From: a phage
DNA length: 64,000 nt
Direction: 5' to 3' (one strand)
Assembly (NCBI GenBank): GCA_018175075.1
Contig: GCA_018175075.1_4100.1
Below, piece by piece: positions 1 to 64,000 of the stretch (within the stretch, counting starts at the first letter, position 1; the number at the start of each line of letters is the position of its first letter). The notes under the pieces were generated by a model that did no database searches, was not told the origin of the DNA, and worked only from the letters and a program-made list of their open reading frames with translations. Both the position numbers and the translations under genes were made by a program.

Positions 1-165
1 CCTATTAGGAGTGGCAGTGTGAATAACAAAGAGTGGGAAGATTACCGCAAGAAGTGCCGAGAGTTTGATAAAGAACTCACAGGTGCAGTGAACGGGGTAA
101 TGTGGGTATCTGCAATTATTGCAGTACTTGGTTTGGGTGCTATTATTATTAATAAATTATTGTAA
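1..165 (+). CDS. 3' end of CDS entering from upstream; C-terminal TM helix
   Basis: frame 1 open from window edge to TAA 163-165; ...VMWVSAIIAVLGLGAIIINKLL. Confidence 0.4.
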   Translation, partial: PIRSGSVNNKEWEDYRKKCREFDKELTGAVNGVMWVSAIIAVLGLGAIIINKLL

Positions 166-173
166 GGACTAAT

Positions 174-374
174 ATGTTTACTTTATATCTTGCAGTAGTA
201 CTAACTAATGGTGAAATCACTCGCACCGTTGGTGAAGGTGTATATAAAACACCTGATCAGTGTTACTCTGTAACTCATTGGCCTCGTGATGCTGGTGATG
301 AATCTCGCACTGAATACAAATGTATGAAGGTTAAAGGTGACTTTGTAAATCTAAAGGTTATTGAGACTAAGTAA
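174..374 (+). CDS. hypothetical protein
   Basis: 66 aa; AAGGA SD; TAATG overlap with next gene. Confidence 0.6.
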   Translation: MFTLYLAVVLTNGEITRTVGEGVYKTPDQCYSVTHWPRDAGDESRTEYKCMKVKGDFVNLKVIETK

Positions 375-892
375 TGGATATTAATGAGTTGTTGAAATTA
401 GTGTTTAATCGTGAACGCCGCGATACAAGACCAATTGAATATCAAGATGTGATACGCATTGAAACTGATTTCTGTTATGGTAAAACAACTCATGACCTTT
501 TGAATCTCTCTGGAAAACGCTATGCTGATGTTTGTTTTTCAGAGAGAAGTGATGGTTCGGAAATAACGAGTACTGATATTGTTTGTTACGCACGCAGTGC
601 TGATAAATCTTATGAAATAGAACTTATATATTCCCCTAGTTCTAAAACAAATCATCACCGCCATATTTTATATGATGTTTACACACCACCTGGTATTGCT
701 GAATATTTTGTTATTGATTATAGTACTGAAGAAAATGTGTTTCAACAAAGTTTGATTCATAACTTTGAGGTGAATGATCCATTAGTACCAAAGTTGTTCA
801 AACTACTTGACACCATAGATGTTGATTTTGAATTTGTTATGTGCATTAGAACTTCTTTATTCAATGAATTCATGGAACTTTTTAATATATGA
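374..892 (+). CDS. hypothetical protein
   Basis: 172 aa; start/stop coupled to both neighbours. Confidence 0.65.
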   Translation: MDINELLKLVFNRERRDTRPIEYQDVIRIETDFCYGKTTHDLLNLSGKRYADVCFSERSDGSEITSTDIVCYARSADKSYEIELIYSPSSKTNHHRHILYDVYTPPGIAEYFVIDYSTEENVFQQSLIHNFEVNDPLVPKLFKLLDTIDVDFEFVMCIRTSLFNEFMELFNI

Positions 893-1110
893 ATAGATAC
901 TATGTTGTGTATGAACACGTCTCTGAATTTAATAACATACGCGGGTTTTCCAGAGTAGTCACCAAGATGGATGTATTCATTCGTGCTCTTAGTGAAGTAG
1001 ATGCACTGTTTAAATTGTTTGATGAAATTACAAAGTATAACACACCTAAAACACACCGCTATGTGGAAACTGTACATAGCATTATGCTAACTGAAAGTGA
1101 TGAGGAATGA
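889..1110 (+). CDS. hypothetical protein
   Basis: 73 aa; ATGA overlap with upstream stop. Confidence 0.6.
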   Translation: MNRYYVVYEHVSEFNNIRGFSRVVTKMDVFIRALSEVDALFKLFDEITKYNTPKTHRYVETVHSIMLTESDEE

Positions 1111-1113
1111 TAA

Positions 1114-1332
1114 ATGAATTTATATCTAGTTGAAGGTTTAGTACAAGTCTATAAACCAGAAGGTGAAGGTCAACGTTTTTCACACGTAGAAGAATTTAAG
1201 TACGTTGTACAGGCTGATGGTCAGTACGATGCGGAAATTCAAGTAGATGAATCATTCCGTAAGAAAAATGAAATTGGTAAATTTCAATACCAGAACTTAC
1301 AATATAAAGTATGGCCTAGTATAAATGACTAA
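1114..1332 (+). CDS. hypothetical protein
   Basis: 72 aa; GAGGA SD. Confidence 0.6.
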   Translation: MNLYLVEGLVQVYKPEGEGQRFSHVEEFKYVVQADGQYDAEIQVDESFRKKNEIGKFQYQNLQYKVWPSIND

Positions 1333-1540
1333 GATGTGGTGGTGTCATGGTGTATATAACGTGTATGTAAATGGTAGATATAAAATGTCTAGTACCTATG
1401 CAAGACGTGTTAATGCGAACAACCAAGTTGATGCTGCTTGTGAGATCATTGAGTGGTATGCTGAGTTCAATGCACCTGACTATATGTACGAAATAGTTAC
1501 AATAAATGTTGTACAAATCGATACATCTTTGATACAATAA
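1325..1540 (+). CDS. hypothetical protein
   Basis: 71 aa; 8-nt overlap upstream; alternative ATG at 1385. Confidence 0.45.
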   Translation: MTKMWWCHGVYNVYVNGRYKMSSTYARRVNANNQVDAACEIIEWYAEFNAPDYMYEIVTINVVQIDTSLIQ

Positions 1541-1572
1541 CCACATCAAAAAAATTGCATCTGAGGATACTT

Positions 1573-2235
1573 ATGTTAGTTAATCTTAATTTCATCACTT
1601 CACCTGACTGGGCATTACGTGGAGTTTCTTTAAACTTCAAGGAAACTATGTTTGACTACATTGGTGAGTGTACATTGGTAAATGCAACTTTTGATCCAAA
1701 TCATCCGTTTTGGGCTGAAATTCATGATCCAAATGTAAACAACAATACATCTGTTATGACTATTGTCCAGACTAAACATGCAGGTATCCTTGCAGGTTAT
1801 CGACCTGCACATGCAATTGAACACTTCACTGATTACGATGTCGTGGATGAATACCCAATGATCCATGAAGATGGAAGTCTATACACATCTGAAGACTTCC
1901 GTGCTATCTTTAATAGTACTGATGATATTCTACCAAGTGGACGTCCACGTCCTGAGTCTTATCTTATGCATCCATCTTATGGTGTAGCAGATACGCTTGA
2001 ACAGATTATGAATAAGTACAAGAACCTAATTGAAGGTCCAGAAGAAATTGTCCTGTGCTATCACCCAGTACTGAAGTCTGAACAACCAAAGGATGGTGGA
2101 TGGCGTTGGCATAAGAATGGTGATTATATTGGTACTAAACGAAGTAAAGAACGTTTTGAGTACTTGTATGATGAACCAGATGTTGATGTGGTTTTGTGTT
2201 ATAATTTTATTAAGGTGAAAAAGAAATGTATCTAG
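1573..2235 (+). CDS. hypothetical protein
   Basis: 220 aa from first ATG (track uses TTG at 1555). Confidence 0.65.
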   Translation: MLVNLNFITSPDWALRGVSLNFKETMFDYIGECTLVNATFDPNHPFWAEIHDPNVNNNTSVMTIVQTKHAGILAGYRPAHAIEHFTDYDVVDEYPMIHEDGSLYTSEDFRAIFNSTDDILPSGRPRPESYLMHPSYGVADTLEQIMNKYKNLIEGPEEIVLCYHPVLKSEQPKDGGWRWHKNGDYIGTKRSKERFEYLYDEPDVDVVLCYNFIKVKKKCI

Positions 2236-2465
2236 TACTAAGTTTTGTTGTTGCACTATTGTTTATGTTTTATCCTACACTAGTAGCATTAGCCACTAAA
2301 CGACCGATTGTAGATATCACTACTGTATTCTTGCTAAACGTGGCATTAGTACTGGTTTCTATTATCATTCCCGTGAGCTTTACTGTTATTGATATTATTT
2401 CGGTATTACTCTTCGTAATCAGTTATCTTATGCTTATTGAAGAAAAACCAGTTGACAACCATTAG
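2226..2465 (+). CDS. small membrane protein
   Basis: 79 aa, three hydrophobic helices. Confidence 0.6.
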   Translation: MYLVLSFVVALLFMFYPTLVALATKRPIVDITTVFLLNVALVLVSIIIPVSFTVIDIISVLLFVISYLMLIEEKPVDNH

Positions 2466-2479
2466 TAGTACTGTATAAT
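2452..2479 (+). promoter_or_regulatory. sigma70-type promoter
   Basis: TTGACA-N16-TGTATAAT with AGTACT abutting the extended -10; overlaps the 3' end of 2226 gene. Confidence 0.55.
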
Positions 2480-2525
2480 GGTTCCTGTAGTCTGAAACTT
2501 AACACTTAAACTTGAGGTAAAAAAT

Positions 2526-2852
2526 ATGCTATCAGTACTAATTTCAATTCCGTCTTTAATTCTGATTTGGCTTCTGGTTTACGAATGCTTTATTACTGAT
2601 GATAATGATAAAAAAGAGTTCTCTGAGTTGTTTATGCTTGATTCACCGATTGTGCGTATTTTCTATACAGTCGTTGTGGTTTCAGTAATTGTATGGGTTT
2701 TGAGTTTTATCTTCCCACTCGGTGCAGTAGTTAAAACTTTGGATTTAGTTGAGAACTTTGTTGCAATTATGTGGCTAATCAAAGCACTATTTGCAGGAAA
2801 TGTTAAAATTTGGATTGATATTATCAAATTCAAGTTCACGAATAAGATGTAA
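2526..2852 (+). CDS. small membrane protein
   Basis: 108 aa, hydrophobic helices; GAGG SD. Confidence 0.6.
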   Translation: MLSVLISIPSLILIWLLVYECFITDDNDKKEFSELFMLDSPIVRIFYTVVVVSVIVWVLSFIFPLGAVVKTLDLVENFVAIMWLIKALFAGNVKIWIDIIKFKFTNKM

Positions 2853-2878
2853 CAGTCAAAATACCTCTATAGTATTAA

Positions 2879-2915
2879 ATACTTCTGTACATATATATAG
2901 TACAGAAGTATTTCT
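2879..2915 (+). terminator. intrinsic terminator
   Basis: 12-bp stem ATACTTCTGTAC/GTACAGAAGTAT followed by TTTCT. Confidence 0.6.
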
Positions 2916-2930
2916 CGTTAGAGGTTTGTT

Positions 2931-3290
2931 ATGAAAAGTTATATAAAATTAATAGCACTTGTGTGTGCATTATTTTCATGTTTTAGTTATGGTGCAGCAG
3001 CAGAAACATATTGTCGTAGTACTAAGGGAACGTGGCATGTATTGACTAACGACCCTAGAAATGGTAAAAATATAGTTGTTGATGGCGTGATTTATCGTTT
3101 TAAAGTAGAAAGTATTATTGGTAATAAAAAAATCTCGACTTATAGAGATGATTCTGGTACATTAGCAAACGTAATATTAATTGTAGACCCAAGAACTGGT
3201 AATGGTGATATCTATATAGTAATTTACTTGGACTCATCGGTACGCCGTGACCTAGATATAGATAAATTGAACTTACACTGTGAAATATAG
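2931..3290 (+). CDS. secreted small protein, two-Cys family
   Basis: signal peptide MKSYIKLIALVCALFSCFSYGAAA; Cys near both ends of mature part (YCRS...LHCEI). Confidence 0.65.
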   Translation: MKSYIKLIALVCALFSCFSYGAAAETYCRSTKGTWHVLTNDPRNGKNIVVDGVIYRFKVESIIGNKKISTYRDDSGTLANVILIVDPRTGNGDIYIVIYLDSSVRRDLDIDKLNLHCEI

Positions 3291-3301
3291 GACTTAAAAA
3301 A

Positions 3302-3679
3302 ATGGTAAACACTATTTTACTTTTGTTGTTGAATATTCCAATTATTCTGTCTTTTTTAATTTCTATTTTTATGGCAGGATATTGTTTAGTTGCAGTAATT
3401 CATTTTATTTTAACAAACAAATATGTCCTAATTTCTAAGCTTGATTCTATTTTTGCTTGCGATTCAATGGCTTATAACTTATGGTTAATTTGTTCTTGCA
3501 TTATGGGAGTAACTTTCCTTCTGCATGTATTTGATGTCCTTGACCAAAAGTTCGTATACATCAGTACTGGATTGGCTCTTTATCCTGCTACGTGGTACTT
3601 GATTTACGTTGGTGATATATGGTATAGTACTTATAAAGAATATCAGTACAAGAAATCACTTAACGTTGGAGGAAAATAA
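3302..3679 (+). CDS. membrane protein
   Basis: 125 aa, about 4 hydrophobic helices; AGGA SD. Confidence 0.6.
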   Translation: MVNTILLLLLNIPIILSFLISIFMAGYCLVAVIHFILTNKYVLISKLDSIFACDSMAYNLWLICSCIMGVTFLLHVFDVLDQKFVYISTGLALYPATWYLIYVGDIWYSTYKEYQYKKSLNVGGK

Positions 3680-3681
3680 TC

Positions 3682-4032
3682 ATGAAAATTATTTTATTTT
3701 TTGTATGTATGTTAATGTGTGGATTGTCATATGCTGAACCATTGGAAGGTTTAGTTTGTACAGATGGTAATATTAAACATATCTATCAAGGTGATAGTGA
3801 CGATCGAGATATTGTATATATTGATGGACAATCATATACGTTTGTTAAAGAGCATACAGTAGGCGACATTAGCTTCACTGAGTTTTCTAACGACACAGAC
3901 CCTAACTTCTTAGCGTTTATTGAAGTAGATGTATATGAAGATAGTAATGGCACACAATATGCTAAATTAGTTATGATGCGTCGTGGTGCTAAAGAAACTA
4001 GTTTTGGTGGCTTGTGTAAATATAAGGATTGA
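3682..4032 (+). CDS. secreted small protein, two-Cys family
   Basis: signal peptide ...MCGLSYAEP; LVCTDG...GLCKYKD; GGAGG SD. Confidence 0.65.
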   Translation: MKIILFFVCMLMCGLSYAEPLEGLVCTDGNIKHIYQGDSDDRDIVYIDGQSYTFVKEHTVGDISFTEFSNDTDPNFLAFIEVDVYEDSNGTQYAKLVMMRRGAKETSFGGLCKYKD

Positions 4033-4036
4033 TATT

Positions 4037-4228
4037 ATGTTGATTTATCAAAGTGATAATATTCGTGTTATGCAGCATCCCTACTTACAAATCTTTGATG
4101 TGCAGCAGTATATGGAAGGTGATGACCCAAGAACCTATGGTCGTAAGTATGATTACTTCACTGTAAAGCAGTGTAATAATATTAACGAAGTACGACAATT
4201 AGTTCAAGAACTTCAAAACAAAGGTTGA
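4037..4228 (+). CDS. hypothetical protein
   Basis: 63 aa from ATG with AAGGA SD (track start 3983 overlaps upstream gene). Confidence 0.55.
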   Translation: MLIYQSDNIRVMQHPYLQIFDVQQYMEGDDPRTYGRKYDYFTVKQCNNINEVRQLVQELQNKG

Positions 4229-4254
4229 CTTCGGTCAGCCTTTTTTGTTATAAT
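4223..4254 (+). promoter_or_regulatory. fused terminator-promoter hairpin module
   Basis: GGTTGAC-TTCG-GTCAGCC + T6; TTGACT in the stem is a -35, TATAAT 18 nt downstream. Confidence 0.65.
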
Positions 4255-4282
4255 TCTCTTAATAAATTAGAGGATTTTAATT

Positions 4283-4723
4283 ATGTATGTATATCGTTTT
4301 GAACTTAAATTTAGTTACATTGAACCTAACTTAGATCCTGCACGAACTGTAGGTCCGTTTGCACGGTATTCAACCAGATACAGTACTAAAAATGGATTTG
4401 ACCGTTTGCTCATGACTACACCTTCTCAATTCCAACCTGAACCAACTGAGGATGGGATCTATTCAATCAAAAGTGGATGGGTATTTGGCTGTCAAAGTTT
4501 GAAAGATTTGTTCAGATTCTTCACTATGGACTTAGGTAAATTGCATCGTGCTGGGTTTGCTATATCTGTATATGAAGTTCCAGACCACCATGTAGACATT
4601 GGTCGTAATCAGGTTCAGTACTATTGCGGTAGTGCTAAATTAGTTCGTATCATGTCAGTTAAGGAAGCAAAGGATGAGTTCCGACAAAGTAAAAGAGAAA
4701 CACATGAGGTAATATATGGATAA
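4283..4723 (+). CDS. hypothetical protein
   Basis: 146 aa; AGAGGA SD; first gene after hairpin-promoter at 4223. Confidence 0.65.
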   Translation: MYVYRFELKFSYIEPNLDPARTVGPFARYSTRYSTKNGFDRLLMTTPSQFQPEPTEDGIYSIKSGWVFGCQSLKDLFRFFTMDLGKLHRAGFAISVYEVPDHHVDIGRNQVQYYCGSAKLVRIMSVKEAKDEFRQSKRETHEVIYG

Positions 4724-5060
4724 AACTCAAATAGAATTAAAGAAATTTGTTTCATTCTATCTTCCTGATGACCCACGTAATTCACAAAAAGATATTGAAT
4801 ATTATAATATCCTATCTAAACAGTTAATGAGAAAGTTTCAACAGTGTTTAACTATATTCAATACAGATGGAAGACGTAGATACCGAATCGTTTCAATGAA
4901 TGATGAAAACGCAAATTTCTTTGATTACGATGTGGTTTTTAGAGCATATAATGATGATCGTATAAAATTAAATTATGATCAAATTATACTTGACCTGAAT
5001 GTTATATGTGTTATAATCACTCACGTAGCCGAACTTAATGGTTTTAAAGAATGGTATTGA
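4716..5060 (+). CDS. hypothetical protein
   Basis: 114 aa; GAGG SD inside upstream gene. Confidence 0.6.
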   Translation: MDKTQIELKKFVSFYLPDDPRNSQKDIEYYNILSKQLMRKFQQCLTIFNTDGRRRYRIVSMNDENANFFDYDVVFRAYNDDRIKLNYDQIILDLNVICVIITHVAELNGFKEWY

Positions 5061-5074
5061 ATAGAGGATAACAT

Positions 5075-5341
5075 ATGAAGCTTAAATTACAATATAATGG
5101 ATTTACTTTACGTAATGATACTGAATTTATTAATCGTTCTCCTGGTGCTGAACTGTTTTTACGAGAGATGAACATTCCTTTCATCATTACTACAGTGGGC
5201 GACCGTGAAGTTCTACAATACGCAGAGCATCCGATCATTGATGTTCCTTGGTACTCTGAGCATATGTACATGGATATGGCACGTCGCTACAACTGTAAGT
5301 TCGTAGTTGAAGGTGATAAAATTACAGTCGAATTTAAATAA
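5075..5341 (+). CDS. hypothetical protein
   Basis: 88 aa; AGAGGA SD. Confidence 0.6.
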   Translation: MKLKLQYNGFTLRNDTEFINRSPGAELFLREMNIPFIITTVGDREVLQYAEHPIIDVPWYSEHMYMDMARRYNCKFVVEGDKITVEFK

Positions 5342-5352
5342 GGTAAATTAAA

Positions 5353-5646
5353 ATGATCAGTACTTCAGTTAATGAAAGCATCGTCGCTGACGTAGAAATG
5401 GTTAAAGAATGTGCAGATGAAACTCTTCGTGATATGTACATTAATGATTTAATTACTGAATACGGTAGTCGTGGTGTACACGAATTTATTCGTTTAAGTG
5501 GAGAGTTGATGAAAAATCGAATTCGTATGAAGCTTAACGTACATCCAAAAGCATGGGCATTTACATTAAAATACGCAGAAGATATTGTTAATTTGCGTCG
5601 AACTGAAGTATATGAACGTTTGCACAATGGTATGTTAGATAAATGA
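5353..5646 (+). CDS. hypothetical protein
   Basis: 97 aa; AAGG SD; followed by terminator. Confidence 0.6.
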   Translation: MISTSVNESIVADVEMVKECADETLRDMYINDLITEYGSRGVHEFIRLSGELMKNRIRMKLNVHPKAWAFTLKYAEDIVNLRRTEVYERLHNGMLDK

Positions 5647-5655
5647 TTGTAAAAT

Positions 5656-5682
5656 AGGAATTCTTAAATGAATTCCTTTTTG
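5656..5682 (+). terminator. intrinsic terminator
   Basis: AGGAATTC-TTAAAT-GAATTCCT + T5. Confidence 0.65.
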
Positions 5683-5698
5683 TTTATAAGGTATAGTA

Positions 5699-5920
5699 AT
5701 GAAATATATAGTACTTGTACTGATATTATTCAGTACTGTTGTAAGTGCTAAACAAAAAGAATATGTTAAATGTATAAATTATGAAGAGAAATATGTTGAA
5801 ACATATAAAAAAAGTATAATTAAAAACGTTTCGATTACTAACAGAGCAACAATCATTGTACTTAAAAATGGGTTAATTATGCTATATAAACCACACGTTA
5901 AATGTGAAATTATTAATTGA
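5699..5920 (+). CDS. secreted small protein, two-Cys family
   Basis: signal peptide MKYIVLVLILFSTVVSAKQ; YVKCIN...HVKCEIIN. Confidence 0.6.
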   Translation: MKYIVLVLILFSTVVSAKQKEYVKCINYEEKYVETYKKSIIKNVSITNRATIIVLKNGLIMLYKPHVKCEIIN

Positions 5921-5927
5921 GGAAATT

Positions 5928-6500
5928 ATGAATCGTAAAGGTCGTTTTAAAGTATCAAAAAAGAACAAAAGTTCTAGGTTTAAACCTATTGTTTTAACAG
6001 TTAAATCTAACAAAGATTTAACTGCACTTAGTAAAAAGATAATTTCATCTAAGATTGAAGTATCATACGTAAATTCATTAAAATATATGAATGTCAAACC
6101 ACTGGACCAACTCATTTCACTTATATTTGAACGTAATGATTTTGAGATATCAGTAGATGATTATAGAGCCTATAATGCTGGTTTCATTAATGTTACTTGT
6201 AATAAAAAACTAACTGAGTTGGAAAATTTGTCATGTATAATAAATCTAGATAAAGGTGTTGTGAAGTACCATTTTGTACATTTCACTAATATCAATAATG
6301 GAATGGGTGTACAATCCAGACCTATAGTGCCTACGTGTGATGTTACTAAATTAGCAAAGCTCAATGATGAAGAATATTTTCAAGAAAGCATTGTAACTGA
6401 GCATTTAGATGATATAATAGCTACTTACAAAGAATGCATATGGGTGTTGAATGCTATAAAACCTAAATTGTGTTTAATGAATATTGTTCGTGATTTATGA
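5928..6500 (+). CDS. hypothetical protein, basic N-terminus
   Basis: 190 aa from ATG with GAGGA SD (track start 5904 overlaps upstream stop). Confidence 0.6.
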   Translation: MNRKGRFKVSKKNKSSRFKPIVLTVKSNKDLTALSKKIISSKIEVSYVNSLKYMNVKPLDQLISLIFERNDFEISVDDYRAYNAGFINVTCNKKLTELENLSCIINLDKGVVKYHFVHFTNINNGMGVQSRPIVPTCDVTKLAKLNDEEYFQESIVTEHLDDIIATYKECIWVLNAIKPKLCLMNIVRDL

Positions 6501-6513
6501 ATGGGGAATCGTA

Positions 6514-6957
6514 ATGAGTTGGGTAAATGTTAATAGTATTGAACTTAACGAACAAGATATTTTTGCATTTGTAAATTTAACTAATAACACAGTACTAAAA
6601 GGGCGTTTGTTCAGTGCTAGTGATGGGTACAAATGGATCTCTTTGATGGATGATAGTGGTGTGATTTATAATGTAATGCAATTACCCCAATGGGTATATA
6701 GTAACACTGCTGACGATGTTCTTACCGCAGTTATGCGTGAGTTTGAAAAACTCCCAGGTGGTGATATCAAAAACAAAGTTTTTAATGCAGAACGTAAAAA
6801 TTATACAGCACAGCAATTGGAATCCCTTGCCATTGCTGCTTATCAAGCTGCTATTAAGAAGCCAGAGTGCGTTATTCTTAAGTATGTACCAGACTTAAAA
6901 CTTACGTTGGAAAACATGGATGCATTCATTTTTACATCTGAACTTGATCAGTACTAA
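6514..6957 (+). CDS. hypothetical protein
   Basis: 147 aa from MSWVNV; track start 6484 overlaps upstream gene. Confidence 0.6.
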   Translation: MSWVNVNSIELNEQDIFAFVNLTNNTVLKGRLFSASDGYKWISLMDDSGVIYNVMQLPQWVYSNTADDVLTAVMREFEKLPGGDIKNKVFNAERKNYTAQQLESLAIAAYQAAIKKPECVILKYVPDLKLTLENMDAFIFTSELDQY

Positions 6958-7072
6958 TTTAACTTTGGGACAACCATTCTTATTATGATATAATGTTTTA
7001 TGTCATTCGATATAAATGACAACGGAACTATAAATATTATAGTAAAATTTATCTCTTATAGGAGTTATAAAA

Positions 7073-7456
7073 ATGGTTGATAAATGGAATAAGAAAGATC
7101 CATCACATGATGTTGATATTTCTGGTCTAGACAATGCACATAAGCACAAGTATCTAGATTCACTAGGTCTTCTAAAACCAGACCAAAGTCTTGCACATGA
7201 TCGTCCATCCCGTGAAAAAGCATTTAGCCTAGAATCACTAGGTCATGAGCTTAATCGTGTGTTTGAGGATCACCCAATCTATGTACGTGATATTATCGAG
7301 AAACTTAAAGTAACTCCTAAAGAGCACTTTAAAGCAACTGTACACTCTGCATTCCGTGCATTACATGAATCTCTAAAGAAAACTCACAATCTTCGTAAAA
7401 TTCATGATGAAATCGTGAATGCAATCGAAAGTGAAAAACATAAGTTCAAGAAGTAA
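7073..7456 (+). CDS. hypothetical protein (short paralog of 8800..10059)
   Basis: AGGAG SD; KYLDSLGLLKPDQ and IIEKLKVTPKEHFKA motifs shared with 8800 gene. Confidence 0.65.
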   Translation: MVDKWNKKDPSHDVDISGLDNAHKHKYLDSLGLLKPDQSLAHDRPSREKAFSLESLGHELNRVFEDHPIYVRDIIEKLKVTPKEHFKATVHSAFRALHESLKKTHNLRKIHDEIVNAIESEKHKFKK

Positions 7457-7461
7457 TAAAA

Positions 7462-7494
7462 GGGTTGACTAAGGTCAGCCCTTTGTTGTATCAT
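7462..7494 (+). promoter_or_regulatory. fused terminator-promoter hairpin module
   Basis: GGGTTGAC-TAAG-GTCAGCCC + TTTGTT; TTGACT -35, TATCAT -10. Confidence 0.55.
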
Positions 7495-7523
7495 AACTTC
7501 TCAATATAACTGAGGTATCATAT

Positions 7524-7637
7524 ATGCAAGGTTTGAAATTTGTAGTTGCTGCACTCATCGCTGCTGTTGTAGTGGGTACAGTATGTTATTCAATTGACAC
7601 CTATATCAATACACCTAGTGTTGAACAAACCAAATAA
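7524..7637 (+). CDS. 37-aa single-pass membrane peptide
   Basis: below track cutoff; GAGG SD; VVAALIAAVVVGTV helix; first ORF after hairpin-promoter at 7462. Confidence 0.4.
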   Translation: MQGLKFVVAALIAAVVVGTVCYSIDTYINTPSVEQTK

Positions 7638-7645
7638 GGGATATC

Positions 7646-7909
7646 ATGGCTGAAACATTATCACTATATGCGTTAGTACTGTTATTTGTCGGATTTCTTC
7701 CCGCACTCATTACAGCCATTCGTGTTGTTAAACATGAAGCTGCATTGATTGTATGTAGTATTGGGTCGAACATTCTATTGTATTTCTTTTTGACAAATAC
7801 TATTGTACTGTTTGCTTTCTTTATCATGATTCTGTGGGTACTTGTAATTCTCGGATTCTTCATTTGGTCATTGGTTGATCCTAAGAAAAAATCAGGAGAA
7901 GTGAAATGA
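7646..7909 (+). CDS. small membrane protein
   Basis: 87 aa, three hydrophobic helices. Confidence 0.6.
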   Translation: MAETLSLYALVLLFVGFLPALITAIRVVKHEAALIVCSIGSNILLYFFLTNTIVLFAFFIMILWVLVILGFFIWSLVDPKKKSGEVK

Positions 7910-8202
7910 AATTAATTATAGCAATGATAATGTGTTTGGCTTTCCCTGTACTGGCTACTCCTAATCTGGACTGCACACTGTTGCGTTCAGATGGTGACAC
8001 ACTTGAAATCAACACATATGAACTCTTTGGTCCAAGTGTAGTGGAGAATGAAACCACCTACAATTTCAAAGCTATTGACTTTGAAGGTAATGTTCCAGTA
8101 CTAACTACAATGACTATTGACAAAACTACTTTACTCGGACGAATCACCACACAACGCGGAGAAAGTAAAACATTCACAGCGAAAGCTGACTGTAACTACT
8201 AA
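7906..8202 (+). CDS. secreted small protein, two-Cys family
   Basis: signal peptide MKLIIAMIMCLAFPVLATP; LDCTL...KADCNY. Confidence 0.65.
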   Translation: MKLIIAMIMCLAFPVLATPNLDCTLLRSDGDTLEINTYELFGPSVVENETTYNFKAIDFEGNVPVLTTMTIDKTTLLGRITTQRGESKTFTAKADCNY

Positions 8203-8223
8203 TGGTATAGTACAGTGAAAATA

Positions 8224-8254
8224 GGGTTGACTTCGGTCAACCTTTATATATAAT
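8224..8254 (+). promoter_or_regulatory. fused terminator-promoter hairpin module
   Basis: GGGTTGAC-TTCG-GTCAACCT; TTGACT-N16-TATAAT. Confidence 0.6.
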
Positions 8255-8267
8255 GGAAGAAATAAAC

Positions 8268-8795
8268 ATGGAACGTTGGAAATTAATTCCTGATTATGAC
8301 TATTCAATTTCTGATCATGGAAGAGTAAGAAACGAACAAACTGGATATATAAGTTGTGGATTTAAAAATAAAGATGGGTATGTGAAGGTCGATTTGTATC
8401 GCAATTCTGTGAAAAATAGAAAGGCGATTCATCGACTAGTAGCTGAAGCATTTTTACCACCACCCACACAGAAACAGTTACAGTGGGCGAGTAGAACAAA
8501 GAAAAAAGTTGTTCACATAAACCATAAAGATTGTAATAGAAGTAACAATCACTATTTGAATTTGGAATGGAACACAGCATCTGAAAACGTACTATATTCT
8601 TATTCACATGGTAACGCAACAACTAATCGTGGTGCTGCTGTGTTGACATGGGAAATTGTAAGAGAAATAAGAAAAGATTATAATGATAATTATAATGATG
8701 TGATAGAATATGCACGAGAAAATTGTAATAAATACCGTGTATGTAAAAAAACAATACGTCGTATTTTATACAATCAAACATGGATAGAGGATTAA
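8268..8795 (+). CDS. HNH homing endonuclease (NUMOD4-like N-terminus + HNH_3-type core)
   Basis: WKLIPDYDYSISDHGRVRN...; VVHINHKDCNRSNNHYLNLEWNTASEN; the 8253 ATG lies in the -10 box, so 8268 is preferred. Confidence 0.85.
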   Translation: MERWKLIPDYDYSISDHGRVRNEQTGYISCGFKNKDGYVKVDLYRNSVKNRKAIHRLVAEAFLPPPTQKQLQWASRTKKKVVHINHKDCNRSNNHYLNLEWNTASENVLYSYSHGNATTNRGAAVLTWEIVREIRKDYNDNYNDVIEYARENCNKYRVCKKTIRRILYNQTWIED

Positions 8796-8799
8796 AAAT

Positions 8800-10059
8800 A
8801 TGCCACAAGATAATGGGGATATGAAACATCGTAATGGTGGACTAGTACAACACTCGGATAAATGGGCCGACCGAAATCGTCGCAAAAATAGTTATCAAGC
8901 AGGACAAGGTTCACGTGGTTCCAGAAACCAAGGAACGGGACTTGCTGGTAAGGCAAACGCAGAAGCAGGTGAAGTTAAGAGTACTGAGAACATGACTGAG
9001 CTAGAAAAGCTACGTTATGTTAATTCATTGGGACTTCTTAATGCTACACAAAAACAACGTCTAGCTGATATGGAACGTGAAGAAAAAGAAAAGTCTGCTC
9101 CTGCGAAAGAAGAACCAAAACAAGAAGCACCAAAGGCGGTTAACCCTGTCAAAGAACTGTCTGATAAGTTAGGTAAGATTTTTGCTAATAAACCACAACT
9201 TATCCAAGGTATTGTGAAAGAATTGCAATCTGTACCTAAAGAAGAATTAAAAGTCAAAGCACAAGCTGTACTTGATGCAATGAGTGGAAATACCAGTACT
9301 GAACCAACTGAAGTATTCAGTACTATAATGCGTGCACTTGAAGGTACGCAACAAGGTGATGTGCCTGCACAAGAGGAAGTAAGTCTTGAAAGCGTACTTA
9401 AAACATTTGATAGTATTGGTAAAGAAGACCGTGCTAATGCTCAACAAGTTAAGAATGTACTAGCTAAGTTAGAAAACCGTCTGGAAGGTAAAGACGATAA
9501 GATTAAATTAGTATCTGATGCAGTTAACGATGCACTTAAATCTTATGTACAAGGTGAAAAGAGTCGTTTTGTAACTGCAATGGATGCTGCATTCAATACT
9601 ATGAAAAAGTATGAAGCTGATCATGGTGAGAAGGTTACACGAGATGGTTATCTGATGCGTGATGATGAAGAAGGTGCAGTAGAACAGAATGATGTTCATT
9701 CAGACGAAGAAATTGATGACATGGAAGCTGAACTGTCACAAGACCGCCAAATGACTGAAAAATCCCATAACGAACTACAGAAATTAATGCAATGGGTTGC
9801 AGATGTTGGTGAAAAAGCTGGTGCTGATAAGAAGAGTATAAACCGAAATCTTAGTTGGATTAAAGATAAAGTTGGTAACAACGCTCGTAAACTACAAAAA
9901 GCGTGGACTGATGTAGTGAATGGTGCTGTTGACATTGATGTTGAATCCGGTGAGGCATATGATTATGCATTGACTACACTTGATGACTCTTTCCGTGATT
10001 ACGAAAATGGAAATGTAACTCCTTGGGAAAAGGATATCATGAGCAAATACGGTAAATGA
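8800..10059 (+). CDS. acidic low-complexity protein
   Basis: 419 aa, E/K/D/A-rich; AGAGGA SD; LRYVNSLGLLNATQ motif. Confidence 0.65.
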   Translation: MPQDNGDMKHRNGGLVQHSDKWADRNRRKNSYQAGQGSRGSRNQGTGLAGKANAEAGEVKSTENMTELEKLRYVNSLGLLNATQKQRLADMEREEKEKSAPAKEEPKQEAPKAVNPVKELSDKLGKIFANKPQLIQGIVKELQSVPKEELKVKAQAVLDAMSGNTSTEPTEVFSTIMRALEGTQQGDVPAQEEVSLESVLKTFDSIGKEDRANAQQVKNVLAKLENRLEGKDDKIKLVSDAVNDALKSYVQGEKSRFVTAMDAAFNTMKKYEADHGEKVTRDGYLMRDDEEGAVEQNDVHSDEEIDDMEAELSQDRQMTEKSHNELQKLMQWVADVGEKAGADKKSINRNLSWIKDKVGNNARKLQKAWTDVVNGAVDIDVESGEAYDYALTTLDDSFRDYENGNVTPWEKDIMSKYGK

Positions 10060-10069
10060 TAAAACAAAA

Positions 10070-10095
10070 GGTTGACTTCGGTCAGCCTTTTTTTT
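10070..10095 (+). terminator. intrinsic terminator of the same hairpin family
   Basis: GGTTGAC-TTCG-GTCAGCC + T8; no good -10 downstream. Confidence 0.65.
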
Positions 10096-10131
10096 GTAAA
10101 TACAAAAGAGGAATTAAGAAGAGGGATTACA

Positions 10132-10383
10132 ATGAAAAAATATATTATATTTGGAATTGTATTATTTTCCAGTACTGCTTATGGTGCAGATTATCATTGC
10201 TCCGTAGCAAGGCAGGATTTCAGAAATGGGGAGTTCTATACTACCTCATACACAAAAGGAATAATACACGACACCGACAGAACTATTGGATTTAATGTGT
10301 TTGACAACAAAGATTCATATACTTCAGGTATACTATCTGAGCATAAGACTGATGTAATGGGAATAGAAAAAGAGTTCCGGTGA
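10132..10383 (+). CDS. secreted small protein (two-Cys family, possibly truncated)
   Basis: signal peptide MKKYIIFGIVLFSSTAYGADY; only the N-proximal Cys is present. Confidence 0.55.
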   Translation: MKKYIIFGIVLFSSTAYGADYHCSVARQDFRNGEFYTTSYTKGIIHDTDRTIGFNVFDNKDSYTSGILSEHKTDVMGIEKEFR

Positions 10384-10393
10384 TTCAGTAGTA

Positions 10394-10717
10394 ATGTGCA
10401 ATGACATTGAAAGTACTAAAACAATTTATTATAATAATGAACGTAACTATCGTTTTCATAATTTAACCACAAATAAAAGTTTACTATTTTACAATTGTAA
10501 AGAAGTAATACTCCCATCAGACAATAGCTGTACTCCAACTAATCAACCCCCAGCACAATGTAATACTCCCTCTGAACCTGATAAAAATAAAAAAGACAAA
10601 GATAAAGATAAAAAAGAAGACAAAAAACCTTTAAAAGATAAAAAGAAAGATAAAAAACCTAATCCGTTTAAAAATAATAAACCAGCACAACCCGATATGA
10701 CATGTAAAATAAAATAA
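10394..10717 (+). CDS. hypothetical protein with KD-rich tail
   Basis: 107 aa; no SD; FYNCKEV then KDKDKDKK repeats. Confidence 0.4.
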   Translation: MCNDIESTKTIYYNNERNYRFHNLTTNKSLLFYNCKEVILPSDNSCTPTNQPPAQCNTPSEPDKNKKDKDKDKKEDKKPLKDKKKDKKPNPFKNNKPAQPDMTCKIK

Positions 10718-10726
10718 GGATATATA

Positions 10727-11146
10727 ATGAAAAAGATTTTTTTAAGTATTATTTTAGTACTTTTTAGTTTTAATGTATATGCAGCAGATGCTAAACAGGT
10801 TGCAAATACAGTAAAAGATGTTATAGTAGATAATGCTCCTACATTAGAGGAAATTGGGGTAAAAACTTGTGATATAGTAATATATAATTTAGTTAATGAT
10901 GAACGAGTTATGTTGAATACGTATGAACAAGTAGTCCCATTGGTTGAATCTGGTGATGCTTTTAGCTTTACATATAAAGTTAAATTAACAGGAGGGGTTG
11001 AAGTTAATCTTGACATTGATACCGCTTCAGTACTAAAAGATAAACTAGGATATGTGTTCAATCGTATTCGTGAAGAAGGTCATCTTAAGTATGTTTATGA
11101 AAGTAAAATACTAAAACGTGCAATAGTTATAGAAAACTGTAAATGA
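10727..11146 (+). CDS. secreted small protein, two-Cys family
   Basis: signal peptide ...FSFNVYAADA; internal Cys and C-terminal ENCK. Confidence 0.65.
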   Translation: MKKIFLSIILVLFSFNVYAADAKQVANTVKDVIVDNAPTLEEIGVKTCDIVIYNLVNDERVMLNTYEQVVPLVESGDAFSFTYKVKLTGGVEVNLDIDTASVLKDKLGYVFNRIREEGHLKYVYESKILKRAIVIENCK

Positions 11147-11154
11147 TAATAAAA

Positions 11155-11187
11155 GGGTTGACTTCGGTCAGCCTTTTTTGTTATGAT
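11155..11187 (+). promoter_or_regulatory. fused terminator-promoter hairpin module
   Basis: GGTTGAC-TTCG-GTCAGCC + T6; TTGACT-N18-TATGAT. Confidence 0.6.
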
Positions 11188-11215
11188 GTTGGTATTAACT
11201 ACAGAGGATAAAGTA

Positions 11216-11857
11216 ATGACTAAGCAAGACATATTCAAAACTTTAATTGACATTTTGCGTCCATCAAAAACTCGTTGTGCGATGGAGTTTGATATTCCTT
11301 ATGCTGAACGCGTAATCTTTCCACAAGTTAAAGCTGCTGGACTTACTTTGCTTGGAATGGGGATGTACTCTGTAGTAGTTGAACATAAAAACTATCATGG
11401 ACGTGCATTTAAAGTAACCACTTCACGCTGGGATGGTTTTCGTGCTTATGCAAAGTACTGCATTGAAAACGCAGGAACCAAGTTTCTTCCAGTGATCTAC
11501 AGTGCCAACGAACAAGGAAACTTTGGATGGTATGAGATGGACAAGTACTATCCTATAATTAAACAAAAAAATAATTATGATGACTTTGTTAGTACTAAAA
11601 TTGGAGATTTATATTCTTATGCACATGCTGGTCAGTACGCTACTTCAGTGAATGATATGCGTGGAAATTCTGAAGAGATTGCTATTGCAACGGTCGCTGC
11701 TAACATCATGAAAGAGTTTCACGGGCGTTTTGTACCAGACATTCATTCAAGTAATGTGATGATGGATAAAGATGGCAATGTATTCATTACTGATCCTCTT
11801 TCGTGTGATGTACGTAGAGAAATACCAGTTACTGAAGAAGATCCAGTTTTTTATTGA
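11216..11857 (+). CDS. protein-kinase-like protein (mini-kinase 1)
   Basis: LLGMGMYSVVV...RAFKV (G-loop/Lys), PDIHSSNVMMDKDGNVFITDP (catalytic loop, DxG); GAGGA SD. Confidence 0.55.
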   Translation: MTKQDIFKTLIDILRPSKTRCAMEFDIPYAERVIFPQVKAAGLTLLGMGMYSVVVEHKNYHGRAFKVTTSRWDGFRAYAKYCIENAGTKFLPVIYSANEQGNFGWYEMDKYYPIIKQKNNYDDFVSTKIGDLYSYAHAGQYATSVNDMRGNSEEIAIATVAANIMKEFHGRFVPDIHSSNVMMDKDGNVFITDPLSCDVRREIPVTEEDPVFY

Positions 11858-11918
11858 CAGAACTGATGTTCTGGTGTATTCTTAATAAACCATAAAAATT
11901 GCGGTAAAGGATAAAATC

Positions 11919-12200
11919 ATGCGTTCATTTGAAAACTTAATAGGTAAGCATCTTTTATCTGAAATTGATGCAGACGTTAAAGAATTATCCAAATCAAAAA
12001 GTTACATTCATTTGGATGAACTGTTTATTAAGTACGGTGAGATTGGTTTTAAGTCATTATTTGTTTTTACTATGAAAGTACATAGTTTAAAGTACTTCGA
12101 TTTGAGTTCTAAAGATGGTGAACCGAATCTATATTACATGTATTACCTTAAGAACAAAGATGAAGCTAATACATTACTCTCTGAATATATATTGGGGTAA
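11919..12200 (+). CDS. hypothetical protein
   Basis: 93 aa; AAGGA SD. Confidence 0.6.
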   Translation: MRSFENLIGKHLLSEIDADVKELSKSKSYIHLDELFIKYGEIGFKSLFVFTMKVHSLKYFDLSSKDGEPNLYYMYYLKNKDEANTLLSEYILG

Positions 12201-12202
12201 AA

Positions 12203-12541
12203 ATGGAACAATATTTTGAATTAATAAACAAAGTATCATTTTATGTAGTATCTTTGGTTTGGGTGTATTATATGTTTTGCTATATTATTGCATTCTTCCG
12301 ATATACTACTTTATATGAACGTATCTACTATGATGCCCCAATTTCATTCTTGATGTTTTGTGCATGTACGTGGGGAATATTAGAAGTACTGATATGTGGG
12401 TATAGTACTGATGAATTAAATCTGGTATCGGTGTTGACTGGGTTTTCATTTGTTGTTATGATAGCTGCCGTTCCAGTATGGTTGTTCTTTGGACTAGTTC
12501 ATCGCATTGATATATGGCGTTCTAATATCCCTGAAAAGTAA
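12203..12541 (+). CDS. membrane protein, TM-FK paralog family
   Basis: 112 aa; TM1 then AFFRY motif; tail WRSNIPEK. Confidence 0.65.
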   Translation: MEQYFELINKVSFYVVSLVWVYYMFCYIIAFFRYTTLYERIYYDAPISFLMFCACTWGILEVLICGYSTDELNLVSVLTGFSFVVMIAAVPVWLFFGLVHRIDIWRSNIPEK

Positions 12542-12550
12542 GGATTGGAA

Positions 12551-12892
12551 ATGATTTATTACACTAACATGTTTGCCTATGCTGTTGCTTGCATTTACAT
12601 TGTTTACTTCTTATTCGGTGGAGTACTGTGCTTCTTTAAGTACAAAACGTTGTTCAACCGAATGTACCCAAATCATCCAATTGTAGTTGTACTTTTGATT
12701 CTTTCAGTTTCTCAAATAATCGTTGAAACTACAATGGGTATCAGTAGTGTACATTATAGTTTTGGCACTATAGTAATTATTACTATGCTTATTGCATACA
12801 TTTTAGTACTTGGATATGGTATCTTTGGTAATATTGGTATGAAAATGTATCATCGAATTAAAACATTACGTGATAATCTACCGGAGCGTTGA
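12551..12892 (+). CDS. membrane protein, TM-FK paralog family
   Basis: ATG start (track uses TTG at 12545); CFFKYKTLFNRMYP; tail LRDNLPER. Confidence 0.65.
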   Translation: MIYYTNMFAYAVACIYIVYFLFGGVLCFFKYKTLFNRMYPNHPIVVVLLILSVSQIIVETTMGISSVHYSFGTIVIITMLIAYILVLGYGIFGNIGMKMYHRIKTLRDNLPER

Positions 12893-12893
12893 T

Positions 12894-13238
12894 ATGTATA
12901 ATTTGAACCTAATCTCATATATTATAACAACACTGTTTACATTCTATGCCTTTGTTGGTATAATCCTACTGTACTTTAAATTTTATAAAGTGTTTAACCG
13001 TTTCTATCCTTCAATGGAGAATGAGTTTTTCTTTGTGTTGTACGTAGGTTACACATTAATGGCTACATGTTTCACTGTAGCCGATGGTGTCATCGGCATT
13101 AAAACTGATTCCCCAAATGGTAGTACGCTGGTTGCATTTATTCTTACTGGATTCCTTGCAACTTATATTGCCTTCATTACAACATGGTCAGTGGTTGAAT
13201 TTCTCTTGCGACTACGAAAGAATATGCCGAATCGATAG
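12894..13238 (+). CDS. membrane protein, TM-FK paralog family
   Basis: GGAG SD; LYFKFYKVFNRFYP; tail LRKNMPNR. Confidence 0.65.
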   Translation: MYNLNLISYIITTLFTFYAFVGIILLYFKFYKVFNRFYPSMENEFFFVLYVGYTLMATCFTVADGVIGIKTDSPNGSTLVAFILTGFLATYIAFITTWSVVEFLLRLRKNMPNR

Positions 13239-13247
13239 GAGACATAT

Positions 13248-13502
13248 ATGTTTGCGTTGCGTAATAAAAACACTAAAGAATTATTATGTATTGATACCGT
13301 ATGGGATTGTGCGGGATCAACTACAGTTCTTGAAGAAGGAACTGGATATTGCGTGTTTGTTGTTCATGATAGGAATGAACTCGAATTATTACTTGCTGAG
13401 TTCAATGCTGGTGGTAATCCTAACAGTACTGAATACCCTGAGATTATCAATCCAGCACCACCAGGCTCTTATGAAATTCTACAACTGTGGGAGTTGAAGT
13501 AA
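13248..13502 (+). CDS. hypothetical protein (paralog of 15366..15635)
   Basis: 84 aa; AGGAG SD; MFALRNKN... resembles MYALYNKE... Confidence 0.6.
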   Translation: MFALRNKNTKELLCIDTVWDCAGSTTVLEEGTGYCVFVVHDRNELELLLAEFNAGGNPNSTEYPEIINPAPPGSYEILQLWELK

Positions 13503-13882
13503 TGCGTCAAATGCACAAAGTAACCGAGCTAAACAAGCGTCTGGTTAAACAATCAATGTTCGAGGATAAAGAGTCTTATTATAACTTTAAACGTGCTGTA
13601 GAGGCTGCTATCCACATTCAGAAGCTTAAAGAACGTGGTTGTATTATTCTGGAAAATGGGTCGGAAGTTGTAACGGATGACTTTAGTGTAGCGTTTGATG
13701 TTTCACCTGACGGGACGCTATCAATGCCCCGCTTAGGAACTGGAAACATGACTGTTTGGGTTGGCTTCACTATGGGGAATGTACCTGGTACTGTGTACGT
13801 AGATGATGCGGAATTGAAAGACAGTTTCAAAAACTTATCTTATCTTGAACCACAATACGCACATGAAATGAATTTATTTTGA
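13502..13882 (+). CDS. hypothetical protein
   Basis: 126 aa from MRQMHK; TAATG coupling. Confidence 0.6.
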   Translation: MRQMHKVTELNKRLVKQSMFEDKESYYNFKRAVEAAIHIQKLKERGCIILENGSEVVTDDFSVAFDVSPDGTLSMPRLGTGNMTVWVGFTMGNVPGTVYVDDAELKDSFKNLSYLEPQYAHEMNLF

Positions 13883-13883
13883 G

Positions 13884-13941
13884 TTGACAAACACATTCAG
13901 TACTGTATAATGCTTATCAAGGGGATGAACTTCTCATCCCT
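13884..13941 (+). promoter_or_regulatory. promoter + 5'UTR hairpin unit
   Basis: TTGACA-N16-TGTATAAT, then GGGATGA-ACTTC-TCATCCC, then GAGGA SD. Confidence 0.6.
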
Positions 13942-13958
13942 ACAATCGAGGAACTACC

Positions 13959-14513
13959 ATGATTACTTTTAAGAAAACTGCTAACCACATCCATGAAATC
14001 TACATTAACGGTCACAAAGCTGGCCTTCTTCGTTTACTCGCCCATCATCCTGATGTTACCGTATCTGATAATGAACCTAAAGATTGGCGTGTATTTTTCT
14101 TTGGAAAGTACAGTGATTTTCAAGTATCAAACCTGAAGAACATTCGTTCAGTATGCACGTTAACTGAAATTAAAGAAAAGTTAGAAAAAGCATTGAAAAC
14201 TAATCCAGATGGTGTTCTTCCACCTGATAACTTTGTAGAGAAAGGTTATGCATTAGCTCATTTCAAAGATGGTACTATTCAATCTATCAGTACTGAATAT
14301 GAATATCAATGGACTGAGTACTTCACTTATGGATCGCGTAATACATTGATGGCTTCACGTAGTAAATTGGAAGAAGTACTGACTCGTATGAATGAACGCG
14401 AACGTCAATTTTATGACAAACCAGAAATGTGGAGTTCAACTTACATTGACCGTATTGACTATGTTATTATGACTCCAATCTTTGACACTGCTTACTATGA
14501 TTCTTTGAAATAA
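13959..14513 (+). CDS. hypothetical protein
   Basis: 184 aa; own promoter + GGGATGA/TCATCCC leader hairpin + GAGGA SD. Confidence 0.65.
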   Translation: MITFKKTANHIHEIYINGHKAGLLRLLAHHPDVTVSDNEPKDWRVFFFGKYSDFQVSNLKNIRSVCTLTEIKEKLEKALKTNPDGVLPPDNFVEKGYALAHFKDGTIQSISTEYEYQWTEYFTYGSRNTLMASRSKLEEVLTRMNERERQFYDKPEMWSSTYIDRIDYVIMTPIFDTAYYDSLK

Positions 14514-14524
14514 GGATAACTTAT

Positions 14525-14701
14525 ATGAAACTACGTACTCGTAATCGACTGATGGATGCACTGTACCATGAACAGCTTTCACTGAATGAAGTGAAGCGAC
14601 AGTTAATGTACACATATCTGTTACCCGCTCGCATTGCAAAACAACGTGCTAAAGAATTGCTGAAAGAAGCAATCGAGTACTGGGAATCTGATTCGTACTA
14701 A
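14525..14701 (+). CDS. hypothetical small protein
   Basis: 58 aa, below track cutoff; AAGGA SD; MKLRTRNRLMDALYHEQ... Confidence 0.45.
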   Translation: MKLRTRNRLMDALYHEQLSLNEVKRQLMYTYLLPARIAKQRAKELLKEAIEYWESDSY

Positions 14702-14729
14702 TTGTCACGTTAATTAAGTGAGGCGATAA

Positions 14730-14981
14730 ATGAAAATTTTATTAGTTCTAATACTACTAATTGTTTTACCATTTACGTTAGTATCCCCTGAACTTGCATG
14801 GAATGTGTTTGTGTACTTACTATGTACTATTGTAGTAAATGGTATCTTGTTCTTAGTTCTATTCATAAATGGAATAGGACACGGTGGAGGATGGACCAGT
14901 ACTGCTGATATTGTACATAAAACCACTATGTCTTTATTTGTAGTGTGGAATTTATTCTGGACTTGGTTTGTGTTCTTCTAA
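14730..14981 (+). CDS. small membrane protein
   Basis: 83 aa, three hydrophobic helices; GAGG SD. Confidence 0.6.
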   Translation: MKILLVLILLIVLPFTLVSPELAWNVFVYLLCTIVVNGILFLVLFINGIGHGGGWTSTADIVHKTTMSLFVVWNLFWTWFVFF

Positions 14982-14992
14982 TTAAAAAAAAT

Positions 14993-15364
14993 ATGAATAT
15001 AGATTTGAAAGGTGCAACACGAACTGTCATACTCATTGGGGAATATGCTATCAAGATTCCAACCTTTAAAAGTTGGAAGCTATTCTTAACAGGGATGATA
15101 GCTAACCTCAATGAATGTTCGTGGATGCAGTACTCCAAGCGTAGTAATAGTGGTATCTGCCCTACGTTGTGGTCATCATGTACTGGACTAGTAACTGTAC
15201 AGAAACGTTGTAAGCCAGTACAACATAGGGGTTTATTTTGGGTGGAGTTGTGTGCTTTAGCATTGGATTCAGAGTTAAGTACTGACTTCTTCTATTCAGA
15301 TGCGAAGCCAGAAAACTTTGGGTATCTGTGTGGTAAGTTGGTTAAACTTGATTATGGAGATTAA
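14993..15364 (+). CDS. protein-kinase-like protein (mini-kinase 2, 123 aa)
   Basis: GEYAIKIP (VAIK-like Lys), SDAKPENFG...KLVKLDYGD (DxKxxN + DxG); start at MNIDLKG. Confidence 0.45.
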   Translation: MNIDLKGATRTVILIGEYAIKIPTFKSWKLFLTGMIANLNECSWMQYSKRSNSGICPTLWSSCTGLVTVQKRCKPVQHRGLFWVELCALALDSELSTDFFYSDAKPENFGYLCGKLVKLDYGD

Positions 15365-15365
15365 T

Positions 15366-15635
15366 ATGTACGCACTGTATAATAAAGAAAAGAAACGATT
15401 TGCTAAGGTTGAAATTTCGATTGATACATTTGACATGTTGGAGTACTGTATTGTAACGGACTTATATGCTAACTTGTATTACGTTCTTGATGACGTATCA
15501 GTACTGCAACGATTGCTTGAGAATTCCAAAAGTCAATGCCAGGACATCCATGATGGTTCATCTTATGAAACACCTGAGTGTCCCCACGGGCAACTCGATG
15601 GGTATGAGATTGTTAAGTTGGGAATTGTTGAGTAA
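15366..15635 (+). CDS. hypothetical protein (paralog of 13248..13502)
   Basis: 89 aa; GGAG SD; start at MYALYNK. Confidence 0.6.
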   Translation: MYALYNKEKKRFAKVEISIDTFDMLEYCIVTDLYANLYYVLDDVSVLQRLLENSKSQCQDIHDGSSYETPECPHGQLDGYEIVKLGIVE

Positions 15636-15641
15636 AAGGTA

Positions 15642-15670
15642 TTGACACCGTACTCATTTAACTGTATTAT
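15642..15670 (+). promoter_or_regulatory. sigma70-type promoter
   Basis: TTGACA-N17-TATTAT. Confidence 0.55.
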
Positions 15671-15700
15671 GTATGTACACCAACTAATGAGGAATCGGAA

Positions 15701-16060
15701 ATGGCATCTTTATCTGAAATCACTGAACTGAATCCACTGGTAATTAGTACTGTTCAACGCACCAAGACGTTTTACTTCCGTCCTGCTGATGGATGGAAAC
15801 GTGGAATGAATGGTGACTATCGAGTACTGGAAGATTCGCTCATCGAGCGTATCAACTCTGAACTACAGAAGTATGAAGGTGTTAAAGTTGTCCGTTCAAC
15901 TTCTCGTTATTTTGAGTACTACATTGAGTCTTCAACTGTAAATGAAAACTCATCATTCTCGGTGGATAACACTGATATTCTTCGCAATGCAGTTGGTTTG
16001 CTATGCAACATTGCAGAAGAAATGGGATTAACTATCACCACAATGAGTGAGTTAGAATAG
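15701..16060 (+). CDS. hypothetical protein
   Basis: 119 aa; TTGACA-N17-TATTAT promoter at 15642; GAGGA SD. Confidence 0.6.
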   Translation: MASLSEITELNPLVISTVQRTKTFYFRPADGWKRGMNGDYRVLEDSLIERINSELQKYEGVKVVRSTSRYFEYYIESSTVNENSSFSVDNTDILRNAVGLLCNIAEEMGLTITTMSELE

Positions 16061-16070
16061 AATAAAAAAA

Positions 16071-16102
16071 GGGTTGACTTAGGTCGGCCCTTTTGCTATT
16101 AT
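16071..16102 (+). promoter_or_regulatory. fused terminator-promoter hairpin module
   Basis: GGGTTGAC-TTAG-GTCGGCCC + T4; TTGACT-N17-TATTAT. Confidence 0.65.
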
Positions 16103-16130
16103 ATCTATATCGAAACGAAGGAGACAAACC

Positions 16131-16904
16131 ATGACCCGTCAAGAGAAAGCAATCCAAATCGAAAAAAACTTCAATAGCATGATGGCTGCACTGGAATGCC
16201 TTCTTGATACACAAGCTAACTCTATCAACTCTCTGATCGTATCAGGTAAAGGTGGTGTTGGTAAAACTTATAACGTTGACCAACGGTTGCAGAAAGCTGA
16301 TGATAACTTTGAAATCGACTACAAGAAAATCAGTGGTAAAGTAACTACTTTGGGTCTGTACGAAGCACTGTATCGTTCACGTCATGCCGCATCAGTACTG
16401 TTACTTGATGACGTTGATATCTTCTCTGACGAGACTAACATTGATTTGCTTAAAGCTGTGTTGGATACGTCAGAGAAGCGTGTAGTTTCTTACGCGACTT
16501 CTGCTAAGTACCTGGAACAGCAGGGTATCCCTAAGCAGTTTGAATTCCGTGGTAAAGTAATCTTTCTGACTAACAAAAACCTGTCACAGATTGCTAAAGG
16601 TAAAAGCAGCTTAGCACCACACATCGATGCACTGATCACTCGTAGTATCTTTGTTGACCTGCAACTGTTCACCAACGAAGAAGTGATGATTCACATTGAG
16701 AACATCATGAACAAAACTAACATCCTTGAAAACAATGGTGTTAACAAAAATGGTTGTAAAGCAATCCTGAATTGGATGCTGAACAACGAAGAACGTTTGC
16801 GTAGTCCATCACTGCGTATGCCAGTACTGATCGCTGGTTTGTATAATAAATTCCCATACGATTGGGAATCAATGGCAGAGAATATGTTCCTTGAGAAAAT
16901 TTAA
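16131..16904 (+). CDS. P-loop NTPase (AAA-like)
   Basis: Walker A SGKGGVGKT, Walker B VLLLDDVD; AAGGAG SD. Confidence 0.8.
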   Translation: MTRQEKAIQIEKNFNSMMAALECLLDTQANSINSLIVSGKGGVGKTYNVDQRLQKADDNFEIDYKKISGKVTTLGLYEALYRSRHAASVLLLDDVDIFSDETNIDLLKAVLDTSEKRVVSYATSAKYLEQQGIPKQFEFRGKVIFLTNKNLSQIAKGKSSLAPHIDALITRSIFVDLQLFTNEEVMIHIENIMNKTNILENNGVNKNGCKAILNWMLNNEERLRSPSLRMPVLIAGLYNKFPYDWESMAENMFLEKI

Positions 16905-16913
16905 TTACATGTA

Positions 16914-16942
16914 TTGACAGTACTACACTATGGTAGTACTAT
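16914..16942 (+). promoter_or_regulatory. sigma70-type promoter
   Basis: TTGACA-N17-TACTAT, two AGTACT sites in the spacer. Confidence 0.5.
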
Positions 16943-16971
16943 AACTTAATATTCACCACCGGAGATACGAT

Positions 16972-17310
16972 ATGCTTGAGTTTTTTAATTCAGATACAAT
17001 GATTAGTATTACTTTGATTTATCTGTTTGGTTTTTTCTTTTATCATGCACTGGTTGTAGTACTGTGGTATTTTAAAAAGAAAATTGTTTTTAAACTGTAT
17101 CCAGTAAGGAATTCATCACTAGTTCTTTACACACTAGTTCAAGGTTTGTTTGCAATTGTTGGTCTTATGGCACACTTAATTTATTGTGCCAATCCTCACT
17201 TGAACTCAATCTCACAATATATTGTATTCTTTGGGTTGTTCATTTGGTTAGTTGTATACTTAATCCATCTCATTATTCATGGTAGAGATAAAATTCGCGG
17301 AGACTTCTAA
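16972..17310 (+). CDS. membrane protein, TM-FK paralog family
   Basis: 112 aa; VLWYFKKKIVFKLYP; GGAG SD. Confidence 0.65.
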   Translation: MLEFFNSDTMISITLIYLFGFFFYHALVVVLWYFKKKIVFKLYPVRNSSLVLYTLVQGLFAIVGLMAHLIYCANPHLNSISQYIVFFGLFIWLVVYLIHLIIHGRDKIRGDF

Positions 17311-17657
17311 TGTTTGAAGCTTATCTTGAGTTTTTAAGGAGTAGTTCAGTTGCACATTCACTTGCAGGGATTATTCTAACAACTTATGTATCATTTTGGG
17401 TAGTTATGTTTCTAGGATGGTATTTTAAACGACAATTCTATAAACGTAATGGTGAAGATTTTATGAATTCTGCCATTAATCAATCGTTGTTTGCATCAAC
17501 ATTGATTGCATGTATTGTAGCAACACTCACAGGAAAGGTACTACCAGCTTTTTCCGCAGTTTACGGCACACTTGGGATGATATGTTTAACTTTTATATTG
17601 ACCATTAAAATTTGTTGTGTTATGATTGAACTTCGAAATAAGATACCGGAGGAATGA
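17310..17657 (+). CDS. membrane protein, TM-FK paralog family
   Basis: 115 aa; GWYFKRQFYKR; tail LRNKIPEE. Confidence 0.65.
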   Translation: MFEAYLEFLRSSSVAHSLAGIILTTYVSFWVVMFLGWYFKRQFYKRNGEDFMNSAINQSLFASTLIACIVATLTGKVLPAFSAVYGTLGMICLTFILTIKICCVMIELRNKIPEE

Positions 17658-17992
17658 TGGAGTACTTTATTGATTTACTGCCGTGGTATATGAAAGTTAG
17701 TACCATGTACTATATTATTAGTGCTGGATTCTACTTTCTGATGTGGTTCTTTAAACGACCAATTTCAGTATTCATCGCTGATAACATGCTGCAATTAAAA
17801 TTACACGCATGGTTTGGTATGGCGATGATTATGCCTATTATTCACTACTCAATGATTAGTAGAGGTTTCCGTTCTAATGGTGAACCAATTGTATTAGTAT
17901 TCTATTGGGGTTCAACTATTGCATATGTAAGTTTGTTGTTGTTCCCAGTCGTTCATAAGTTACGTGCTAAAGTTCCTGATGCGAGGTACTAA
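17654..17992 (+). CDS. membrane protein, TM-FK paralog family
   Basis: 112 aa; MWFFKRPISVF; tail LRAKVPDARY. Confidence 0.65.
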   Translation: MMEYFIDLLPWYMKVSTMYYIISAGFYFLMWFFKRPISVFIADNMLQLKLHAWFGMAMIMPIIHYSMISRGFRSNGEPIVLVFYWGSTIAYVSLLLFPVVHKLRAKVPDARY

Positions 17993-18306
17993 TGGATATA
18001 GTAACATTGATTTACACGTTGTATTCATTCTATTTCATTATGTGTTGGGTTGGATTTTTATTTGTACTCAAGATGTTTGATTATGTTGAAAAACAGATAA
18101 AAGAATTTTGTATTCCTTTTATCGGTTCAACCATTATTAGTGTTTCTTGTGTGTATTTTTTGGTTTTTGATCCACCAGATAACACTGCAATGATTGACTT
18201 GATGTTACTACCAACAACTGTTACTTTTTTATGTAGTCTGATGCCGCCGATTAGCCGTGGACTAACAGAATTTAGACGCAATCAAAAGCGTAAACGAGGG
18301 ATGTAA
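17992..18306 (+). CDS. membrane protein, TM-FK paralog family (diverged)
   Basis: 104 aa; tail RRNQKRKRGM. Confidence 0.6.
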   Translation: MDIVTLIYTLYSFYFIMCWVGFLFVLKMFDYVEKQIKEFCIPFIGSTIISVSCVYFLVFDPPDNTAMIDLMLLPTTVTFLCSLMPPISRGLTEFRRNQKRKRGM

Positions 18307-18674
18307 TGGAAATTGCTCTTATTATCTTAACTGCTATGCTGTTTATTAGTACTGTGGTTATAATTGGTAAATTCTTTTGTGTATCATTTTTAGAAACGGT
18401 ATACGATGAAATTGCTGATGATTATGAATTACAAGCCGGATTTTTCATTACGTATTGGCTTAGTTTATTTTGTCTAGTCATTGCTTGGATTTTACATATC
18501 TTTAAATGGGGTATGGTAGACGGTGATCCTATTATGGCAATTATTGTTCTAGTGTTTGGTATCCTTGGTGGTGCAGTGCATAATCTAATGGTTATCTGGC
18601 AAACTGTTCAATATGTTTTGGTTCCCTATTTCGAAAAGATGCACAGTACAATTAAAAAACGTAAACGAGGTTAG
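18306..18674 (+). CDS. membrane protein, TM-FK paralog family (diverged)
   Basis: 122 aa; tail IKKRKRG. Confidence 0.6.
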   Translation: MEIALIILTAMLFISTVVIIGKFFCVSFLETVYDEIADDYELQAGFFITYWLSLFCLVIAWILHIFKWGMVDGDPIMAIIVLVFGILGGAVHNLMVIWQTVQYVLVPYFEKMHSTIKKRKRG

Positions 18675-18675
18675 T

Positions 18676-19038
18676 ATGAACGGGATAGAATTATCTTTTG
18701 TTGGTCAATTACTAGTAATGGCGTATACATTTATCTTCTCACTGAATGCATTCGTGTGCATTGGGAAGTACTTCCATAAGCGACCATTATCAAATATATA
18801 TGATGTAATCCAAAAGAGATATAGTCCAGCATATACTGTGTTGGGTACAGTATTCAATTTTGGTTTTATTGTATTAATAATTGGACTGTTCACATCCTCT
18901 TTGAATACAATAACCTTCGGTCTTATGATATGTTCATTGGTATTAGCCGTAATTATATGTTGTTTAGTACTGCACCTTGTGGTACTATTGTATATAAAGA
19001 TCTCTGAAATCCACCAACGTTTGGGTATGAGGAAATAA
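18676..19038 (+). CDS. membrane protein, TM-FK paralog family
   Basis: GAGG SD; start MNGIELSF (track start 18613 overlaps upstream gene); GKYFHKRPL. Confidence 0.6.
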   Translation: MNGIELSFVGQLLVMAYTFIFSLNAFVCIGKYFHKRPLSNIYDVIQKRYSPAYTVLGTVFNFGFIVLIIGLFTSSLNTITFGLMICSLVLAVIICCLVLHLVVLLYIKISEIHQRLGMRK

Positions 19039-19039
19039 T

Positions 19040-19411
19040 ATGAGTTACCGTGAGATATTTTCCATTATTTCAATTATTATGTTCAGTACTGGAACACTGG
19101 TATGGTTATTATACTTCTTCTGTATTAATCCAGTGTATAATATGTTATGTAATATTAAATCAAGTGCCGGATATATCACTTTTATGGTCTTTATGGGATA
19201 TTATTGTCTAAGCATTTTAGGTGTTGTTTTGGTTGTTATATTTGATGTGGGACCAAATAGTGATGGTATGGAAATACATGAATTAATAACCATGTTTGGA
19301 TGTATGATACCAACAGCACTACTGTTTGTAGCTACTGGTAGTGGATTGATAAAATTATATAATTATTTAAAATCCATTCATAATTCCATTCATAATAAGC
19401 GTATGTCATAA
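19040..19411 (+). CDS. membrane protein, TM-FK paralog family (diverged)
   Basis: 123 aa; GAGGA SD; hydrophobic helices, basic tail. Confidence 0.6.
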   Translation: MSYREIFSIISIIMFSTGTLVWLLYFFCINPVYNMLCNIKSSAGYITFMVFMGYYCLSILGVVLVVIFDVGPNSDGMEIHELITMFGCMIPTALLFVATGSGLIKLYNYLKSIHNSIHNKRMS

Positions 19412-19428
19412 TAAAAAATCCAGTACTA

Positions 19429-19450
19429 TTAAGTACTGGATGTATAAGGA
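19429..19450. terminator. palindromic hairpin between convergent gene blocks
   Basis: TCCAGTAC-TATTAA-GTACTGGA, no U-tract. Confidence 0.4.
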
Positions 19451-19453
19451 GTT

Positions 19454-20116
19454 ATGATGAAATCAAAATTAGGTTTGTTTTATAAAAACTATTTTGTTAA
19501 ACAACGTAAATTTATAAAAAAATATTTCTCTGGCGAGAAGTCTAGTCCTATAATCTTTAAAAGACCAAGTTATAATACTTACTTAGCTGGTGCTAAACAG
19601 TCTAAGAAATTTATTACTCTTTTACATAAAAACAAAATTAAAGCTTCTTATGTTGAAACGAGAAGAAACTCATCAATAACTCCTGGTGATTTTATTGAGT
19701 ACGGATGTTTCAATATTAAGTACAATGATAATACATACTTTATGGATATTGATTGTAATACATCCAATCTTTTTAACATTGTAGTAAATCCATTAAAACA
19801 ATATAATGTTTATGGTGATTCTATTATCAAATTAATCAAAAACAAAGATAGCTTTGATTTTGAAATAAATGTTTTAGATGATAATTTTGACGAAGTACCA
19901 GTAAACCCTGAAATCTGTGATATTTTAAACAGTTTAAAAGGTAGTACCTACACTATATCATCTGATTTAATGTTTCAGTACTCATTAATCCATAAAGATA
20001 TTGAAAAGTATATTGAATGCTCCAAAATTTTGAATTATCTTTACGATGAATTTAAAAAGAGTTCTAAAATAACCGCATACACTTTGTACAATATTCCTAA
20101 AATGGTGAATCTTTGA
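19454..20116 (+). CDS. hypothetical protein, basic N-terminus
   Basis: 220 aa; AAGGAG SD; last + strand gene, converges on the - strand array. Confidence 0.6.
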   Translation: MMKSKLGLFYKNYFVKQRKFIKKYFSGEKSSPIIFKRPSYNTYLAGAKQSKKFITLLHKNKIKASYVETRRNSSITPGDFIEYGCFNIKYNDNTYFMDIDCNTSNLFNIVVNPLKQYNVYGDSIIKLIKNKDSFDFEINVLDDNFDEVPVNPEICDILNSLKGSTYTISSDLMFQYSLIHKDIEKYIECSKILNYLYDEFKKSSKITAYTLYNIPKMVNL

Positions 20117-20993
20117 CAAATACAGTACTGGCAACTCCACCGTCTGTAACATATTGTCCAGTACTGTAAATTTGTATACCATCGGTTAAGTAAGTTCTGT
20201 ATAAAGTTGCTGTAACATATACGTTATTCATATTCATCTCTATTGGTAGTACACATTTGGTATAGGCTGAGACATCTGTTTGTGTACCTATACCTAATTG
20301 ACCTGCGTTATCGCCTGTGTTATAACCAGTTGCGTAAACACCTAATGAAGTTATAATATGATTAGAAAAATATGAATAACCCACACTGCTTCTTATTATA
20401 TCACCTGGTGCTTGTGTTGTTTGTCTTAACGAAATATATGTTTGTGATGTAGAACCATTTGCTAACTGACCAAAGTATTGTCCACCACCATGATATGCAA
20501 ATAATTTATTACTACTATTATTACTTGCTATAGCAAAAGCGAAGTAACTTGAGTTTGTTGTATAATCTTTCACCGTATAGGTATTAGTTATTTGAGAACA
20601 TAACGTGTACTTTGAATATAACGTCATGTCGGTTGTACCTACGCCTGATATTGCACCAGTATAATACAATCTCCCATCGGTTCCAATAAATCCTTGCATA
20701 AGAAAATTTGCCAGTATTTTGGATGGTGTTACTCCAGTAGGTACTGTTCCTTGTACAAATGATGAAAGTGAATCGGTACTTCTACCATTTCCCAGTTGTC
20801 CATAACTACCATAACCCGTATTCCATATCGTGTTGTCTGTACATAATACGCTTAATGCACCTGCACTAACTGCAATTTGTTTTATTGTTTTTCCAAGTGC
20901 TGTTATCCTATCAAACACTATCTTTGCAGAAGCCCACGTTGTTGACTTATCAGTTGATAAACCGAATGATGCACCATTTCCAGCATACCACAT
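20097..20993 (-). CDS. RCC1-like repeat protein, C-terminal part of a frameshifted gene
   Basis: GYGSYGQLGNG, DNAGQLGIGT; frame stays open upstream of the listed Met to about 21058. Confidence 0.7.
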   Translation of the reverse strand: MWYAGNGASFGLSTDKSTTWASAKIVFDRITALGKTIKQIAVSAGALSVLCTDNTIWNTGYGSYGQLGNGRSTDSLSSFVQGTVPTGVTPSKILANFLMQGFIGTDGRLYYTGAISGVGTTDMTLYSKYTLCSQITNTYTVKDYTTNSSYFAFAIASNNSSNKLFAYHGGGQYFGQLANGSTSQTYISLRQTTQAPGDIIRSSVGYSYFSNHIITSLGVYATGYNTGDNAGQLGIGTQTDVSAYTKCVLPIEMNMNNVYVTATLYRTYLTDGIQIYSTGQYVTDGGVASTVFVKDSPF

Positions 20994-21024
20994 CGTATTA
21001 TCTTTCTTTTTAATTAATGTTGAC

Positions 21025-21249
21025 TCATACCCGAACCCATAGATCTTCTACGTTTGTATTGCACAAAACCCATTTGGTTTGTGTTATAATATTACCTATA
21101 CCCATTTGCCCAAACTCTTGAGAGCCTCTACTGTACAACGTACCATCTGACATAAGGGCAAAAACTGTTGTATCAGATGAAGCTATTTTTGTAACAGAAG
21201 GTTGTATGTTCTTTTTTGATGATGTGATAATTCTTCCAAAGGGTAGCAT
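21025..21249 (-). CDS. RCC1-like repeat protein, N-terminal fragment (MLPF leader)
   Basis: GGAGG SD; MLPFGRIITS...QEFGQMGIGN; ends EDLWVRV* where paralogs continue. Confidence 0.65.
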   Translation of the reverse strand: MLPFGRIITSSKKNIQPSVTKIASSDTTVFALMSDGTLYSRGSQEFGQMGIGNIITQTKWVLCNTNVEDLWVRV

Positions 21250-21320
21250 TGTATCCTCCAAATGTAAATCGTTATTATATTTAGGACAAAAAAATGCCAG
21301 TACAAAATACTGGCTTTATT
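21250..21320 (-). promoter_or_regulatory. RCC1-array cassette (diverged copy)
   Basis: GCCAGTAT-TTT-GTACTGGC hairpin, TATAAT, GGAGG SD. Confidence 0.5.
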
Positions 21321-22526
21321 TTATATACCACGACTGGGTATTTTATATAATTGAAATTTAGTGTAATAATCAGAAACTGTTGTACCTGTCGCTTGTGGGA
21401 TATAGCCACTCAAATACACATCCCCTTGATTATCCATATACACATTTGTACATTCACTTGGACAGAATAACTCGATGCTGCCAACTTTAGGTGCATCAAC
21501 TGGAACTACAAATGTAGTACTTGATGTTGTATTACCGCGACCGAGCCTACCATATGTGTTTATACCACACATATAAAGTGAATTGTTAGTTTTAACCGTA
21601 AGACCACCATATGTTAATGAATTTGATTTCATTATCATATCATCTGATATTGGTAGAGTGGAGATTGTAGATAATACTGTCCCTGATGAAGCGGCTGAAC
21701 CATTACCCAAGTTACCTTCCGATTGAATCCCACTTGCACGAACTGTATATGTATTATTCGTGTTGTGTTTAGATACAACCCATGATGCACTCCCACCAAG
21801 TTCATAATGTATAACAGTATTGTTGGCTAATGCACCCATTTGTGTCCATACTCTAATGTTAGTTTCACCATTACTTATACCAAGTGAACCCCATGTGTTT
21901 TGACCAGTTACCCAAAGTGTTTTATCAATTTTCTGCACAATCACTGCACTTGAACCTGTTTTTACACTATCCACATTCGTATTAATTGAAGTAAATGTTG
22001 ATAATCTTGTGGTTGTGTTATTACCAAAATATCCCTGTGTATTTGCCCCCATTCCATATAGCGTACCATTTTGAAGTAAAACAAAAATACCCTCCCCTAC
22101 AATTTGAATGTCCTTAATTTGCGACAATTGTGTTGCATTGAATACTGATGTAAAATATGAAGTACAATCAGTATAAGTACTGACAGTACTTAATCCTGCA
22201 CCAATAGCTCTACCTACGCCACTGTAATAAAATTTATTATCTTCGGTTTGGATTAAATTAAAAGAACCTTGGGCTGTTCTAAAACGTTTTACATTTTGGT
22301 ATATTAAAGTCCACTCTTTTACTTTCGCATTAGGTACACCATTTCCGAATCCATAGTTTTGTGAACTAGTTCCACCTATACCCATTAAGTCTCCATTTTT
22401 ATATAATAGTAAGAGTGCTGTTGCTGGAATAACTGACGCACTATAACCATTGTAAATAAAGATTTCTTTCACTTCAGGAACTTTCATTTTATTTGCGTAT
22501 TTTATCATCCTTGGAAAAGGTAACAT
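21321..22526 (-). CDS. RCC1-like beta-propeller protein with MLPF leader
   Basis: MLPFPRMIKYAN; NTWGSLGISNG, GINTYGRLGRGN, QSEGNLGNGS. Confidence 0.8.
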   Translation of the reverse strand: MLPFPRMIKYANKMKVPEVKEIFIYNGYSASVIPATALLLLYKNGDLMGIGGTSSQNYGFGNGVPNAKVKEWTLIYQNVKRFRTAQGSFNLIQTEDNKFYYSGVGRAIGAGLSTVSTYTDCTSYFTSVFNATQLSQIKDIQIVGEGIFVLLQNGTLYGMGANTQGYFGNNTTTRLSTFTSINTNVDSVKTGSSAVIVQKIDKTLWVTGQNTWGSLGISNGETNIRVWTQMGALANNTVIHYELGGSASWVVSKHNTNNTYTVRASGIQSEGNLGNGSAASSGTVLSTISTLPISDDMIMKSNSLTYGGLTVKTNNSLYMCGINTYGRLGRGNTTSSTTFVVPVDAPKVGSIELFCPSECTNVYMDNQGDVYLSGYIPQATGTTVSDYYTKFQLYKIPSRGI

Positions 22527-22597
22527 AAAATCCTCCTTTATTCATTATACTATATTTAATCAAAAAGAAAAGCCAGTGTTAAGTACTGGCATAAAAT
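22527..22597 (-). promoter_or_regulatory. RCC1-array cassette: hairpin + promoter + SD
   Basis: mRNA sense GCCAGTACTTAACACTGGC...TTAAATATAGTATAATGAATAAAGGAGG. Confidence 0.6.
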
Positions 22598-23767
22598 CTA
22601 AGCAGAAGGCATATTCTTCATCTTAATAAATGAAAATTGTGTACCAGTATTTGTGGTTTGATCAGTAAAATATGAATTACTCCCAGCCCAGTACAATTCA
22701 TTATTGACTATACAATATATAACAGAACTCGAACTCTGTGAATACACACGACTTATATTTGATTGTTCTACTCCAGTACTGAACTGAACTACCCCCAACT
22801 GTGAACTTGGTATTACATTAGTTGGTCTACCTAAACCGTTAACACCCGCTCCACCACCACATGTATATACTCCAGTACTATCAGTTGATATATTAACATA
22901 ACCATTTCCGGCATTTTCAAATAGTATTTCACTGGGAACAACACCAAATCCTGTAAGATCTATTTTCCTGAATGTAGTGTAAACAGTAGAACCACCAACA
23001 CCTCTTCCACCATAATCATTAGAACCAGCCATATAGATACTATATCCAGAACTTCCTAAACATAATAACTGTACGTTGTCATATAAAATTTGCATAGATA
23101 TAACGTTATCAGGAATACTCAATACCGTAAAAGTAGTTAAAGAAGAACTTCCAATATTACTACCAACCGATGTTCCACATCTGTAGTACTTACCGCCTTT
23201 TATATAATGGAACGATGAACCGCCTAACTTATGTGCTCCTATTTCACTTACCCCAGTATCTATAAGAATGGGAGATACAACTTTGTTATTAACACCTAAC
23301 TCAGATCTACTGTTCATACCGAACCCATATAAACGACCATCTAACATCAATATTAGTGTACTACCTGACGTACCTGCTGACGTAAATTCTATATTCTTTA
23401 TTTGCGACACGTCAATACCTACAAATAATGAAGTTACTTCAGTCCAGTTAACATATGAACCACTAGCCCCAAAATATCCACCCATGTATAGTCCGGCACA
23501 ATATAACTTATTATCAACCGTCTTTATTAATGTACCGGATACACACGCCCAAAAATCATCAACTTCATAGGGTACATGTACCCAACCACCTAATACATCA
23601 CTATCATTCCCTGTTCCTAATTTGTAGTTCGATCCAGAACCACGCATATACATATTCCCTGTACTATAAAGTAATCCGACATGTAATTGACTACCATCCA
23701 ATTTCTTTATTTCGGGAAGAGTTGGTTTAATATTTCCGTACTTTAACATTCTTCCAAAAGGTAACAT
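22598..23767 (-). CDS. RCC1-like beta-propeller protein with MLPF leader
   Basis: start at MLPFGRMLKYGNI behind GGAGG; GSNYKLGTGND, NSRSELGVNN. Confidence 0.8.
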   Translation of the reverse strand: MLPFGRMLKYGNIKPTLPEIKKLDGSQLHVGLLYSTGNMYMRGSGSNYKLGTGNDSDVLGGWVHVPYEVDDFWACVSGTLIKTVDNKLYCAGLYMGGYFGASGSYVNWTEVTSLFVGIDVSQIKNIEFTSAGTSGSTLILMLDGRLYGFGMNSRSELGVNNKVVSPILIDTGVSEIGAHKLGGSSFHYIKGGKYYRCGTSVGSNIGSSSLTTFTVLSIPDNVISMQILYDNVQLLCLGSSGYSIYMAGSNDYGGRGVGGSTVYTTFRKIDLTGFGVVPSEILFENAGNGYVNISTDSTGVYTCGGGAGVNGLGRPTNVIPSSQLGVVQFSTGVEQSNISRVYSQSSSSVIYCIVNNELYWAGSNSYFTDQTTNTGTQFSFIKMKNMPSA

Positions 23768-23845
23768 AATTCCTCCTTTATTCATTATACTATATTTAAT
23801 ACAAATAAGAAAGCCAGTACAAAGTACTGGCATAGTTTTATAGTA
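23768..23845 (-). promoter_or_regulatory. RCC1-array cassette: hairpin + promoter + SD
   Basis: GCCAGTAC-TTT-GTACTGGC then TTAAATATAGTATAATGAATAAAGGAGG. Confidence 0.6.
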
Positions 23846-24955
23846 TTATTTCGGCATTGTAATTGCAGACCATGAGTTCGTGGTAATAGGACCTGGCACA
23901 TACAAAAAAGAACCACAAGCATAAATTTGATTATTACCATCAAATACTATACTAAAATGTGCACATGTGTATAATGCTGATTTTTCTGGGTTGTAATTAT
24001 CTAAAGTTAGTGTATTGGTGAATCTACTCAAACCACCACCAGAACCATTTCTACCAAATTCACCAGTACTGTATATCTTTCCTTCGGTTGTTGCGTACAT
24101 ATTAACATATGAAGTCGCACTTGATTTTGATATTTTATGTATCTTACTATCAATAGTAGTGGAGTTAAATGCAAATGGATATACTTGTGTGTTCGTTGTA
24201 ATACCGTTACCAAGTTGACCAATATACTGCCAACCTGCGTTGTATATATTGCTGGCTGAATAAGCAAGAGTACCAGTACTGTTACCACCAAATAGTTTAA
24301 CACTTGTTAACCTGCTTACTAGTGTAGTATACTGTCCGGGACTTACGCCAAGTGAACCATATCCACTGCTCCCGCAACCGAGAAGTTCATTATTTGATGT
24401 TAATATTAATGTGTTATTCTGTGTACCCAATATATCAAGGACTGTATTAGCTCCGGTATTAACAACTGAAACAAAAGTACTCTGAACCGTGGAATACCCA
24501 CCACCGAGTGAATAGTTACCATTCATGCCTCTACCATAAACAATCGAACCACTAGCATCAACGTAGTGCATTGTATCTGCACCAATTGATATCATTTTAA
24601 TATTAGATATATGTGGAAATGAAGAAGTAACATTCAAACCACCCAACGGAATCATAGTATTTCCTGTGCCTAATTGTGTGGTAACTCCATGCATTATGAA
24701 TTCTTCACCCTTGAGATAAAGAATATTGTACGCACCAGCCCATGCATCAGTAACACCTTCTGAAATTAATATCCAAGTATTTCTTGTTGCTGTATTTTCA
24801 ACGTTTAACTGCAAATACGTATTAACCCCACAACCATAAAGTGAGCCATCGCCATAGAGGACGTACAAATTATCAAGACCGCACAGAACTTTCTTTATCT
24901 TTGGAGCTTCAGGTGCAATATTTCCGTACTTAACCATTCTAGCAAAAGGTAACAT
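23846..24955 (-). CDS. RCC1-like beta-propeller protein with MLPF leader
   Basis: MLPFARMVKYGNI; SGYGSLGVS, QYIGQLGNGIT. Confidence 0.8.
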   Translation of the reverse strand: MLPFARMVKYGNIAPEAPKIKKVLCGLDNLYVLYGDGSLYGCGVNTYLQLNVENTATRNTWILISEGVTDAWAGAYNILYLKGEEFIMHGVTTQLGTGNTMIPLGGLNVTSSFPHISNIKMISIGADTMHYVDASGSIVYGRGMNGNYSLGGGYSTVQSTFVSVVNTGANTVLDILGTQNNTLILTSNNELLGCGSSGYGSLGVSPGQYTTLVSRLTSVKLFGGNSTGTLAYSASNIYNAGWQYIGQLGNGITTNTQVYPFAFNSTTIDSKIHKISKSSATSYVNMYATTEGKIYSTGEFGRNGSGGGLSRFTNTLTLDNYNPEKSALYTCAHFSIVFDGNNQIYACGSFLYVPGPITTNSWSAITMPK

Positions 24956-24965
24956 AAATTCCTCC

Positions 24966-25367
24966 TTAAATTTGTGGCAATTGGTATTCAGTTAAAGTCC
25001 ATGTACCAACAACTGTCCCTACTGGAGACATACCAGTGTAGTATAATTTCCCACTCACATATGCAAATAATGCATTGTCATTCGCAGCAACCAACGATGT
25101 TGACGGATCATAAACTACAGAATTTGGAAATTGTGCTTGGACGAAAATTGAAGCATTATTAGATGAATTGTTACCAAGCTGTCCATAATTATTATACCCT
25201 GTTCCAAAAATACGACTTCCATTTCTATATAATAATCCCCTAGGGTTTTGTGAATATGTTTGTATAAATTCAAAATCGGAAACATTAGTTAATTGTAAAT
25301 AAGTACTTTGTGGCGTTAAAGATATCTTATTAGTATTAGATAGAACACCATTTCCTAATTGTCCGTG
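24966..25367 (-). pseudogene. RCC1-like protein, displaced C-terminal 133 codons of the 25336..26145 gene
   Basis: stop-free frame, no usable ATG: HGQLGNGVLSNT...NNYGQLGNNSS...TLTEYQLPQI*. Confidence 0.65.
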
Positions 25368-26145
25368 AATTTTGTGACCCTACACCATATAGCGGATAAG
25401 TATTATCTACATTAAGAACTATACCCAACATATTGTTATATGAAATTATATCAACTGGGTACTGGCCTGTAGGAAAACTATACTTTGTCCAACTCGTCAA
25501 AGTATCAGTAGCAGAACCAGTTAACAATGTACCAGTACTAGTTTTACCACATCTCCATGCTGAATTATCATTTTTAATTATCCAAGTTGGACTATTGAAA
25601 AATGAACTAACCTTTTTAACATTAATATTAACCTGTGTAAATGATGTAAGTGTAGATGAACTACTACCCAACTCATAGGTTGAATTATCACCTATTGCGT
25701 AAAGAACACTATCATTTGTTAGTAAAAACATATTACGAACATTTGGATATATCTCCTTGATATTATCCACATTAAAACCTGAAAAATAAGACGTACAATC
25801 AACAAATGTAGTACTTTGAACTGCCCTAGATGTACCAGTCCAAAAGTTCCAACCTGCATAATAAAATTTATTATCATTGGTCTGAACTAAGCTATATGAA
25901 GCATTCCTTGTGCACCAAAAATTTTTCACATTTTGCATTAAGCGAACCCATTTGGTCTGTGTCGTTGTATTTCCAAGACCGAATATACCAGCATTGTTAC
26001 CGCCAATACCCCACAAATCACCGTTCTTATACAGAATCATCAATGTGTTGTTGGTAAAAGCCGATGGTGCTTGCATTTTAATTACATTAGATTCATATAC
26101 AGGTGCTATATTCCCGTACTTTAACATTCTCCCAAAAGGTAACAT
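25336..26145 (-). CDS. RCC1-like repeat protein with MLPF leader, truncated by frameshift
   Basis: MLPFGRMLKYGNI; NNAGIFGLGNT, DNSTYELGSSS; ends GVGSQNSRTIRKWCSI* inside a repeat motif. Confidence 0.75.
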   Translation of the reverse strand: MLPFGRMLKYGNIAPVYESNVIKMQAPSAFTNNTLMILYKNGDLWGIGGNNAGIFGLGNTTTQTKWVRLMQNVKNFWCTRNASYSLVQTNDNKFYYAGWNFWTGTSRAVQSTTFVDCTSYFSGFNVDNIKEIYPNVRNMFLLTNDSVLYAIGDNSTYELGSSSSTLTSFTQVNINVKKVSSFFNSPTWIIKNDNSAWRCGKTSTGTLLTGSATDTLTSWTKYSFPTGQYPVDIISYNNMLGIVLNVDNTYPLYGVGSQNSRTIRKWCSI

Positions 26146-26153
26146 ATTCCCTC

Positions 26154-27329
26154 CTATTCCGGTAAAATCATTTTCTTCATTTTAACTTGTTGTGTACCTG
26201 GACTCTGTTCCTGAAACATAGACCCGTTACCACACCAGTACACCTCATTAGTACCCACTAACGCGTATAACACACCAGAACCACCTTGTACTGAAAATGC
26301 ATTAACATCTGGTGCAACATCCATATCCTCATATTGTACCTGGTGGTAATAAGATCTTTCTGATGCAGTAGTAACAGGCCAACCAAGAGGAACACCACTA
26401 CCACATGTATAAAGTTTACCATTCTGTGTCATTGCCATTATAAAATAATTCAAACTGTGATTGTTCATCGACCCAGCATCTGGTATAATACCACTAATTG
26501 CAGGAGTGGTACTAAATGGACTCATGATAATAGTAGTGTCGCCATACCCTATTCCTAAACAATAATCAGTGTTTTTTCCAGCAGTATATACATTAATCTT
26601 ATTTCTATTGGATGTAAGTACTGAAGTGGTTTCAGGAGTACATGAAATACCAATAACTGTTCCAGATATATCAGTACTTACTGTAAATGTGGATAGTTTA
26701 GATGAACTTGAACCTAGGTTATAACTTGCATTATTACCACATCTGTAATATTGTCCATTTTTTACAAAATGGAAAGCACCACCCGACTGTGTTCCTGCGA
26801 TTAAAGTAACACCCGTGTTAATCAAAATAGGTGTTGATTTTATTCCAGTAACACCCAATTCACCCCCAGCATTACGGCCTATCCCATATAAGTTACCATC
26901 ACTTAACAGAATTAACAAAGAACCATTGGATGCGGTAGTTTCGGTAGAAGCTATATCTTGAACTGTAGTAAGGCTTGGAATTGTAGACAATATAGATGTA
27001 ATATTAGTCCATCCGGGAACAGGTGATGCAGATACACCGACATAGTTCATTTGCCCTGCTAAGTAAAATTCTCCGTCAGTCGTAAGTATAATTGTCCCTG
27101 CGAATAAACACCAAACATTAGAAACTTTATATGGACACTGTACCCACCCATTTTGTACATACTCCGTACTATTATTTCCTAGCCTATAATGTGCACCACT
27201 TCCACGTAGATATAAGTTACCACTATCAAATAACATACCCATATGTGATGACGATGTACTAATCTTTAATACACCAGAAGGTGCAGGTTTAATATTTCCA
27301 TACTTAACCATTCTTGCAAAAGGTAACAT
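26154..27329 (-). CDS. RCC1-like beta-propeller protein with MLPF leader
   Basis: start at MLPFARMVKYGNI; GAHYRLGNNS, RNAGGELGVTG. Confidence 0.8.
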   Translation of the reverse strand: MLPFARMVKYGNIKPAPSGVLKISTSSSHMGMLFDSGNLYLRGSGAHYRLGNNSTEYVQNGWVQCPYKVSNVWCLFAGTIILTTDGEFYLAGQMNYVGVSASPVPGWTNITSILSTIPSLTTVQDIASTETTASNGSLLILLSDGNLYGIGRNAGGELGVTGIKSTPILINTGVTLIAGTQSGGAFHFVKNGQYYRCGNNASYNLGSSSSKLSTFTVSTDISGTVIGISCTPETTSVLTSNRNKINVYTAGKNTDYCLGIGYGDTTIIMSPFSTTPAISGIIPDAGSMNNHSLNYFIMAMTQNGKLYTCGSGVPLGWPVTTASERSYYHQVQYEDMDVAPDVNAFSVQGGSGVLYALVGTNEVYWCGNGSMFQEQSPGTQQVKMKKMILPE

Positions 27330-27399
27330 ATTTCCTCCTTTATTCATTATACTATATTTAATCAAAAAGAAAAGCCAGTACTCTGTACTGGCCTATATT
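27330..27399 (-). promoter_or_regulatory. RCC1-array cassette: hairpin + promoter + SD
   Basis: same ~70-bp cassette. Confidence 0.6.
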
Positions 27400-28137
27400 T
27401 TAGACTGAATTGTTAGGATAATATCTCCCACGTCCCCATATTATTCGCACAGCACCACCACCAGCAGCCGTATAAGAAAAATTATCCCATATACTACCAC
27501 CACCACCATACATCTTACCAGCACCACCACTACCAGCACCACCATTATATGAACCATCGTATCTACCGCCAATACCATTAGCACCTTGAACAATGATACC
27601 AGTACCACCACCCGTACCAATGAACGAGGTATTATAGAATGCACCACCACCACCGCCGCCGCCAGCACCATTTTCACCAGTGATTGCATCTCCGTTACCA
27701 CCTTTACCAGTGTAGCCACCAGCACCACCACCAATGACTGCACCACCACTTACACCAGCGTTGCCCCCATTACCACCACCATCATTAATAGCGTTAGCAG
27801 CTTTCCCACCTAGTCCACCAACCCTATATTCACCAGTGAAGCTAACACATAGTTTTTCAGTTCCACGATATAAACCGTTTTCAACTGCTGTAGTAGTGTT
27901 GGGATGTGTAAGAGAAACACTTAAGTACTCACCACTAGTAACCGGAATATTATTACGCCACGATAAGCCGCCACCAGCACCACGTTGACCACCCGGCGAA
28001 ATAACACATACTGATATTTCGGTAACGCCAGCAGGAACTGTAAATTGTGTTGTTCCTATTGTCGTGATTAATTGTTCACCATGTGGCTTATATTCAATTT
28101 TATTCCCGTACTTAACCATTCTTCCAAAAGGTAACAT
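27400..28137 (-). CDS. glycine-rich (Gly_rich-type) protein with the same MLPF leader
   Basis: MLPFGRMVKYGN; FTVPAGVTEISVCVISPGGQRGAGGG then GGxGG tracts; no RCC1 motifs. Confidence 0.75.
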   Translation of the reverse strand: MLPFGRMVKYGNKIEYKPHGEQLITTIGTTQFTVPAGVTEISVCVISPGGQRGAGGGLSWRNNIPVTSGEYLSVSLTHPNTTTAVENGLYRGTEKLCVSFTGEYRVGGLGGKAANAINDGGGNGGNAGVSGGAVIGGGAGGYTGKGGNGDAITGENGAGGGGGGGAFYNTSFIGTGGGTGIIVQGANGIGGRYDGSYNGGAGSGGAGKMYGGGGSIWDNFSYTAAGGGAVRIIWGRGRYYPNNSV

Positions 28138-28210
28138 AATTCCCTCCTTTATTCATTATAATATATTTAATACAAAAAAGAAAAGCCAGTACTCTGTACT
28201 GGCTTTTACA
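28138..28210 (-). promoter_or_regulatory. RCC1-array cassette: hairpin + promoter + SD
   Basis: same ~70-bp cassette. Confidence 0.6.
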
Positions 28211-29401
28211 TTACAATTGTCTAGGTGTATCCAGTACATATCTATTTGTACGAGGACCACCATCATCATGCGTTCCGGTTGAATATATATTTTTCATATC
28301 AGCAGTTAGGAAAGTACGATACGAACCGCGATATATTTTAATTTTATCATACATAGAATATGTTATTCCTGACGGCAATGGACATGCAGTAAATTTACCA
28401 ATGGTAACATTAGAACCAACACCTAATGTACCAGCATAACCACTCGCATTTAAACCAGTTGCATATACACCTGTACTCGTAACTAGTATACTAGATTGTG
28501 ATGCATATCCAGTATGGATTGAATAATAAGTTCCTGATGGTAATGTAGTACTATTATTCCCTAATACTGCTAGTGCTGTACTATTCGTAGTGTTATTACC
28601 CCATGCCCCATTATTAGCTAATCCACCAACTAGAAACTGACGTGCTCCTGTATTTGGATTCTCCACTAAAGCACTGACAGCACCAAATGAACAAACAGTA
28701 TATTGTAATGTTTTTGTATATGTGGTACTTGGCTTATACAAAGTATATTCATTAAATGGTGTCCATGTGGTACTAGTACTTATGCCAGATGTACTACCAC
28801 CAATATATAAATTATTTTGTGTATCAAAAAACATTGCACAGTAATTTGTTGACTGTATTTGTGCAATATCTACATCTGGTGTTACCGCTTTAACAAATGA
28901 ACCATCTGATATTTGATAAGTAGTTCCTGTACCATCTGCGAATTGTCTAGCACTATTCCACCCTGTACTCCATATTGTATTATTATCCATTAAGAAAGTA
29001 AACCACGTAGTACCTGCATACATCTGTTTAATTGAAGTACTTGAACTTTGTGTGTACAAATTTTCAATATATTGGTTATAACTTAAAAATGATGTAGTAC
29101 TAGTTTCTAAACCAATATGACTACCATATCCACAATAAAAATAATTTAAGTCATTATCTTGTACTAACAAAGTTCCTTGTGTCATCCAGCAATCTTTGAC
29201 ATTTTCTCTAATTAATGTCCACGACCTTACTGCATTATTATTTCCTCTACCAAACTTCCCATAACTATTACTGCCTCGTGCGTATAGTTGACCGTCGGTA
29301 TAAAGTACAACAACCTCAGTATCAGTTGGTATTATTTTCTTAATTTGTAGTGGTACAGGCACAATATTCCCATAATTCATCATTCTTGCAAAAGGTAACA
29401 T
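28211..29401 (-). CDS. RCC1-like beta-propeller protein with MLPF leader
   Basis: MLPFARMMNYGNI; SNSYGKFGRGNN, GYAGTLGVGS. Confidence 0.8.
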   Translation of the reverse strand: MLPFARMMNYGNIVPVPLQIKKIIPTDTEVVVLYTDGQLYARGSNSYGKFGRGNNNAVRSWTLIRENVKDCWMTQGTLLVQDNDLNYFYCGYGSHIGLETSTTSFLSYNQYIENLYTQSSSTSIKQMYAGTTWFTFLMDNNTIWSTGWNSARQFADGTGTTYQISDGSFVKAVTPDVDIAQIQSTNYCAMFFDTQNNLYIGGSTSGISTSTTWTPFNEYTLYKPSTTYTKTLQYTVCSFGAVSALVENPNTGARQFLVGGLANNGAWGNNTTNSTALAVLGNNSTTLPSGTYYSIHTGYASQSSILVTSTGVYATGLNASGYAGTLGVGSNVTIGKFTACPLPSGITYSMYDKIKIYRGSYRTFLTADMKNIYSTGTHDDGGPRTNRYVLDTPRQL

Positions 29402-29472
29402 AATTCCCCTCCTTATTCATTATACTATATTTAATACAAATAAGAAAGCCAGTATCAAGTACTGGCCTATAT
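29402..29472 (-). promoter_or_regulatory. RCC1-array cassette: hairpin + promoter + SD
   Basis: same ~70-bp cassette. Confidence 0.6.
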
Positions 29473-30642
29473 TTAAACTGGCGAATCTAATATAAATTCT
29501 AAACTACTAATGCCACCATATGTGACATCTGTTCCCGTGCTATATACAAAATTACCATCAGTTATATAAGTTCGGTTATAACTACCTGCCATCTGTGACT
29601 TACTATAATCAAACCCATCAGGTACGATTGCTTTGGTATATACTAATGCATTAGTAGATGTACCAATACCTAACATACCAGCTTGTGTAGATTGATTGTA
29701 GCCGCAACAATATATACCATCTGTTGTAGCAATAACTTGGTTATAATATGAAGTATTGTTAGCAATGCTTACTACATCACCAGGTGGCATTAGTGATGCT
29801 GTTTGTACCTCAAATGCTCTATAATCTTTGAGAGAACCATCTTTCCCATCTGCTTGTGCACCAAATATTCTTGAACCACCATTTGCGATGATAGTTTTAC
29901 CAGTGGGATCAGTGCCTATTGCCATTGCCATTGAAGTACCATTATTCACATAGTACTTTATATTAATTGTATTACTTAAGCTGGTAGGAGCACCATAATA
30001 TATATTATATAACTTACTTCCTGAACTTGTAACTGCATTGACTCTTCCTGTATAAAATAACCATCCTTGGTTTGTAACATAACCGTGCATTAAATTACTT
30101 GCAAACAATTTAACAGGTAATTGATTTGCTGCGGTAGGAACAGTACTTTTGACGAATCTACCAGAAACATGGTTAATTGTTGTCCCATCACCCAACTGAC
30201 CATCCGACCCTACTCCAGTACTCCATATTGTTTGGTCTGATAGTAACACACTTGTAGTCTGATAACTAACGGCTATATCTAATATTGGTAATGTTAATGT
30301 ATTGAATATAGGCATAGCAGATGTCCATATTGATACTCCTGACCCTTTCATACCAACAGTTGTTGAACTTCCACTGTACCATATTTCATTATTGCTTTTC
30401 TTAACAACTATCGACGTGGCACCCATCCAAAAATCTTCAACACCAGAAGTACTAAAAGTCCATGTAGTAACAGTATTTTTGTGACCTAAACCCAAAATAC
30501 CATATGCATTATCACCACGCACATATAAATCACCACTGTTTGTTAAAACAGCAACATTATAGTTGTTAGCAAGTATTTTTTTAATATTTGGTTTATCAGG
30601 TGCAATATTCCCGTACTTAAACATCCTCGCAAAAGGTAACAT
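29473..30642 (-). CDS. RCC1-like beta-propeller protein with MLPF leader
   Basis: MLPFARMFKYGNI; DNAYGILGLGH, GSDGQLGDGT, TQAGMLGIGT. Confidence 0.8.
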   Translation of the reverse strand: MLPFARMFKYGNIAPDKPNIKKILANNYNVAVLTNSGDLYVRGDNAYGILGLGHKNTVTTWTFSTSGVEDFWMGATSIVVKKSNNEIWYSGSSTTVGMKGSGVSIWTSAMPIFNTLTLPILDIAVSYQTTSVLLSDQTIWSTGVGSDGQLGDGTTINHVSGRFVKSTVPTAANQLPVKLFASNLMHGYVTNQGWLFYTGRVNAVTSSGSKLYNIYYGAPTSLSNTINIKYYVNNGTSMAMAIGTDPTGKTIIANGGSRIFGAQADGKDGSLKDYRAFEVQTASLMPPGDVVSIANNTSYYNQVIATTDGIYCCGYNQSTQAGMLGIGTSTNALVYTKAIVPDGFDYSKSQMAGSYNRTYITDGNFVYSTGTDVTYGGISSLEFILDSPV

Positions 30643-30711
30643 ATTTCCTCCTTATTCATTATACTATATTTAATACAAATAAGAATGCCAGTATCAAGTA
30701 CTGGCATTATG
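30643..30711 (-). promoter_or_regulatory. RCC1-array cassette: hairpin + promoter + SD
   Basis: same ~70-bp cassette. Confidence 0.6.
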
Positions 30712-31821
30712 TTATTTTGGTAAATCAATTTTAGTAAAGACTGCAACATCTGCACTTGCACCTGGAATGGCGTAATACGATCCAGTACTATATACATTCC
30801 CGTCTTTGGTTAATAATGATGTTAATCCGTCACTAAAAGCAACATCACTAATCTCACTAACTTCTACAGGTAATTGTAAATTAGCAGCACTATAGATAGC
30901 ACCCGTTTGAGAATTGTTTAATCCCAAACCACGGTTTCCCCCAATACCTTTCTGATATGCACTAGTTAATATAATTTGCGTAGCCGTGCTTGTTGCCTCT
31001 GAATTTGTCATAAACAAAGGTGAATTATTAGGTAAAGTACTTACAGGAACTGCTTTGAATGTAGTTGAATCTGAACTAAGAAAGTTTGGAGTTGTACCAC
31101 ATGTGAAATATGATGTACCATTATAGTAATTGAGTGTATGTCCACCAATAGCTGCATCTATTACACCAGAACTACGCAGTCCCCAAATGTTAACTTGTGT
31201 TCTGTTCCCTGTGCCATGTAATCCACGGTCATTCCACCCTGAACTATATAACTTATTATCTATGCTAATATACATACTATCATTAGGAGTAGACATAACT
31301 TTACGCACATTAGAAGCACATAGTGTTAATGTATATATTGATGAAGAACCAATCCCCAATACACCACGGTATCCATTAGCCCCAGCACCATAGAGTACTG
31401 AACTTGAACTTAGTACAAATATTACACCACTATTGCATACAATATTAGCAATTTGATTCACTGGTATTGTATTTGTAAACCACTCGGTTCTATCAACTAA
31501 TGTAGTACTGTAAGAAGTAGTTGTAGAAGATGTGAACCAGTACGTTTGACCTGATGTCCATATCGTATTATCATTTTTAATAATAACAAGTGTTCGTCCT
31601 CCAGTGAAAAAATTAGAAACATCTGCACTTACTAATATCCATGAAGATACCGTGTTGGTATTACCATTTCCAGATTCACCACCTTGATTTCTGCCTATGT
31701 AATACAATTCATGTGAATCAGTCAATACGAATTGACCTTGAGTAGAAGCACCAACTTTAATTATATTTTTAGGACCAGAGGTAATATTCCCATAATCAAA
31801 TAGTCTTACAAAAGGTAACAT
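30712..31821 (-). CDS. RCC1-like beta-propeller protein with MLPF leader
   Basis: start at MLPFVRLFDYGNI behind GGAGGG; RNQGGESGNGNT, NGYRGVLGIGS. Confidence 0.8.
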   Translation of the reverse strand: MLPFVRLFDYGNITSGPKNIIKVGASTQGQFVLTDSHELYYIGRNQGGESGNGNTNTVSSWILVSADVSNFFTGGRTLVIIKNDNTIWTSGQTYWFTSSTTTSYSTTLVDRTEWFTNTIPVNQIANIVCNSGVIFVLSSSSVLYGAGANGYRGVLGIGSSSIYTLTLCASNVRKVMSTPNDSMYISIDNKLYSSGWNDRGLHGTGNRTQVNIWGLRSSGVIDAAIGGHTLNYYNGTSYFTCGTTPNFLSSDSTTFKAVPVSTLPNNSPLFMTNSEATSTATQIILTSAYQKGIGGNRGLGLNNSQTGAIYSAANLQLPVEVSEISDVAFSDGLTSLLTKDGNVYSTGSYYAIPGASADVAVFTKIDLPK

Positions 31822-31829
31822 ATTCCCTC

Positions 31830-33032
31830 CTATTGTTGCCATAACTGCGTTGGCATTAATGTTAGTGTAGTAATACTATAAGTGCCATCAGGCAATCTAC
31901 CACCATTACCATTCCAGCCACCACATGCATATAATTTATAATCTTTAGTAATTATTATGGTTCTGCTCCAATCTTTAGATGCCATAAGAACATTGTCATA
32001 ACCACCACTTATTGCACTAAGATTAAAAATAGCCCAAGTCTTAACTAATGTATTAGTTCCATTACCTTCTTGACCATATGAGTTAGGACCACTACTTCTA
32101 ACATATGGTGCGTATTGTGCCATAGGTGAACCAATTGATGCATTTCCCATATTACTTGGACAAATAAAATTACTGTACTTACTTACATCAACCGTGACCG
32201 ATGTATTCCTAATTGGTGTTAGCTGATTTACTGATGTAGTCGTACCATTACCAGCTTGTCCAGTATTGTTAGACCCACTATAATATACAGGCCCACCAGT
32301 AGTAAACCACCAAGTAACATTGTATGTAGTACTAATATGTTCTACATTACTAATCACGAATTTGTTCAAATATACAACAGAACTACCACCACATCCACTT
32401 TCACCAAAGTTATCCTTACCACAAAACCATGCATCTTTATTTGATTTAATATAGTGCGTTCCTTGTAATGAACATGCCATATCTATAACTTCACCCATAT
32501 TAGTCATAACTGTTAGTGTAGGGATTGAATTTTGATTACCCGACCCACATTCACCATTAGTATTTTTTCCACACGCAATTACTCTACCATCTGTTAATAA
32601 TATTCTAGTACTTTCACCTATATATACACTCTTGATCATATTAGCCATTACGCCAATTTTATTAAATGAAGCAGTAACATCAGTCCATGTTCTCAAATAA
32701 CCACTAACAGGTGTTGCATCTCCATAATCAGAAAATGCACCCACCGACCCAGTGTAGTATATTTTATTATCCAAATCAACCATCAATGAACCATGAACAC
32801 CCAGCCAATAGGCTGCACAGTTACGTGCAAGTACAGTAAATGACGGAACTGCTGCTGAATTCCCAAGACCAAATTGAGACATGTTATTACTACCATAACC
32901 ATATAAAGTATTAGTTGGGCTATGTAGATACATACAGTTTGTATAATGTTGTTGTAAAACATCTGAGAACTCTATAGGTTCTGGCCCTGGTGCAATATTA
33001 CCGTACTTAACCATTCTAGCAAAAGGTAACAT
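31830..33032 (-). CDS. RCC1-like beta-propeller protein with MLPF leader
   Basis: MLPFARMVKYGNI; NNMSQFGLGN, NNTGQAGNGT, NSYGQEGNGT. Confidence 0.8.
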   Translation of the reverse strand: MLPFARMVKYGNIAPGPEPIEFSDVLQQHYTNCMYLHSPTNTLYGYGSNNMSQFGLGNSAAVPSFTVLARNCAAYWLGVHGSLMVDLDNKIYYTGSVGAFSDYGDATPVSGYLRTWTDVTASFNKIGVMANMIKSVYIGESTRILLTDGRVIACGKNTNGECGSGNQNSIPTLTVMTNMGEVIDMACSLQGTHYIKSNKDAWFCGKDNFGESGCGGSSVVYLNKFVISNVEHISTTYNVTWWFTTGGPVYYSGSNNTGQAGNGTTTSVNQLTPIRNTSVTVDVSKYSNFICPSNMGNASIGSPMAQYAPYVRSSGPNSYGQEGNGTNTLVKTWAIFNLSAISGGYDNVLMASKDWSRTIIITKDYKLYACGGWNGNGGRLPDGTYSITTLTLMPTQLWQQ

Positions 33033-33104
33033 ATTTCCCTCCTTTATTCATTATATTATATTTAATCAAAAATAAAAGCCAGTACTTGAGTACTGGCATA
33101 TCAA
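33033..33104 (-). promoter_or_regulatory. RCC1-array cassette: hairpin + promoter + SD
   Basis: same ~70-bp cassette. Confidence 0.6.
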
Positions 33105-34271
33105 TTACGAAAAACGTGGATCATCAAGAACAAACACGGTACTACTTGGACCACCTTGTGTGGTGACAGCACTAGTACTGTAAAGAAAGTTACCATCTGT
33201 CATATAAGTTCTACGATTCGTACAAATAACTCTTACTTTATTCATATCGATATCAGGATTAGGTAATGGACATGAAGTATACACTGATACATCAGTACTT
33301 GTTCCTATTCCCAGCGTACCTTCATTTGTGGTTGAACCGCTATTCAACCCACTAGCATATATACCACTGCTTGTAATAACAAAAGTGGCGTAGAATGGAG
33401 AACCTTCACCTATATTTAATTTAGTTCCAGGTGGTTGTCTTGCCGCAGCAACCGCACCATATGCTTTCCCACCAGATGTGGCAAGATTACCAAGAGCACC
33501 ATACTGTTGTTGTCCACCATTATACACTGTGTTAGTGCCATCACTGTTAGTGTGGATACCAATAGAATTATAGTTACTGTTGCTATATACTAAAGCGGCA
33601 TTAGAAGTAACTGTATTTCGTGTATATACTTTATATTGTTGGGTAAAATTACCACTAGTGGACGTACCCTGTACAGTTCCAGTGTAGTATATATATCCGT
33701 CTGTACCAATGAATGAGTGCATAACACTACCTGCAAAAATTTTTTCTGGAGTAACACCTGACGGTATTGTTGATTGTACAAATCTACCCACTACATTTGT
33801 TGTTGTATTATTTCCCAATTGACCGGAGTCACCATAACCACTTGACCATATGGTATTGTTCTCAAGAAGAACACTAATTGATAATCTTGATAAAGCTATT
33901 TCTTTAACATCACTTTCTAATGTATCAAAAAATGAAGTACAATTTGTCCAAGTGTTCACTACGCTAGAACTAACACCAATTTGTTTATTATCACCAGAAC
34001 TATAATAATTCCCATCATATGTTTGTATAAGTATAACAGAACCACCAACCCATACTTTATCAACTGAACCAAACGTTCTTGTCCATGTGGTAACTATATC
34101 CCCGCTATTATTACCCAATCCAAAGCAACCACTACTATCTACGCCTCGTACATATAAATCTCCTGAAGTCATCAGAACTGCACAGAATGATTGTGCACCT
34201 TTAACATCTTTAATTGGCTCTGGTTCAGGTGCAACATTTCCATAATCAAACATTCTAACAAAAGGTAACAT
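33105..34271 (-). CDS. RCC1-like beta-propeller protein with MLPF leader
   Basis: start at MLPFVRMFDYGNV; DSSGCFGLGNN, GDSGQLGNNT, NEGTLGIGT. Confidence 0.8.
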   Translation of the reverse strand: MLPFVRMFDYGNVAPEPEPIKDVKGAQSFCAVLMTSGDLYVRGVDSSGCFGLGNNSGDIVTTWTRTFGSVDKVWVGGSVILIQTYDGNYYSSGDNKQIGVSSSVVNTWTNCTSFFDTLESDVKEIALSRLSISVLLENNTIWSSGYGDSGQLGNNTTTNVVGRFVQSTIPSGVTPEKIFAGSVMHSFIGTDGYIYYTGTVQGTSTSGNFTQQYKVYTRNTVTSNAALVYSNSNYNSIGIHTNSDGTNTVYNGGQQQYGALGNLATSGGKAYGAVAAARQPPGTKLNIGEGSPFYATFVITSSGIYASGLNSGSTTNEGTLGIGTSTDVSVYTSCPLPNPDIDMNKVRVICTNRRTYMTDGNFLYSTSAVTTQGGPSSTVFVLDDPRFS

Positions 34272-34319
34272 ATTTCCTCCTTTATTCATTATATCATATT
34301 TACCCCATAAACAAAACCC

Positions 34320-34348
34320 TTGACAACCTTCCAGTACTGGTGTACTAT
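34320..34348 (+). promoter_or_regulatory. sigma70-type promoter of the small-gene array (divergent from RCC1 array)
   Basis: TTGACA-N17-TACTAT, CAGTACTGG in the spacer. Confidence 0.55.
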
Positions 34349-34373
34349 AGAAGGAATATAAGGAGAACTACAC

Positions 34374-34601
34374 ATGACAAATACTCTTAAGTACTACATT
34401 AATACTCTAAATGAACTAGAGTACGCGAAGTTTCTCGCGGATAGTTCGTGGCTAATTGAGCTAAAAAATTATAATAGTCCAGGATGCACCCTTATGATGA
34501 ACAATGCAATTGATACCCTCATTGTGAGTATTTTACACAGCAACATCTGCGGGGATAGAAACAAACAATTATCAAAAATCTTAGTACTGCTATCTATATG
34601 A
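34374..34601 (+). CDS. small protein, YY/LIYRY tandem family
   Basis: 75 aa; AAGGAG SD after the 34320 promoter; MTNTLKYYINTL... Confidence 0.6.
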   Translation: MTNTLKYYINTLNELEYAKFLADSSWLIELKNYNSPGCTLMMNNAIDTLIVSILHSNICGDRNKQLSKILVLLSI

Positions 34602-34801
34602 ATATCGAACAGTACTACATCGATGCACTACCAACAAAAGGTCTACGTGAAAGCCTACTGCATACACAAACTAATTTCAAACACCTCAAACGTAGCCCTA
34701 AACTCCTGAACTCGTACAGGAATAATAACATAAGAAATGCTTTACAAGGGGTAGAATGTATGCAATACTATTACATCCTTACCCTATTAATCGAGTACTA
34801 A
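34598..34801 (+). CDS. small protein, YY/LIYRY tandem family
   Basis: MNIEQYYIDALP...LTLLIEY; ATGA coupling. Confidence 0.6.
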   Translation: MNIEQYYIDALPTKGLRESLLHTQTNFKHLKRSPKLLNSYRNNNIRNALQGVECMQYYYILTLLIEY

Positions 34802-34802
34802 T

Positions 34803-35012
34803 ATGAATACTGAACATAAAGAATTCTACACCAAATACCTTAGCAACGAAGAACAATTGTTTCTAAGGAGTGTATCACCTGTAAGTACCAATACTCAATT
34901 CGGTAGAGATTGCTTTAATAATTGTATACGTAGTACTCTAGAAGCAATCGAATGCAATAACAAAAATATTATGTACTCAGGTTTAATAGGACTAATATAT
35001 TTCTATGAATAA
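34803..35012 (+). CDS. small protein, YY/LIYRY tandem family
   Basis: MNTEHKEFYTKYL...GLIYFYE; close paralog of 38188. Confidence 0.65.
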   Translation: MNTEHKEFYTKYLSNEEQLFLRSVSPVSTNTQFGRDCFNNCIRSTLEAIECNNKNIMYSGLIGLIYFYE

Positions 35013-35199
35013 TCATAAAGATTTCTATTGTAGTAAACTACCCAAACAAGAACAGCTATCATTCTCTTTAGCACCACCTATGAGAAAGGATAATCTGTAT
35101 TATAATTACGATTTCAGGATGGTGACACGTTATGCAATAGAACATCAGTTCCCTGAAACTAAGTACCGCTCTATCCTGAACCTCATCTTTAAGTTCTAA
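35005..35199 (+). CDS. small protein, YY/LIYRY tandem family
   Basis: MNNHKDFYCSKLP...; paralog of 38390. Confidence 0.6.
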   Translation: MNNHKDFYCSKLPKQEQLSFSLAPPMRKDNLYYNYDFRMVTRYAIEHQFPETKYRSILNLIFKF

Positions 35200-35251
35200 A
35201 AGGTACACCAGGGACCGAGTACTTTAATATAGTAAGGCTAATTACATTATA

Positions 35252-35437
35252 ATGAATCATATAAGCTACTACTACCAACAACTATCCGACAGAGACAAGT
35301 ACAGTCACAACTCCCATGTGTGGTACTACAAACGCGGCAGTATAAGAGACAAACAACATTACTTCTGTATTTCTATTAAAGAAGCACTGACAACTAAGTA
35401 CACGTACCGAGCAGTACTTAAACTTATTGAAATGTAA
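35252..35437 (+). CDS. small protein, YY/LIYRY family (VLKLI subgroup)
   Basis: MNHISYYYQQLSD...YRAVLKLIEM. Confidence 0.6.
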   Translation: MNHISYYYQQLSDRDKYSHNSHVWYYKRGSIRDKQHYFCISIKEALTTKYTYRAVLKLIEM

Positions 35438-35447
35438 AGAGAATACT

Positions 35448-35630
35448 ATGAACATTGAATTGTACTTAAGTAAATTACAGCCTGGCGATAGATTCATCTA
35501 CAATAAGTTCGAATTCAACTACAAGAACGGGAGCAACAAATATCGTCGAGGATACCTATATACAAGCACAAGAGATGCACAAAACGAAAAGTACACATAC
35601 AGAGAAGTACTTAAACTAATCTCTATTTGA
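35448..35630 (+). CDS. small protein, YY/LIYRY family (VLKLI subgroup)
   Basis: MNIELYLSKLQP...EKYTYREVLKLISI. Confidence 0.6.
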   Translation: MNIELYLSKLQPGDRFIYNKFEFNYKNGSNKYRRGYLYTSTRDAQNEKYTYREVLKLISI

Positions 35631-35638
35631 GGTAATAT

Positions 35639-35824
35639 ATGAATACATTTGAGTACTATACCAATAAACTATCTATGCCTGAAAGATCTCATCTCTATGT
35701 GTGGAGAAATGCGTATAAAAGCGGCAATAAACTTATACAAAGAAATTCCCTTACAGTGTGTACAAATTTAATTAAAGCAGAGTACCGCACATATATTGAA
35801 GTACTGAAACTAATCTCTATCTAA
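35639..35824 (+). CDS. small protein, YY/LIYRY family (VLKLI subgroup)
   Basis: MNTFEYYTNKLS...YIEVLKLISI; GAGG SD. Confidence 0.6.
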   Translation: MNTFEYYTNKLSMPERSHLYVWRNAYKSGNKLIQRNSLTVCTNLIKAEYRTYIEVLKLISI

Positions 35825-35832
35825 GGTACTCT

Positions 35833-36012
35833 ATGCAAGAATTCTATATCTATAAACTTCAGCACAAAGATAGATACAACTATAATAAATTCCAAAGGTA
35901 CTACACAGTCGGGAACAAAAGAGATAAAAAACGATACTTTCTATCATGTACAGTAGAAGCACAAAACGAAAAGTACACGTACAGAGAAGTACTGAAACTC
36001 ATCTCTATGTAA
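35833..36012 (+). CDS. small protein, YY/LIYRY family (VLKLI subgroup)
   Basis: 59 aa, below track cutoff: MQEFYIYKLQ...EKYTYREVLKLISM; AAGG SD. Confidence 0.55.
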   Translation: MQEFYIYKLQHKDRYNYNKFQRYYTVGNKRDKKRYFLSCTVEAQNEKYTYREVLKLISM

Positions 36013-36020
36013 GGAATAAT

Positions 36021-36200
36021 ATGCAAGAATACTATATAGAACACATAAGCATTAAAGACCGTTTCATGTACGACACCTTCGTGAAGTACTACAACCTGGC
36101 AACTAACAGTACTAAAAATATTAATCTCAATAGCTGCATTCATCACGCACTAACAAAAGATAATCCCTTCAGGGAAATCCTCGCACTAGCATCTGTATAA
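36021..36200 (+). CDS. small protein, YY/LIYRY family (VLKLI subgroup)
   Basis: MQEYYIEHISIK...FREILALASV; AAGGA SD. Confidence 0.6.
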   Translation: MQEYYIEHISIKDRFMYDTFVKYYNLATNSTKNINLNSCIHHALTKDNPFREILALASV

Positions 36201-36210
36201 AGGAAACCAA

Positions 36211-36870
36211 ATGAAACTTAATGCACACAGCAAACAATACCTTAAGCACTTTAAGTACCTCAACAGTATTCAAGCAGAATCTTTTACACCAGCATATACG
36301 TATCACCCAAATGTACTAAAGAAACGAAATAAAAAGAAAAAATCCAGAAATGTTCTCGTATCTAAGAACCTCAAATCGTACTTGAAGAAAAATAATATAG
36401 CTCTTGCTTTTATTAATATCTATAATACTGATTTAAAAGTATTGAGTACTAATACCAGCACAAAAGCACTAAAGAATGCATCTATCTATATACACATGGA
36501 TAATATCCCGTGCACTATAATTCTATCTTTCGGGAATGTATACTTCTTCGGGAATTGTAATAGCACCCATGATATCAGTACTGCACAATTCCAAATCGGC
36601 GATATGTACTGCATGGGTTCAGAAAAAATACACGATAACATGCACTTCTTCCAAAAGCAACGTACTAACGAAACTGATACAGTACTGCAATTCCTCAAAG
36701 AACTAGAACACAAAGAATTATCCGAGGAAGAAGAATTCATGTACAGTACTGTAATCGATAATCCAGAACTCTATAAAAACGCGTACAAACTAACAAAACA
36801 TGTACAGGAACTTATCAGTACTGATAAGAAATTTCATCACCTCATTACGTATATTTCAAACTATGTATAA
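36211..36870 (+). CDS. hypothetical protein, basic N-terminus (interrupts the small-gene array)
   Basis: 219 aa; AAGGA SD. Confidence 0.6.
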   Translation: MKLNAHSKQYLKHFKYLNSIQAESFTPAYTYHPNVLKKRNKKKKSRNVLVSKNLKSYLKKNNIALAFINIYNTDLKVLSTNTSTKALKNASIYIHMDNIPCTIILSFGNVYFFGNCNSTHDISTAQFQIGDMYCMGSEKIHDNMHFFQKQRTNETDTVLQFLKELEHKELSEEEEFMYSTVIDNPELYKNAYKLTKHVQELISTDKKFHHLITYISNYV

Positions 36871-37045
36871 AGAATACTACAAAGATAAAATCCCAATGCA
36901 TCTACAACACCATATACCAAACGTTGCATTGGGTATCAAAGATCACGCAAAGATAATGTTCCAACAATGTACTAAGTACACGCTCATATACGATGATAAT
37001 CCATATATGCTGTACTACGTAGTAATGCTAACATTCAGGTACTAA
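36863..37045 (+). CDS. small protein, YY/LIYRY tandem family
   Basis: MYKEYYKDKIPMHL...VVMLTFRY. Confidence 0.6.
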   Translation: MYKEYYKDKIPMHLQHHIPNVALGIKDHAKIMFQQCTKYTLIYDDNPYMLYYVVMLTFRY

Positions 37046-37046
37046 T

Positions 37047-37226
37047 ATGAATACTTATAAAGAATTCTACCTCTCGTACCTTAATTCCGATATAGTAACA
37101 TCCAATACATTCAGTACTAAAATTATCTATAATGAATTAATGAAAGAATGTATTAAAGGTGCTATTAACCCTAAAGATACGTATGACTTGTACTATGCAG
37201 TACTAACCCTTGTTTTCACGAAATAA
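37047..37226 (+). CDS. small protein, YY/LIYRY tandem family
   Basis: 59 aa, below track cutoff: MNTYKEFYLSYL...AVLTLVFTK. Confidence 0.55.
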   Translation: MNTYKEFYLSYLNSDIVTSNTFSTKIIYNELMKECIKGAINPKDTYDLYYAVLTLVFTK

Positions 37227-37234
37227 CACATAAT

Positions 37235-37426
37235 ATGAATAACCACAAAGAATACTACATAGAGAAACTCCCAATGTATCTCCAACACCTTGTACCAACA
37301 GAACCATTGGGTATAGAAAAAAACTACGAAAAAGACTACTTCATTCAGTGCACTAAATCCTCGATATATATTGAAGACTATAATCGAGTACTGTATCACA
37401 TCCTTTTACTAATATATAGGTACTAA
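37235..37426 (+). CDS. small protein, YY/LIYRY tandem family
   Basis: MNNHKEYYIEKLPMYL...ILLLIYRY. Confidence 0.65.
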   Translation: MNNHKEYYIEKLPMYLQHLVPTEPLGIEKNYEKDYFIQCTKSSIYIEDYNRVLYHILLLIYRY

Positions 37427-37427
37427 T

Positions 37428-37610
37428 ATGCACAAAGAATACTACACACAATTTCTCCCCAGCATTTTTGAACACTACGCCAGATACAAAGTCCCTATGG
37501 ATAACGATTTGGCAGTACTGGGATTCAATAACTGCATAGAACGAAGTATAGAAAATAGTAGTAGTTATGACCAGCTATATAACACTATCCTACTTATATT
37601 CAGGTACTAA
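37428..37610 (+). CDS. small protein, YY/LIYRY tandem family
   Basis: MHKEYYTQFLP...TILLIFRY; AGGTACTAATATG junction. Confidence 0.65.
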   Translation: MHKEYYTQFLPSIFEHYARYKVPMDNDLAVLGFNNCIERSIENSSSYDQLYNTILLIFRY

Positions 37611-37611
37611 T

Positions 37612-37800
37612 ATGCATAAAGAATACTACACAAAATATTTCCCAATGTACCTCAGTACTAATCTATTAGATAAACCTCGCGGTATCAATGCACAAAACGA
37701 TAAAGTGTATTTTACTATGTGTACTAAAGCATGTATACTAGATTTTGACAGCTACCATCGAGTACTGTATCATACCCTGTACCTAGCTTTCGTATTCTAA
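37612..37800 (+). CDS. small protein, YY/LIYRY tandem family
   Basis: MHKEYYTKYFPMYL...; same junction. Confidence 0.65.
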   Translation: MHKEYYTKYFPMYLSTNLLDKPRGINAQNDKVYFTMCTKACILDFDSYHRVLYHTLYLAFVF

Positions 37801-37809
37801 AAGAACAAT

Positions 37810-37995
37810 ATGCATAAAGAATTCTACTTAAGCCATCTCGATCTAAACTCCCAAATGCTTATACCACTAATCCCAATAGATATCAAGGATAAGAAAAATA
37901 CCGAACAATTCATTTACCATACACAGTGTGCGATCACCCCAAATTACATTCCATATGAATTGTACTACATTATCGCCCTAATATATAGGTACTAA
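37810..37995 (+). CDS. small protein, YY/LIYRY tandem family
   Basis: MHKEFYLSHL...IIALIYRY. Confidence 0.65.
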   Translation: MHKEFYLSHLDLNSQMLIPLIPIDIKDKKNTEQFIYHTQCAITPNYIPYELYYIIALIYRY

Positions 37996-37996
37996 T

Positions 37997-38182
37997 ATGC
38001 ATAGAGAATACTACACACAATTTGTTAAAGGGAACTACAAACATGCCGTACCCAGAACCCCTTTAAATTCTCATGACCCAAGTACTATATTCTTGTTTAA
38101 TGACGCAATACGTACAGTACTCAATACTAAAGATGAAGATGTGCAGTACGTATTCTTACTATTACTTATATACAGACACTAA
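37997..38182 (+). CDS. small protein, YY/LIYRY tandem family
   Basis: MHREYYTQFV...FLLLLIYRH. Confidence 0.65.
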   Translation: MHREYYTQFVKGNYKHAVPRTPLNSHDPSTIFLFNDAIRTVLNTKDEDVQYVFLLLLIYRH

Positions 38183-38187
38183 CTAAT

Positions 38188-38397
38188 ATGAATAAAGAAC
38201 ATAAAGAATTCTACTCCAAATACATAAGCCCCTCAGAACAAATGTTTCTAAGAACTACTCCACCTTTAAGTACTAATACATTTTTCGGCAGAGTATGCTA
38301 CAATAATTGTATTCAAATGACTTTAAACGCAAACGAAGATGGTAACAGTACTAACCTGTACTCAGGTATCATAGGTATACTATTCCTGTATGAATAA
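38188..38397 (+). CDS. small protein, YY/LIYRY tandem family
   Basis: MNKEHKEFYSKYI...GILFLYE; paralog of 34803. Confidence 0.65.
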   Translation: MNKEHKEFYSKYISPSEQMFLRTTPPLSTNTFFGRVCYNNCIQMTLNANEDGNSTNLYSGIIGILFLYE

Positions 38398-38581
38398 TTA
38401 CAAAGACTTCTATTTGAATACACTACCTACTGTACTTTCTCTAAGTGCTCAATGTAAAATCCCGCTGGATAATGCTTACGCCAGATATAGCTATTCCATA
38501 ACTGTTAATCGATGTATAGAGAATCATTGCAGTACTAACACTAGTACTATCATATTAATTAATAGAGAATACTATGTATAA
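38390..38581 (+). CDS. small protein, YY/LIYRY tandem family
   Basis: MNNYKDFYLNTLP... Confidence 0.6.
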   Translation: MNNYKDFYLNTLPTVLSLSAQCKIPLDNAYARYSYSITVNRCIENHCSTNTSTIILINREYYV

Positions 38582-38765
38582 AAACTTCTATATAAGTAAA
38601 CTAAAAGAAAATGAACAAGTATGGATTAGATCTATAATTCCACTGGCATTTAATAGATATGCATTTAACAGATGTACCGAGATTGCTATAGACCCTTATA
38701 ATATTAAAGAGAATGTACAGTATAATCAGTACTACTATATCTTAATGCTTATATATAGAAAGTAA
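38574..38765 (+). CDS. small protein, YY/LIYRY tandem family
   Basis: MYKNFYISKLKE...YILMLIYRK; last gene of the array. Confidence 0.6.
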   Translation: MYKNFYISKLKENEQVWIRSIIPLAFNRYAFNRCTEIAIDPYNIKENVQYNQYYYILMLIYRK

Positions 38766-38782
38766 TTAAACACATAGAGACA

Positions 38783-38872
38783 GGGGAAGCTCCTAGTGAA
38801 CAACCTTTATGTACAGGCGAATTGTTAAAATTCAGCCTGGACAAATGCGATCACTAGGATTCTCCCCAGGCT
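38783..38872 (+). other. long-range inverted repeat / structured element after the small-gene array
   Basis: GGGGA..TCCTAGTGA (38783-99) pairs with TCACTAGGA..TCCCC (38851-67); AGCCTGG/CCAGGCT alternative stem. Confidence 0.4.
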
Positions 38873-39403
38873 AAACCCCGTAATCATAGGTAGTCATAAG
38901 TAATCATATATAAACATTTATATGAGCACCGTAGAATCACAGAATGATTATATATGATTCAGTACTGATTAGTATAGACAAGATTGCTCAAGAATGCACG
39001 GAAATGTGTGTGAATGATTCAGTACTGATATCCCACTAAGTAGGCAGAGGAAGTCTGCCGTACTTTGTAGTTTCCAAGCTCCTTTTCCATTTTGCAAATT
39101 ACATCAAATGTAATCAAAAGTAATCACACAATGATTAGTACTGAATTATTACTTTCACCTTAATTACAATTACCCTTTTACCCTTCGGGGTAAAATTCCA
39201 TTACCCCTTGAGGCTCCAGCAAAAAGTTGGTTAGTACTCCATCCTAAATCTCGATCCTAAAAATTTTGGAGTACCTATGAAATAAAAGTTGGATCTTCGA
39301 AAGTTGAAATTTACGTTGGGACGTTTATGATTTGTGGGATATAATGATGTTTGTAGTCGGGTAGTTCTCAAGAATATCAGTACTGAATGATGAAAGAAAG
39401 CTA

Positions 39404-39431
39404 TTGACTTTATGATTCAGTACTGTATAAT
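39404..39431 (+). promoter_or_regulatory. orphan promoter in the ORF-free hub
   Basis: TTGACT-N16-TGTATAAT-GTTTTACAT, same class as the mini-gene promoters. Confidence 0.55.
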
Positions 39432-39437
39432 GTTTTA

Positions 39438-39550
39438 CATAGAGAGATGAGTTGCCGCAAACAATTCATTCACTCTACTTCCTGTCGTGAGACAGTACAG
39501 AAAGATAGTTCCTCCTATGGGTGGTACATCTTTTAGAACCTCTTTTTTCG
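39438..39550 (+). ncRNA. candidate non-coding transcript (or 29-aa peptide mRNA, ORF 39447..39536)
   Basis: runs from the orphan promoter to T6 at 39543-48; contains CTGTC-GTGA-GACAG hairpin. Confidence 0.3.
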
Positions 39551-39819
39551 TAATATGAACAGTACTGATATTAACAGAATGGTGTCAGTACTGATTTTAA
39601 TTTAATGCATTATGCCACCAGCACAAGCTGGTGGATTCCCTCTAACAGTATTCAGTACTACATGATGGTCTTCATCCTCCTAGGGTAACATAGTGAGGGC
39701 TATGATGGCAGTACTGAATACTCCCTTTCAAAAGATAGATCTATGGTATAGTACTGACGGATTTTGGGCGTAGTTACCCTGGATGGATTTTGGGCGTAGA
39801 TATGTCTAGCCCTCCAGAA

Positions 39820-39950
39820 GTCTGGAAGTAAAGATGGCTATCCATCTAGACGGCTAAACGGCTAGATTTCTGGATGGCTGGATGGCTAGACGTTTGGACG
39901 GCTAAACGGCTAGATGGTTACACGTCTGGAAGTATAGACGGCTAAATCAA
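39820..39950 (+). repeat. iteron-like direct repeats
   Basis: GACGGCTAAACGGCTAGAT x2 (39849, 39897) + GACGGCTAAAT (39938); GGATGGCT x3; GTCTGGAAGTA x2; A/T tract follows. Confidence 0.6.
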
Positions 39951-40094
39951 AATTTTATTTTGTTTTTTCCAATAGTTCCCCTACCGCGTGGGGATAGTTT
40001 CCCCGCAGTATCTGGTGTTAGATTTTTCTGAATCTGGAATCATTATCTTATAAACTGGGGGCAATGTCAACGGCCTGGACGGATATTTTTAAAA

Positions 40095-40195
40095 ATTTTT
40101 TCAGTACTGAATTTTGGGCGTAACTATGCACCCGGTGGGCTGGAGTCTTTCTCGACTTGATGGAACTATTATACAGTACTGGAAAAATAAAGCAA
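40095..40195 (-). ncRNA. GGGTGC-core promoter-proximal RNA element, copy 1 (with promoter)
   Basis: TTGCTT-N16-TATAAT then ..GUCGAGAAAGAC..AGCCCACCGGGUGC..UACGCCCAAAAU. Confidence 0.35.
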
Positions 40196-40319
40196 TACCC
40201 TGGATGAAAAAAGTTTTAATTAATTTGCTTGCCATCCTGGGCCGGACTATGGTACTATAATTCAGTACTGAGAAAGTGCGTTAACCTGCTAGGGTGCGGG
40301 AGTGTATCCTTTTTTTATA

Positions 40320-40410
40320 TCTTGAATTTTGGGCGTAATTCCGCACCCTCTGGGGTTTCCGCTTTCTCGCGTCTATGTAGTAATTATACGCTTTTTCAGG
40401 ATCAAGTCAA
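40320..40410 (-). ncRNA. GGGTGC-core RNA element, copy 2 (with promoter)
   Basis: TTGACT-N16-TATAAT then ..CGCGAGAAAGCG..CCCCAGAGGGUGC..UACGCCCAAAAU. Confidence 0.35.
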
Positions 40411-40561
40411 TACCTAAAAACAAATAATTGAAAATAATTTAACGCGTTTAAACGGCCCGTAACGCCCTGGAATGATTAGAATGGTGCAAATGTATAGCTT
40501 AGGTGTATTAATGCGTTAGAATGCGTCTGAGGCCGTTTTATGGGGTGTAGTAGTGATTTGG

Positions 40562-40654
40562 TTGATTCAGTACTGAATAATAGTACTCCTATATAGAAAG
40601 ATAGTTCCCCTGGATTGATTCAGTACTGAATAATAGTACTCCTATATAGAAAGA
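40562..40654 (+). repeat. tandem direct repeat, period 53 bp
   Basis: TTGATTCAGTACTGAATAATAGTACTCCTATATAGAAAGA at 40562 and 40615. Confidence 0.7.
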
Positions 40655-40685
40655 AAACTATTTTAAAAGTACATGTAGAAAGTAC

Positions 40686-40745
40686 TTGCACCGTACTGAT
40701 AAAAGCGTATAATGTTTTACATCGAGAGCGGGAACACTTCCCGCT
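40686..40745 (+). promoter_or_regulatory. mini-gene promoter + 5'UTR hairpin unit
   Basis: AGTACTTGCAC..TATAATGTTTTACATC + AGCGGGAA-CAC-TTCCCGCT. Confidence 0.6.
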
Positions 40746-40768
40746 ACACTTTAAAAGAGATGAAAACG

Positions 40769-41131
40769 ATGGCGACTCAAATCAATAAAATCATGCTTAA
40801 CCTGGTAAACTTCCGCGATGAGATGAAAGGTCTTCCGGCTGAAACTGTAAAAATTCACATTGCAGCTTATCGGGAACTTATTGCAATGTTGCCGCTTAAG
40901 CGTGAACAATACGCCGCTACTTTGATGCTGGATTCAATGATCCATGTAATGATCTCAAATGATTTAACGATGGTTTATCAGTACATGGGAGAAAATTTCG
41001 CGGTGTGTAGTAAGCCAGTACCAGGGATGGCAACTACTGAGGAATTGCACGGTTTAAATTTAAAGCAAGATGCATGGGATAATATGCCTCGTTTCCTGGT
41101 ATGGGCTGACAGTGGCAAAATTTACAAATAA
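40769..41131 (+). CDS. hypothetical protein
   Basis: 120 aa from MATQINK; the track start 40712 lies inside the -10 box. Confidence 0.6.
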   Translation: MATQINKIMLNLVNFRDEMKGLPAETVKIHIAAYRELIAMLPLKREQYAATLMLDSMIHVMISNDLTMVYQYMGENFAVCSKPVPGMATTEELHGLNLKQDAWDNMPRFLVWADSGKIYK

Positions 41132-41145
41132 GTTTAATAAAGTAC

Positions 41146-41204
41146 TTGCAAACTATGTTTAATGGCGTATAATGTTTTACATCAGGTGGGGAATAGTTCC
41201 CCAC
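41146..41204 (+). promoter_or_regulatory. mini-gene promoter + 5'UTR hairpin unit
   Basis: TTGCAA-N16-TATAATGTTTTACATC + GTGGGGAA-TAG-TTCCCCAC. Confidence 0.6.
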
Positions 41205-41224
41205 TATATAAGAGGATTAAAAAA

Positions 41225-41464
41225 ATGGCTAAATCAAAAATGTTCTTAGGTCACAAAAACAAAACTCATTGGAATGTAAGCCTGTGGATTAATAACGATG
41301 AGGGATTGTATCGGTTGGCCCTGGATTTTATTAACGACAACACTAATCGCAATGATGCGGCCCGTCATATGATGTTATTTTTAGAACAGACTGGACAAGA
41401 TAAAACACCGGACGGATTCAAATATAGCACTACTGCGATCCGTGCGGCGATGGTTGGAATGTAA
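41225..41464 (+). CDS. hypothetical protein (paralog of 43265..43504)
   Basis: MAKSKMFLGHKNKTHWNVSLWINNDEGLY...TPDGFKYSTTAIRAAMVGM. Confidence 0.7.
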   Translation: MAKSKMFLGHKNKTHWNVSLWINNDEGLYRLALDFINDNTNRNDAARHMMLFLEQTGQDKTPDGFKYSTTAIRAAMVGM

Positions 41465-41554
41465 TAGAATAGAATTTATTTAAAGTACTATCGCAAAAAA
41501 TGATAGTACTTTATAATAGTGTTTTATTCATACACCAACGATAAGGGCAACAGC

Positions 41555-41818
41555 ATGAATATTAAGTATTTTGCGACGCGTGAACAAGCTCGGATCGCTG
41601 CACGCCAGGACGGGGCAACGTTTAAAGATATGGGCGTACAATCGGAACGTGGTAAACGTTGGGCCATTGTAAAGCGTAGTACCGCCAGATCATTACAGTA
41701 CTGGTTAGCGGCCTTAAAAAGTCCCGATAGTGTATCGCGTCGAGTGGTAGAAATAAAGCTCGACCGAAAGGGCAACCGCGTGACCGTGTACCGTACTAAA
41801 AAGATTGCAGTACTATAA
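41555..41818 (+). CDS. hypothetical protein (paralog of 54831..55226)
   Basis: MNIKYFATREQARIAARQDGATFKDMG...DRKGNRVTVYRTKK. Confidence 0.65.
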   Translation: MNIKYFATREQARIAARQDGATFKDMGVQSERGKRWAIVKRSTARSLQYWLAALKSPDSVSRRVVEIKLDRKGNRVTVYRTKKIAVL

Positions 41819-41826
41819 AAAAGTAC

Positions 41827-41885
41827 TTGCAAACTCTGTTTAATGGCGTATAATGTTTTACATCGAGAGCGGGAACACTTCCCGC
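41827..41885 (+). promoter_or_regulatory. mini-gene promoter + 5'UTR hairpin unit
   Basis: TTGCAA-N16-TATAATGTTTTACATC + GCGGGAA-CAC-TTCCCGC. Confidence 0.6.
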
Positions 41886-41906
41886 CTATAACCTGGAGTA
41901 ATAAAA

Positions 41907-42137
41907 ATGACTAATATGTATATGACTGAAGTTAAAACCGTAAAAGATACTACCACAAATAAAGTTACTTACTTACAGCGGATCTGTGGTGTATGGCAAC
42001 GTATCAGCAAATCAAAGTACTATAAATTAACATCATATGCAAACCGTTCTGATTCATTCAGTACTGAAATAAAAGGTAATAAAGTACACCAATACGGCAC
42101 TTATTATTATTACAGCCTGGACGCGATTGCAGTATAA
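41907..42137 (+). CDS. hypothetical protein
   Basis: 76 aa; promoter + GCGGGAA/TTCCCGC hairpin + GGAG SD. Confidence 0.65.
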   Translation: MTNMYMTEVKTVKDTTTNKVTYLQRICGVWQRISKSKYYKLTSYANRSDSFSTEIKGNKVHQYGTYYYYSLDAIAV

Positions 42138-42167
42138 GCAGTTTACAAATCTTTACAATTGCCGGTA

Positions 42168-42260
42168 TTGACTTATTTTGTCAGTACTGGCATAATGTAT
42201 TCATTGGCAGATAAGCCGTAGCCCATAGGGTGCGGGAGTGTATCTATAGAAAAATTAGTT
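42168..42260 (+). ncRNA. GGGTGC-core RNA element, copy 3 (with promoter)
   Basis: TTGACT-N17-CATAAT then ..GGCAGAUAAGCC..GCCCAUAGGGUGC. Confidence 0.35.
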
Positions 42261-42340
42261 TAGTATAGTTACAATTGTGCACCCGGTGGGTTAGCTGTTG
42301 TCATGGGGTATATTATGCCAGTACTGGATAGTGCTGTCAA
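42250..42340 (-). ncRNA. GGGTGC-core RNA element, copy 4 (with promoter), convergent with copy 3
   Basis: TTGACA-N17-CATAAT then ..ACCCACCGGGUGCACAAUUGUAACUAU. Confidence 0.35.
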
Positions 42341-42384
42341 TACTTTTTTAATATTCAGTACTGAAAACTATTTTTAAAAAGTAC

Positions 42385-42530
42385 TTGCAAACTATGTTTA
42401 AAGGCGTATAATGTTTTACATCAGGACGGGGAACGAAATAAGTAACTTCCCGTTAAGTAGCCCAGGAGTAAGGCACACGAAAAACTCCCCTGATAAAATA
42501 GTTTGACAATTGTTTTTAAAAGCGTATAAT
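42385..42530 (+). ncRNA. conserved ~80-nt leader RNA L1 between tandem promoters
   Basis: TTGCAA..TATAAT, AUCAGG..ACGGGGAA/UUCCCGU..UAAGUAG..GGAG/CUCC..CCUGAU, then TTGACA-N16-TATAAT. Confidence 0.4.
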
Positions 42531-42562
42531 ACTTACATCAACTACTGAATGAGGGTTACAAA

Positions 42563-43174
42563 ATGAAAACTATCACTACTACTACTTTCGTTATGGATTT
42601 TTCTGAATTGAACGCAGAACAAAAAACGTCAGCTATCGAACTGGTTCGGGAACGTGAAAAAAACTCAAACGACAATTATTTTTCTGAAAGTGAAATTGAA
42701 TACTATAAAGAAACAGTACTACCGGAATATGGCATTAATGACGCTGAAATACAATTCAGTGGCTTTTGGTCCCAGGGTGACGGTGCATCAATCAGTACTG
42801 ACCACGTTGACGCAGTGAAGTTTTTACGCAAGGTAAGAGCATTAACTAAGTATCGCTCAATCCGTCACCTGCTGAATGAAGATGATTTGGCGATGAGTGT
42901 AAAGCGTTCGCACTCCCACTACTCGCATGAGAATACTGTAAGCGGGTACATTGAATCGGCTTACACTGATTTAACCGCAAAACAAGAAACGTTAGTTAAT
43001 GAGCTTGAGGAACTACTCACTGAAACTATTCGTGAATTGTCCCGCAAGTTGTACCGTGATTTAGAGAATGCATATGAGGATCAATTCACCACTGAAAACA
43101 TTACGGCACTGATTGAGGGTAACGAATATCAATTCAATGTTATTGATGGCGTAGTAGAATCAATCGAATATTAA
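42563..43174 (+). CDS. hypothetical acidic protein
   Basis: 203 aa; FSGFWSQGDGASI motif; tandem promoters + conserved leader upstream. Confidence 0.7.
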   Translation: MKTITTTTFVMDFSELNAEQKTSAIELVREREKNSNDNYFSESEIEYYKETVLPEYGINDAEIQFSGFWSQGDGASISTDHVDAVKFLRKVRALTKYRSIRHLLNEDDLAMSVKRSHSHYSHENTVSGYIESAYTDLTAKQETLVNELEELLTETIRELSRKLYRDLENAYEDQFTTENITALIEGNEYQFNVIDGVVESIEY

Positions 43175-43185
43175 TTTAAAAAGTA

Positions 43186-43245
43186 CTTGCAAACTAAGTT
43201 TAAAAGCGTATAATACTTTATATCGAGGCGGGGAATGGTTCCCCG
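43186..43245 (+). promoter_or_regulatory. mini-gene promoter + 5'UTR hairpin unit
   Basis: TTGCAA-N16-TATAAT + GCGGGGAA-TGG-TTCCCCGC. Confidence 0.6.
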
Positions 43246-43264
43246 CTCAAACGAGGATTTAAAA

Positions 43265-43504
43265 ATGGCTAGTACTAAAACTTACAACGGTCACAAAAAC
43301 AAAACTCATTGGAATGTAAGCCTTTGGATTAATAACGGTGAGTCATTGTATCGGCTTGCTCAAAGTTGCATCGCACAAAGTAGAACTAAAGATATTGCTG
43401 CGGAATGTATGTACCGCAGATTAAAAGCCAACGGTACTACTACAACGCCGGACGGCTTTAAGTATAGCACTACTGCGATCCGTGCTGCAATGGTTGGAAT
43501 GTAA
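43265..43504 (+). CDS. hypothetical protein (paralog of 41225..41464)
   Basis: MASTKTYNGHKNKTHWNVSLWINNGESLY... Confidence 0.7.
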   Translation: MASTKTYNGHKNKTHWNVSLWINNGESLYRLAQSCIAQSRTKDIAAECMYRRLKANGTTTTPDGFKYSTTAIRAAMVGM

Positions 43505-43561
43505 TATTCAGTACTGAGATAATGGCGGGGAATGGTTCCCGCCTTTACTGAGGGTTATCTA

Positions 43562-43849
43562 ATGAGTAAAGTAATAAAGTACAATGTGTTAAGTAAATCA
43601 TTGTCTATCAGTGAATGCACCGATGGTTTTTGGATGTACGATGAAACGCGTGGCATGAATTTAGCTATGCGTGCAAAAACTGCTGAGGCGGCGTATATTC
43701 AAGCACTGGAATACTACCAGGAACGTTTAAAGGAAGTAGAAGAAGATTATAAAAGCCTCAAAGCGAAAGTAGATCATTTCGTCGGTCAATTCGTGGAAGA
43801 CAACGACGAGGACGGGCACTACTGCGACCGTTGCGGATCTTACAGTTAA
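43562..43849 (+). CDS. hypothetical protein
   Basis: 95 aa; leader hairpin GGCGGGGAA/TTCCCGCC; GAGGG SD. Confidence 0.65.
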   Translation: MSKVIKYNVLSKSLSISECTDGFWMYDETRGMNLAMRAKTAEAAYIQALEYYQERLKEVEEDYKSLKAKVDHFVGQFVEDNDEDGHYCDRCGSYS

Positions 43850-43866
43850 GTACTAAGGATTATATA

Positions 43867-44079
43867 ATGAGTGATTTAATTGAACGTATCAAAGAGCTTG
43901 AAGAAAAAGAATTGCAGTTGATCGGGTTACGGAATAAAGTATTCCATGATTTAGGTGGCTTTATTAATGCCTGGGATAGTGGCGATCCTGATGCGTTACC
44001 TGCTAACCGCCAGGCGATGATCAATGATGTGCGTGGTGTCTTTGAGTATGTTTTAAAAGTACTAGACACTAAGCAATAA
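43867..44079 (+). CDS. hypothetical protein
   Basis: 70 aa from MSDLIERIKE; AAGGA SD. Confidence 0.6.
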   Translation: MSDLIERIKELEEKELQLIGLRNKVFHDLGGFINAWDSGDPDALPANRQAMINDVRGVFEYVLKVLDTKQ

Positions 44080-44140
44080 AGGCGTATAATACTTTATATT
44101 GGTACTGACAAACATTATAAGCGATTCAGGAGCTTTAATC

Positions 44141-44326
44141 ATGACAACATTATCTGAGGTTATCCGCGTTCAAGCTGCAAAGGCTGGAATGACTGTTATC
44201 AATGTAGGGATCAAGATTGAGATCTCCCCTAACGAGTTGCAAGGGATTCCCGATCCTACTAGCTGGGATCGTGCTGGGCGAATGATGCGTAATGCTTCAT
44301 TACTGGACGGTACAAAATTTAATTAA
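44141..44326 (+). CDS. hypothetical protein
   Basis: 61 aa from MTTLSEV; AGGAG SD. Confidence 0.6.
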   Translation: MTTLSEVIRVQAAKAGMTVINVGIKIEISPNELQGIPDPTSWDRAGRMMRNASLLDGTKFN

Positions 44327-44333
44327 AAAGTAC

Positions 44334-44392
44334 TTGCAATTAGTTTTTAGTACTGTATAATGGTTTACATCAAAGGGAGAAATGGTTCTCCC
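44334..44392 (+). promoter_or_regulatory. mini-gene promoter + 5'UTR hairpin unit
   Basis: TTGCAA-N16-TGTATAAT + GGGAGAA-ATGG-TTCTCCC. Confidence 0.6.
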
Positions 44393-44411
44393 TGGTAATG
44401 AGGAAAATAAA

Positions 44412-44633
44412 ATGGCTAATATCACTACTCTTTCCCAACTGGAAGCACTGGTTAAATCTATGCGGGAACATGCCGACAAAATCGGCGTACAAGATCCAGC
44501 CGTTTGCTTCTGCGACGAAATGAATGATGATACACTGGTAATAGCAGAAGTCCAGGACGTTTCTAACTATTCCTCGCGTTACACTGGCGGCGTAGCAAAT
44601 AAAGGTGACTTCTGTTTATACCTTACAAAATAA
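44412..44633 (+). CDS. hypothetical protein
   Basis: 73 aa from MANITT; promoter+hairpin; terminator follows. Confidence 0.65.
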   Translation: MANITTLSQLEALVKSMREHADKIGVQDPAVCFCDEMNDDTLVIAEVQDVSNYSSRYTGGVANKGDFCLYLTK

Positions 44634-44638
44634 CAACG

Positions 44639-44668
44639 CGGGGAGATAATAACTCCCCGTTACTTTTT
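44639..44668 (+). terminator. intrinsic terminator
   Basis: CGGGGAG-ATAATAA-CTCCCCG + TTACTTTTT. Confidence 0.6.
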
Positions 44669-44768
44669 CAGTACTGAATCATTTAATAGACGGATCTCGG
44701 CACCCGGTGGGTTAGTGACTGTTTCGTCTTGATGTAGTAATTATGCCAGTACTGGATGCACTTGTCAA
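44639..44768 (-). ncRNA. GGGTGC-core small RNA candidate, copy 5 (promoter to hairpin)
   Basis: TTGACA-N17-CATAAT (44763-44740); ..GACGAAACAGUC..ACCCACCGGGUGC..; ends at CGGGGAG/CTCCCCG hairpin. Confidence 0.4.
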
Positions 44769-44876
44769 CAACTATTTTTCAAATACTTTTTATTAAAATA
44801 CTTGCAATTAGTTTTTAAACGCGTATAATGTTTTGCATAGGGGGAGCGGTTCCCCTGGTAACTAAGGAATAATAAA

Positions 44877-45113
44877 ATGCTTGAACAAATCAAATCAACG
44901 TCTGCGAATGTAACGGGAACGGTAGCACACTTTACTAGTGATGAATCGCGGGGCGTTCCCTATTGTGCTGTACATGTAAACACTGAGGGTAACTACTGGT
45001 TTACGGTTTACGGATCATATTCATTTGGACGGCCTGGACATCAAAAAATTCTGGATAAAGTACAGCCAACGGGTAAAAATATCACTGCTGAAATGTTTTA
45101 TAAAAAATCATAA
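44877..45113 (+). CDS. hypothetical protein
   Basis: 78 aa; promoter+hairpin+AAGGA SD. Confidence 0.65.
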   Translation: MLEQIKSTSANVTGTVAHFTSDESRGVPYCAVHVNTEGNYWFTVYGSYSFGRPGHQKILDKVQPTGKNITAEMFYKKS

Positions 45114-45198
45114 AGTACTTGATAATAGTTTTTAGTACTGTATAATATTTTACATCGCAAGGGGGGAGCGGTTCCCCCTGGTAACTAAGGATAATCAA

Positions 45199-45498
45199 AT
45201 GAAAATTGCAATCATCGCCCTGGCTTTATCTGTTTCCTCTTTCGCTGTTAATGCGTCGTTAGATGTAAGTAGTGAAAAATTCATTCAGTGCACTGTAGCG
45301 ATGACCAATGAAAGTACTGGCGAGATTGTTTTAAAGGATTTAGAGATCCAGCCAGAAGCATTTAAAAACGGGCCGTTCCATGAAGAAGACGAAAAAGGTA
45401 GCACGACAATTTATTACGATGCAAGTACTAAACGCGGTTCGGTCACTGTTATGGATACTGAGAAAGTAACGCATTCCGGCGTTATTAATTGCCGTTGA
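45199..45498 (+). CDS. secreted small protein, two-Cys type
   Basis: signal peptide MKIAIIALALSVSSFAVNAS; FIQCTV...GVINCR. Confidence 0.65.
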   Translation: MKIAIIALALSVSSFAVNASLDVSSEKFIQCTVAMTNESTGEIVLKDLEIQPEAFKNGPFHEEDEKGSTTIYYDASTKRGSVTVMDTEKVTHSGVINCR

Positions 45499-45519
45499 TA
45501 GATACTACGGGGTAACATC

Positions 45520-45750
45520 ATGACTAAGCGAATTGTTTTACTTAACGAAAGCAGTACTACACAACTACTTAACGCCGTGCATTATGATATTGAAACGAGC
45601 GTTAATCTTATCAGTACTGTAGTACTGTTGGACACTGGAAAGGTCGCCAATGATAAAGCGATTGCAGGTATATTAACGGATCTTGAGCCTGGTAGCAGTG
45701 CACCAATAACGTTAAATGGTAAAGTGTTTAATATTTTACTCACTGATTAA
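45520..45750 (+). CDS. hypothetical protein
   Basis: 76 aa; followed by strong terminator. Confidence 0.6.
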   Translation: MTKRIVLLNESSTTQLLNAVHYDIETSVNLISTVVLLDTGKVANDKAIAGILTDLEPGSSAPITLNGKVFNILLTD

Positions 45751-45756
45751 GTACAT

Positions 45757-45779
45757 AGCCCACCTGGTGGGCTTTTTTG
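45757..45779 (+). terminator. intrinsic terminator
   Basis: AGCCCAC-CTG-GTGGGCT + T6. Confidence 0.7.
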
Positions 45780-45867
45780 TTTTTGTAGTATCGTAGTACT
45801 GAGATACTTTGAAAATAGTTTTAAAAAAATAGTTGACATTACCGCAAAAAGGCGTAGAATATATTAC

Positions 45868-45940
45868 ATCAAGACGGGGAGCACTAAGTAGACCGCCAGT
45901 AAGTCGAACGAAAAACTGGACACGTCGAGAAAACTTTGAT
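45868..45940 (+). ncRNA. leader RNA L3 (diverged copy)
   Basis: AUCAA-GACG..UAAGUAG..CCAGU-loop-ACUGG..CGUC..UUGAU nested pairs after TTGACA-N16-TAGAAT. Confidence 0.35.
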
Positions 45941-45983
45941 ACACTAATAAACGTAAACTAAACTTTAATTGAGGATTTATAAA

Positions 45984-46466
45984 ATGGCTAATGTAAAATC
46001 ATTCATCAAAGCACTGGTAGCAAATGAAACTAACGTCGCGGCTGAGATCCTGGCTGAACTGGATAACGATACCATGAAAGCGGTACGCAATAATTTTAAC
46101 ATCGCTTACAGTACTGCGAAAGAACTACAAGCAAATAAAGCGGCAGAAATTGAAGCGGCAAAGGCGGCCCGTGAAGCAGAACTACAAGCAACAATTGAAA
46201 GTATTCAGGCGGCAGTAGTTGGATTGGATCTGGAAGTAGTTACAGAGATGGCACAAAAAGCCCTGGCGAAAAAGTACGGTGAAGATAAGCCAGAAGTAAA
46301 AGCTAAAAAATGGATTCAAGAACGTGTAGCGGTAGTACTTGATAACGGGGAAGAATATCTGATTCCGGTGCGTGGTAACTGCATTGCGGTAGTACTGGAT
46401 GCGATTAACTCCAGTGGTATGACTCGCGAGGAATGGATCGAAGCTCATCGCAAAGTTGAAGCATAA
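45984..46466 (+). CDS. hypothetical Ala/Glu-rich helical protein
   Basis: 160 aa from MANVKSF; GAGGA SD; ~110-nt structured leader. Confidence 0.65.
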   Translation: MANVKSFIKALVANETNVAAEILAELDNDTMKAVRNNFNIAYSTAKELQANKAAEIEAAKAAREAELQATIESIQAAVVGLDLEVVTEMAQKALAKKYGEDKPEVKAKKWIQERVAVVLDNGEEYLIPVRGNCIAVVLDAINSSGMTREEWIEAHRKVEA

Positions 46467-46487
46467 CAATTAAAGTACTGAATCATT

Positions 46488-46514
46488 AGCCCACTTATAC
46501 AGTGGGCTTTTTTG
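46488..46514 (+). terminator. intrinsic terminator
   Basis: AGCCCACT-TATAC-AGTGGGCT + T6. Confidence 0.7.
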
Positions 46515-46750
46515 TGTTTATCGTTTACCAGGCCACCAGCACCGCCTAGAAACGATTCTAACGTATTAAACTGTTTATCTGATGCATTGCCCTAGCTGGT
46601 GGCGTTAAAGTCGTTAGAATGCGATTGAGTGCGTTTAAAGTATTTTGCAAAAAGTAATAAAAAGTACTTGCACGATTAAGAGATTAGCGTATAATGTTTT
46701 ACATCGAGAGGGGGAAACGGTTCTCCTTCCAAATCAAAGGAATCAAAACA

Positions 46751-46978
46751 ATGGCTATTATCATTACTCGCGTATCTGGTACTACTGGCAACGAACAAGT
46801 AGTTGCAGTCATTACCAACAAGGAAGGTGCGGAATTGCAAAATGCAATGAATACCTGGGCCGTTAATGAGTTCGGTCAGTGGGCAAGTGTAGCATACATT
46901 GAAACCTATCAAGTGCCGTCGATTAGTTTAACTGATTTGGGCGTTGAGCGTATCCTTTGCCTTGATGAATTAAATTAA
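46751..46978 (+). CDS. hypothetical protein
   Basis: 75 aa from MAIIITRV; track start is a -10 box artefact. Confidence 0.65.
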   Translation: MAIIITRVSGTTGNEQVVAVITNKEGAELQNAMNTWAVNEFGQWASVAYIETYQVPSISLTDLGVERILCLDELN

Positions 46979-47064
46979 AAAAGTACTTGCAAAGTAAATC
47001 GAATAAAGTATAATACATTACATCAAGGGGAGAAAATGGTTCTCCCCACTACAAGGAAACTAAA

Positions 47065-47208
47065 ATGAAAACTTGTCAATGTGGTCAGAAATCTATTACT
47101 GGTTTAAAGCGGGGCGTTGCTCTTTGCCAGTACCATTATAATTTACAAGTATGGGGTAAAGAATGGGCCGACCAGGTGGAAGCAGCAAAGAAAGCAAAAA
47201 GTAAGTAA
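47065..47208 (+). CDS. 47-aa Cys-rich small protein
   Basis: below track cutoff; promoter+hairpin+AAGGA SD; MKTCQCGQ...ALCQYH. Confidence 0.5.
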   Translation: MKTCQCGQKSITGLKRGVALCQYHYNLQVWGKEWADQVEAAKKAKSK

Positions 47209-47268
47209 AAATATTATCACAGTACTATTGACATAGTTTGATAGTACTGGCATAATAGATTTTATCAA
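47207..47268 (+). repeat. type-2 ~60-bp promoter repeat
   Basis: AAAATATTATCACAGTACTATTGACATAGTTTGATAGTACTGGCATAAT..; TTGACA-N17-CATAAT. Confidence 0.6.
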
Positions 47269-47287
47269 AACAACTGAGGAAAATAAA

Positions 47288-47500
47288 ATGGCTATCATCA
47301 CTAAAATCAAAGTTAACAAGACTATCGTTAAACTGGCAGAAGTGAAAGAAGGTTATAAAGTATCTTGGTGCGGTATGTATCGGACGTTCGCAGATATAGA
47401 TGATGCAATCAATTACTACACTGACACGGTTAAAAACTTTGTTCGTGCTGATGTGGTTATGGCAGTGGCAACATATAAAGCAGCGAAAGAAAGTAAGTAA
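47288..47500 (+). CDS. hypothetical protein (paralog of 50419..50598)
   Basis: MAIITKIKVNK...; type-2 promoter repeat upstream. Confidence 0.65.
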   Translation: MAIITKIKVNKTIVKLAEVKEGYKVSWCGMYRTFADIDDAINYYTDTVKNFVRADVVMAVATYKAAKESK

Positions 47501-47560
47501 AAATATTATCACAGTACTATTGACATAGTTTGATAGTACTGGCATAATAGATTTTATCAA
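47499..47560 (+). repeat. type-2 ~60-bp promoter repeat
   Basis: near-identical to 47207 copy, including the upstream gene's last codons (AGTAAGTAA). Confidence 0.6.
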
Positions 47561-47589
47561 GACAACATATTAATTTAAGGAATACAAAA

Positions 47590-47913
47590 ATGGCTAAAAC
47601 TATCATTAACACCGTTTCCCTGGCTGCAATCCGTGCAATCAATGTTGACGGTAAACGTTGGACTGATTCATATGGCAATACTTATCATTCTTGTCATGTA
47701 AGCGTTGAACTGGATAACGGTTTGAATGATCTGGCGGTTGAATCATTTACTTATGGCTATGAAGATGCATATCAACAAACGGCGTTATCTCTCTTAAAGG
47801 AATCAGTAGACGGGCTTAATACTGATGAAACCTCCCTTACTCGTTTGTGTAATGATTTGTCTATCCCGTTGCATTGTACTGTACAGAATGTTAAACGCAA
47901 AAAAGATCTTTAA
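47590..47913 (+). CDS. hypothetical protein (paralog of 54412..54735)
   Basis: DGKRWTDSYGNTYHSCHVS...FTYGYEDAY...VKRKKDL. Confidence 0.7.
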   Translation: MAKTIINTVSLAAIRAINVDGKRWTDSYGNTYHSCHVSVELDNGLNDLAVESFTYGYEDAYQQTALSLLKESVDGLNTDETSLTRLCNDLSIPLHCTVQNVKRKKDL

Positions 47914-47993
47914 TTAGCTTTACTTTATGCAGATACTTTGATATAGTGTCTGCATAGGGGAAAGAAATTAAATTAACTTAAGAGGATCGTATA

Positions 47994-48263
47994 ATGAAAA
48001 ATATCAGTACTTTAATCGACGCAGGTACACATGTTCGGCGGTCTATGGTTGCAACCAGTACTACAAAACAAGTAGCGAGCGGTTATCTTGTATTTGTGCA
48101 CGATGGTAAACTCCTGGAACGTTCAATCAATTTTGATGTTAAAAACAATTGCCGTTTTATTATCTTTAAGCGTGAACAATATAAAATCGATTTGCCAGCA
48201 AAGCCCATTAGCGGGGCGTACAACGTGCAATCATTGTTTGAGCGTCAACCTTACACCTATTAA
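47994..48263 (+). CDS. hypothetical protein
   Basis: 89 aa; AGAGGA SD. Confidence 0.6.
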   Translation: MKNISTLIDAGTHVRRSMVATSTTKQVASGYLVFVHDGKLLERSINFDVKNNCRFIIFKREQYKIDLPAKPISGAYNVQSLFERQPYTY

Positions 48264-48314
48264 TCAAAACATCGTTAGCGGTCGTTTTAGGCCGCTTATA
48301 TTGGGGATTATACC

Positions 48315-48587
48315 ATGAACGTTAATCAAGTACTGAATGAGATCGAAAGCATCATTAAACCGATGAAGCGTACTGATGCTATGTTAACACCGGAAGAATG
48401 CCGCCTTTATGAGCGTTACAGCGTCGAACAAGTCCAGGCAATGGCTATGGCTACCCCAGCCGTTAAACCGCCTGAGAATGCGTTACAGGACGTTACAGGG
48501 GATTATATCATCAATCCAGTACTAGGGAAGATGGCTGCAATCACCGAAGATCAACAAGACTACTTAAGCCAGTACTTAAAAGGTTAA
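48315..48587 (+). CDS. hypothetical protein
   Basis: 90 aa. Confidence 0.6.
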   Translation: MNVNQVLNEIESIIKPMKRTDAMLTPEECRLYERYSVEQVQAMAMATPAVKPPENALQDVTGDYIINPVLGKMAAITEDQQDYLSQYLKG

Positions 48588-48592
48588 TTAAT

Positions 48593-48802
48593 ATGCTTAC
48601 TGTACAGGATAAGATCGACATCTTAAAGGTTAATATGTATGTGATTGATGCAGTACCTGGTAAAGTATTTGCATACGATGACACCACTGTAAGCGATTTC
48701 TACTATAGCCAGGCCGTGGGGGATCTTTCTGTACAGTCGGTTATTGAAAACGTAGTTAATGCAGCGTATGAGCATTTACTTTCAAATAGTACTTGCAATT
48801 AG
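48593..48802 (+). CDS. hypothetical protein
   Basis: 69 aa; last codons (STCN*) double as the next -35 region. Confidence 0.6.
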   Translation: MLTVQDKIDILKVNMYVIDAVPGKVFAYDDTTVSDFYYSQAVGDLSVQSVIENVVNAAYEHLLSNSTCN

Positions 48803-48871
48803 TTTTTAAACGCGTATAATGTTTTACATGAAGGGGAGAAATGATTCTCCCCACTAATTAAGGAATATGAA

Positions 48872-49018
48872 ATGAAAGCATCAAAAAAGAGTACTAACAA
48901 GAAAGCACGTTCAACCTTAGATGGGGTATTCCCTTTACGTTTCGTTGATGAAGTGGTTTCCTACCCGCCTGGCCTTACTCCTGAGATGGTAGAAAGTTTG
49001 CGTAAATCTAAAAAATAG
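48872..49018 (+). CDS. 48-aa basic small protein
   Basis: below track cutoff; promoter+GGGGAGAA/TTCTCCCC hairpin+AAGGA SD. Confidence 0.5.
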   Translation: MKASKKSTNKKARSTLDGVFPLRFVDEVVSYPPGLTPEMVESLRKSKK

Positions 49019-49021
49019 TAC

Positions 49022-49081
49022 TTGCAATTAGTTTTTAGTACTGTATAATGTTTTACATGAAGGGGAGAAATGATTCTCCCC
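49022..49081 (+). promoter_or_regulatory. mini-gene promoter + 5'UTR hairpin unit
   Basis: TTGCAA-N16-TGTATAATGTTTTACAT + GGGGAGAA-ATGA-TTCTCCCC. Confidence 0.6.
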
Positions 49082-49099
49082 AATAACAGGAGAAACAAA

Positions 49100-49252
49100 A
49101 TGAAACAATACAACGCTCGGTTTGATGTTACTATCGGTAACGGCAAAGGTCAATTCTCTTTCAGTACTCGCCGCAGTTATACAGAAAACTTCCTGCGTAA
49201 TTGTGCACTGACCGCCGCACAAATTAAACATTACTTTCAGGCTAAAAAATGA
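49100..49252 (+). CDS. 50-aa small protein
   Basis: start MKQYNARF after promoter+hairpin; track start is an artefact. Confidence 0.55.
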   Translation: MKQYNARFDVTIGNGKGQFSFSTRRSYTENFLRNCALTAAQIKHYFQAKK

Positions 49253-49338
49253 AATCATTAGCTTATTACAGTTCGGCCCTGGTCGGTGCATTGATCGCGG
49301 CATTGTTAGTAACCTATCTATTCTTTATGGTGATTTAA
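49249..49338 (+). CDS. 29-aa single-pass membrane peptide
   Basis: ATGA coupling; MKSLAYYSSALVGALIAALLVTYLFFMVI. Confidence 0.4.
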   Translation: MKSLAYYSSALVGALIAALLVTYLFFMVI

Positions 49339-49473
49339 ATGAATCCTAACGGTATAATTTACAGTACTCCTAAAACGAAAGCAGACAAGGTAAACGCTAA
49401 AAAAGCGAAAGTAAAGGAGTACATCAAGCAAGGCATGACGCGAAAGGCCGCAGTACTTAAAGCTAAAAAATAA
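49339..49473 (+). CDS. 44-aa Lys-rich small protein
   Basis: ATG directly after upstream TAA; followed by hairpin-promoter at 49484. Confidence 0.4.
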   Translation: MNPNGIIYSTPKTKADKVNAKKAKVKEYIKQGMTRKAAVLKAKK

Positions 49474-49483
49474 ATGAAAAAAG

Positions 49484-49570
49484 TGGTTGACTTCGGTCAG
49501 CCATTTTGCTATTATATATTCATTGAGAGATAGCTCACTAGCCCACAGGGTGCGGAAGTGTATCTATTAT
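49484..49570 (+). promoter_or_regulatory. fused terminator-promoter hairpin + GGGTGC-core element, copy 6
   Basis: TGGTTGAC-TTCG-GTCAGCCA; TTGACT-N17-TATTAT; ..UGAGAGAUAGCUCA..GCCCACAGGGUGC. Confidence 0.55.
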
Positions 49571-49687
49571 ATAAGTATTGAGTACTGAAAACTATTTTTA
49601 AAAAGTACTTGCAAACTATCTCAATAGGCGTATAATGTTTTACATCGAAAGGGGAAACGGTTTCCCCTGGTAATAAGGAAACAAATC

Positions 49688-50029
49688 ATGACTATTGCAA
49701 TTGCTCAATCTAACTTTGAAAATGAAATCATCGCTCAGACACTGCGTTTAAGTGATGGTCGGGCCGAAATTAATTACGGTTTCAATTCAGGCGGTTGTGA
49801 AAAATATCAGTACTTTGTAACGGCTGATGGCGGTGTCCTGGGTATCAATACAGTTATTGTAAACATACAGAAAATTAATTTCAATGATCCAGACGATAGC
49901 CAGTTTTACATCACAGGCGTAGACGTGAACTATGAGGATGACTCACTAACTGATGATCACACTGGCGAGCGGTTAGAAAGTGCATACGGTGAAGATGATT
50001 ATCAGTCCGGTCCAGAAGATTTCGAATAA
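49688..50029 (+). CDS. hypothetical acidic protein
   Basis: 113 aa; promoter+hairpin+AAGGA SD. Confidence 0.65.
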   Translation: MTIAIAQSNFENEIIAQTLRLSDGRAEINYGFNSGGCEKYQYFVTADGGVLGINTVIVNIQKINFNDPDDSQFYITGVDVNYEDDSLTDDHTGERLESAYGEDDYQSGPEDFE

Positions 50030-50122
50030 TATAAAAAATAGTTTGACAATAGATTATAGTACTGTATAATAGTTTACATCAAGGGGAGAAATGATTCTCC
50101 CCACTAACAGAGAGAAAACAAA

Positions 50123-50335
50123 ATGGCTAATATCTGCACTGTACTGAAAAATGCAAAACAAGTTTTATTTTCTGATCACGATCATTTAAACAAGGATATT
50201 ACTGGCGTTCGGAATATCAAAGATGTAAAAAGTGTTATGGGTATCTATTGCAATATGAAACGTGTTGGAACGTTCGGCGACAAAGTACTATACCAGGCAG
50301 GGGATTACAATTTTACACTGACTATCATTAACTAA
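50123..50335 (+). CDS. hypothetical protein
   Basis: 70 aa; promoter+hairpin. Confidence 0.65.
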   Translation: MANICTVLKNAKQVLFSDHDHLNKDITGVRNIKDVKSVMGIYCNMKRVGTFGDKVLYQAGDYNFTLTIIN

Positions 50336-50395
50336 AAATATTATCACAGTACTATTGACATAGTTTGATAGTACTGACATAATAACTTTTATCAA
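50334..50395 (+). repeat. type-2 ~60-bp promoter repeat
   Basis: same repeat; -10 CATAAT. Confidence 0.6.
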
Positions 50396-50418
50396 CTACA
50401 CTACTAAGGAATTAAAAA

Positions 50419-50598
50419 ATGGCTATCATCGCAAAAACTGAAATCGTTGGTCTGGATTCTATCATCATGACGTTTGAAGATCAAAAAGGTATGTATGTAG
50501 TTTCATATGGTGATTATGTTCGGGAGTATGAAACGGTAGACGAAGCCTTTGAAAGTTATATTCGCCAGGTGAATAAAGCATACGACGACTACCGCTAA
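50419..50598 (+). CDS. hypothetical protein (paralog of 47288..47500)
   Basis: 59 aa, below track cutoff: MAIIAKTEIVG...; type-2 promoter repeat. Confidence 0.55.
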   Translation: MAIIAKTEIVGLDSIIMTFEDQKGMYVVSYGDYVREYETVDEAFESYIRQVNKAYDDYR

Positions 50599-50655
50599 AA
50601 TATATTACCAGTACTATTGACAACGTTTGATAGTACTGTATAATAAGTTTTATAA
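50597..50655 (+). repeat. type-2 promoter repeat (variant)
   Basis: ..CCAGTACTATTGACAACGTTTGATAGTACTGTATAAT. Confidence 0.55.
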
Positions 50656-50688
50656 ACAGTAGTTAACTTAACCTAAGAGAGAAATAAA

Positions 50689-50832
50689 ATGATCGCACTG
50701 GATTCATTCATCGACGCAGTACTGGCAAAAACTGGCGAGGATCTGACCGCAGAACAATACGCAATGATCGAGCAATGCCAGCAAGACGGTAAATCGGTGA
50801 AAGATACTGTTAAGATTATCCGCAAGATGTAA
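50689..50832 (+). CDS. 47-aa small protein
   Basis: below track cutoff; AGAGAG SD-like; MIALDSFIDAVLAKTG... Confidence 0.45.
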   Translation: MIALDSFIDAVLAKTGEDLTAEQYAMIEQCQQDGKSVKDTVKIIRKM

Positions 50833-50937
50833 TATTATAGCCCACTGGTTAACGCTGGTGGGCTTTAATTCATTACCCTATACAATGCCAGTACTAAACC
50901 GTTTATCTCGTTAGAATGCATTACAGGACGTTTGACA

Positions 50938-51135
50938 ATGATTAGCATGAAATCAGTACAAAAACAAATAGAAACATTATCAAAAATTAAACGTAAACAG
51001 TACTCGTTAGAATATACAATCAATGGTAACTATCATCTAATGAAAGAAAATAATTTTATAGTCATTGATGAATCATTGCAAATCATTAGTATAGTACTGA
51101 AAGCATTAATTAATGATAGAAAAAAATTAAAATAA
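50938..51135 (+). CDS. hypothetical protein
   Basis: 65 aa from first ATG; atypically AT-rich; weak signals. Confidence 0.35.
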   Translation: MISMKSVQKQIETLSKIKRKQYSLEYTINGNYHLMKENNFIVIDESLQIISIVLKALINDRKKLK

Positions 51136-51139
51136 TCTA

Positions 51140-51235
51140 TTGACAATATCCTCCAGTACTGGCATAATACTTACATCAAGACGAGAACGTCACTAACCCA
51201 TAGGGTGCACAAATGTAACTATATAACATCGATCA
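51140..51235 (+). ncRNA. GGGTGC-core RNA element, copy 7 (with promoter)
   Basis: TTGACA-N17-CATAAT then ..GACGAGAACGUC..ACCCAUAGGGUGCACAAAUGUAACUAU. Confidence 0.35.
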
Positions 51236-51303
51236 ATAAATGATCAAAAAAGTACTGGATCAATTTAGCATAAGGCGTATAATTCTGATCAATTCTTGAT
51301 CAA
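51231..51303 (+). promoter_or_regulatory. GATCAA cluster around a promoter (operator / Dam-site candidate)
   Basis: five GATCAA in 73 bp; TATAAT at 51278-83; palindrome TGATCAATTCTTGATCA at 51286-51302. Confidence 0.45.
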
Positions 51304-51464
51304 AGGCAATATACGCAGTTGAATTTATATAGACAGTACAAAGGCGTTACTATCCGTGGTAATGCTGGTGGATATGTAGTATCATGTGGTTTGAATAAGA
51401 TTAGCACTAGTAGTATTATTGTAGCATTACAGTACTATAGTATTTTTATAATGAGGTTAAAATA

Positions 51465-51722
51465 ATGGCAGTAGGATACGCGAAAGACGGGGCCGAACAA
51501 GACGAGATTAACGCAGTGATTCAGGCCGCCGTTAACCACGCTAGAAAGCAAATTAACGCACAAAGAGAATCACTAGTACATTGCCTCGACTGCGGCGATA
51601 AAATCCCTGAGAATCGACGCCAGGCCGTTATAGGGTGCATGTATTGTATTACTTGCCAGGCGGATCATGATAGTACTTTTAAAAGAGATCCGCGTAATTG
51701 TTGGCATAGATCTATGAGATAA
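51465..51722 (+). CDS. TraR/DksA-family C4 zinc-finger protein
   Basis: CLDCGDKIPENRRQAVIGCMYCITCQ = CxxC-N17-CxxC with the IPxxRR motif. Confidence 0.8.
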   Translation: MAVGYAKDGAEQDEINAVIQAAVNHARKQINAQRESLVHCLDCGDKIPENRRQAVIGCMYCITCQADHDSTFKRDPRNCWHRSMR

Positions 51723-51786
51723 AAAGTAATTGACAGTACTGAAAGATAGTGTATAATGTTTTATATCTTAAATGAGGATAGAAATC

Positions 51787-52143
51787 ATGGGAATACAACA
51801 TATCACGCGTACTACTGACAATGGCGAGATCACTGGTTATCAGGTACAGGGCAAAGTAGCACAATTGCAGTACTGGTTTGTTAAACGTGGAATCATTGCA
51901 CCGGATCTTGATTATGACCGTGTTGCTTTCATTGATTCTCTTTATGTTGATCCTGATAGTCGGGGCAATGGTGAAGGTAACGAATTAATGAATGCCTTTA
52001 TCGATGCCGCCGATGATTCAGATTGTATCATCTTAGAATGCGATACGGGAGAAGATAACGCCTTTAATCTTAAAGAATGGTACGAAGGTTTCGGATTCGA
52101 GGTATTGATAGATAGTGAATATCCTATCATGATTTTATCATAG
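51787..52143 (+). CDS. GNAT-family N-acetyltransferase
   Basis: YVDPDSRGNGEGNELMNAFID (motif A-like), WYEGFGFE; GAGGA SD. Confidence 0.7.
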   Translation: MGIQHITRTTDNGEITGYQVQGKVAQLQYWFVKRGIIAPDLDYDRVAFIDSLYVDPDSRGNGEGNELMNAFIDAADDSDCIILECDTGEDNAFNLKEWYEGFGFEVLIDSEYPIMILS

Positions 52144-52215
52144 TACTTGCATTTAGTTTTCAGTACTGTTATAGTACTTACATCAAGGGGAAACATCTTC
52201 CCCTACTAAGAGGAA

Positions 52216-52410
52216 ATGAAAATGGAAAACTTATCAAGTATTTTAGTACAAGATGATTTCGGTAATCCTGGAAGTGCTATCATAGTTCGGGGCAATAAAG
52301 CAACGTTTGTTATTGCTGGTGGACCCGTACAGCGTAGCATTAAAAATAATGCTGTTACCATTAATAATGTACGCTATCGCTTAGATAAAGAATTAATTCA
52401 TAAACTGTAA
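52216..52410 (+). CDS. hypothetical protein
   Basis: 64 aa (or start 52222); promoter+GGGGAA/TTCCCC hairpin. Confidence 0.6.
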   Translation: MKMENLSSILVQDDFGNPGSAIIVRGNKATFVIAGGPVQRSIKNNAVTINNVRYRLDKELIHKL

Positions 52411-52437
52411 TATTAATTTAATAGAGGATAACAATAA

Positions 52438-52761
52438 ATGTACATTCATACTACTATCACAAAGGAAGTCCGTTGCCAGTTCGAAAGTATTCCGGGCGTA
52501 TGTTTCATCACTGGTACGTTTTCCCCTGGTGATCGTGATAATCCAGTACTGTTACAATTACGCCATCCATCATGGGATAAAGCATTTGATCTACCGTTGA
52601 ATGAATTCGCAACTACTGCTGAAAAGTACATTAAAAATATTCGCGAGAATGATCGACTATTCATTAATGCTTTTAGTGATTCCGCGTTAAGCGAGATCCA
52701 CGGTGTATTGGTTGCAATCATGGAATCAATGGAGAAAACTAAATTCAAACAAGGTGAATAA
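52438..52761 (+). CDS. hypothetical protein
   Basis: 107 aa; AGAGGA SD. Confidence 0.65.
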   Translation: MYIHTTITKEVRCQFESIPGVCFITGTFSPGDRDNPVLLQLRHPSWDKAFDLPLNEFATTAEKYIKNIRENDRLFINAFSDSALSEIHGVLVAIMESMEKTKFKQGE

Positions 52762-52844
52762 AAACTATTGACAAGATAATCTAGTACTGTATAATAAGTT
52801 ACATGAAGGGGAGAAATGATTCTCCCCACTGAGAGGAAAGAAAA

Positions 52845-53057
52845 ATGCAAGGTCAACTAATCGTTCGTAAATGGTCTGATACTAACGCTAAACCGTGGGA
52901 TGTACAATACATCGGCCCCAATGGTGAATCCAGATATCAACCAGGTGTAACGCATAGTACTGAGCAATTCGCCGCCGCTCATCGTGAACGTCTGTTACAA
53001 TCAATGCAGCAAGGTTCCGGTGAAAAATTCATTCAGGATCATTGGCTGAAAGATTAA
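52845..53057 (+). CDS. hypothetical protein
   Basis: 70 aa; promoter+hairpin+GAGAGG SD. Confidence 0.65.
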   Translation: MQGQLIVRKWSDTNAKPWDVQYIGPNGESRYQPGVTHSTEQFAAAHRERLLQSMQQGSGEKFIQDHWLKD

Positions 53058-53143
53058 AAAGTACTTGCACAGTACTGAATAAAGTGTATAATGTTTTATA
53101 TCGGAAGGGGAATAGTTCCCCTCCCAACAAAGAGGAAAGTATA

Positions 53144-53317
53144 ATGATCCAAGTAGAATTATCAGTACTGAAAGATCTGTTTTATCGGTTAGGTACTAAT
53201 GGCGAGTATCCTAAAAGTGATACCGCAAAACTTTTTGTATCACTCGACTTATGGCAACGCGAACAATTAGTAATGTCCTGGCGTAAAGGTAAAGCAGATC
53301 GCGAGGTGAAAGCATGA
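53144..53317 (+). CDS. hypothetical protein
   Basis: 57 aa from MIQVELSVL; promoter+hairpin. Confidence 0.55.
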   Translation: MIQVELSVLKDLFYRLGTNGEYPKSDTAKLFVSLDLWQREQLVMSWRKGKADREVKA

Positions 53318-53463
53318 AAGAATTCTTATTCGAAGTAGTGTTTCAAGGTGTCGGTAGTAACCAACTGATTCGATCAAGTGGTTACAATGTCAACCAGGCA
53401 TGGAATAACATTAAACAAATGTACCCGAACGCTATCACCTATCGCAACCCGAAAGAAGTTTAA
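53314..53463 (+). CDS. 49-aa small protein
   Basis: ATGA coupling; MKEFLFEVVFQGVGSNQ... Confidence 0.45.
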   Translation: MKEFLFEVVFQGVGSNQLIRSSGYNVNQAWNNIKQMYPNAITYRNPKEV

Positions 53464-53477
53464 AAATAATTGAAAAA

Positions 53478-53560
53478 GGGATTGACTCCGGTCAGTCCCT
53501 TTGCTATTATATACGCATAGAAACAAATCAGCCCACCGGGTGCATAAATGTATCTATTGT
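53478..53560 (+). promoter_or_regulatory. fused terminator-promoter hairpin + GGGTGC-core element, copy 8
   Basis: GGGATTGAC-TCCG-GTCAGTCCC; TTGACT-N17-TATTAT; ..GCCCACCGGGUGC.. Confidence 0.55.
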
Positions 53561-53600
53561 TTGCTGGTGGCTAGTACTGAAAACTATTTTAAAAAAGTAC

Positions 53601-53744
53601 TTGCATTGTACTTAGAATAAAGTATAATGTTTTACATCAGGACGGGGAACGAAACAAGTAACCCCGTTAAGTAGTCCAGGAGTAAGACATACGAAAAACT
53701 CCCCTGATAAAATAGTTTGACAATAGAAAGTAAACGAGTATAAT
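53601..53744 (+). ncRNA. conserved ~80-nt leader RNA L2 between tandem promoters
   Basis: near-copy of L1 with ACGGGG/CCCCGU stem variant; downstream gene unrelated to that of L1. Confidence 0.4.
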
Positions 53745-53777
53745 ACTCACATCAACCACTGATAAGGAAACATAAAA

Positions 53778-54053
53778 ATGCGGATTCTACTGACAGCTAA
53801 CGAAATCGAACAAGTACTGACTACTAACCTGGAAGACTGGAAACGTGAAGCAGATATCCAGGCGGTTCAACAGCTTAACGATGAGTTAACGCCGGATGAC
53901 TTAAGCAAGATTGTAGATCCTCAATTCTACGAAGATATCCACGACACCGCGTTAAGCGTCGAGGATGTACTAGATAAGCACTACATTGATATTGATTTGC
54001 AGGTTTACGGTCGTAAAAACTTTATCACTATTCACGACATTTACAATAATTAA
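53778..54053 (+). CDS. hypothetical acidic protein
   Basis: 91 aa; tandem promoters + conserved leader upstream. Confidence 0.65.
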   Translation: MRILLTANEIEQVLTTNLEDWKREADIQAVQQLNDELTPDDLSKIVDPQFYEDIHDTALSVEDVLDKHYIDIDLQVYGRKNFITIHDIYNN

Positions 54054-54056
54054 GTA

Positions 54057-54118
54057 TTGACAAAGTATCTTAGTACTGTATAATAGTTTACATCGAGTGA
54101 GGGGAAACGGTTCCCCTC
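54057..54118 (+). promoter_or_regulatory. mini-gene promoter + 5'UTR hairpin unit
   Basis: TTGACA-N16-TGTATAAT + GAGGGGAA-ACGG-TTCCCCTC; near-identical copy at 54328-54390. Confidence 0.6.
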
Positions 54119-54141
54119 CTAACAAAGAGAGAGAAATAAAA

Positions 54142-54324
54142 ATGGCTAAGTGCACTATCTGCAAGAAAGAAATAGTATTAGTTCCAAGTGCCCGTGAACG
54201 TGCCGCTCGGTTCGGTGGCAAAGCGTCAGACTATACAAAAATGTTTACTACCCATGCAGCTTGCCAGGTAGCAAAACGTTCACAAGAAAGCGTAGAATTA
54301 ATGCGTAAACTTTCCAAAAAATAA
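54142..54324 (+). CDS. small Cys-containing protein (possible Zn ribbon)
   Basis: MAKCTICKKEIVLVP...THAACQV; promoter+hairpin. Confidence 0.6.
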   Translation: MAKCTICKKEIVLVPSARERAARFGGKASDYTKMFTTHAACQVAKRSQESVELMRKLSKK

Positions 54325-54411
54325 GTATTGACAAAGTATCTTAGTACTGTATAATAGTTTACATCAAGTGAGGGGAATGGTTCCCCTCCTAACTAAAAGA
54401 GAGAAATAAAA

Positions 54412-54735
54412 ATGGCTATGATCCTTGCCCAGAAAGTAGAATTGAAAATTGTAACCTCATTTGACATTAACGTTAATCGGTGGACTGATTCACACGGCAA
54501 TACTTACCACTCTTGCTACGTGTCTGCGTTAATTGGCGACCGCTGGGAAGACCTGGGACATGAAACCTTTACATACGGTTACGGCACACAAGGCGAATAC
54601 ACGGGCTTGGAGATCATTAAAGAAACCGTTATAGGTTTCAACCCGAAAGAAAAAGTTATTCACCAAATCGAAAAAGAGATTAACAAAGAAATAACAGTTC
54701 GATACAACGATGTAAAACGTAAGAAAGACATGTAA
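54412..54735 (+). CDS. hypothetical protein (paralog of 47590..47913)
   Basis: NRWTDSHGNTYHSCYVS...FTYGYGTQ...VKRKKDM. Confidence 0.7.
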   Translation: MAMILAQKVELKIVTSFDINVNRWTDSHGNTYHSCYVSALIGDRWEDLGHETFTYGYGTQGEYTGLEIIKETVIGFNPKEKVIHQIEKEINKEITVRYNDVKRKKDM

Positions 54736-54830
54736 TAGAATCCATTTAAAGTACTATTTGACATTGCCCAGATAGTACTTTATAATAGACTCTAACTTGT
54801 AGTACTAACTTAACTAATAGGATGTATACC

Positions 54831-55226
54831 ATGATTACTAAATTCTACGCTACCCGTGAAGCTGCCCGTATTGTTGCACGCGAGGAAGGAGCAGCATTTA
54901 AAGACATGGGCAAAGATGCACCGAAAGGCCAACGCTGGGCCGTACAGTTCAAAGAGATCTCTGATATTGTGAATTCACCTGAGCCAGTACTAACAGCAGC
55001 AGAACTAAAACGAGCGGATATGCTGGCGGCAATACTTGACGCACAAGATGAGTTTATCGCTGGTTCTGATATCAAAGTACAGGTAAACCACACCGCATGG
55101 ACTCACGCGGATCACCTGGCAAACCTTAAGCGTCCAAGTGAACTGATTCGCAACCAGAAAGAGATCCGACATGATCGTAAGGGTAATCGTGTAACAGTAT
55201 ACAGTAAACGCCGCCAGGTTATCTAA
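54831..55226 (+). CDS. hypothetical protein (paralog of 41555..41818)
   Basis: MITKFYATREAARIVAREEGAAFKDMG...DRKGNRVTVYSKRR. Confidence 0.65.
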   Translation: MITKFYATREAARIVAREEGAAFKDMGKDAPKGQRWAVQFKEISDIVNSPEPVLTAAELKRADMLAAILDAQDEFIAGSDIKVQVNHTAWTHADHLANLKRPSELIRNQKEIRHDRKGNRVTVYSKRRQVI

Positions 55227-55248
55227 TAACTTGCAGTACTAACAACAC

Positions 55249-55273
55249 GGCGGGATCAGTTCCCGCCTTTTTT
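55249..55273 (+). terminator. intrinsic terminator
   Basis: GGCGGGA-TCAG-TTCCCGCC + T6. Confidence 0.7.
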
Positions 55274-55287
55274 ATAGGACAAACAAA

Positions 55288-55542
55288 ATGATTAAGGTTC
55301 AACTATATAAAGATAACATCTTACGGGTACACTATAAAGCACCTCAGAGAATCATCACAAAGGCCGTACAGCTTGCTAATGAGTTTATTAATGGTAACCT
55401 ATTACCTAGGAAGTTAAGCAACGGGAAACTGCGTGTAATCGACGTGGACACTAACAACAGGATAGTAATCGAGAACACAGGAAAGATAAACCTTTATGAG
55501 CATCAACAATACAATAAGAAAATAAAACTAATATCACGTTGA
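55288..55542 (+). CDS. hypothetical protein
   Basis: 84 aa; follows terminator at 55249. Confidence 0.6.
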   Translation: MIKVQLYKDNILRVHYKAPQRIITKAVQLANEFINGNLLPRKLSNGKLRVIDVDTNNRIVIENTGKINLYEHQQYNKKIKLISR

Positions 55543-55595
55543 CAGTACTCAAATGTTTTAGTACTATGTACACATACCAACACGGGAGAAACAAA

Positions 55596-55814
55596 ATGAA
55601 ATTATCTAAAATCGAAAAGAAAACTATTGATGAAGCAGTTAAGCACGGTTATACCTTTCGTAATGATTCACATTTTACCAATTTTCAACAAGGGTATCGT
55701 ACTATTAAAAAACTAATTGACAAAGGTTTATTAGTTGAAGTCAATAACGGTAACGGTATCGAGTATCAACCAACACAAGACGCATTTTATTTTAAGAAAT
55801 ATAATATTATCTAA
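55596..55814 (+). CDS. hypothetical protein
   Basis: 72 aa from MKLSKIEKK; TTGACA-N17-TACTAT promoter at 55540. Confidence 0.6.
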   Translation: MKLSKIEKKTIDEAVKHGYTFRNDSHFTNFQQGYRTIKKLIDKGLLVEVNNGNGIEYQPTQDAFYFKKYNII

Positions 55815-55872
55815 TTGACAGTACTCAAATGTTTTAGTACTATATGTACATACCAACACGGGGAGAAACAAA

Positions 55873-56115
55873 ATGATTACTTTAGAAAAACGTATCAAAG
55901 AAACTACATCGCTGGTGGAACTGTTAACAGTACTGAAATGTAAAACAACACCATTCAGCACGCCGGACTTTATTAATATGGTTGATGTTAATGGTCGCTA
56001 TCGTATCACGGTCGTGAATGGTGCGGCGAAAGTATTCAGTACTAAAAACACTAAGGAAGTGATCCACGCCGTTAATGTTAAAAAAGTAGTTGCCATTGAT
56101 AGTAAAGTACTGTAA
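55873..56115 (+). CDS. hypothetical protein
   Basis: 80 aa; near-identical copy of the 55540 promoter upstream. Confidence 0.6.
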   Translation: MITLEKRIKETTSLVELLTVLKCKTTPFSTPDFINMVDVNGRYRITVVNGAAKVFSTKNTKEVIHAVNVKKVVAIDSKVL

Positions 56116-56146
56116 GATAGTTTCATTAACTCAAGGAGTAAATGCA

Positions 56147-56731
56147 ATGCGTAATTATACTAAATTCATCCGTACACTGTCAGAAATGGAAACCAACAAA
56201 GAGATCCTTTCAGCTTGTCGGTTAGCTGGCCTGGAGATCATCGGGGCGGGATCTTCCCGTATAGTTTTCGCTTTAAATGATCGGTTAGTGATTAAGGTCG
56301 CGAATTGTGATGCGGGTGTAGAACAAAATGAAACTGAATGTAAGGTATGGAATTTTTTAGACTATGACCGCCCTCAGTTGAAACAGTACTTTGCAAAGGT
56401 GCATATGCATTTATGCGATCCTGATAATATGTTTATCGTTATGGATCGGTTGAGTACTGCAAGCAAAGGCAGTGTGAAGCACGTTAACGCGTGCAATGAA
56501 TTAAAGTACAATATTAAACGTAATGCAATCGAACGCCAGCACCGCTTTGCTGATGCACTACAACACGTTGATGATACATTATCAACACTAACGATAAGAG
56601 ATATCAGAAAACAGAATATCGGCCAGGATCGTAATGGACTTATTAAAGTACTTGATTACGGTTTAACCCGCAATATCTGGAATCAGTACTATAAAAAGCG
56701 TGATGTAGCAGCAAGTAAGGTAACACGATAA
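56147..56731 (+). CDS. protein-kinase-like protein (mini-kinase 3)
   Basis: IIGAGSSRIVF...LVIKVA; RDIRKQNIGQDRNGLIKVLDYG; AAGGAG SD. Confidence 0.55.
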   Translation: MRNYTKFIRTLSEMETNKEILSACRLAGLEIIGAGSSRIVFALNDRLVIKVANCDAGVEQNETECKVWNFLDYDRPQLKQYFAKVHMHLCDPDNMFIVMDRLSTASKGSVKHVNACNELKYNIKRNAIERQHRFADALQHVDDTLSTLTIRDIRKQNIGQDRNGLIKVLDYGLTRNIWNQYYKKRDVAASKVTR

Positions 56732-56745
56732 AAAAGATTAAAAAA

Positions 56746-56832
56746 GGGATTGACTCCGGTCAGTCCCTTTGCTATTATATATTCATTGAGAGATAACTCA
56801 CTGACCCATAGGGTGCATAAGTGTATCTATTA
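56746..56832 (+). promoter_or_regulatory. fused terminator-promoter hairpin + GGGTGC-core element, copy 9
   Basis: same hairpin; TTGACT-N17-TATTAT; ..UGAGAGAUAACUCA..ACCCAUAGGGUGC. Confidence 0.55.
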
Positions 56833-56953
56833 TATAAGTATTCAGTACTGGAAACTATTTTTAAAAAGTACTTGCATTGTACTTAGAATCAAGTATAATG
56901 TTTTATATCGAGAGGGGGAAATGGTTCTCCCTGGTACATTAAGGAATAAAATC

Positions 56954-57175
56954 ATGACTACAATGACTTGCATTCACGCTTCAAACCTGCTTAATGATGC
57001 GGCCTTTAATGTTGATTCAGAATATCAATGTTATCGGGATGAAAATAAAAAAGTTTTTGTAGTTGATAATAATGGTTTCCATATTGAATTACAATCCGGC
57101 TTCACTGGTGTTGATGGTAAATCAGTATGGGGCGTACAGGATGATAAAGGTACATATCATTTTAAACGTAATTAA
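56954..57175 (+). CDS. hypothetical protein
   Basis: 73 aa from MTTMTCIH; the long track ORF runs through the regulatory module. Confidence 0.6.
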   Translation: MTTMTCIHASNLLNDAAFNVDSEYQCYRDENKKVFVVDNNGFHIELQSGFTGVDGKSVWGVQDDKGTYHFKRN

Positions 57176-57261
57176 GTATTGACAAAGTATATCAGTACTG
57201 TATAATAGTTTACATCAAGGGGAGAATAGTTCTCCCCACACCAATAAAAGGAAACAAAATT

Positions 57262-57534
57262 ATGTCCAGCTACTCCGCTACTATGATCATTAAAGATATG
57301 AACGGTAATCCTACTTCTGCTGGTGGATCATTTGGAAACATTAATTTAGATGGTCGGTTATCCATGCAATCAGCCATTGATGCAGCTAAAGAAGTTTTTA
57401 AGAATGAATGTACTGTAAGCAAGCTGGATTATATGGGATTCGCTATCGAGAAAACTAATCGTTTTGTGAACTACAAAAAGCCTATGATGATTGATACTAA
57501 CCTGAAAGCTAACGAAGTGGAATACTTATTATGA
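57262..57534 (+). CDS. hypothetical protein
   Basis: 90 aa; promoter+hairpin. Confidence 0.65.
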   Translation: MSSYSATMIIKDMNGNPTSAGGSFGNINLDGRLSMQSAIDAAKEVFKNECTVSKLDYMGFAIEKTNRFVNYKKPMMIDTNLKANEVEYLL

Positions 57535-57722
57535 CAGTAGAAGAAGTTAAAAAAGTACTGGCAGTACTACGCTATCATAATCATTGTAAGGTGAAGAATG
57601 ATCCTGATTATCTTGATTCATCCCTGGAGGAAGACACCTTAAACGCGATAAGCTATATGCAAACATTAGCAAAGCGTATGACCGAAAAGAATAGGCCGGA
57701 CTATATAGGAAATAAAATTTAA
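57531..57722 (+). CDS. hypothetical protein
   Basis: 63 aa; ATGA coupling. Confidence 0.6.
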   Translation: MTVEEVKKVLAVLRYHNHCKVKNDPDYLDSSLEEDTLNAISYMQTLAKRMTEKNRPDYIGNKI

Positions 57723-57809
57723 AAAGTACTTGCATTGTAGTTAGATTAACGTATAATGTTTTATATCGAGAGGGGGAAATGGTTTCCCCTCAAGTCCAGG
57801 AGATACACC

Positions 57810-58073
57810 ATGAACACTATCGAAATCACTATCAATGCACACGTATACGACAACGTAGTACTGCAAACTACTATGACCGCTAATGATACCAGTACTTTGC
57901 GGAATACTGTTATTAGTGCCGTATGTGCTGCAATCGGTGATGTCGCCCTGGAAAATGCAAAACACGTAAACGATGGTTTCACTATGTGCAAACGTGATAA
58001 CGCAAAACATATCATCGTGGAAGGTTACGGCGGTGTAGAATTTAATGTTTATATGAAAAAAGTACTTGCATAA
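57810..58073 (+). CDS. hypothetical protein
   Basis: 87 aa from MNTIEITI; 3' end (KKVLA*) overlaps the next -35. Confidence 0.65.
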   Translation: MNTIEITINAHVYDNVVLQTTMTANDTSTLRNTVISAVCAAIGDVALENAKHVNDGFTMCKRDNAKHIIVEGYGGVEFNVYMKKVLA

Positions 58074-58140
58074 TAACTAAAACAAAGTATAATGTTTTGC
58101 ATAGGGGGAGATATCCTCCCCCACTAAAAGGAGTAATAAA

Positions 58141-58365
58141 ATGGCTAACTTTGATGAACTGATGCGGGAAGTAGCTACCCTGGCAGAAGAGAAGAAATCA
58201 TTCGATTCTATCTATAACACCGCTCACCGTGATTCAGTACTGGCATGTACTCAGGATCAAAAAGATGAACTAATCGCCACCTATCATGAAGCATGGAAGT
58301 ACTACCGCCAATGGGAGAAAGAAGAAAGCGAGTCTACCATCAACGGCATCAATAATCTAATCTAA
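58141..58365 (+). CDS. hypothetical protein
   Basis: 74 aa; promoter+GGGGGAG/CTCCCCC hairpin. Confidence 0.65.
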   Translation: MANFDELMREVATLAEEKKSFDSIYNTAHRDSVLACTQDQKDELIATYHEAWKYYRQWEKEESESTINGINNLI

Positions 58366-58371
58366 AAGTTT

Positions 58372-58425
58372 TATTTCAGTACTATTGACATAGCTTGATA
58401 GTACTGATGTAATAACTTTACTAAC
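58372..58425 (+). repeat. type-2 promoter repeat (variant)
   Basis: ..TCAGTACTATTGACATAGCTTGATAGTACTGATGTAAT. Confidence 0.55.
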
Positions 58426-58441
58426 TACAAGGGGAAACATC

Positions 58442-58699
58442 ATGGAACAATTCACACAATATCGGGTAAATCCTCAAGCTATGGCCTACGTAGAAGACCA
58501 TAAAACGTTACCAGTACTGCAACCAGTTAAAGGCCATATCTATCGTGGCCTTGCCTGGGATACGGCCCAGGATGGATATAAAACCGTCGCAGTGGGGATG
58601 TATTGCGGGAATGGTGAATGGTTTGATCCTAACAATCCGATTGCACTTGACAGTACTGAAAAAATGAAATGGGCCGACTACATCGAAGATATTTCATAA
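58442..58699 (+). CDS. hypothetical protein
   Basis: 85 aa; type-2 promoter repeat upstream. Confidence 0.6.
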   Translation: MEQFTQYRVNPQAMAYVEDHKTLPVLQPVKGHIYRGLAWDTAQDGYKTVAVGMYCGNGEWFDPNNPIALDSTEKMKWADYIEDIS

Positions 58700-58789
58700 A
58701 AACTATTTGACAGTACTAACCAGTAATGTATAATGTTTTACATAGAGCGGGGGAATAGTTCTCCCGCCAATAGTTTGGAGTAAAACATT

Positions 58790-58990
58790 ATGTCTATCGC
58801 TATCGCCCTGGTTGAAGTACTGAAAGAAGCTAAAGCCAACCTTATCGATGTACAGATTAAGGAATTGCAAAACGGCTTAATCGGCTGTACTTGTACCGCT
58901 GGCGGTGCGGCAGACTATCGAGAACACGAATCACTCGAATCACTGGTTCGGTATCTTACCATGATCGTTGATGATTGGAGAATCATCTAA
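58790..58990 (+). CDS. hypothetical protein
   Basis: 66 aa; promoter+hairpin. Confidence 0.6.
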   Translation: MSIAIALVEVLKEAKANLIDVQIKELQNGLIGCTCTAGGAADYREHESLESLVRYLTMIVDDWRII

Positions 58991-59009
58991 CAAAAAAAGA
59001 ATAAAAAAA

Positions 59010-59090
59010 GGGATTGACTCCGGTCAGTCCCTTTGCTATTATATACGCATAGACAAAAACTAGCCCACAGGGTGCATAAGTGTATCCAAA
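59010..59090 (+). promoter_or_regulatory. fused terminator-promoter hairpin + GGGTGC-core element, copy 10
   Basis: same hairpin; TTGACT-N17-TATTAT; ..UAGACAAAAACUA..GCCCACAGGGUGC. Confidence 0.55.
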
Positions 59091-59238
59091 ATATATAGTT
59101 AATAACGGTGAGTAACTATCTGCTGGTGGAGTGAAAACTATTAATAAAAAAAAGTATTGACAAAGTATATCAGTACTGCAATAATGTATCTCGTAGGGCG
59201 GCAATGGTGCGACGGCCCACAAAGTTAGGAGATTCAAA

Positions 59239-59571
59239 ATGACTACTTCAATCGCTATCGTTAAAGCTTTCATCCGTACTAATGTTTCCTCTGTATTCAT
59301 CGACGGCCTCGACCGTAACGTAGAATACTCAATCATTATCGCACAAACGGCAAACGGTTCTCGGTACATCCTGAATGATAGTGAAGCAAATCACTACTAC
59401 TTCACTAAAGCCACTGGCTTTAAACGCATCGATGCTGATGTAGTATACGCTAAGATGAATAAGCTGGTAGACAAGATTAACGCGAAAGGTACTATCGATT
59501 TACAGTACTGGACCGAAACCGATCCAGAATATGGATCTCACCGCTACCTGAATCCAGGTATTAAAATGTAA
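59239..59571 (+). CDS. hypothetical protein
   Basis: 110 aa; TTGACA promoter at 59158; AGGAG SD. Confidence 0.65.
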   Translation: MTTSIAIVKAFIRTNVSSVFIDGLDRNVEYSIIIAQTANGSRYILNDSEANHYYFTKATGFKRIDADVVYAKMNKLVDKINAKGTIDLQYWTETDPEYGSHRYLNPGIKM

Positions 59572-59578
59572 AAAGTAC

Positions 59579-59640
59579 TTGCATAGTACTTAGAATCAAG
59601 TATAATGTTTTACATAGAGAGGGGGAAATGGTTCTCCCTC
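59579..59640 (+). promoter_or_regulatory. mini-gene promoter + 5'UTR hairpin unit
   Basis: TTGCAT-N16-TATAATGTTTTACAT + GAGGGGGAA-ATGG-TTCTCCCTC. Confidence 0.6.
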
Positions 59641-59660
59641 CTACTTTAAGGAGTATTATC

Positions 59661-60062
59661 ATGACCTTCACTATCACTTCTTACGCTGACGTTTTAGTAC
59701 TGGCCCGGACTTTTGGTAAAGCTGGCCTTGAACACGCTGTAAGTAATGGTCATATGCACCCTGAATATTGCCGCATCATTGGAAGCTGTAAACGTTGGGC
59801 CGTGTCCCGTAACATTGAGATTGAAAACTTCAATGACGGTAACAACGAATATACAGTTGATGCAGTATTCGAATCCGTTGATCTCGGCGGTATCTATAAC
59901 ACTAACCTGAATGATGTGCGTATCGTTCGCACGGGGTTCGGTGCTTATGATGTATCTATCCGTGAAGCTATGGACAAGGGATACATTAGCAAGGACCAGT
60001 TAGCTTACATCATGCAGCAAACTAAGGAACGTAACGAAGCACGTACTATCTTAGGGCTGTAA
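59661..60062 (+). CDS. hypothetical protein
   Basis: 133 aa from MTFTITSY; promoter+hairpin+AAGGAG SD. Confidence 0.65.
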   Translation: MTFTITSYADVLVLARTFGKAGLEHAVSNGHMHPEYCRIIGSCKRWAVSRNIEIENFNDGNNEYTVDAVFESVDLGGIYNTNLNDVRIVRTGFGAYDVSIREAMDKGYISKDQLAYIMQQTKERNEARTILGL

Positions 60063-60130
60063 GCAATACACATCACCAAACATCATAGGCCGCTCTCTAG
60101 CGGCCTTAACTATATCAGGAGGGCATACAT

Positions 60131-60340
60131 ATGTTCTATACAGTATACAGCGTTCTAGGCACTATTGCAGGCGTACATGATAACGTCAATGATGCTATGC
60201 GTACAGTACTGCAACAGGTTCCACTAAAGCCTAAGACCATTAAGCAGATGACAGCACGACTAACCAGGGCGACCGATGGCGTGGAAGTATGGCAGGACTA
60301 CGGGGATACACAGATAATCGTTAGCGTAACGAAGGATTAA
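60131..60340 (+). CDS. hypothetical protein
   Basis: 69 aa; AGGAGG SD; last gene of the G+C-richer block. Confidence 0.6.
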   Translation: MFYTVYSVLGTIAGVHDNVNDAMRTVLQQVPLKPKTIKQMTARLTRATDGVEVWQDYGDTQIIVSVTKD

Positions 60341-60368
60341 TGCGTAAAGGGATCTAGTACTGATTCAG

Positions 60369-60434
60369 AAAAAAGTCAAGGCGTTTTTAAAATTATGCGT
60401 TAAAAAAATGCATAGGTAATCCCTTGACTTTTTT
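60369..60434. repeat. 13-bp inverted repeat at the block boundary
   Basis: AAAAAAGTCAAGG (60369-81) / CCTTGACTTTTTT (60422-34). Confidence 0.5.
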
Positions 60435-60531
60435 GAAATAAAAGGGATTGGACTATGGCAAAATGCGTAGGGGGCTAAAGGGCGGGTAACCTTAGCGACT
60501 TCGATAAAGGGGTATTACGAATAAAATGTTA

Positions 60532-60559
60532 TTGACTTTTTATATGAATCGTATAAAAT
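60532..60559 (+). promoter_or_regulatory. sigma70-type promoter of the GTNYQ array
   Basis: TTGACT-N16-TAAAAT, about 30 nt upstream of 60590. Confidence 0.45.
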
Positions 60560-60589
60560 ATGATTGATATTAATTTTAAGGGAGTCCCT

Positions 60590-60787
60590 ATGCGTATTTT
60601 AACTAAAGAACAGCACCACGAAAGACTTATCAATAACATGGCTATGATAATGTATAAGTCCCATGACCGTGGTATTGCCTATAAGCGTGAATTAATTATG
60701 GCACTATTCATTGGAACTAACTTTCAGGAAAGGTATGTCAACGATTGGATTTGGTATTTAATTGAAGATATAACGAGTAAACTATGA
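60590..60787 (+). CDS. small protein, GTNYQ tandem family
   Basis: MRILTKEQHHERL...FIGTNFQERYV...ITSKL; promoter at 60532. Confidence 0.65.
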   Translation: MRILTKEQHHERLINNMAMIMYKSHDRGIAYKRELIMALFIGTNFQERYVNDWIWYLIEDITSKL

Positions 60788-60984
60788 AAATGCGTATTTT
60801 AAATAAAGAAGAATATCAATCACTGTTACGTAAAAACTACGTAAAGATTTACAACACAGACACACATGTAGAACGAATGGAGTTATACCTTTTGATTACA
60901 TTGGGAACAAACTATCAGGGTAGATGGGTGTGGCAATATATGGATACATTGAAAAATAAAATATTGTCCACGAGGAAACAATGA
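60784..60984 (+). CDS. small protein, GTNYQ tandem family
   Basis: MKMRILNKEEYQSLL...TLGTNYQGRWV; ATGA coupling. Confidence 0.65.
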   Translation: MKMRILNKEEYQSLLRKNYVKIYNTDTHVERMELYLLITLGTNYQGRWVWQYMDTLKNKILSTRKQ

Positions 60985-61190
60985 AAACTATAACACGAAC
61001 CCAATCATACGGTCTTATCTTGAAATACATGGACTTAATGGTGGATATCAGCAAAGACCTGCCTAAAACTGAAATTGAAGTTGCAAGAGCAGAGATCCGC
61101 ATGTTGGCTGTACTGAACACAAACCATCAGGAAGAGTATGTTCAAGATTGGATTCGATTTTTAATAGAAGATATTAAGAGTAAACTATGA
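60981..61190 (+). CDS. small protein, GTNYQ tandem family
   Basis: ...IRMLAVLNTNHQEEYV...IKSKL. Confidence 0.65.
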   Translation: MKTITRTQSYGLILKYMDLMVDISKDLPKTEIEVARAEIRMLAVLNTNHQEEYVQDWIRFLIEDIKSKL

Positions 61191-61399
61191 TTATATTAAC
61201 ACCTGAAGAATATAAGAAACGTTTTAAATCTGTCCAGGCTGAAATATTACTTATATACCTTTCAAATGCAGATCTTAACTTATCAAGGGTAATGGAGAAG
61301 GATTTACTTATGGGTGCATTTTTGGATACAGACTTTCAGGAGTATTATGTAGGAGAATACTTTATTGCACTTCAGAACCACATTAAGAGTAAACTATGA
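61187..61399 (+). CDS. small protein, GTNYQ tandem family
   Basis: MIILTPEEYKKRF...FLDTDFQEYYV...IKSKL. Confidence 0.65.
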   Translation: MIILTPEEYKKRFKSVQAEILLIYLSNADLNLSRVMEKDLLMGAFLDTDFQEYYVGEYFIALQNHIKSKL

Positions 61400-61611
61400 T
61401 TATTCTAGAAAAATCATATCAATATACTGAACGCATCGCTGCCAGACAACTTGAAATCCTCATAATATACGAAGAGACTTCTGATTTAAACTTAGCCGAG
61501 GTATTGGAAAATGAAATACTTTTGGGTGCATTCTTGGGAACAGACTATCAGGAGTATTATGAGGAAAAGTATTTGTCATCTCTTGAGAAATACGTCAGGA
61601 GCAAACTATGA
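61396..61611 (+). CDS. small protein, GTNYQ tandem family
   Basis: MIILEKSYQYTERI...FLGTDYQEYYE...VRSKL. Confidence 0.65.
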   Translation: MIILEKSYQYTERIAARQLEILIIYEETSDLNLAEVLENEILLGAFLGTDYQEYYEEKYLSSLEKYVRSKL

Positions 61612-61835
61612 AACATTTAAGTAATATAGAGAAGAATAAAATTATCATTGCTGTAATAAACAAATATTTTACACTTCCACAAAAAGAATGTTTATCTATA
61701 AGGGAACACAGGATAAACACCACCGAGATTCGCATGTTGGCTGTACTGGGGACTAACTTCCAAGAAGGCTATGTTCATGAGCACATCGTTGCACTCACTA
61801 ATTACATAATGGACAAATGTAATGAACATCATTAA
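61608..61835 (+). CDS. small protein, GTNYQ tandem family
   Basis: ...IRMLAVLGTNFQEGYV. Confidence 0.65.
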   Translation: MKHLSNIEKNKIIIAVINKYFTLPQKECLSIREHRINTTEIRMLAVLGTNFQEGYVHEHIVALTNYIMDKCNEHH

Positions 61836-62046
61836 TAACTTTGAATACGAGGCCCGTGCTAAGAGTGCCAGAAAAAAAGAGAACACCATTTACTTCACTA
61901 TGATGTACTTACAATGGACTGAAATTGAAGAAAAGGTTGCTGAAGTATGGATGTTGGAATTCATGGGGACGCAGTATCAGAATAGGTTTGCGGGTGAGTA
62001 TATCAATGTTCTTATGAAACAAATAGAAAGAAAGGAAAAGAACTAA
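61822..62046 (+). CDS. small protein, GTNYQ tandem family
   Basis: ...MLEFMGTQYQNRFA. Confidence 0.6.
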   Translation: MNIINNFEYEARAKSARKKENTIYFTMMYLQWTEIEEKVAEVWMLEFMGTQYQNRFAGEYINVLMKQIERKEKN

Positions 62047-62204
62047 TGGTTTTCATTAACATATCTGACCAACTCGATACTAAACTAGAAGTCGAGCAGA
62101 GTGAGGGATGGATGTTGTACTTTCTTGGAACTTCTCATCAGAATTTTTATATCCATGAACACATAGTTGCACTCACAAATCTAATAAGGGATAAATGTAA
62201 ATGA
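62046..62204 (+). CDS. small protein, GTNYQ family, N-terminally truncated member
   Basis: 52 aa, below track cutoff: ...MLYFLGTSHQNFYIHEHIVALTNLI. Confidence 0.45.
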   Translation: MVFINISDQLDTKLEVEQSEGWMLYFLGTSHQNFYIHEHIVALTNLIRDKCK

Positions 62205-62458
62205 AACACTTGACGAACGATGAATATTCACTTAGAATTCGAAAGCTCACCCCAGAAGCAAGAGTAATCTACGATGACGATGCACTTTCATGGAACGAGA
62301 TGAAAGTTAAAGTTCATGAGCTATGGTTGCTGTACTTTGTGGGAACCCAATATCAAGAGAAATATTGTACCGATTATCTTGAACAACTAATGGATCTTAT
62401 ACAGATAAAACTAAATGAACGAATTGTGGAAAAATATGAAAACTTTATCAAGCTCTGA
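62201..62458 (+). CDS. small protein, GTNYQ tandem family
   Basis: MKHLTNDEYSLRI...LLYFVGTQYQEKYC. Confidence 0.65.
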   Translation: MKHLTNDEYSLRIRKLTPEARVIYDDDALSWNEMKVKVHELWLLYFVGTQYQEKYCTDYLEQLMDLIQIKLNERIVEKYENFIKL

Positions 62459-62687
62459 GTATCAAGCCGCCCTCTTCTCTATTCTTAACACCCTTAGAAA
62501 AAACTATGCATTACATGGTGCACCTGAATTGGATGTTATCAACGGTGATGTTTATCTTATGAAATTCATTGGAACAAACTATCAAGAACTGTTCATTCTA
62601 CGATACCTATCAGCATTAAGAAACCAAATCCAATATAAAACCGTCAAGGCCAAAAAAGAATGGAATAAACAATGCGACAAAGACTAA
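62436..62687 (+). CDS. small protein, GTNYQ tandem family
   Basis: MKTLSSSEYQAAL...MKFIGTNYQELFI. Confidence 0.6.
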   Translation: MKTLSSSEYQAALFSILNTLRKNYALHGAPELDVINGDVYLMKFIGTNYQELFILRYLSALRNQIQYKTVKAKKEWNKQCDKD

Positions 62688-62923
62688 ATCACAAAATGTA
62701 TTGTAAACTATTGCAGACACTGGCACAGAAACACTATGACACTGTATCTGAAATATTACCCTATGATATCATGCGTTTAATTCATAGTGAGGCAGAGATG
62801 CTTGTACTGATGACAGGCACTGATAAAAAAGCAATTGCCAAATCAATAGATATGTTCATCGAAGCACAATGTCAACACATTAGAACCGAGATATGGAGAC
62901 GAGAGAATGATAACACTAAATGA
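62672..62923 (+). CDS. small protein, GTNYQ family (diverged)
   Basis: ...EMLVLMTGTDKKAIA; same size and position. Confidence 0.55.
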   Translation: MRQRLNHKMYCKLLQTLAQKHYDTVSEILPYDIMRLIHSEAEMLVLMTGTDKKAIAKSIDMFIEAQCQHIRTEIWRRENDNTK

Positions 62924-63122
62924 GTTTCAGTATCATTGGAGGTTACAAGCTATAAGAAGGAAAGTTGTTAGTATTTCTTTAGACAAGTCTATTGCACAAG
63001 AGGACAAATGTGTTATAATAGCTGAAATGAAGTTGGGTGCTTTCGTAGGAACAAACTATCAAAACATCTACACTGACGTATTGTTAAGTGCCTTACGTAA
63101 CAAGGTGATATCTAAAGAATGA
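62907..63122 (+). CDS. small protein, GTNYQ tandem family
   Basis: MITLNEFQYHWRL...LGAFVGTNYQNIYT. Confidence 0.65.
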   Translation: MITLNEFQYHWRLQAIRRKVVSISLDKSIAQEDKCVIIAEMKLGAFVGTNYQNIYTDVLLSALRNKVISKE

Positions 63123-63337
63123 GAAAATTACAAGGCTTTGAATACATCAGACTCCTGAAAACATGTGCCAACAGAAGAGTAAAGATTCAATCTGATAAGA
63201 GCATCCCTGCCAACCTAAAACATGCAATGGTAGCTGAACTCTATGCAGGGGCACTCATAGGGACAAACTATCAACAAATGTATATAGACATGTGGGTTGA
63301 TGCATTAGTCAAGGTGACCCAAAGTAAATGCAAATGA
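63119..63337 (+). CDS. small protein, GTNYQ tandem family
   Basis: ...YAGALIGTNYQQMYI. Confidence 0.65.
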   Translation: MRKLQGFEYIRLLKTCANRRVKIQSDKSIPANLKHAMVAELYAGALIGTNYQQMYIDMWVDALVKVTQSKCK

Positions 63338-63546
63338 TTAATTTAAGTAAAGATGAATATTATGAACGTCTTGCAAAAACTTATCCAGCACGTAACGCCG
63401 TTTATAATAGTAACATTATTGAACGCTCAAAGAAGTTGATTGTAGTAAATGAGATTAAGATGCTTTCAGTCTTAGGAACAAACTATCAAGAGAATGCTGT
63501 ACTGTTGTTAATTGATGCCCTCCAGAGAGAGATACAAAGTAAATGA
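63328..63546 (+). CDS. small protein, GTNYQ tandem family
   Basis: MQMINLSKDEYYERL...MLSVLGTNYQENAV. Confidence 0.65.
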   Translation: MQMINLSKDEYYERLAKTYPARNAVYNSNIIERSKKLIVVNEIKMLSVLGTNYQENAVLLLIDALQREIQSK

Positions 63547-63791
63547 TTCATTTATCTTACCATGATTATCAAAAACGTTTAAATGCATCAAGGGATATAA
63601 GGATTCAAATCTTCAATAACAAAAAATTGAAACCTGACACCAGAAGAATCAAAATGATAGAAGCAGAGTTATGCAACTTCCTGGGGACGAACTATCAGGC
63701 AGGTAAGGTAAAAAACTATCTTAGAGAACTAATGATTTGTATCGAAAATAAATGTGAGGTTGATGAACATGCAAATGATCAATTTAAGTAA
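63543..63791 (+). CDS. small protein, GTNYQ tandem family
   Basis: ...ELCNFLGTNYQAGKV. Confidence 0.65.
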   Translation: MIHLSYHDYQKRLNASRDIRIQIFNNKKLKPDTRRIKMIEAELCNFLGTNYQAGKVKNYLRELMICIENKCEVDEHANDQFK

Positions 63792-64000
63792 AGATGAATA
63801 TACCGAGCGTATGACAAAAATTACGCACAAACGTAATACAATCTATCACAACCCAGAAATCCAACACAGTAAGAAAATGATTATGATGCGTGAGTTAAAG
63901 ATGGGTGTATTCTTAGGAACAAACTATCAAGATACAGAAGTAAATCGCTTAATCGCGGAGTTACTACTGGAAATCAAAGGTAAGCTGTACTTTCATCAAA
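63769..64000 (+). CDS. small protein, GTNYQ tandem family (3' end outside window)
   Basis: MQMINLSKDEYTERM...MGVFLGTNYQDTEV; open to window edge. Confidence 0.6.
   Translation, partial: MQMINLSKDEYTERMTKITHKRNTIYHNPEIQHSKKMIMMRELKMGVFLGTNYQDTEVNRLIAELLLEIKGKLYFHQ

Follow-up and report, generated by a model that had tools for sequence, protein, structure and literature searches.

As shown by the open reading frames, twelve tandem, consecutive genes occupy positions 20097 to 34271 on the minus strand of the window (the whole stretch of 64,000 nucleotides that was analysed), and the 13-residue leader with which eleven of them begin is conserved at the protein level, across genera and across folds. 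We put the probability at about 60% that this leader is a short N-terminal tag by which interchangeable ligand-binding modules dock to the virion, the modules being probably displayed on the surface of the particle and possibly on hair-like fibres. The array belongs to the jumbo myophage genome of an Asteriusvirus-type jumbo coliphage (121Q/PBECO4/phAPEC6 group). Its extent agrees with that given in the first-pass annotation, and the genes are as follows.

33105-34271 (-), gene 1: leader MLPFVRMFDYGNV, linker and RCC1-like propeller, 388 aa (open reading frame, leader, Pfam PF25390/RCC1)
31830-33032 (-), gene 2: leader MLPFARMVKYGNI and RCC1-like propeller, 400 aa (PF25390 at 1.9e-22; RCC1 repeat above the gathering score)
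30712-31821 (-), gene 3: leader MLPFVRLFDYGNI and RCC1-like propeller, 369 aa, without upstream cassette, overlap with the end of gene 2 (open reading frame, leader, Pfam)
29473-30642 (-), gene 4: leader MLPFARMFKYGNI and predicted seven-bladed RCC1-like propeller, 389 aa (AlphaFold, Foldseek)
28211-29401 (-), gene 5: leader MLPFARMMNYGNI and RCC1-like propeller, 396 aa (open reading frame, leader, Pfam)
27400-28137 (-), gene 6: leader MLPFGRMVKYGNK and glycine-rich non-propeller domain, 245 aa (no Pfam match; phrog_4474 in PHROGs; AlphaFold)
26154-27329 (-), gene 7: leader MLPFARMVKYGNI and RCC1-like propeller, 391 aa (PF25390 at 1.6e-31)
24968-26145 (-), gene 8: leader MLPFGRMLKYGNI and frame-broken RCC1-like propeller, without upstream cassette (same break in phAPEC6 gp007 and in UB)
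23846-24955 (-), gene 9: leader MLPFARMVKYGNI and RCC1-like propeller, 369 aa, without upstream cassette (open reading frame, leader, Pfam)
22598-23767 (-), gene 10: leader MLPFGRMLKYGNI and RCC1-like propeller, 389 aa (open reading frame, leader, Pfam)
21321-22526 (-), gene 11: leader MLPFPRMIKYANK and RCC1-like propeller, 401 aa (open reading frame, leader, Pfam, PHROGs)
20097-21249 (-), gene 12: variant leader MLPFGRIITSSKK and split RCC1-like propeller (Pfam; split also annotated in phage UB)

Two of the genes are interrupted by one-base frame breaks. In gene 8 the break lies near 25368, leaving an open reading frame of 269 aa (25336-26145) with the remainder open in another frame; in gene 12 it lies near 21030, and the frame at 20097-20993 represents the 3' part. 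Both breaks recur in the independent isolates phAPEC6 and UB and are therefore not sequencing errors.

That eleven of the genes are RCC1-like, as first supposed, was borne out by Pfam, by a PDB profile search in which the array propellers matched RPGR (E 4.7e-41), and by AlphaFold/Foldseek, which together predicted a seven-bladed propeller fold for these eleven. The gene 4 model (pLDDT 89, pTM 0.87) was closest to UVR8 (TM 0.75), followed by RCC1, RPGR and HERC2. For gene 6 (pLDDT 92.5) the best Foldseek match was the cyanophage Pam3 fibre (probability 0.97, TM only 0.29), with the Bxb1 tail tip also found, and the modelled domain resembles phage fibre tips. In both models the leader is predicted to sit outside the fold: residues 1-10 had pLDDT 49 in gene 4 and 45 in gene 6, and their low-confidence conformation differed, with a helix at residues 4-11 in one model and short strands in the other. 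Two other features reported earlier were also present, the proline-rich linker APxxPxIKK in most genes and the C-terminus YSTG..GG..[FY][VI].D.P in the four genes starting at 33105, 29473, 28211 and 20097. The array proteins contain 42-51% S/T/N/G/Q and 5-8% K+R, with pI 4.9-9.3, a composition that is adhesin-like rather than DNA-binding.

The eleven leaders conform to MLPF[AGVP]R[ML][VLFMI][KDN]Y[GA]N[IVK]. The motif given in the first-pass annotation held overall, the departures being R-L (gene 3), Y-A-N (gene 11) and K as residue 13 (genes 6 and 11). It had been ascribed to all twelve paralogs, whereas the frame-split gene 12 starts at 21249 with a second leader type (MLPFGRIITSS), which is near the MLPFPIISNT leaders of Eneladusvirus and XbC2. 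A degenerate DNA pattern of the leader gave 11 matches in the window against 0 expected from 100 shuffles. Pairwise identity in the window was 78% over leader residues 1-13 versus 29% over the remainder of the proteins, with K, D or N at position 9 and linkers of differing sequence. Among 91 distinct leader proteins from nine genomes, M1, P3 and F4 were invariant, and Y10, G11 and N12 were conserved at 90%, 84% and 88%. The same residues were written with freely varying codons (P: CCA45/CCT36/CCG9/CCC1; Y: TAC43/TAT39; G: GGG33/GGA29/GGT9/GGC5); the synonymous variation already seen beneath the leader was confirmed and became much stronger with relatives added.

The leader forms a module separate from the propeller. 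Across eight related genomes it precedes at least four Pfam-distinct families (RCC1, Kelch, LamG/ConA-like and Gly-rich) as well as unassigned domains. The window and seven related genomes yielded 82 leader proteins, 52 of them RCC1-like, 8 Kelch, 7 Laminin_G_3 and 2 Gly_rich_2, the others being unassigned. LamG, Kelch and the PF21722/Pam3-fibre-like Gly-rich domain are of types commonly used for binding or at fibre tips. Homologues of gene 6 carry PF21722 Gly_rich_2, and those Gly-rich homologues that lie outside the clade begin MLEML or MIELL, not MLPF. In orthologous arrays of other genera the leader is conserved. The leader was contained in 61 phage records; in a scan of IMG/VR it occurred, besides two chance matches, on jumbo contigs only (109-378 kb), and a library of 1.84 billion representatives gave at least 81 clusters of leader plus RCC1 that were mutually less than 50% identical.

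Published virion mass-spectrometry data were available for relatives of the window phage. Absence from virions and infected cells had been named at the outset as evidence against the docking-tag proposal; orthologues are present in virions of both phAPEC6 and CBB. The phAPEC6 paper discusses eleven RCC1-like proteins, eight of which are in the structural proteome (gp003, 005, 006, 007, 009, 010, 549 and 551), with low coverage of 1-5 peptides (PMC7247149). Five of the virion-detected phAPEC6 proteins are 79-99.5% orthologues of window genes: gp003 of gene 4 (79% identity), gp006 of gene 7 (87%), gp009 of gene 9 (99.5%), gp010 of gene 10 (98%) and the 30-kDa gp007 of gene 8, with the same frame break. 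The CBB virion proteins CBB_536, 537, 548, 549, 551, 552 and 553 (PMC5259590) are leader-bearing without exception, some with 35-51% coverage, and four of the six structural proteins present in CBB and absent from the hairless GAP32 are leader proteins (PMC5259590). In fENko-Kae01, CDS_517, 518, 525 and 526 were detected by mass spectrometry; CDS_525, the orthologue of gene 6, gave 17 spectra and the RCC1 proteins 2-3, from a preparation that also held non-structural proteins. Kelch, LamG and Gly-rich leader proteins were likewise among the virion proteins of CBB and fENko-Kae01.

Most array genes are preceded by an intergenic cassette, as listed here.

34282-34303 (-): promoter-like box GTAAATATGATATAATGAATAA upstream of gene 1
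33044-33097 (-): cassette of terminator hairpin GCCAGTAC..GTACTGGC, T-run, TTAAATATAATATAATGAATAA box and Shine-Dalgarno site
30652-30708 (-): cassette, hairpin and TAAATA/TATAAT box
29413-29468 (-): cassette, hairpin and TAAATA/TATAAT box
28149-28207 (-): cassette, hairpin and TAAATA/TATAAT box
27340-27394 (-): cassette, hairpin and TAAATA/TATAAT box
23778-23831 (-): cassette, hairpin and TAAATA/TATAAT box
22538-22590 (-): cassette, hairpin and TAAATA/TATAAT box
21262-21314 (-): hairpin and variant box CCTAAATATAATAACG upstream of gene 12

A TAAATA box about 30 nt upstream was found in all nine array genes with an intergenic region, compared with 3 of 137 control ORFs. The same TAAATA core precedes the capsid, scaffold and baseplate genes of phAPEC6. 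However, the array box has T/G/C before TAAATA where the phAPEC6 structural-gene box has A, and in the array a perfect TATAAT then follows; assignment to the late promoter class is therefore putative only, and the box is a putative late-type expression signal.

We propose that the locus is a late-type island that would encode twelve low-copy virion proteins of uniform layout. Each would start with the 13-residue peptide M-[LI]-P-F-x-R-h-h-x-Y-G-N-h, where h is hydrophobic, followed by a linker of 3-8 residues, often proline-rich, and by one compact ligand-binding domain, which here is a seven-bladed RCC1-like propeller in eleven genes and a glycine-rich domain of fibre-tip type in one. The peptide would serve as an address tag and not as part of the fold, most likely becoming ordered only upon non-covalent binding to a single type of acceptor site, shared by all paralogues, on the particle during assembly. 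The paralogues would then be in competition for these sites, and any one virion may show mixed binding specificities. We infer this common site, the retention of the tag, the mixed display, the external location and the adhesin role. The location is most likely external, on hair-like fibres or at decoration sites of the capsid or sheath, such as have been described for phAPEC6, 121Q, fEgEco12 and CBB; phages of this group are hairy, and CBB hairs terminate in tiny globular structures (PMC5259590). The modules may be accessory adhesins that recognise, for instance, glycans or flagella, and not DNA-condensing proteins. Flagella are the receptor for relatives (PMC11218385) and, as cited in PMC11895373, for SHEFM2K. 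Duplication, divergence and recombination at the terminator-promoter-leader junctions, which are repeated along the array, probably account for its diversification. Leader matches were looked for in the hairy phages Y3 and Atu_ph07 of other lineages and none was found, so hairs do not depend on the leader family.

It is rather unlikely that the peptide acts as a capsid-targeting sequence of the kind found on T4 internal proteins, directing the modules to the prohead core and the inside of the head (inner body), perhaps for ejection as effectors. The genetic logic of T4, a short common N-terminal tag on hypervariable cargo genes, would fit, as would the presence in virions. PhAPEC6 contains an inner body and encodes a T4 gp21-like prohead protease, and its authors favoured an inner-body role (PMC7247149). 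Position 9 in CBB is often Glu after L/I-x, resembling the (L/I)xE motif; in the window, however, neither the leaders nor the sequence after them offer a conserved Glu or any other candidate for cleavage. The cargos here are low-charge binding domains of lectin and propeller type, unlike the T4 internal proteins with their small size and basic character. The low spectral abundance per paralogue in phAPEC6, the fibre-tip likeness of the Gly-rich member and the share of leader proteins among those specific to the hairy CBB also argue against an internal location.

There is a slim chance that the peptide is recognised by a non-virion factor (a dedicated chaperone, a modifying enzyme, or a degradation or regulatory system) and that virion detection is incidental or secondary. 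The low RCC1 coverage and the one preparation that was not highly purified are consistent with this, and a search for the docking partner of the leader found none. Against it stand the detection of leader proteins in three independent proteomes from three genera, the coverage reached by some CBB members and the late-type box of the array genes. By its sequence, moreover, the leader has no hydrophobic core of the secretion-signal type.

The RCC1-like array is already known: annotation exists in about 40 genomes, the label in use is "DNA condensation proteins", and the phAPEC6 paper treats the array. The first-pass remark that no described phage system of this build was known is overstated as regards the array, while the shared tag across different folds appears to be new. 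A string search of the literature, with incomplete coverage, gave no mention of it. That the genes encode DNA or chromosome condensation factors, the leader being merely the N-terminus of the family, is scarcely credible, although the proteins resemble eukaryotic RCC1 in sequence and fold and the annotation appears in several papers as well as in GenBank and PHROGs. As a scaffold the RCC1-like propeller is generic, and its best structural matches, UVR8, RPGR and HERC2, are not DNA binders; the array proteins are not basic; and the Kelch, LamG and Gly-rich domains under the same leader are unconnected to DNA. Bacteria are not known to possess Ran, with which RCC1 partners. Since the peptide heads unrelated folds and most likely fixes them to the particle, the usual label is probably wrong.

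A nucleic-acid effect on the first 39 bases, through gene conversion among cassettes or an RNA element acting in regulation or translation initiation, and with no function of the peptide, is very improbable: the first 12 bases are invariant within the window, the upstream 45-75 bases are near-identical in eight window genes and repeats favour recombination, but residues are fixed across genera while their codons vary (four for Pro, four for Gly, two for Tyr), and the leader persists both in the three window genes without an upstream cassette and in phages with different intergenic cassettes.

ORF listing and six-frame motif searches confirmed twelve tandem minus-strand genes at 20097-34271, an array bordered on either side by plus-strand genes. 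The first-pass annotation gave all twelve a common 13-residue N-terminal leader. Eleven of them start with MLPF[AGVP]R[ML]xxY[GA]N and the twelfth starts otherwise; gene 12, which is interrupted by a one-base frame break, begins at 21249 with MLPFGRIITSSKK. A degenerate DNA pattern for the leader peptide had 11 matches in the window and none in 100 shuffles. Pairwise identity within the window was 78% over leader residues 1-13 and 29% over the remainder of the proteins. The Pro-rich linker behind the leader (APxxPxIKK) and a subfamily of four genes with a common C-terminus, both described earlier, were recovered from the window by motif searches and ORF listing, respectively. We conclude that the leader array is real and far from random.

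The region matched Asteriusvirus jumbo coliphages (121Q, PBECO4, UB, JP4, phAPEC6, G17 and others) at 88-98% nucleotide identity. The similarity was patchy, with at most 38% of the 14.3-kb region covered in one place by any single record. The matching records carry the annotations 'regulator of chromosome condensation', 'putative DNA condensation protein' or 'hypothetical protein'. Two array genes are broken in frame:

Near 25368, minus strand: one-base frame break in CAAAATTCAC, within gene 8 (24968-26145); the downstream frame is open.
Near 21030, minus strand: one-base frame break by an extra C, within gene 12 (20097-21249); the downstream frame is open.

Identical breaks were seen in phAPEC6, 121Q and UB. 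Because both recur in independent isolates (phAPEC6 gp007; UB), they are real genome features. A counterpart of the 269-aa product of the broken gene 8 was found in phAPEC6 virions (PMC7247149). The two genes could be recent pseudogenes, encode truncated products or contain recoding sites.

Searches with the leader by tblastn located it at 498 places in 61 phage records. Asteriusvirus coliphages carry 5-15 copies each. It was also present in Salmonella phages Munch, 7t3 and SE_PL, in Klebsiella phage fENko-Kae01, in Erwinia, Serratia and Yersinia jumbo phages, and in GAP32, CBB and Xanthomonas phage XbC2. RaK2-like Klebsiella phages gave no leader match by tblastn, although they have core virion genes in common with the clade. 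In a degenerate-DNA scan of IMG/VR the leader occurred only on jumbo contigs (109-378 kb), besides two chance matches. A profile of the window N-termini returned 279 matches among 1.84 billion representative proteins, and 91 of the best 149 of these begin with the leader. As 81 of these 91 are full-length (350-400 aa) and mutually less than 50% identical, the family is very diverse. Only three short fragments were returned when 40-aa N-termini were compared with a database of 5.8 billion proteins, and the leader had no match among PDB sequences. A second variant, MLPFPIISNT, was found in Eneladusvirus and XbC2, and the start of window gene 12 is similar to it.

Across 91 distinct leader proteins, M1, P3 and F4 never vary, and conservation is 84-90% at Y10, G11 and N12. 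The codons beneath these residues vary freely: four are used for Pro (45/36/9/1), four for Gly (33/29/9/5) and two for Tyr (43/39). With varied codons under fixed residues, neither gene conversion nor an RNA element can be the main cause of leader conservation. The domains behind the leader also differ. Nine CBB genes start with MLPF[SPAT][RI]..Y[GA]N, and their products are Kelch propellers, Laminin_G_3 (ConA-like) domains or unassigned domains of ~220 aa. Pfam was run on 82 leader proteins, taken from the window and from seven related genomes: 52 were RCC1-like, 8 Kelch, 7 Laminin_G_3 and 2 Gly_rich_2, the rest being without assignment. Our main result is that the leader is a protein-level module, independent of the propellers. 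This comparative evidence gives good support to the core idea of the first-pass annotation, a single short address used by many modules.

Eleven of the twelve array genes had been described as RCC1-like propellers, and the profiles agree, gene 6 being the exception. We looked for ~50-residue repeated blades with the G-x-N-x-x-G-Q-L-G signature, using RCC1, RCC1_2 and RLD profiles, and such repeats were found in all 11 propeller genes. PF25390 matched each of them (E 1e-9 to 1e-31), every match lying below the strict full-domain cutoff of the model (150 bits), and RCC1 or RCC1_2 repeats passed the gathering score in most but not all. A PDB search with the family profile returned RPGR (4.7e-41), HERC1/2, UVR8 and RCC1 (3e-19). 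For gene 4 (29473-30642), AlphaFold predicted a seven-bladed propeller (pLDDT 89, pTM 0.87), which Foldseek placed nearest to UVR8 (TM 0.75, E 7e-20), followed by RPGR, HERC2 and RCC1. The likeness to RCC1, UVR8, RPGR and HERC2 lies in the seven blades and the repeat signature. The phage proteins differ from them in having ~15% identity, a single domain, a virion tag and no Ran or chromatin context. The first-pass annotation had proposed an analysis of selection along the propeller surface. As a proxy, substitutions among four orthologues were compared between strands and loops; the contrast was weak (26% against 37% variable positions) and we give it no weight.

Gene 6 (27400-28137) was modelled with a pLDDT of 92.5. 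Its nearest structural neighbours were the cyanophage Pam3 tail fibre (probability 0.97, TM only 0.29) and a Bxb1 tail-tip protein. It had no Pfam match at E 0.01, while many of its homologues (E 1e-8 to 1e-17) carry PF21722 (Gly_rich_2), which two leader-bearing relatives also match. By sequence it is related to the widespread phage 'glycine-rich domain' proteins of this family, and those outside the clade begin with MLEML.. or MIELL.. where the clade has MLPF. Gene 6 looks like the tag grafted onto a pre-existing Gly-rich domain. In PVP-SE1 the Gly-rich homologue is a single gene amid replication genes, and no comparable array was found in that genome. Gly-rich proteins elsewhere (PVP-SE1 gp19; ~150-kb contigs labelled Plesiomonas and E. 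coli) have a conserved N-terminus of their own, M[LIF]E[ML][LM]..., which may be a different address peptide of other phage lineages.

In both models the globular domain begins at residue 17-20. Residues 1-10 had a pLDDT of 49 in gene 4 and 45 in gene 6, and the first strand of gene 4 runs from residue 20, at the 'IKKI' of the linker motif. Variable residues recur at every fourth position of the leader (5, 9 and 13). A two-turn amphipathic helix capped by the conserved P3 and G11-N12 is conceivable, and F4/R6/M7/Y10 would be its conserved face; this arrangement fits only one of the two low-confidence predictions. Two other roles for the leader were discarded. It is not a 'velcro' strand of the propeller, as it lies outside both predicted folds and also heads non-propeller domains, and it is not a Sec or Tat signal peptide, as it has no hydrophobic core.

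Eight array genes follow a nearly identical cassette, in which a G+C-rich hairpin (GCCAGTAC-loop-GTACTGGC) and a T-run lead to the box TTAAATATAGTATAATGAATAA, and this in turn to a strong Shine-Dalgarno site and the ATG. Upstream of gene 12 are a hairpin and a variant box, and three genes that abut the preceding gene (starts 31821, 26145 and 24955) keep the leader without the cassette. TAAATA is rare in the window, with 23 copies on both strands (128 kb, 65% A+T). The minus strand has 14 of these, and nine are ~30 nt upstream of an array gene; they precede 9 of the 9 array genes that have an intergenic region, compared with 3 of 137 control ORFs. The array genes of CBB, GAP32, Munch, XbC2, Hallingskeid and pEa_SNUABM_12 also have an upstream TAAATA box. 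The same core stands before structural genes of phAPEC6, among them those for capsid, scaffold and baseplate, and that genome has an annotated gp55-like late sigma factor. T4-type late genes would be marked by an upstream promoter box of the TATAAATA type and by the lack of a -35 element. Because the base before the core differs between the array box and the structural-gene box, we call the array box a late-like signal rather than a proven late promoter. A sigma-70 promoter scan gave matches no more frequently than in shuffled sequence. The rarity of TAAATA and its clustering upstream of array genes suggest that late-promoter-like boxes are counter-selected elsewhere in this early-gene region.

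The cassettes resemble the PeSL (promoter-early stem-loop) cassettes of T4-type phages, in which a repeated stem-loop and promoter flank single genes in hyperplastic regions and can bring about shuffling. PeSLs differ in having early promoters and in flanking unrelated small ORFs, whereas the array has the late-like box and its repeat runs into the coding leader. The terminator hairpins between 21296 and 33097 keep a GTAC...GTAC core while loops and outer stem vary. Salmonella phage Munch and Erwinia phage Hallingskeid have this core as well, and CBB, GAP32 and XbC2 have another conserved hairpin, CGACTTAGGTCG. Such conservation exceeds the needs of a terminator; the hairpin could be recognized by a protein or an RNase, or it could be a recombination cassette.

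Published proteomes of relatives indicate, through orthologues, that array-type leader proteins are virion proteins. Table 1 of the phAPEC6 study lists gp003, 005, 006, 007, 009, 010, 549 and 551, under the names 'DNA condensation protein' or 'hypothetical', among 62 structural proteins (PMC7247149). By BLASTP, gp003, 006, 007, 009 and 010 are 79-99.5% orthologues of window genes 4, 7, 8, 9 and 10. CBB_536, 537, 548, 549, 551, 552 and 553 were found in CBB virions at 9.5-51% coverage (PMC5259590), and all seven bear the leader. In a less pure preparation of fENko-Kae01, the Gly-rich orthologue had 17 spectra and three RCC1 members had 2-3 each. Low spectral counts per paralogue weakly fit many paralogues sharing limited sites. 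The supplementary files examined for the JP4 virion proteome listed no RCC entries. In the search for a docking partner, no internal repeats that could act as serial docking sites were found in phAPEC6 gp245, a baseplate-cluster protein of 3,323 aa. The abundant virion proteins gp210 and gp211 occur in 74 of 74 clade records, and since these include the leader-less RaK2-like phages, phyletic pattern does not discriminate either as the partner.

Hair-like fibres have been described on the tails of phAPEC6, 121Q, fEgEco12 and CBB, and also on the capsids of phAPEC6 and 121Q. In CBB the hairs measure 119 nm, 'including tiny terminal globular structures' (PMC5259590). With a domain that starts 17-20 residues from the N-terminus and almost no stalk, each module must sit directly on its acceptor. 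The array proteins have low charge and are rich in S/T/N/G/Q. LamG, Kelch, RCC1-like and Gly-rich fibre-tip-like folds are binding scaffolds. The flagellum is the receptor of the relative fENko-Kae01 (PMC11218385) and, as cited in PMC11895373, of the relative SHEFM2K. Leader-array genes are where closely related phages differ most. Taken together, the hairs, the short stalk, the composition, the fold types, the flagellar receptor and the gene variability favour the view that the modules are externally displayed accessory adhesins.

The docking site, the location of the modules and the retention of the tag belong to a mechanism that we infer. In its specific form, the leader would be a 13-residue 'plug', a universal docking tag by which this clade of jumbo phages places a stochastic, combinatorial mix of at least a dozen unrelated lectin- or propeller-type modules on the same acceptor sites of hair-like capsid and tail appendages; we give this a probability of roughly 0.35. 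Each virion would then have a different adhesin coat, and any compact domain set behind the cassette could bring a new specificity.

The main rival takes its logic from phage T4, where a capsid-targeting sequence (CTS) of ~10 residues determines incorporation into the particle. Like the CTS of IPI/II/III and Alt, the leader is a short N-terminal peptide common to diverse cargo, that is, to otherwise unrelated, fast-evolving proteins of a plastic locus. By this analogy the modules would form an inner body or be ejected, as the phAPEC6 authors guessed (PMC7247149). However, the T4 CTS is removed at the gp21 protease site, (L/I)xE, with which it ends, and the leader has neither a conserved Glu nor a conserved cleavage site. 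Up to residue 25 the window proteins have no conserved Glu, and position 9 is K, D or N; some CBB leaders carry L/I-x-E at positions 7-9. The nature of the domains also speaks against an internal role, as T4 CTS cargos are small, basic and internal and the array proteins are low-charge binding domains of 22-43 kDa. So does the link of leader proteins to CBB-specific structural proteins: four of the six structural proteins of hairy CBB that are absent from GAP32 are detected leader proteins (PMC5259590). We consider capsid targeting unlikely. Apart from the name of the fold, nothing supports the annotated 'DNA condensation' function. K+R of 5-8% and a pI of 4.9-9.3 show no consistent basic character, Kelch, LamG and Gly-rich proteins occur in leader arrays too, and Ran, the GTPase partner of the RCC1 type, is to our knowledge absent from bacteria.

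Several systems offer analogies for the external display that we favour. In adenovirus, the FNPVYPY motif of the fibre tail docks on the penton base, and the fibre is a trimer with a long shaft, of one or two types per virus. Both systems may use a short conserved N-terminal motif to fix receptor-binding proteins of varied distal domains to one acceptor, but the array has at least 12 monomer-sized, almost stalkless modules and no sequence similarity to the fibre. Phages with multiple receptor-binding proteins (CBA120 TSP1-4, G7C, K1-5/SP6 and the related jumbo phages RaK2, K64-1 and phiKp24 with branched fibres) likewise combine a conserved N-terminal attachment element with exchangeable distal domains, giving broad or flexible host binding. 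Their anchors are folded domains of at least ~100 residues on trimeric spikes, in contrast to the 13-residue leader, and no folded anchor of T4 gp10-like or T7 gp17-like type was found in the two modelled array proteins. The leader thus has neither the protease site that defines a CTS nor the folded anchor that defines anchor-domain proteins. By analogy, it resembles the CTS and the adenovirus fibre tail in logic and the multi-receptor anchor domains in purpose. T4 Hoc, with its Ig-like domains, may be comparable as a non-essential surface display of generic binding domains with possible weak glycan or surface adhesion, although Hoc is one protein that has a capsid-binding domain of its own and the array is a paralogue family with a short common tag. 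The dockerin-cohesin pairs of cellulosomes would be similar in principle, with one small docking element, many functional modules and repeated acceptor sites. The dockerin differs in being a C-terminal folded Ca2+-binding domain of ~70 residues, bacterial and extracellular, and is unrelated to the leader in sequence.

Both the array and its association with virions have been published before, and the cross-fold, cross-genus tag is apparently new as far as our searches reach; the leader peptide strings were not found in the literature searched, the coverage of which is incomplete. If the adhesin reading is true, hundreds of jumbo-phage entries named 'regulator of chromosome condensation' or 'DNA condensation protein', which PHROGs place under nucleotide metabolism, would become virion-borne binding modules. 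The tag would provide a testable handle on what the hairs of 'hairy' jumbo phages (121Q, phAPEC6, CBB) carry and would bear on first cell contact by these phages, some of which are flagellum-dependent. It would also represent an unusually minimal modular virion assembly, a linear motif replacing an anchor domain, and mixed display would place many specificities on one particle. A tag of 13-20 residues that loads arbitrary domains could serve as a display tool and for host-range engineering on jumbo-phage surfaces.

A scan of the 64-kb window detected no tRNA genes. Three features adjoin the array:

16972-19411, plus strand: seven tandem paralogous genes for small (104-141 aa) multi-pass membrane proteins, converging on the array.
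19454-20116, plus strand: 220-aa ORF (phrog_34359), with a convergent 20-base overlap with the 3' end of the last array gene.
34374-38765, plus strand: ~20 back-to-back ORFs of 60-80 aa, divergent from the array.

The 220-aa ORF had no Pfam match. The ORFs of 34374-38765 look like typical small early genes. Four of the seven membrane paralogues have basic C-termini. A similar tandem block of small genes adjoins the leader array in CBB, XbC2, Munch, fENko-Kae01, Hallingskeid and pEa_SNUABM_12, and is annotated as membrane proteins in CBB and pEa_SNUABM_12. It is possible that the membrane-protein block and the leader array are functionally linked.

Follow-up and report, generated by a model that had tools for sequence, protein, structure and literature searches.

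A repeated spacer with a predicted terminator and candidate late promoter separates virion-protein paralogs in an Asteriusvirus

Promoter–terminator cassettes and the array

Lambdoid morons are genes flanked by their own promoter and terminator. Closest to the locus described here, which has a predicted late rather than an early promoter, are the promoter-early stem-loop (PeSL) cassettes of T4-type phages (Arbiol et al. 2010, PMC2839356; Comeau et al. 2014, PMC4122927), which are thought to mediate modular shuffling via homologous recombination (PMC2839356, PMC4122927). The late promoters of T4 itself read TATAAATA and depend on the gp55 sigma, gp33 and the gp45 clamp, according to the account of Geiduschek and Kassavetis (2010) as cited in PMC5259590. 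Late promoters reading ATAAATA, together with a gp55-like sigma, have been predicted in the related phages CBB and GAP32 (PMC5259590). All group 2 jumbo phages, among them the subgroup 2.2 phages that mostly infect gammaproteobacteria, encode sigma factors of the minimal single-HTH and/or RpoD-like type together with a gp33 ortholog, and they typically have a PCNA-type clamp (PMC7824862).

The stretch of DNA analyzed here (the window, 64,000 nucleotides) comes from an Asteriusvirus, a 121Q/PBECO4/phAPEC6-like jumbo myovirus and coliphage. Its minus strand carries an array of 11 genes (21321..34271) that start at 34271, 33032, 31821, 30642, 29401, 28137, 27329, 26145, 24955, 23767 and 22526 and share the N-terminus MLPFxRMxKYGN, the gene starts reading ATGTTACCTTTT (MLPF...). 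A further, truncated member of 74 aa begins at 21249. Of the two members compared with protein families, the one at 33032..31830 is an RCC1-like beta-propeller, and the 245-aa member starting at 28137 matched neither Pfam nor RCC1. Proteins of the array have been detected in phAPEC6 virions by mass spectrometry (PMC7247149).

Most of these genes are preceded by a repeated spacer of ~65 bp. The minus strand of the array has nine copies of it: seven are complete cassettes, the one at the head lacks the hairpin, and the ninth has diverged. The 18-mer TATAATGAATAAAGGAGG has seven matches in the window against 0.13 expected, all on the minus strand and within the array, and the hairpin GCCAGTAC-NNN-GTACTGGC likewise has seven against 0.16 (both at up to three mismatches). 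A full cassette consists of the hairpin, a T-run, TTAAATATAGTATAATGAATAA(A)GGAGG and the ATG. TTAAATA-N3-TATAAT begins 12-15 nt past the hairpin stem, so TAAATA is located 3 nt upstream of TATAAT, and the distance from TAAATA to the ATG is 24-28 nt. The GAATAAAGGAGG part, comprising leader and Shine-Dalgarno (SD), differs between phage groups; a strong SD, AAAGGAGG, is followed by the ATG 4-5 nt further on.

Full cassettes, all on the minus strand, lie at 33033..33097 (hairpin GCCAGTACTCAAGTACTGGC 33097-33078, T-run, TAAATA 33064-33059, TATAAT 33055-33050, SD 33045-33037, ATG 33032), 30643..30705 (hairpin 30705-30687, TAAATA 30672-30667, TATAAT 30663-30658, SD 30653-30647, ATG 30642), 29402..29466 (hairpin 29466-29448, TAAATA 29433-29428, TATAAT 29424-29419, SD 29414-29406, ATG 29401), 28138..28203 before the 245-aa member (hairpin 28203-28185, TAAATA 28169-28164, TATAAT 28160-28155, SD 28150-28142, ATG 28137), 27330..27392 (hairpin 27392-27374, TAAATA 27360-27355, TATAAT 27351-27346, SD 27341-27334, ATG 27329), 23768..23831 (hairpin 23831-23813, TAAATA 23798-23793, TATAAT 23789-23784, SD 23779-23772, ATG 23767) and 22527..22590, where the stem is weakened to 6 bp (hairpin 22590-22572, TAAATA 22558-22553, TATAAT 22549-22544, SD 22539-22532, ATG 22526). 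The first-pass annotation had counted eight gaps with the cassette plus a diverged ninth; the total of nine copies stands, but the eighth is the head of the array (34272..34302, minus strand), a promoter and leader without the terminator hairpin (TAAATA 34302-34297, TATAAT 34293-34288, SD AAAGGAGG 34283-34276, ATG 34271) that carries TAAATATGATATAATGAATAAAGGAGG. The ninth copy (21250..21314, minus strand; hairpin 21314-21296, T7, cTAAATA 21283-21278, SD GGAGG 21259-21255, ATG 21249) retains the hairpin, T-run and CTAAATATAATA and has lost the TATAAT register, a variant also present in 121Q and EC22.5-2.

Three junctions on the same strand have no cassette; their genes overlap or are closely coupled, in agreement with the first-pass annotation. 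At 31821..31842 the upstream gene ends at 31830 and overlaps ATG 31821 (SD AGGAGGG), an arrangement that recurs in G17 and EC22.5-2. At 26146..26165 an 8-nt gap with SD AGGAGGG precedes ATG 26145, the 121Q ortholog of which has a full cassette upstream. The third, at 24956..24975 (SD AAGGAGG, ATG 24955), comes after a 380-nt stretch downstream of a truncated 269-aa member, and here it is the EC22.5-2 ortholog that bears a full cassette. We read the cassette as probably three elements in one, namely a terminator, a late promoter like those of T4 and a ribosome-binding site, such that each gene would be self-contained and genes could have been swapped at the spacers.

The candidate late promoter

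A -35-independent promoter resembling those of T4 late genes had already been suggested for the cassettes, with emphasis on TATAAT/TATAATGAATAAAGGAGG. The idea is supported and the poor -35 is confirmed by reading the sequence (TTTCTT/CTTTTC), but the element that carries the evidence is different: the best-supported candidate for the promoter core is TAAATA, in the TTAAATAT that lies just before TATAATGAATAAAGGAGG. TAAATA is favored because, throughout the genome, it is enriched ahead of virion genes in a set orientation and position, and because it is kept in every cassette, even those without TATAAT. The window contains 23 copies against ~138 expected from composition (~6-fold depletion), and 9 of the 23 are the cassettes; all nine array copies have the core, and none has a -35. 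The complete relative EC22.5-2 has 223 copies in 352 kb, where TAAATA outside the array and 20-49 nt upstream of start codons occurs 49 times in sense orientation versus 4 in antisense. Across the EC22.5-2 genome, the distance of TAAATA to the start has a mode of 30-39 nt, with the cassettes on the short side. Among the 8-mers upstream of its genes, ATAAATAA and TATAAATA show the strongest enrichment (~15-fold), the enriched word of the lineage being nTAAATA, and the genes downstream of TAAATA include those for the major head, large terminase, baseplate wedge, tail fibre and virion structural proteins. The heads of the arrays point the same way, with gggTAAATA-N3-TATAWT and no hairpin in seven phages (the window phage, G17, 121Q, EC22.5-2, fENko-Kae01, SE_PL and Hallingskeid); an array head faces a divergent region and therefore needs a promoter.

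Among 88 family genes, 57 have TAAATA upstream and 31 have neither TAAATA nor TATAWT. The TATAWT hexamer (TATAAT/TATATT) accompanies 49 of the 57 TAAATA copies, across three phage groups; of the remaining eight, three read TATAAC and five have no hexamer, while all eight retain TAAATA. The element originally described as nearly invariant is so within the window, but three copies in sister phages read TATAAC-AAATAAAGGAGG and other phage groups have a wholly different leader. A gene for a gp55-like late sigma lies not in the window but in the close relative EC22.5-2 (217492-218331), its product matching phrog_12791 ('sigma factor for late transcription'; 2.7e-154) and phrog_234 (8.4e-18), with no match in a Pfam search. 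On this evidence TTAAATA-N3-TATAAT would be a late promoter of the T4 TATAAATA kind that needs no -35; its core would be TAAATA, and host RNA polymerase together with the phage gp55-like late sigma would recognize it. Initiation would be expected in or just past TATAAT, giving a leader of ~15-20 nt, and the SD would then start translation.

An unlikely alternative is that TATAAT serves as the -10 element of a promoter without a -35, recognized by host sigma70 or a phage RpoD-like sigma, in which case TAAATA would be mere AT-rich context and expression early/middle or continuous. TATAAT is a perfect -10 hexamer, its context GTATAATG is identical to that of phage early promoters, the retention of TATAWT in the three phage groups fits, and an RpoD-like sigma has been reported in Asteriusviruses (PMC11895373). 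When the cassettes were tested for sigma70 features, however, they had no -35 hexamer 16-18 nt upstream of the -10 and no TGn extended -10 (TAG precedes TATAAT). In the window's genuine early promoters, by contrast, CTTGCA or TTGACA is always present at a spacing of 17 nt, and middle-type promoters carry GGGACA. Promoters of the sigma70 type with a clear -35 (AGTACTTGCA-N17-TATAAT) number at least 22 between 40.6 and 59.6 kb of the window, and a search of the window with the early-promoter pattern AGTAYTTGMM-N17-TATAAT found none within the array. The change to TATAAC removes the critical last T, in copies where TAAATA is kept; a start 7 nt past TATAAT would land on the SD itself in the Asteriusvirus copies; and the gene products are virion proteins.

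The hairpin as a predicted terminator

A feature missed by the first-pass annotation is that the hairpin and T-run are best read as an intrinsic terminator, an activity that we predict from the following properties. The eight hairpin-bearing copies have stems of 6-12 bp with a T-rich tail directly 3' of the stem, and the hairpins begin 5-15 nt past the stop codon of the upstream co-directional paralog and are missing at the array head. They score as terminator-like in a terminator consensus scan (18 in the region against 7.3 expected), and homologous hairpins in the G17 GenBank record are annotated as ARNold terminators. The predicted fold of each intergenic RNA is dominated by the hairpin, with -9 to -21 kcal/mol for the hairpin region and z-scores of -1.7 to -4.2 for whole cassettes. 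In an alignment of 31 distinct copies from seven phages, 93.4% of cells are paired, compared with 18-44% in slid controls. Five of the ten stem pairs have double-sided changes (for example GCCAG/CTGGC to GCTAG/CTAGC, GACAG/CTGTC or GTCAG/CTGAC), and the covariation score, which spans three phage groups, was reached by 0 of 500 shuffles. Covariation of this kind argues for base pairing kept by selection. A search of Rfam reached no family's gathering score and returned sub-threshold chance matches only. The palindromic core of the hairpin, CAGTAC...GTACTG, is near-invariant and forms part of a word that is massively over-represented genome-wide (CAGTACTG). The hairpin GCCAGTAC-loop-GTACTGGC with its T-run would end or attenuate transcription of the upstream paralog.

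It is quite improbable that the array lacks internal promoters and is transcribed as a single long RNA starting at its head. On that view the hairpins would stabilize the mRNA, serve in its processing or attenuate weakly, and gene conversion would keep uniform the AT-rich stretch and SD, which together would be a region for starting translation. Such a transcript would suit the three junctions that are translationally coupled without any cassette, and the interrupted T-runs (TTTCTTATTT) would make imperfect terminators. The U-tract is also able to pair with the SD in some variants, but in most copies this pairing is no better than in shuffled sequence. Moreover, the AT-rich element inside the array is identical in sequence to that at its head, a place where transcription has to start, and across the genome TAAATA is distributed like a promoter word, with a set orientation and position and avoidance elsewhere. 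The succession of a terminator and TAAATA is also found with unrelated stems upstream of other late genes. The first-pass proposal to look for the same cassette before structural genes elsewhere led to a search of the complete relative, where it was not found; the whole cassette is confined to the array, and outside it only the TAAATA core and the architecture, a terminator followed at once by TAAATA, recur. One such site, with an unrelated stem, is in the window at 10070..10131 on the plus strand (GGTTGAC-TTCG-GTCAGCC, T8, gTAAATA, SD, ATG 10132), and similar cases precede other late genes in EC22.5-2.

Gene exchange and comparison with known systems

The conserved island formed by the cassette continues into the first ~39 nt of each array gene. 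Between paralogs, identity is 86% in the cassette and 83% in coding nt 1-39, and it is 52-54%, the level of shuffled sequence, in the remaining coding sequence. When homology blocks of at least 300 bp were compared with G17, 121Q and EC22.5-2, most ends within the array fell at start+63..+78 (the hairpin) or start-19..-47 (the conserved N-terminus) and a few at coupled junctions, a placement at the cassettes that is partly expected from alignment mechanics, as conserved islands extend alignments up to them. The order of modules differs among the window phage and these three relatives, and one and the same ortholog may follow a cassette in one phage but a coupled junction in the next. Although the sequences on either side of the array are 96-98% identical, coverage of the array itself is at most 36% in any phage record. 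Whole genes have most likely been exchanged, gained and lost between related phages at the spacers, judging from these breakpoints. Each cassette-flanked RCC1-like virion gene, or coupled pair, would be an autonomous late transcription unit, and the ~100-bp island of cassette plus ~39 coding nt would be the site where homologous recombination inserted, deleted and swapped whole genes, which would in turn keep the cassettes alike. The earlier suggestion that the cassette is a recombination substrate is partly supported: it fits module exchange, insertion and deletion between phages, but not a recent amplification of the array, the paralogous proteins sharing only 25-39% identity.

It is highly improbable that the spacers owe their likeness passively to a recent duplication in tandem or to gene conversion and have no function under selection. 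Duplication of genes in tandem has been suggested for 121Q (PMC5646251) and the cassette occurs in the array alone, but the gene bodies are saturated with divergence next to spacers that have stayed alike, the architecture is kept in three phage groups with compensatory stem changes and a different leader, and hairpin and TAAATA are jointly present or absent in family genes, array heads excepted.

A bolder extension of the exchange of genes at the spacers, which we regard as decidedly unlikely, would make the cassette and first ~39 coding nt a standardized exchange joint in a system that diversifies RCC1-like proteins on the virion surface. Complete late promoter–gene–terminator modules, all with one common N-terminal anchoring peptide (MLPFxRMxKYGN), would then be traded, taken up and dropped as jumbo phages co-infect a cell, possibly via PeSL-like mini-circles, and a phage factor might recognize CAGTACTG and stimulate exchange.

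Like PeSLs, the array cassettes are small repeated intergenic composites that reach from the stop codon of one gene to the SD/start of the next and join a terminator stem-loop and a promoter (both predicted here) in one short motif. Both kinds of cassette cluster where the genome is most plastic, at boundaries of insertion, deletion and replacement between close relatives. PeSLs, however, have strong sigma70-type early promoters with a -35, a -10 and an AT-rich upstream element, and mostly flank small ORFans, whereas the cassettes have no -35 and a candidate core of the late type, TAAATA, and flank virion-associated RCC1-like paralogs of ~390 aa. Mini-circles and promoter/terminator activity have been measured for PeSLs, while the cassettes are known from sequence. 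In the array, unlike in PeSLs, the stem-loop is always upstream of the promoter and the homology island runs on into the conserved N-terminal coding sequence.

The candidate promoter resembles T4 late promoters and the ATAAATA motif of GAP32 and CBB in lying a short way ahead of virion genes and in belonging to a lineage that has a gp55-like sigma; like them it has no -35, and a single AT-rich element would act at -10. It differs from the T4 promoters in that its core is a hexamer, TAAATA, preceded by a variable base, the cassette 8-mer ATTAAATA agreeing with TATAAATA at 6 of 8 positions, and in the additional conserved TATAWT 3 nt downstream. The hairpins resemble intrinsic terminators in their G+C-rich stem of 8-10 bp, 3-7-nt loop and U-rich tail straight after a stop codon, but the U-tract is interrupted in many copies (UUUCUUAUUU) and the inner stem AGTAC/GTACT is almost invariant in three phage groups, which a plain terminator does not need. 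As with lambdoid morons, the predicted unit is autonomous and insulated and could be added or removed without polar effects. Morons, however, are single accessory genes between essential genes and often expressed from the prophage, whereas the array is an entire set of virion-protein paralogs in a lytic jumbo phage, equipped with one standardized cassette.

The RCC1-like gene array and its conserved spacers

The window derives from an Asteriusvirus, a jumbo myovirus of E. coli of the 121Q/PBECO4/phAPEC6 type with a genome of ~350 kb. Over >87% of its length, the left flank (1-21000) matches many such phages at 96-98% identity, whereas no single record covers more than 36% of region 21000-34400; the cassette array therefore sits where the genome varies most, the rest being conserved. 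This locus holds 11 full-length minus-strand genes (starts at 34271, 33032, 31821, 30642, 29401, 28137, 27329, 26145, 24955, 23767 and 22526), each beginning with ATGTTACCTTTT (MLPFxRMxKYGN...), and a truncated member on the same strand that starts at 21249. The product of 33032..31830, the sole ~400-aa member tested, is an RCC1-like propeller that scores above the Pfam RCC1 cut-off; a 245-aa member (28137..27400) shares the MLPFxRMxKYGN N-terminus and has no RCC1 or other Pfam domain. Mass spectrometry of phAPEC6 detected proteins of this array in the virion (PMC7247149), and late expression is therefore expected. The first 13 codons (MLPFxRMxKYGN) are common to all array members (34271..21249), and the array proteins of more distant phages begin with MIPFxRIxxYGN; this shared N-terminus may attach proteins with variable bodies to the virion. 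Two members have decayed: one is a truncated 269-aa paralog with no long ORF in the 380 nt behind it (25336-24956), and the other is a 74-aa stub (21249-21025) upstream of a separate 298-aa gene (20993..20097).

The layout of the cassette (hairpin and T-run, TAAATA-N3-TATAAT, Shine-Dalgarno sequence [SD], ATG) was taken from aligned 100-nt stretches lying upstream of all array starts. Full minus-strand cassettes precede the seven genes at 33032, 30642, 29401, 28137, 27329, 23767 and 22526; a copy at the head of the array (34272-34302, minus strand) has the AT-rich part and SD without the hairpin, a diverged ninth copy lies at 21250-21314 (minus strand), and the minus-strand junctions at 31821, 26145 and 24955 have no cassette. 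The alignment thus agrees with the first-pass annotation, which had described these cassettes and the three cassette-free junctions accurately. Each cassette half has 7 matches in the window, where 0.13 and 0.16 are expected, and a repeat finder also yields these families. The paralogous proteins are only 25-39% identical in the window, and mean pairwise nucleotide identity between paralogs is 86% in the cassette, 83% in CDS nt 1-39 and 52-54% in the remaining CDS; the 3' ends of the upstream genes reach 50%, compared with 52% for shuffled sequence. Conservation of the spacer so far above its flanking genes (86% versus 52-54%) rules out a neutral relic of duplication as the origin of its similarity.

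A scan of the complete 352-kb genome of a sister Asteriusvirus, EC22.5-2, found the 18-mer leader and the hairpin in the array only. A search for the same cassette upstream of structural genes elsewhere had been suggested; none lies outside the array in EC22.5-2, and it is therefore not a general structural-gene cassette. An Rfam search with the cassette returned no family at threshold. An exact-pattern scan of IMG/VR with TAAATANNNTATAATGAATAA gave 116 stretches and was uninformative: each of the 80 stretches listed holds a single match, on unrelated AT-rich contigs with no array among them. Literature searches on Asteriusvirus, 121Q, RaK2, Sharanji and fEgEco12 gave no account of these cassettes or of promoters in the genus, and the terminator annotations in one GenBank record (that of the sister phage G17) are the only mention found that concerns the cassette.

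TAAATA as a predicted late-promoter core

The AT-rich part of the cassette is predicted to be a late-type promoter with TAAATA as its core. The hexamer occurs 23 times in the window against ~138 copies expected from composition (a ~6-fold depletion); 9 of the 23 belong to cassettes, and some others precede ORFs (e.g. 7031, 10097). The genome-wide promoter scan, which used EC22.5-2, counted 223 copies on both strands where roughly 900 are expected, and among non-array copies 20-49 nt upstream of a start codon, 49 are sense versus 4 antisense. This depletion resembles selection against a promoter word wherever it is not part of a promoter. The top-enriched upstream 8-mers outside the EC22.5-2 array are ATAAATAA, TATAAATA, AATAAATA and CTAAATAA (14-15.5-fold); TAAATA precedes the genes for the large terminase, the baseplate wedge, a tail fibre and several virion structural proteins, and the major head protein gene lies behind a perfect TATAAATA.

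The first-pass annotation had stressed TATAATGAATAAAGGAGG in proposing a late-type promoter; the promoter class is supported, and the favoured recognition element is instead TAAATA, with TATAWT as the likely initiation region. Across seven arrays, 57 of 88 family genes carry TAAATA 15-45 nt upstream, the other 31 carrying nothing and being coupled. TATAWT follows exactly 3 nt past TAAATA in 49 of the 57 copies; it is missing from the remaining eight, which retain TAAATA, and three of these read TATAAC. The leader beyond this hexamer is completely different between phage groups. A promoter is required at every array head, since the neighbouring genes diverge, and there the conserved block starts exactly at gggTAAATA-N3-TATAWT with the hairpin absent. 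It is unlikely that TATAAT serves as a -10 element, because transcription would then start on the SD; this, together with the eight copies that keep TAAATA alone and its position at the head of array blocks, is why TAAATA is favoured. T4 late promoters initiate ~6 nt after TATAAATA, and a T4-like spacing would put the cassette start within or just past the TATAAT hexamer, leaving a leader of 15-20 nt.

Two other promoter classes were found, and the cassette has the upstream element of neither. The early class, AAAAAGTACTTGCA-N17-TATAAT, has at least 22 copies between 40.6 and 59.6 kb of the window; these near-identical sigma70-type promoters (AAAAAGTACTTGCA-N17-TATAAT-GTTTTACAT, plus strand, 40681-59606) stand ahead of small ORFs and form a second repeated regulatory family, possibly a true PeSL-like early system (PeSL, the promoter-early stem-loop cassette of T4-type phages). 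The middle-like class reads GGGACA-N15-tGtGCTATAAT. A PHROG match identifies a gp55-family late sigma gene in EC22.5-2 (217492-218331), in line with predictions of an ATAAATA late motif and a gp55-like gene in CBB and GAP32 (PMC5259590) and with reports that group 2 jumbo phages have sigma factors and a gp33 ortholog (PMC7824862). A PHROG search of the EC22.5-2 ORFs around the head genes gave no sigma, and phmmer with an approximate T4 gp55 query had no match among the ORFs of that genome. The gp55-like gene is preceded by a middle-type GGGACA-N15-GGTGCTATAAT, and similar motifs (GAGACA/GGAACA...tGtGCTATAAT) lie upstream of several other EC22.5-2 genes. These motifs suggest a cascade in which expression passes from early through middle to late.

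The putative terminator hairpin

In every internal cassette, a G+C-rich stem of 6-12 bp with a 3-7-nt loop lies a few nt past the upstream stop codon, and a T-rich tract follows it directly. This hairpin and T-run are predicted to form an intrinsic terminator, and homologous hairpins carry an ARNold terminator annotation in the G17 GenBank record. Cassettes were gathered from four Asteriusviruses (the window, G17, 121Q and EC22.5-2) and three more distant jumbo phages with array proteins ~28-31% identical (Klebsiella fENko-Kae01, Salmonella SE_PL and Erwinia Hallingskeid). Among the 31 distinct sequences from these 7 phages, 93.4% of stem cells are paired, compared with 18-44% in register-slid controls; five of ten stem pairs show double-sided changes, and the observed covariation score was reached by none of 500 shuffles. 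Strand assignment by G.U pairs was set aside: about 12 wobbles fall on the sense strand, whereas the loop-closing pair has six C.A cells that would be wobbles on the opposite strand. Since this evidence is not robust, the hairpin's orientation rests on the T-run.

The cassette's architecture is general, its sequence local: other late genes, too, lie behind composites of a terminator and then TAAATA whose stems are unrelated, as at 10070-10131 (plus strand; GGTTGAC-TTCG-GTCAGCC, T8, gTAAATA). In EC22.5-2 such composites occur at no fewer than 6 of 50 non-array TAAATA sites versus 3 of 436 control positions.

Several further features touch the hairpin. A CCAGTACTGG palindrome at 34331-34340 was considered as a functional hairpin remnant and rejected, as it is not kept in G17, 121Q or EC22.5-2. 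The U-tract CUUUCUUAUUU and the SD AAUAAGGAGG are complementary over 10 nt at 30686-30647 and 29447-29406 (minus strand). Masking of the SD by the U-tract in read-through transcripts, so that only cassette-initiated mRNAs are translated, was ruled out by shuffles as a general feature: pairing is better than in shuffled sequence in the CUUUCUUAUUU/AAUAAGGAGG variant only (z -2 to -3) and has z ~0 in the other variants and phage groups, and variation in the U-tract is not matched by variation in the SD. Just beyond the array, between two plus-strand genes (19418-19441), lies another hairpin whose arms are the same as in the cassette, ATCCAGTAC-TTAA-TAGTACTGGAT with a T-run.

AGTACT and CAGTACTG form the inner arms of the cassette hairpin (CCAGTAC/GTACTGG) and also occur within the early promoters. 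AGTACT has 283 copies in the window versus ~22 expected from composition (e.g. 33081, 33089, 47221/47243) and 919 versus 119 in complete EC22.5-2, where CAGTACTG has 204 versus ~3.5. AGTACT is found in non-coding as well as coding DNA, where all three frames contain it, and the excess of the two words grows 1.2-1.5-fold per word level over their sub-words; possibilities are a protein-binding, modification or recombination signal. Across the EC22.5-2 genome CCATGG and AGGCCT are absent (36 and 11 expected, the former under a Markov model), which is consistent with restriction-site avoidance.

Module shuffling and comparison with T4-type cassettes

Homology blocks of ≥300 bp were compared within the array between the window and G17, 121Q and EC22.5-2. 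With ortholog groups defined at ≥80% identity and a dot marking a coupled junction, the gene orders are N D.A G B C H.I.E J O K (window), P D.A G F L B C H (G17), F L A Q B C R M S I.E K (121Q) and F T U V.W D.A X Y B Z M C E J a (EC22.5-2). Whole modules are inserted, deleted and moved among the four arrays, and orthologs A, E and I, preceded by a cassette in one phage, sit at a coupled junction in a different one. The cassette had been proposed as the recombination substrate that amplifies the array; the pattern argues for shuffling of modules and, with paralogs 25-39% identical, against recent amplification. Most block ends fall at start+63 to +78 (the hairpin) or start-19 to -47 (the end of the conserved N-terminal codons), and a few at coupled junctions. 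Block ends at cassettes may mark crossover sites, a pattern that is suggestive and not proof because conserved islands draw alignment ends.

If these readings are correct, they provide a concrete promoter and terminator map for a little-studied group of 350-kb coliphages, with three promoter classes (early AGTACTTGCA-N17-TATAAT, middle-type GGGACA...GCTATAAT and late TAAATA), and would account for the RCC1-like array being the most variable locus between genomes otherwise 96-98% identical. For phage engineering they would also supply an insulated expression unit and crossover points, both natural, with which to swap virion-decoration genes. The cassettes do not reveal a new type of mechanism. 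The concept of a mobile regulatory cassette, drawn from T4-type phages and their early ORFan regions, would be extended to jumbo phages and their late, virion-associated genes. The same shuffling pattern has been described for PeSL cassettes in T4-type phages (PMC2839356, PMC4122927). Like the PeSL, the cassette would be a composite of terminator, promoter and SD that serves as a crossover point in a hyperplastic region. Unlike the PeSL, it has no sigma70-type early promoter, because its predicted promoter is of the late class, and whereas PeSLs flank small ORFans, this cassette flanks large virion-protein genes.
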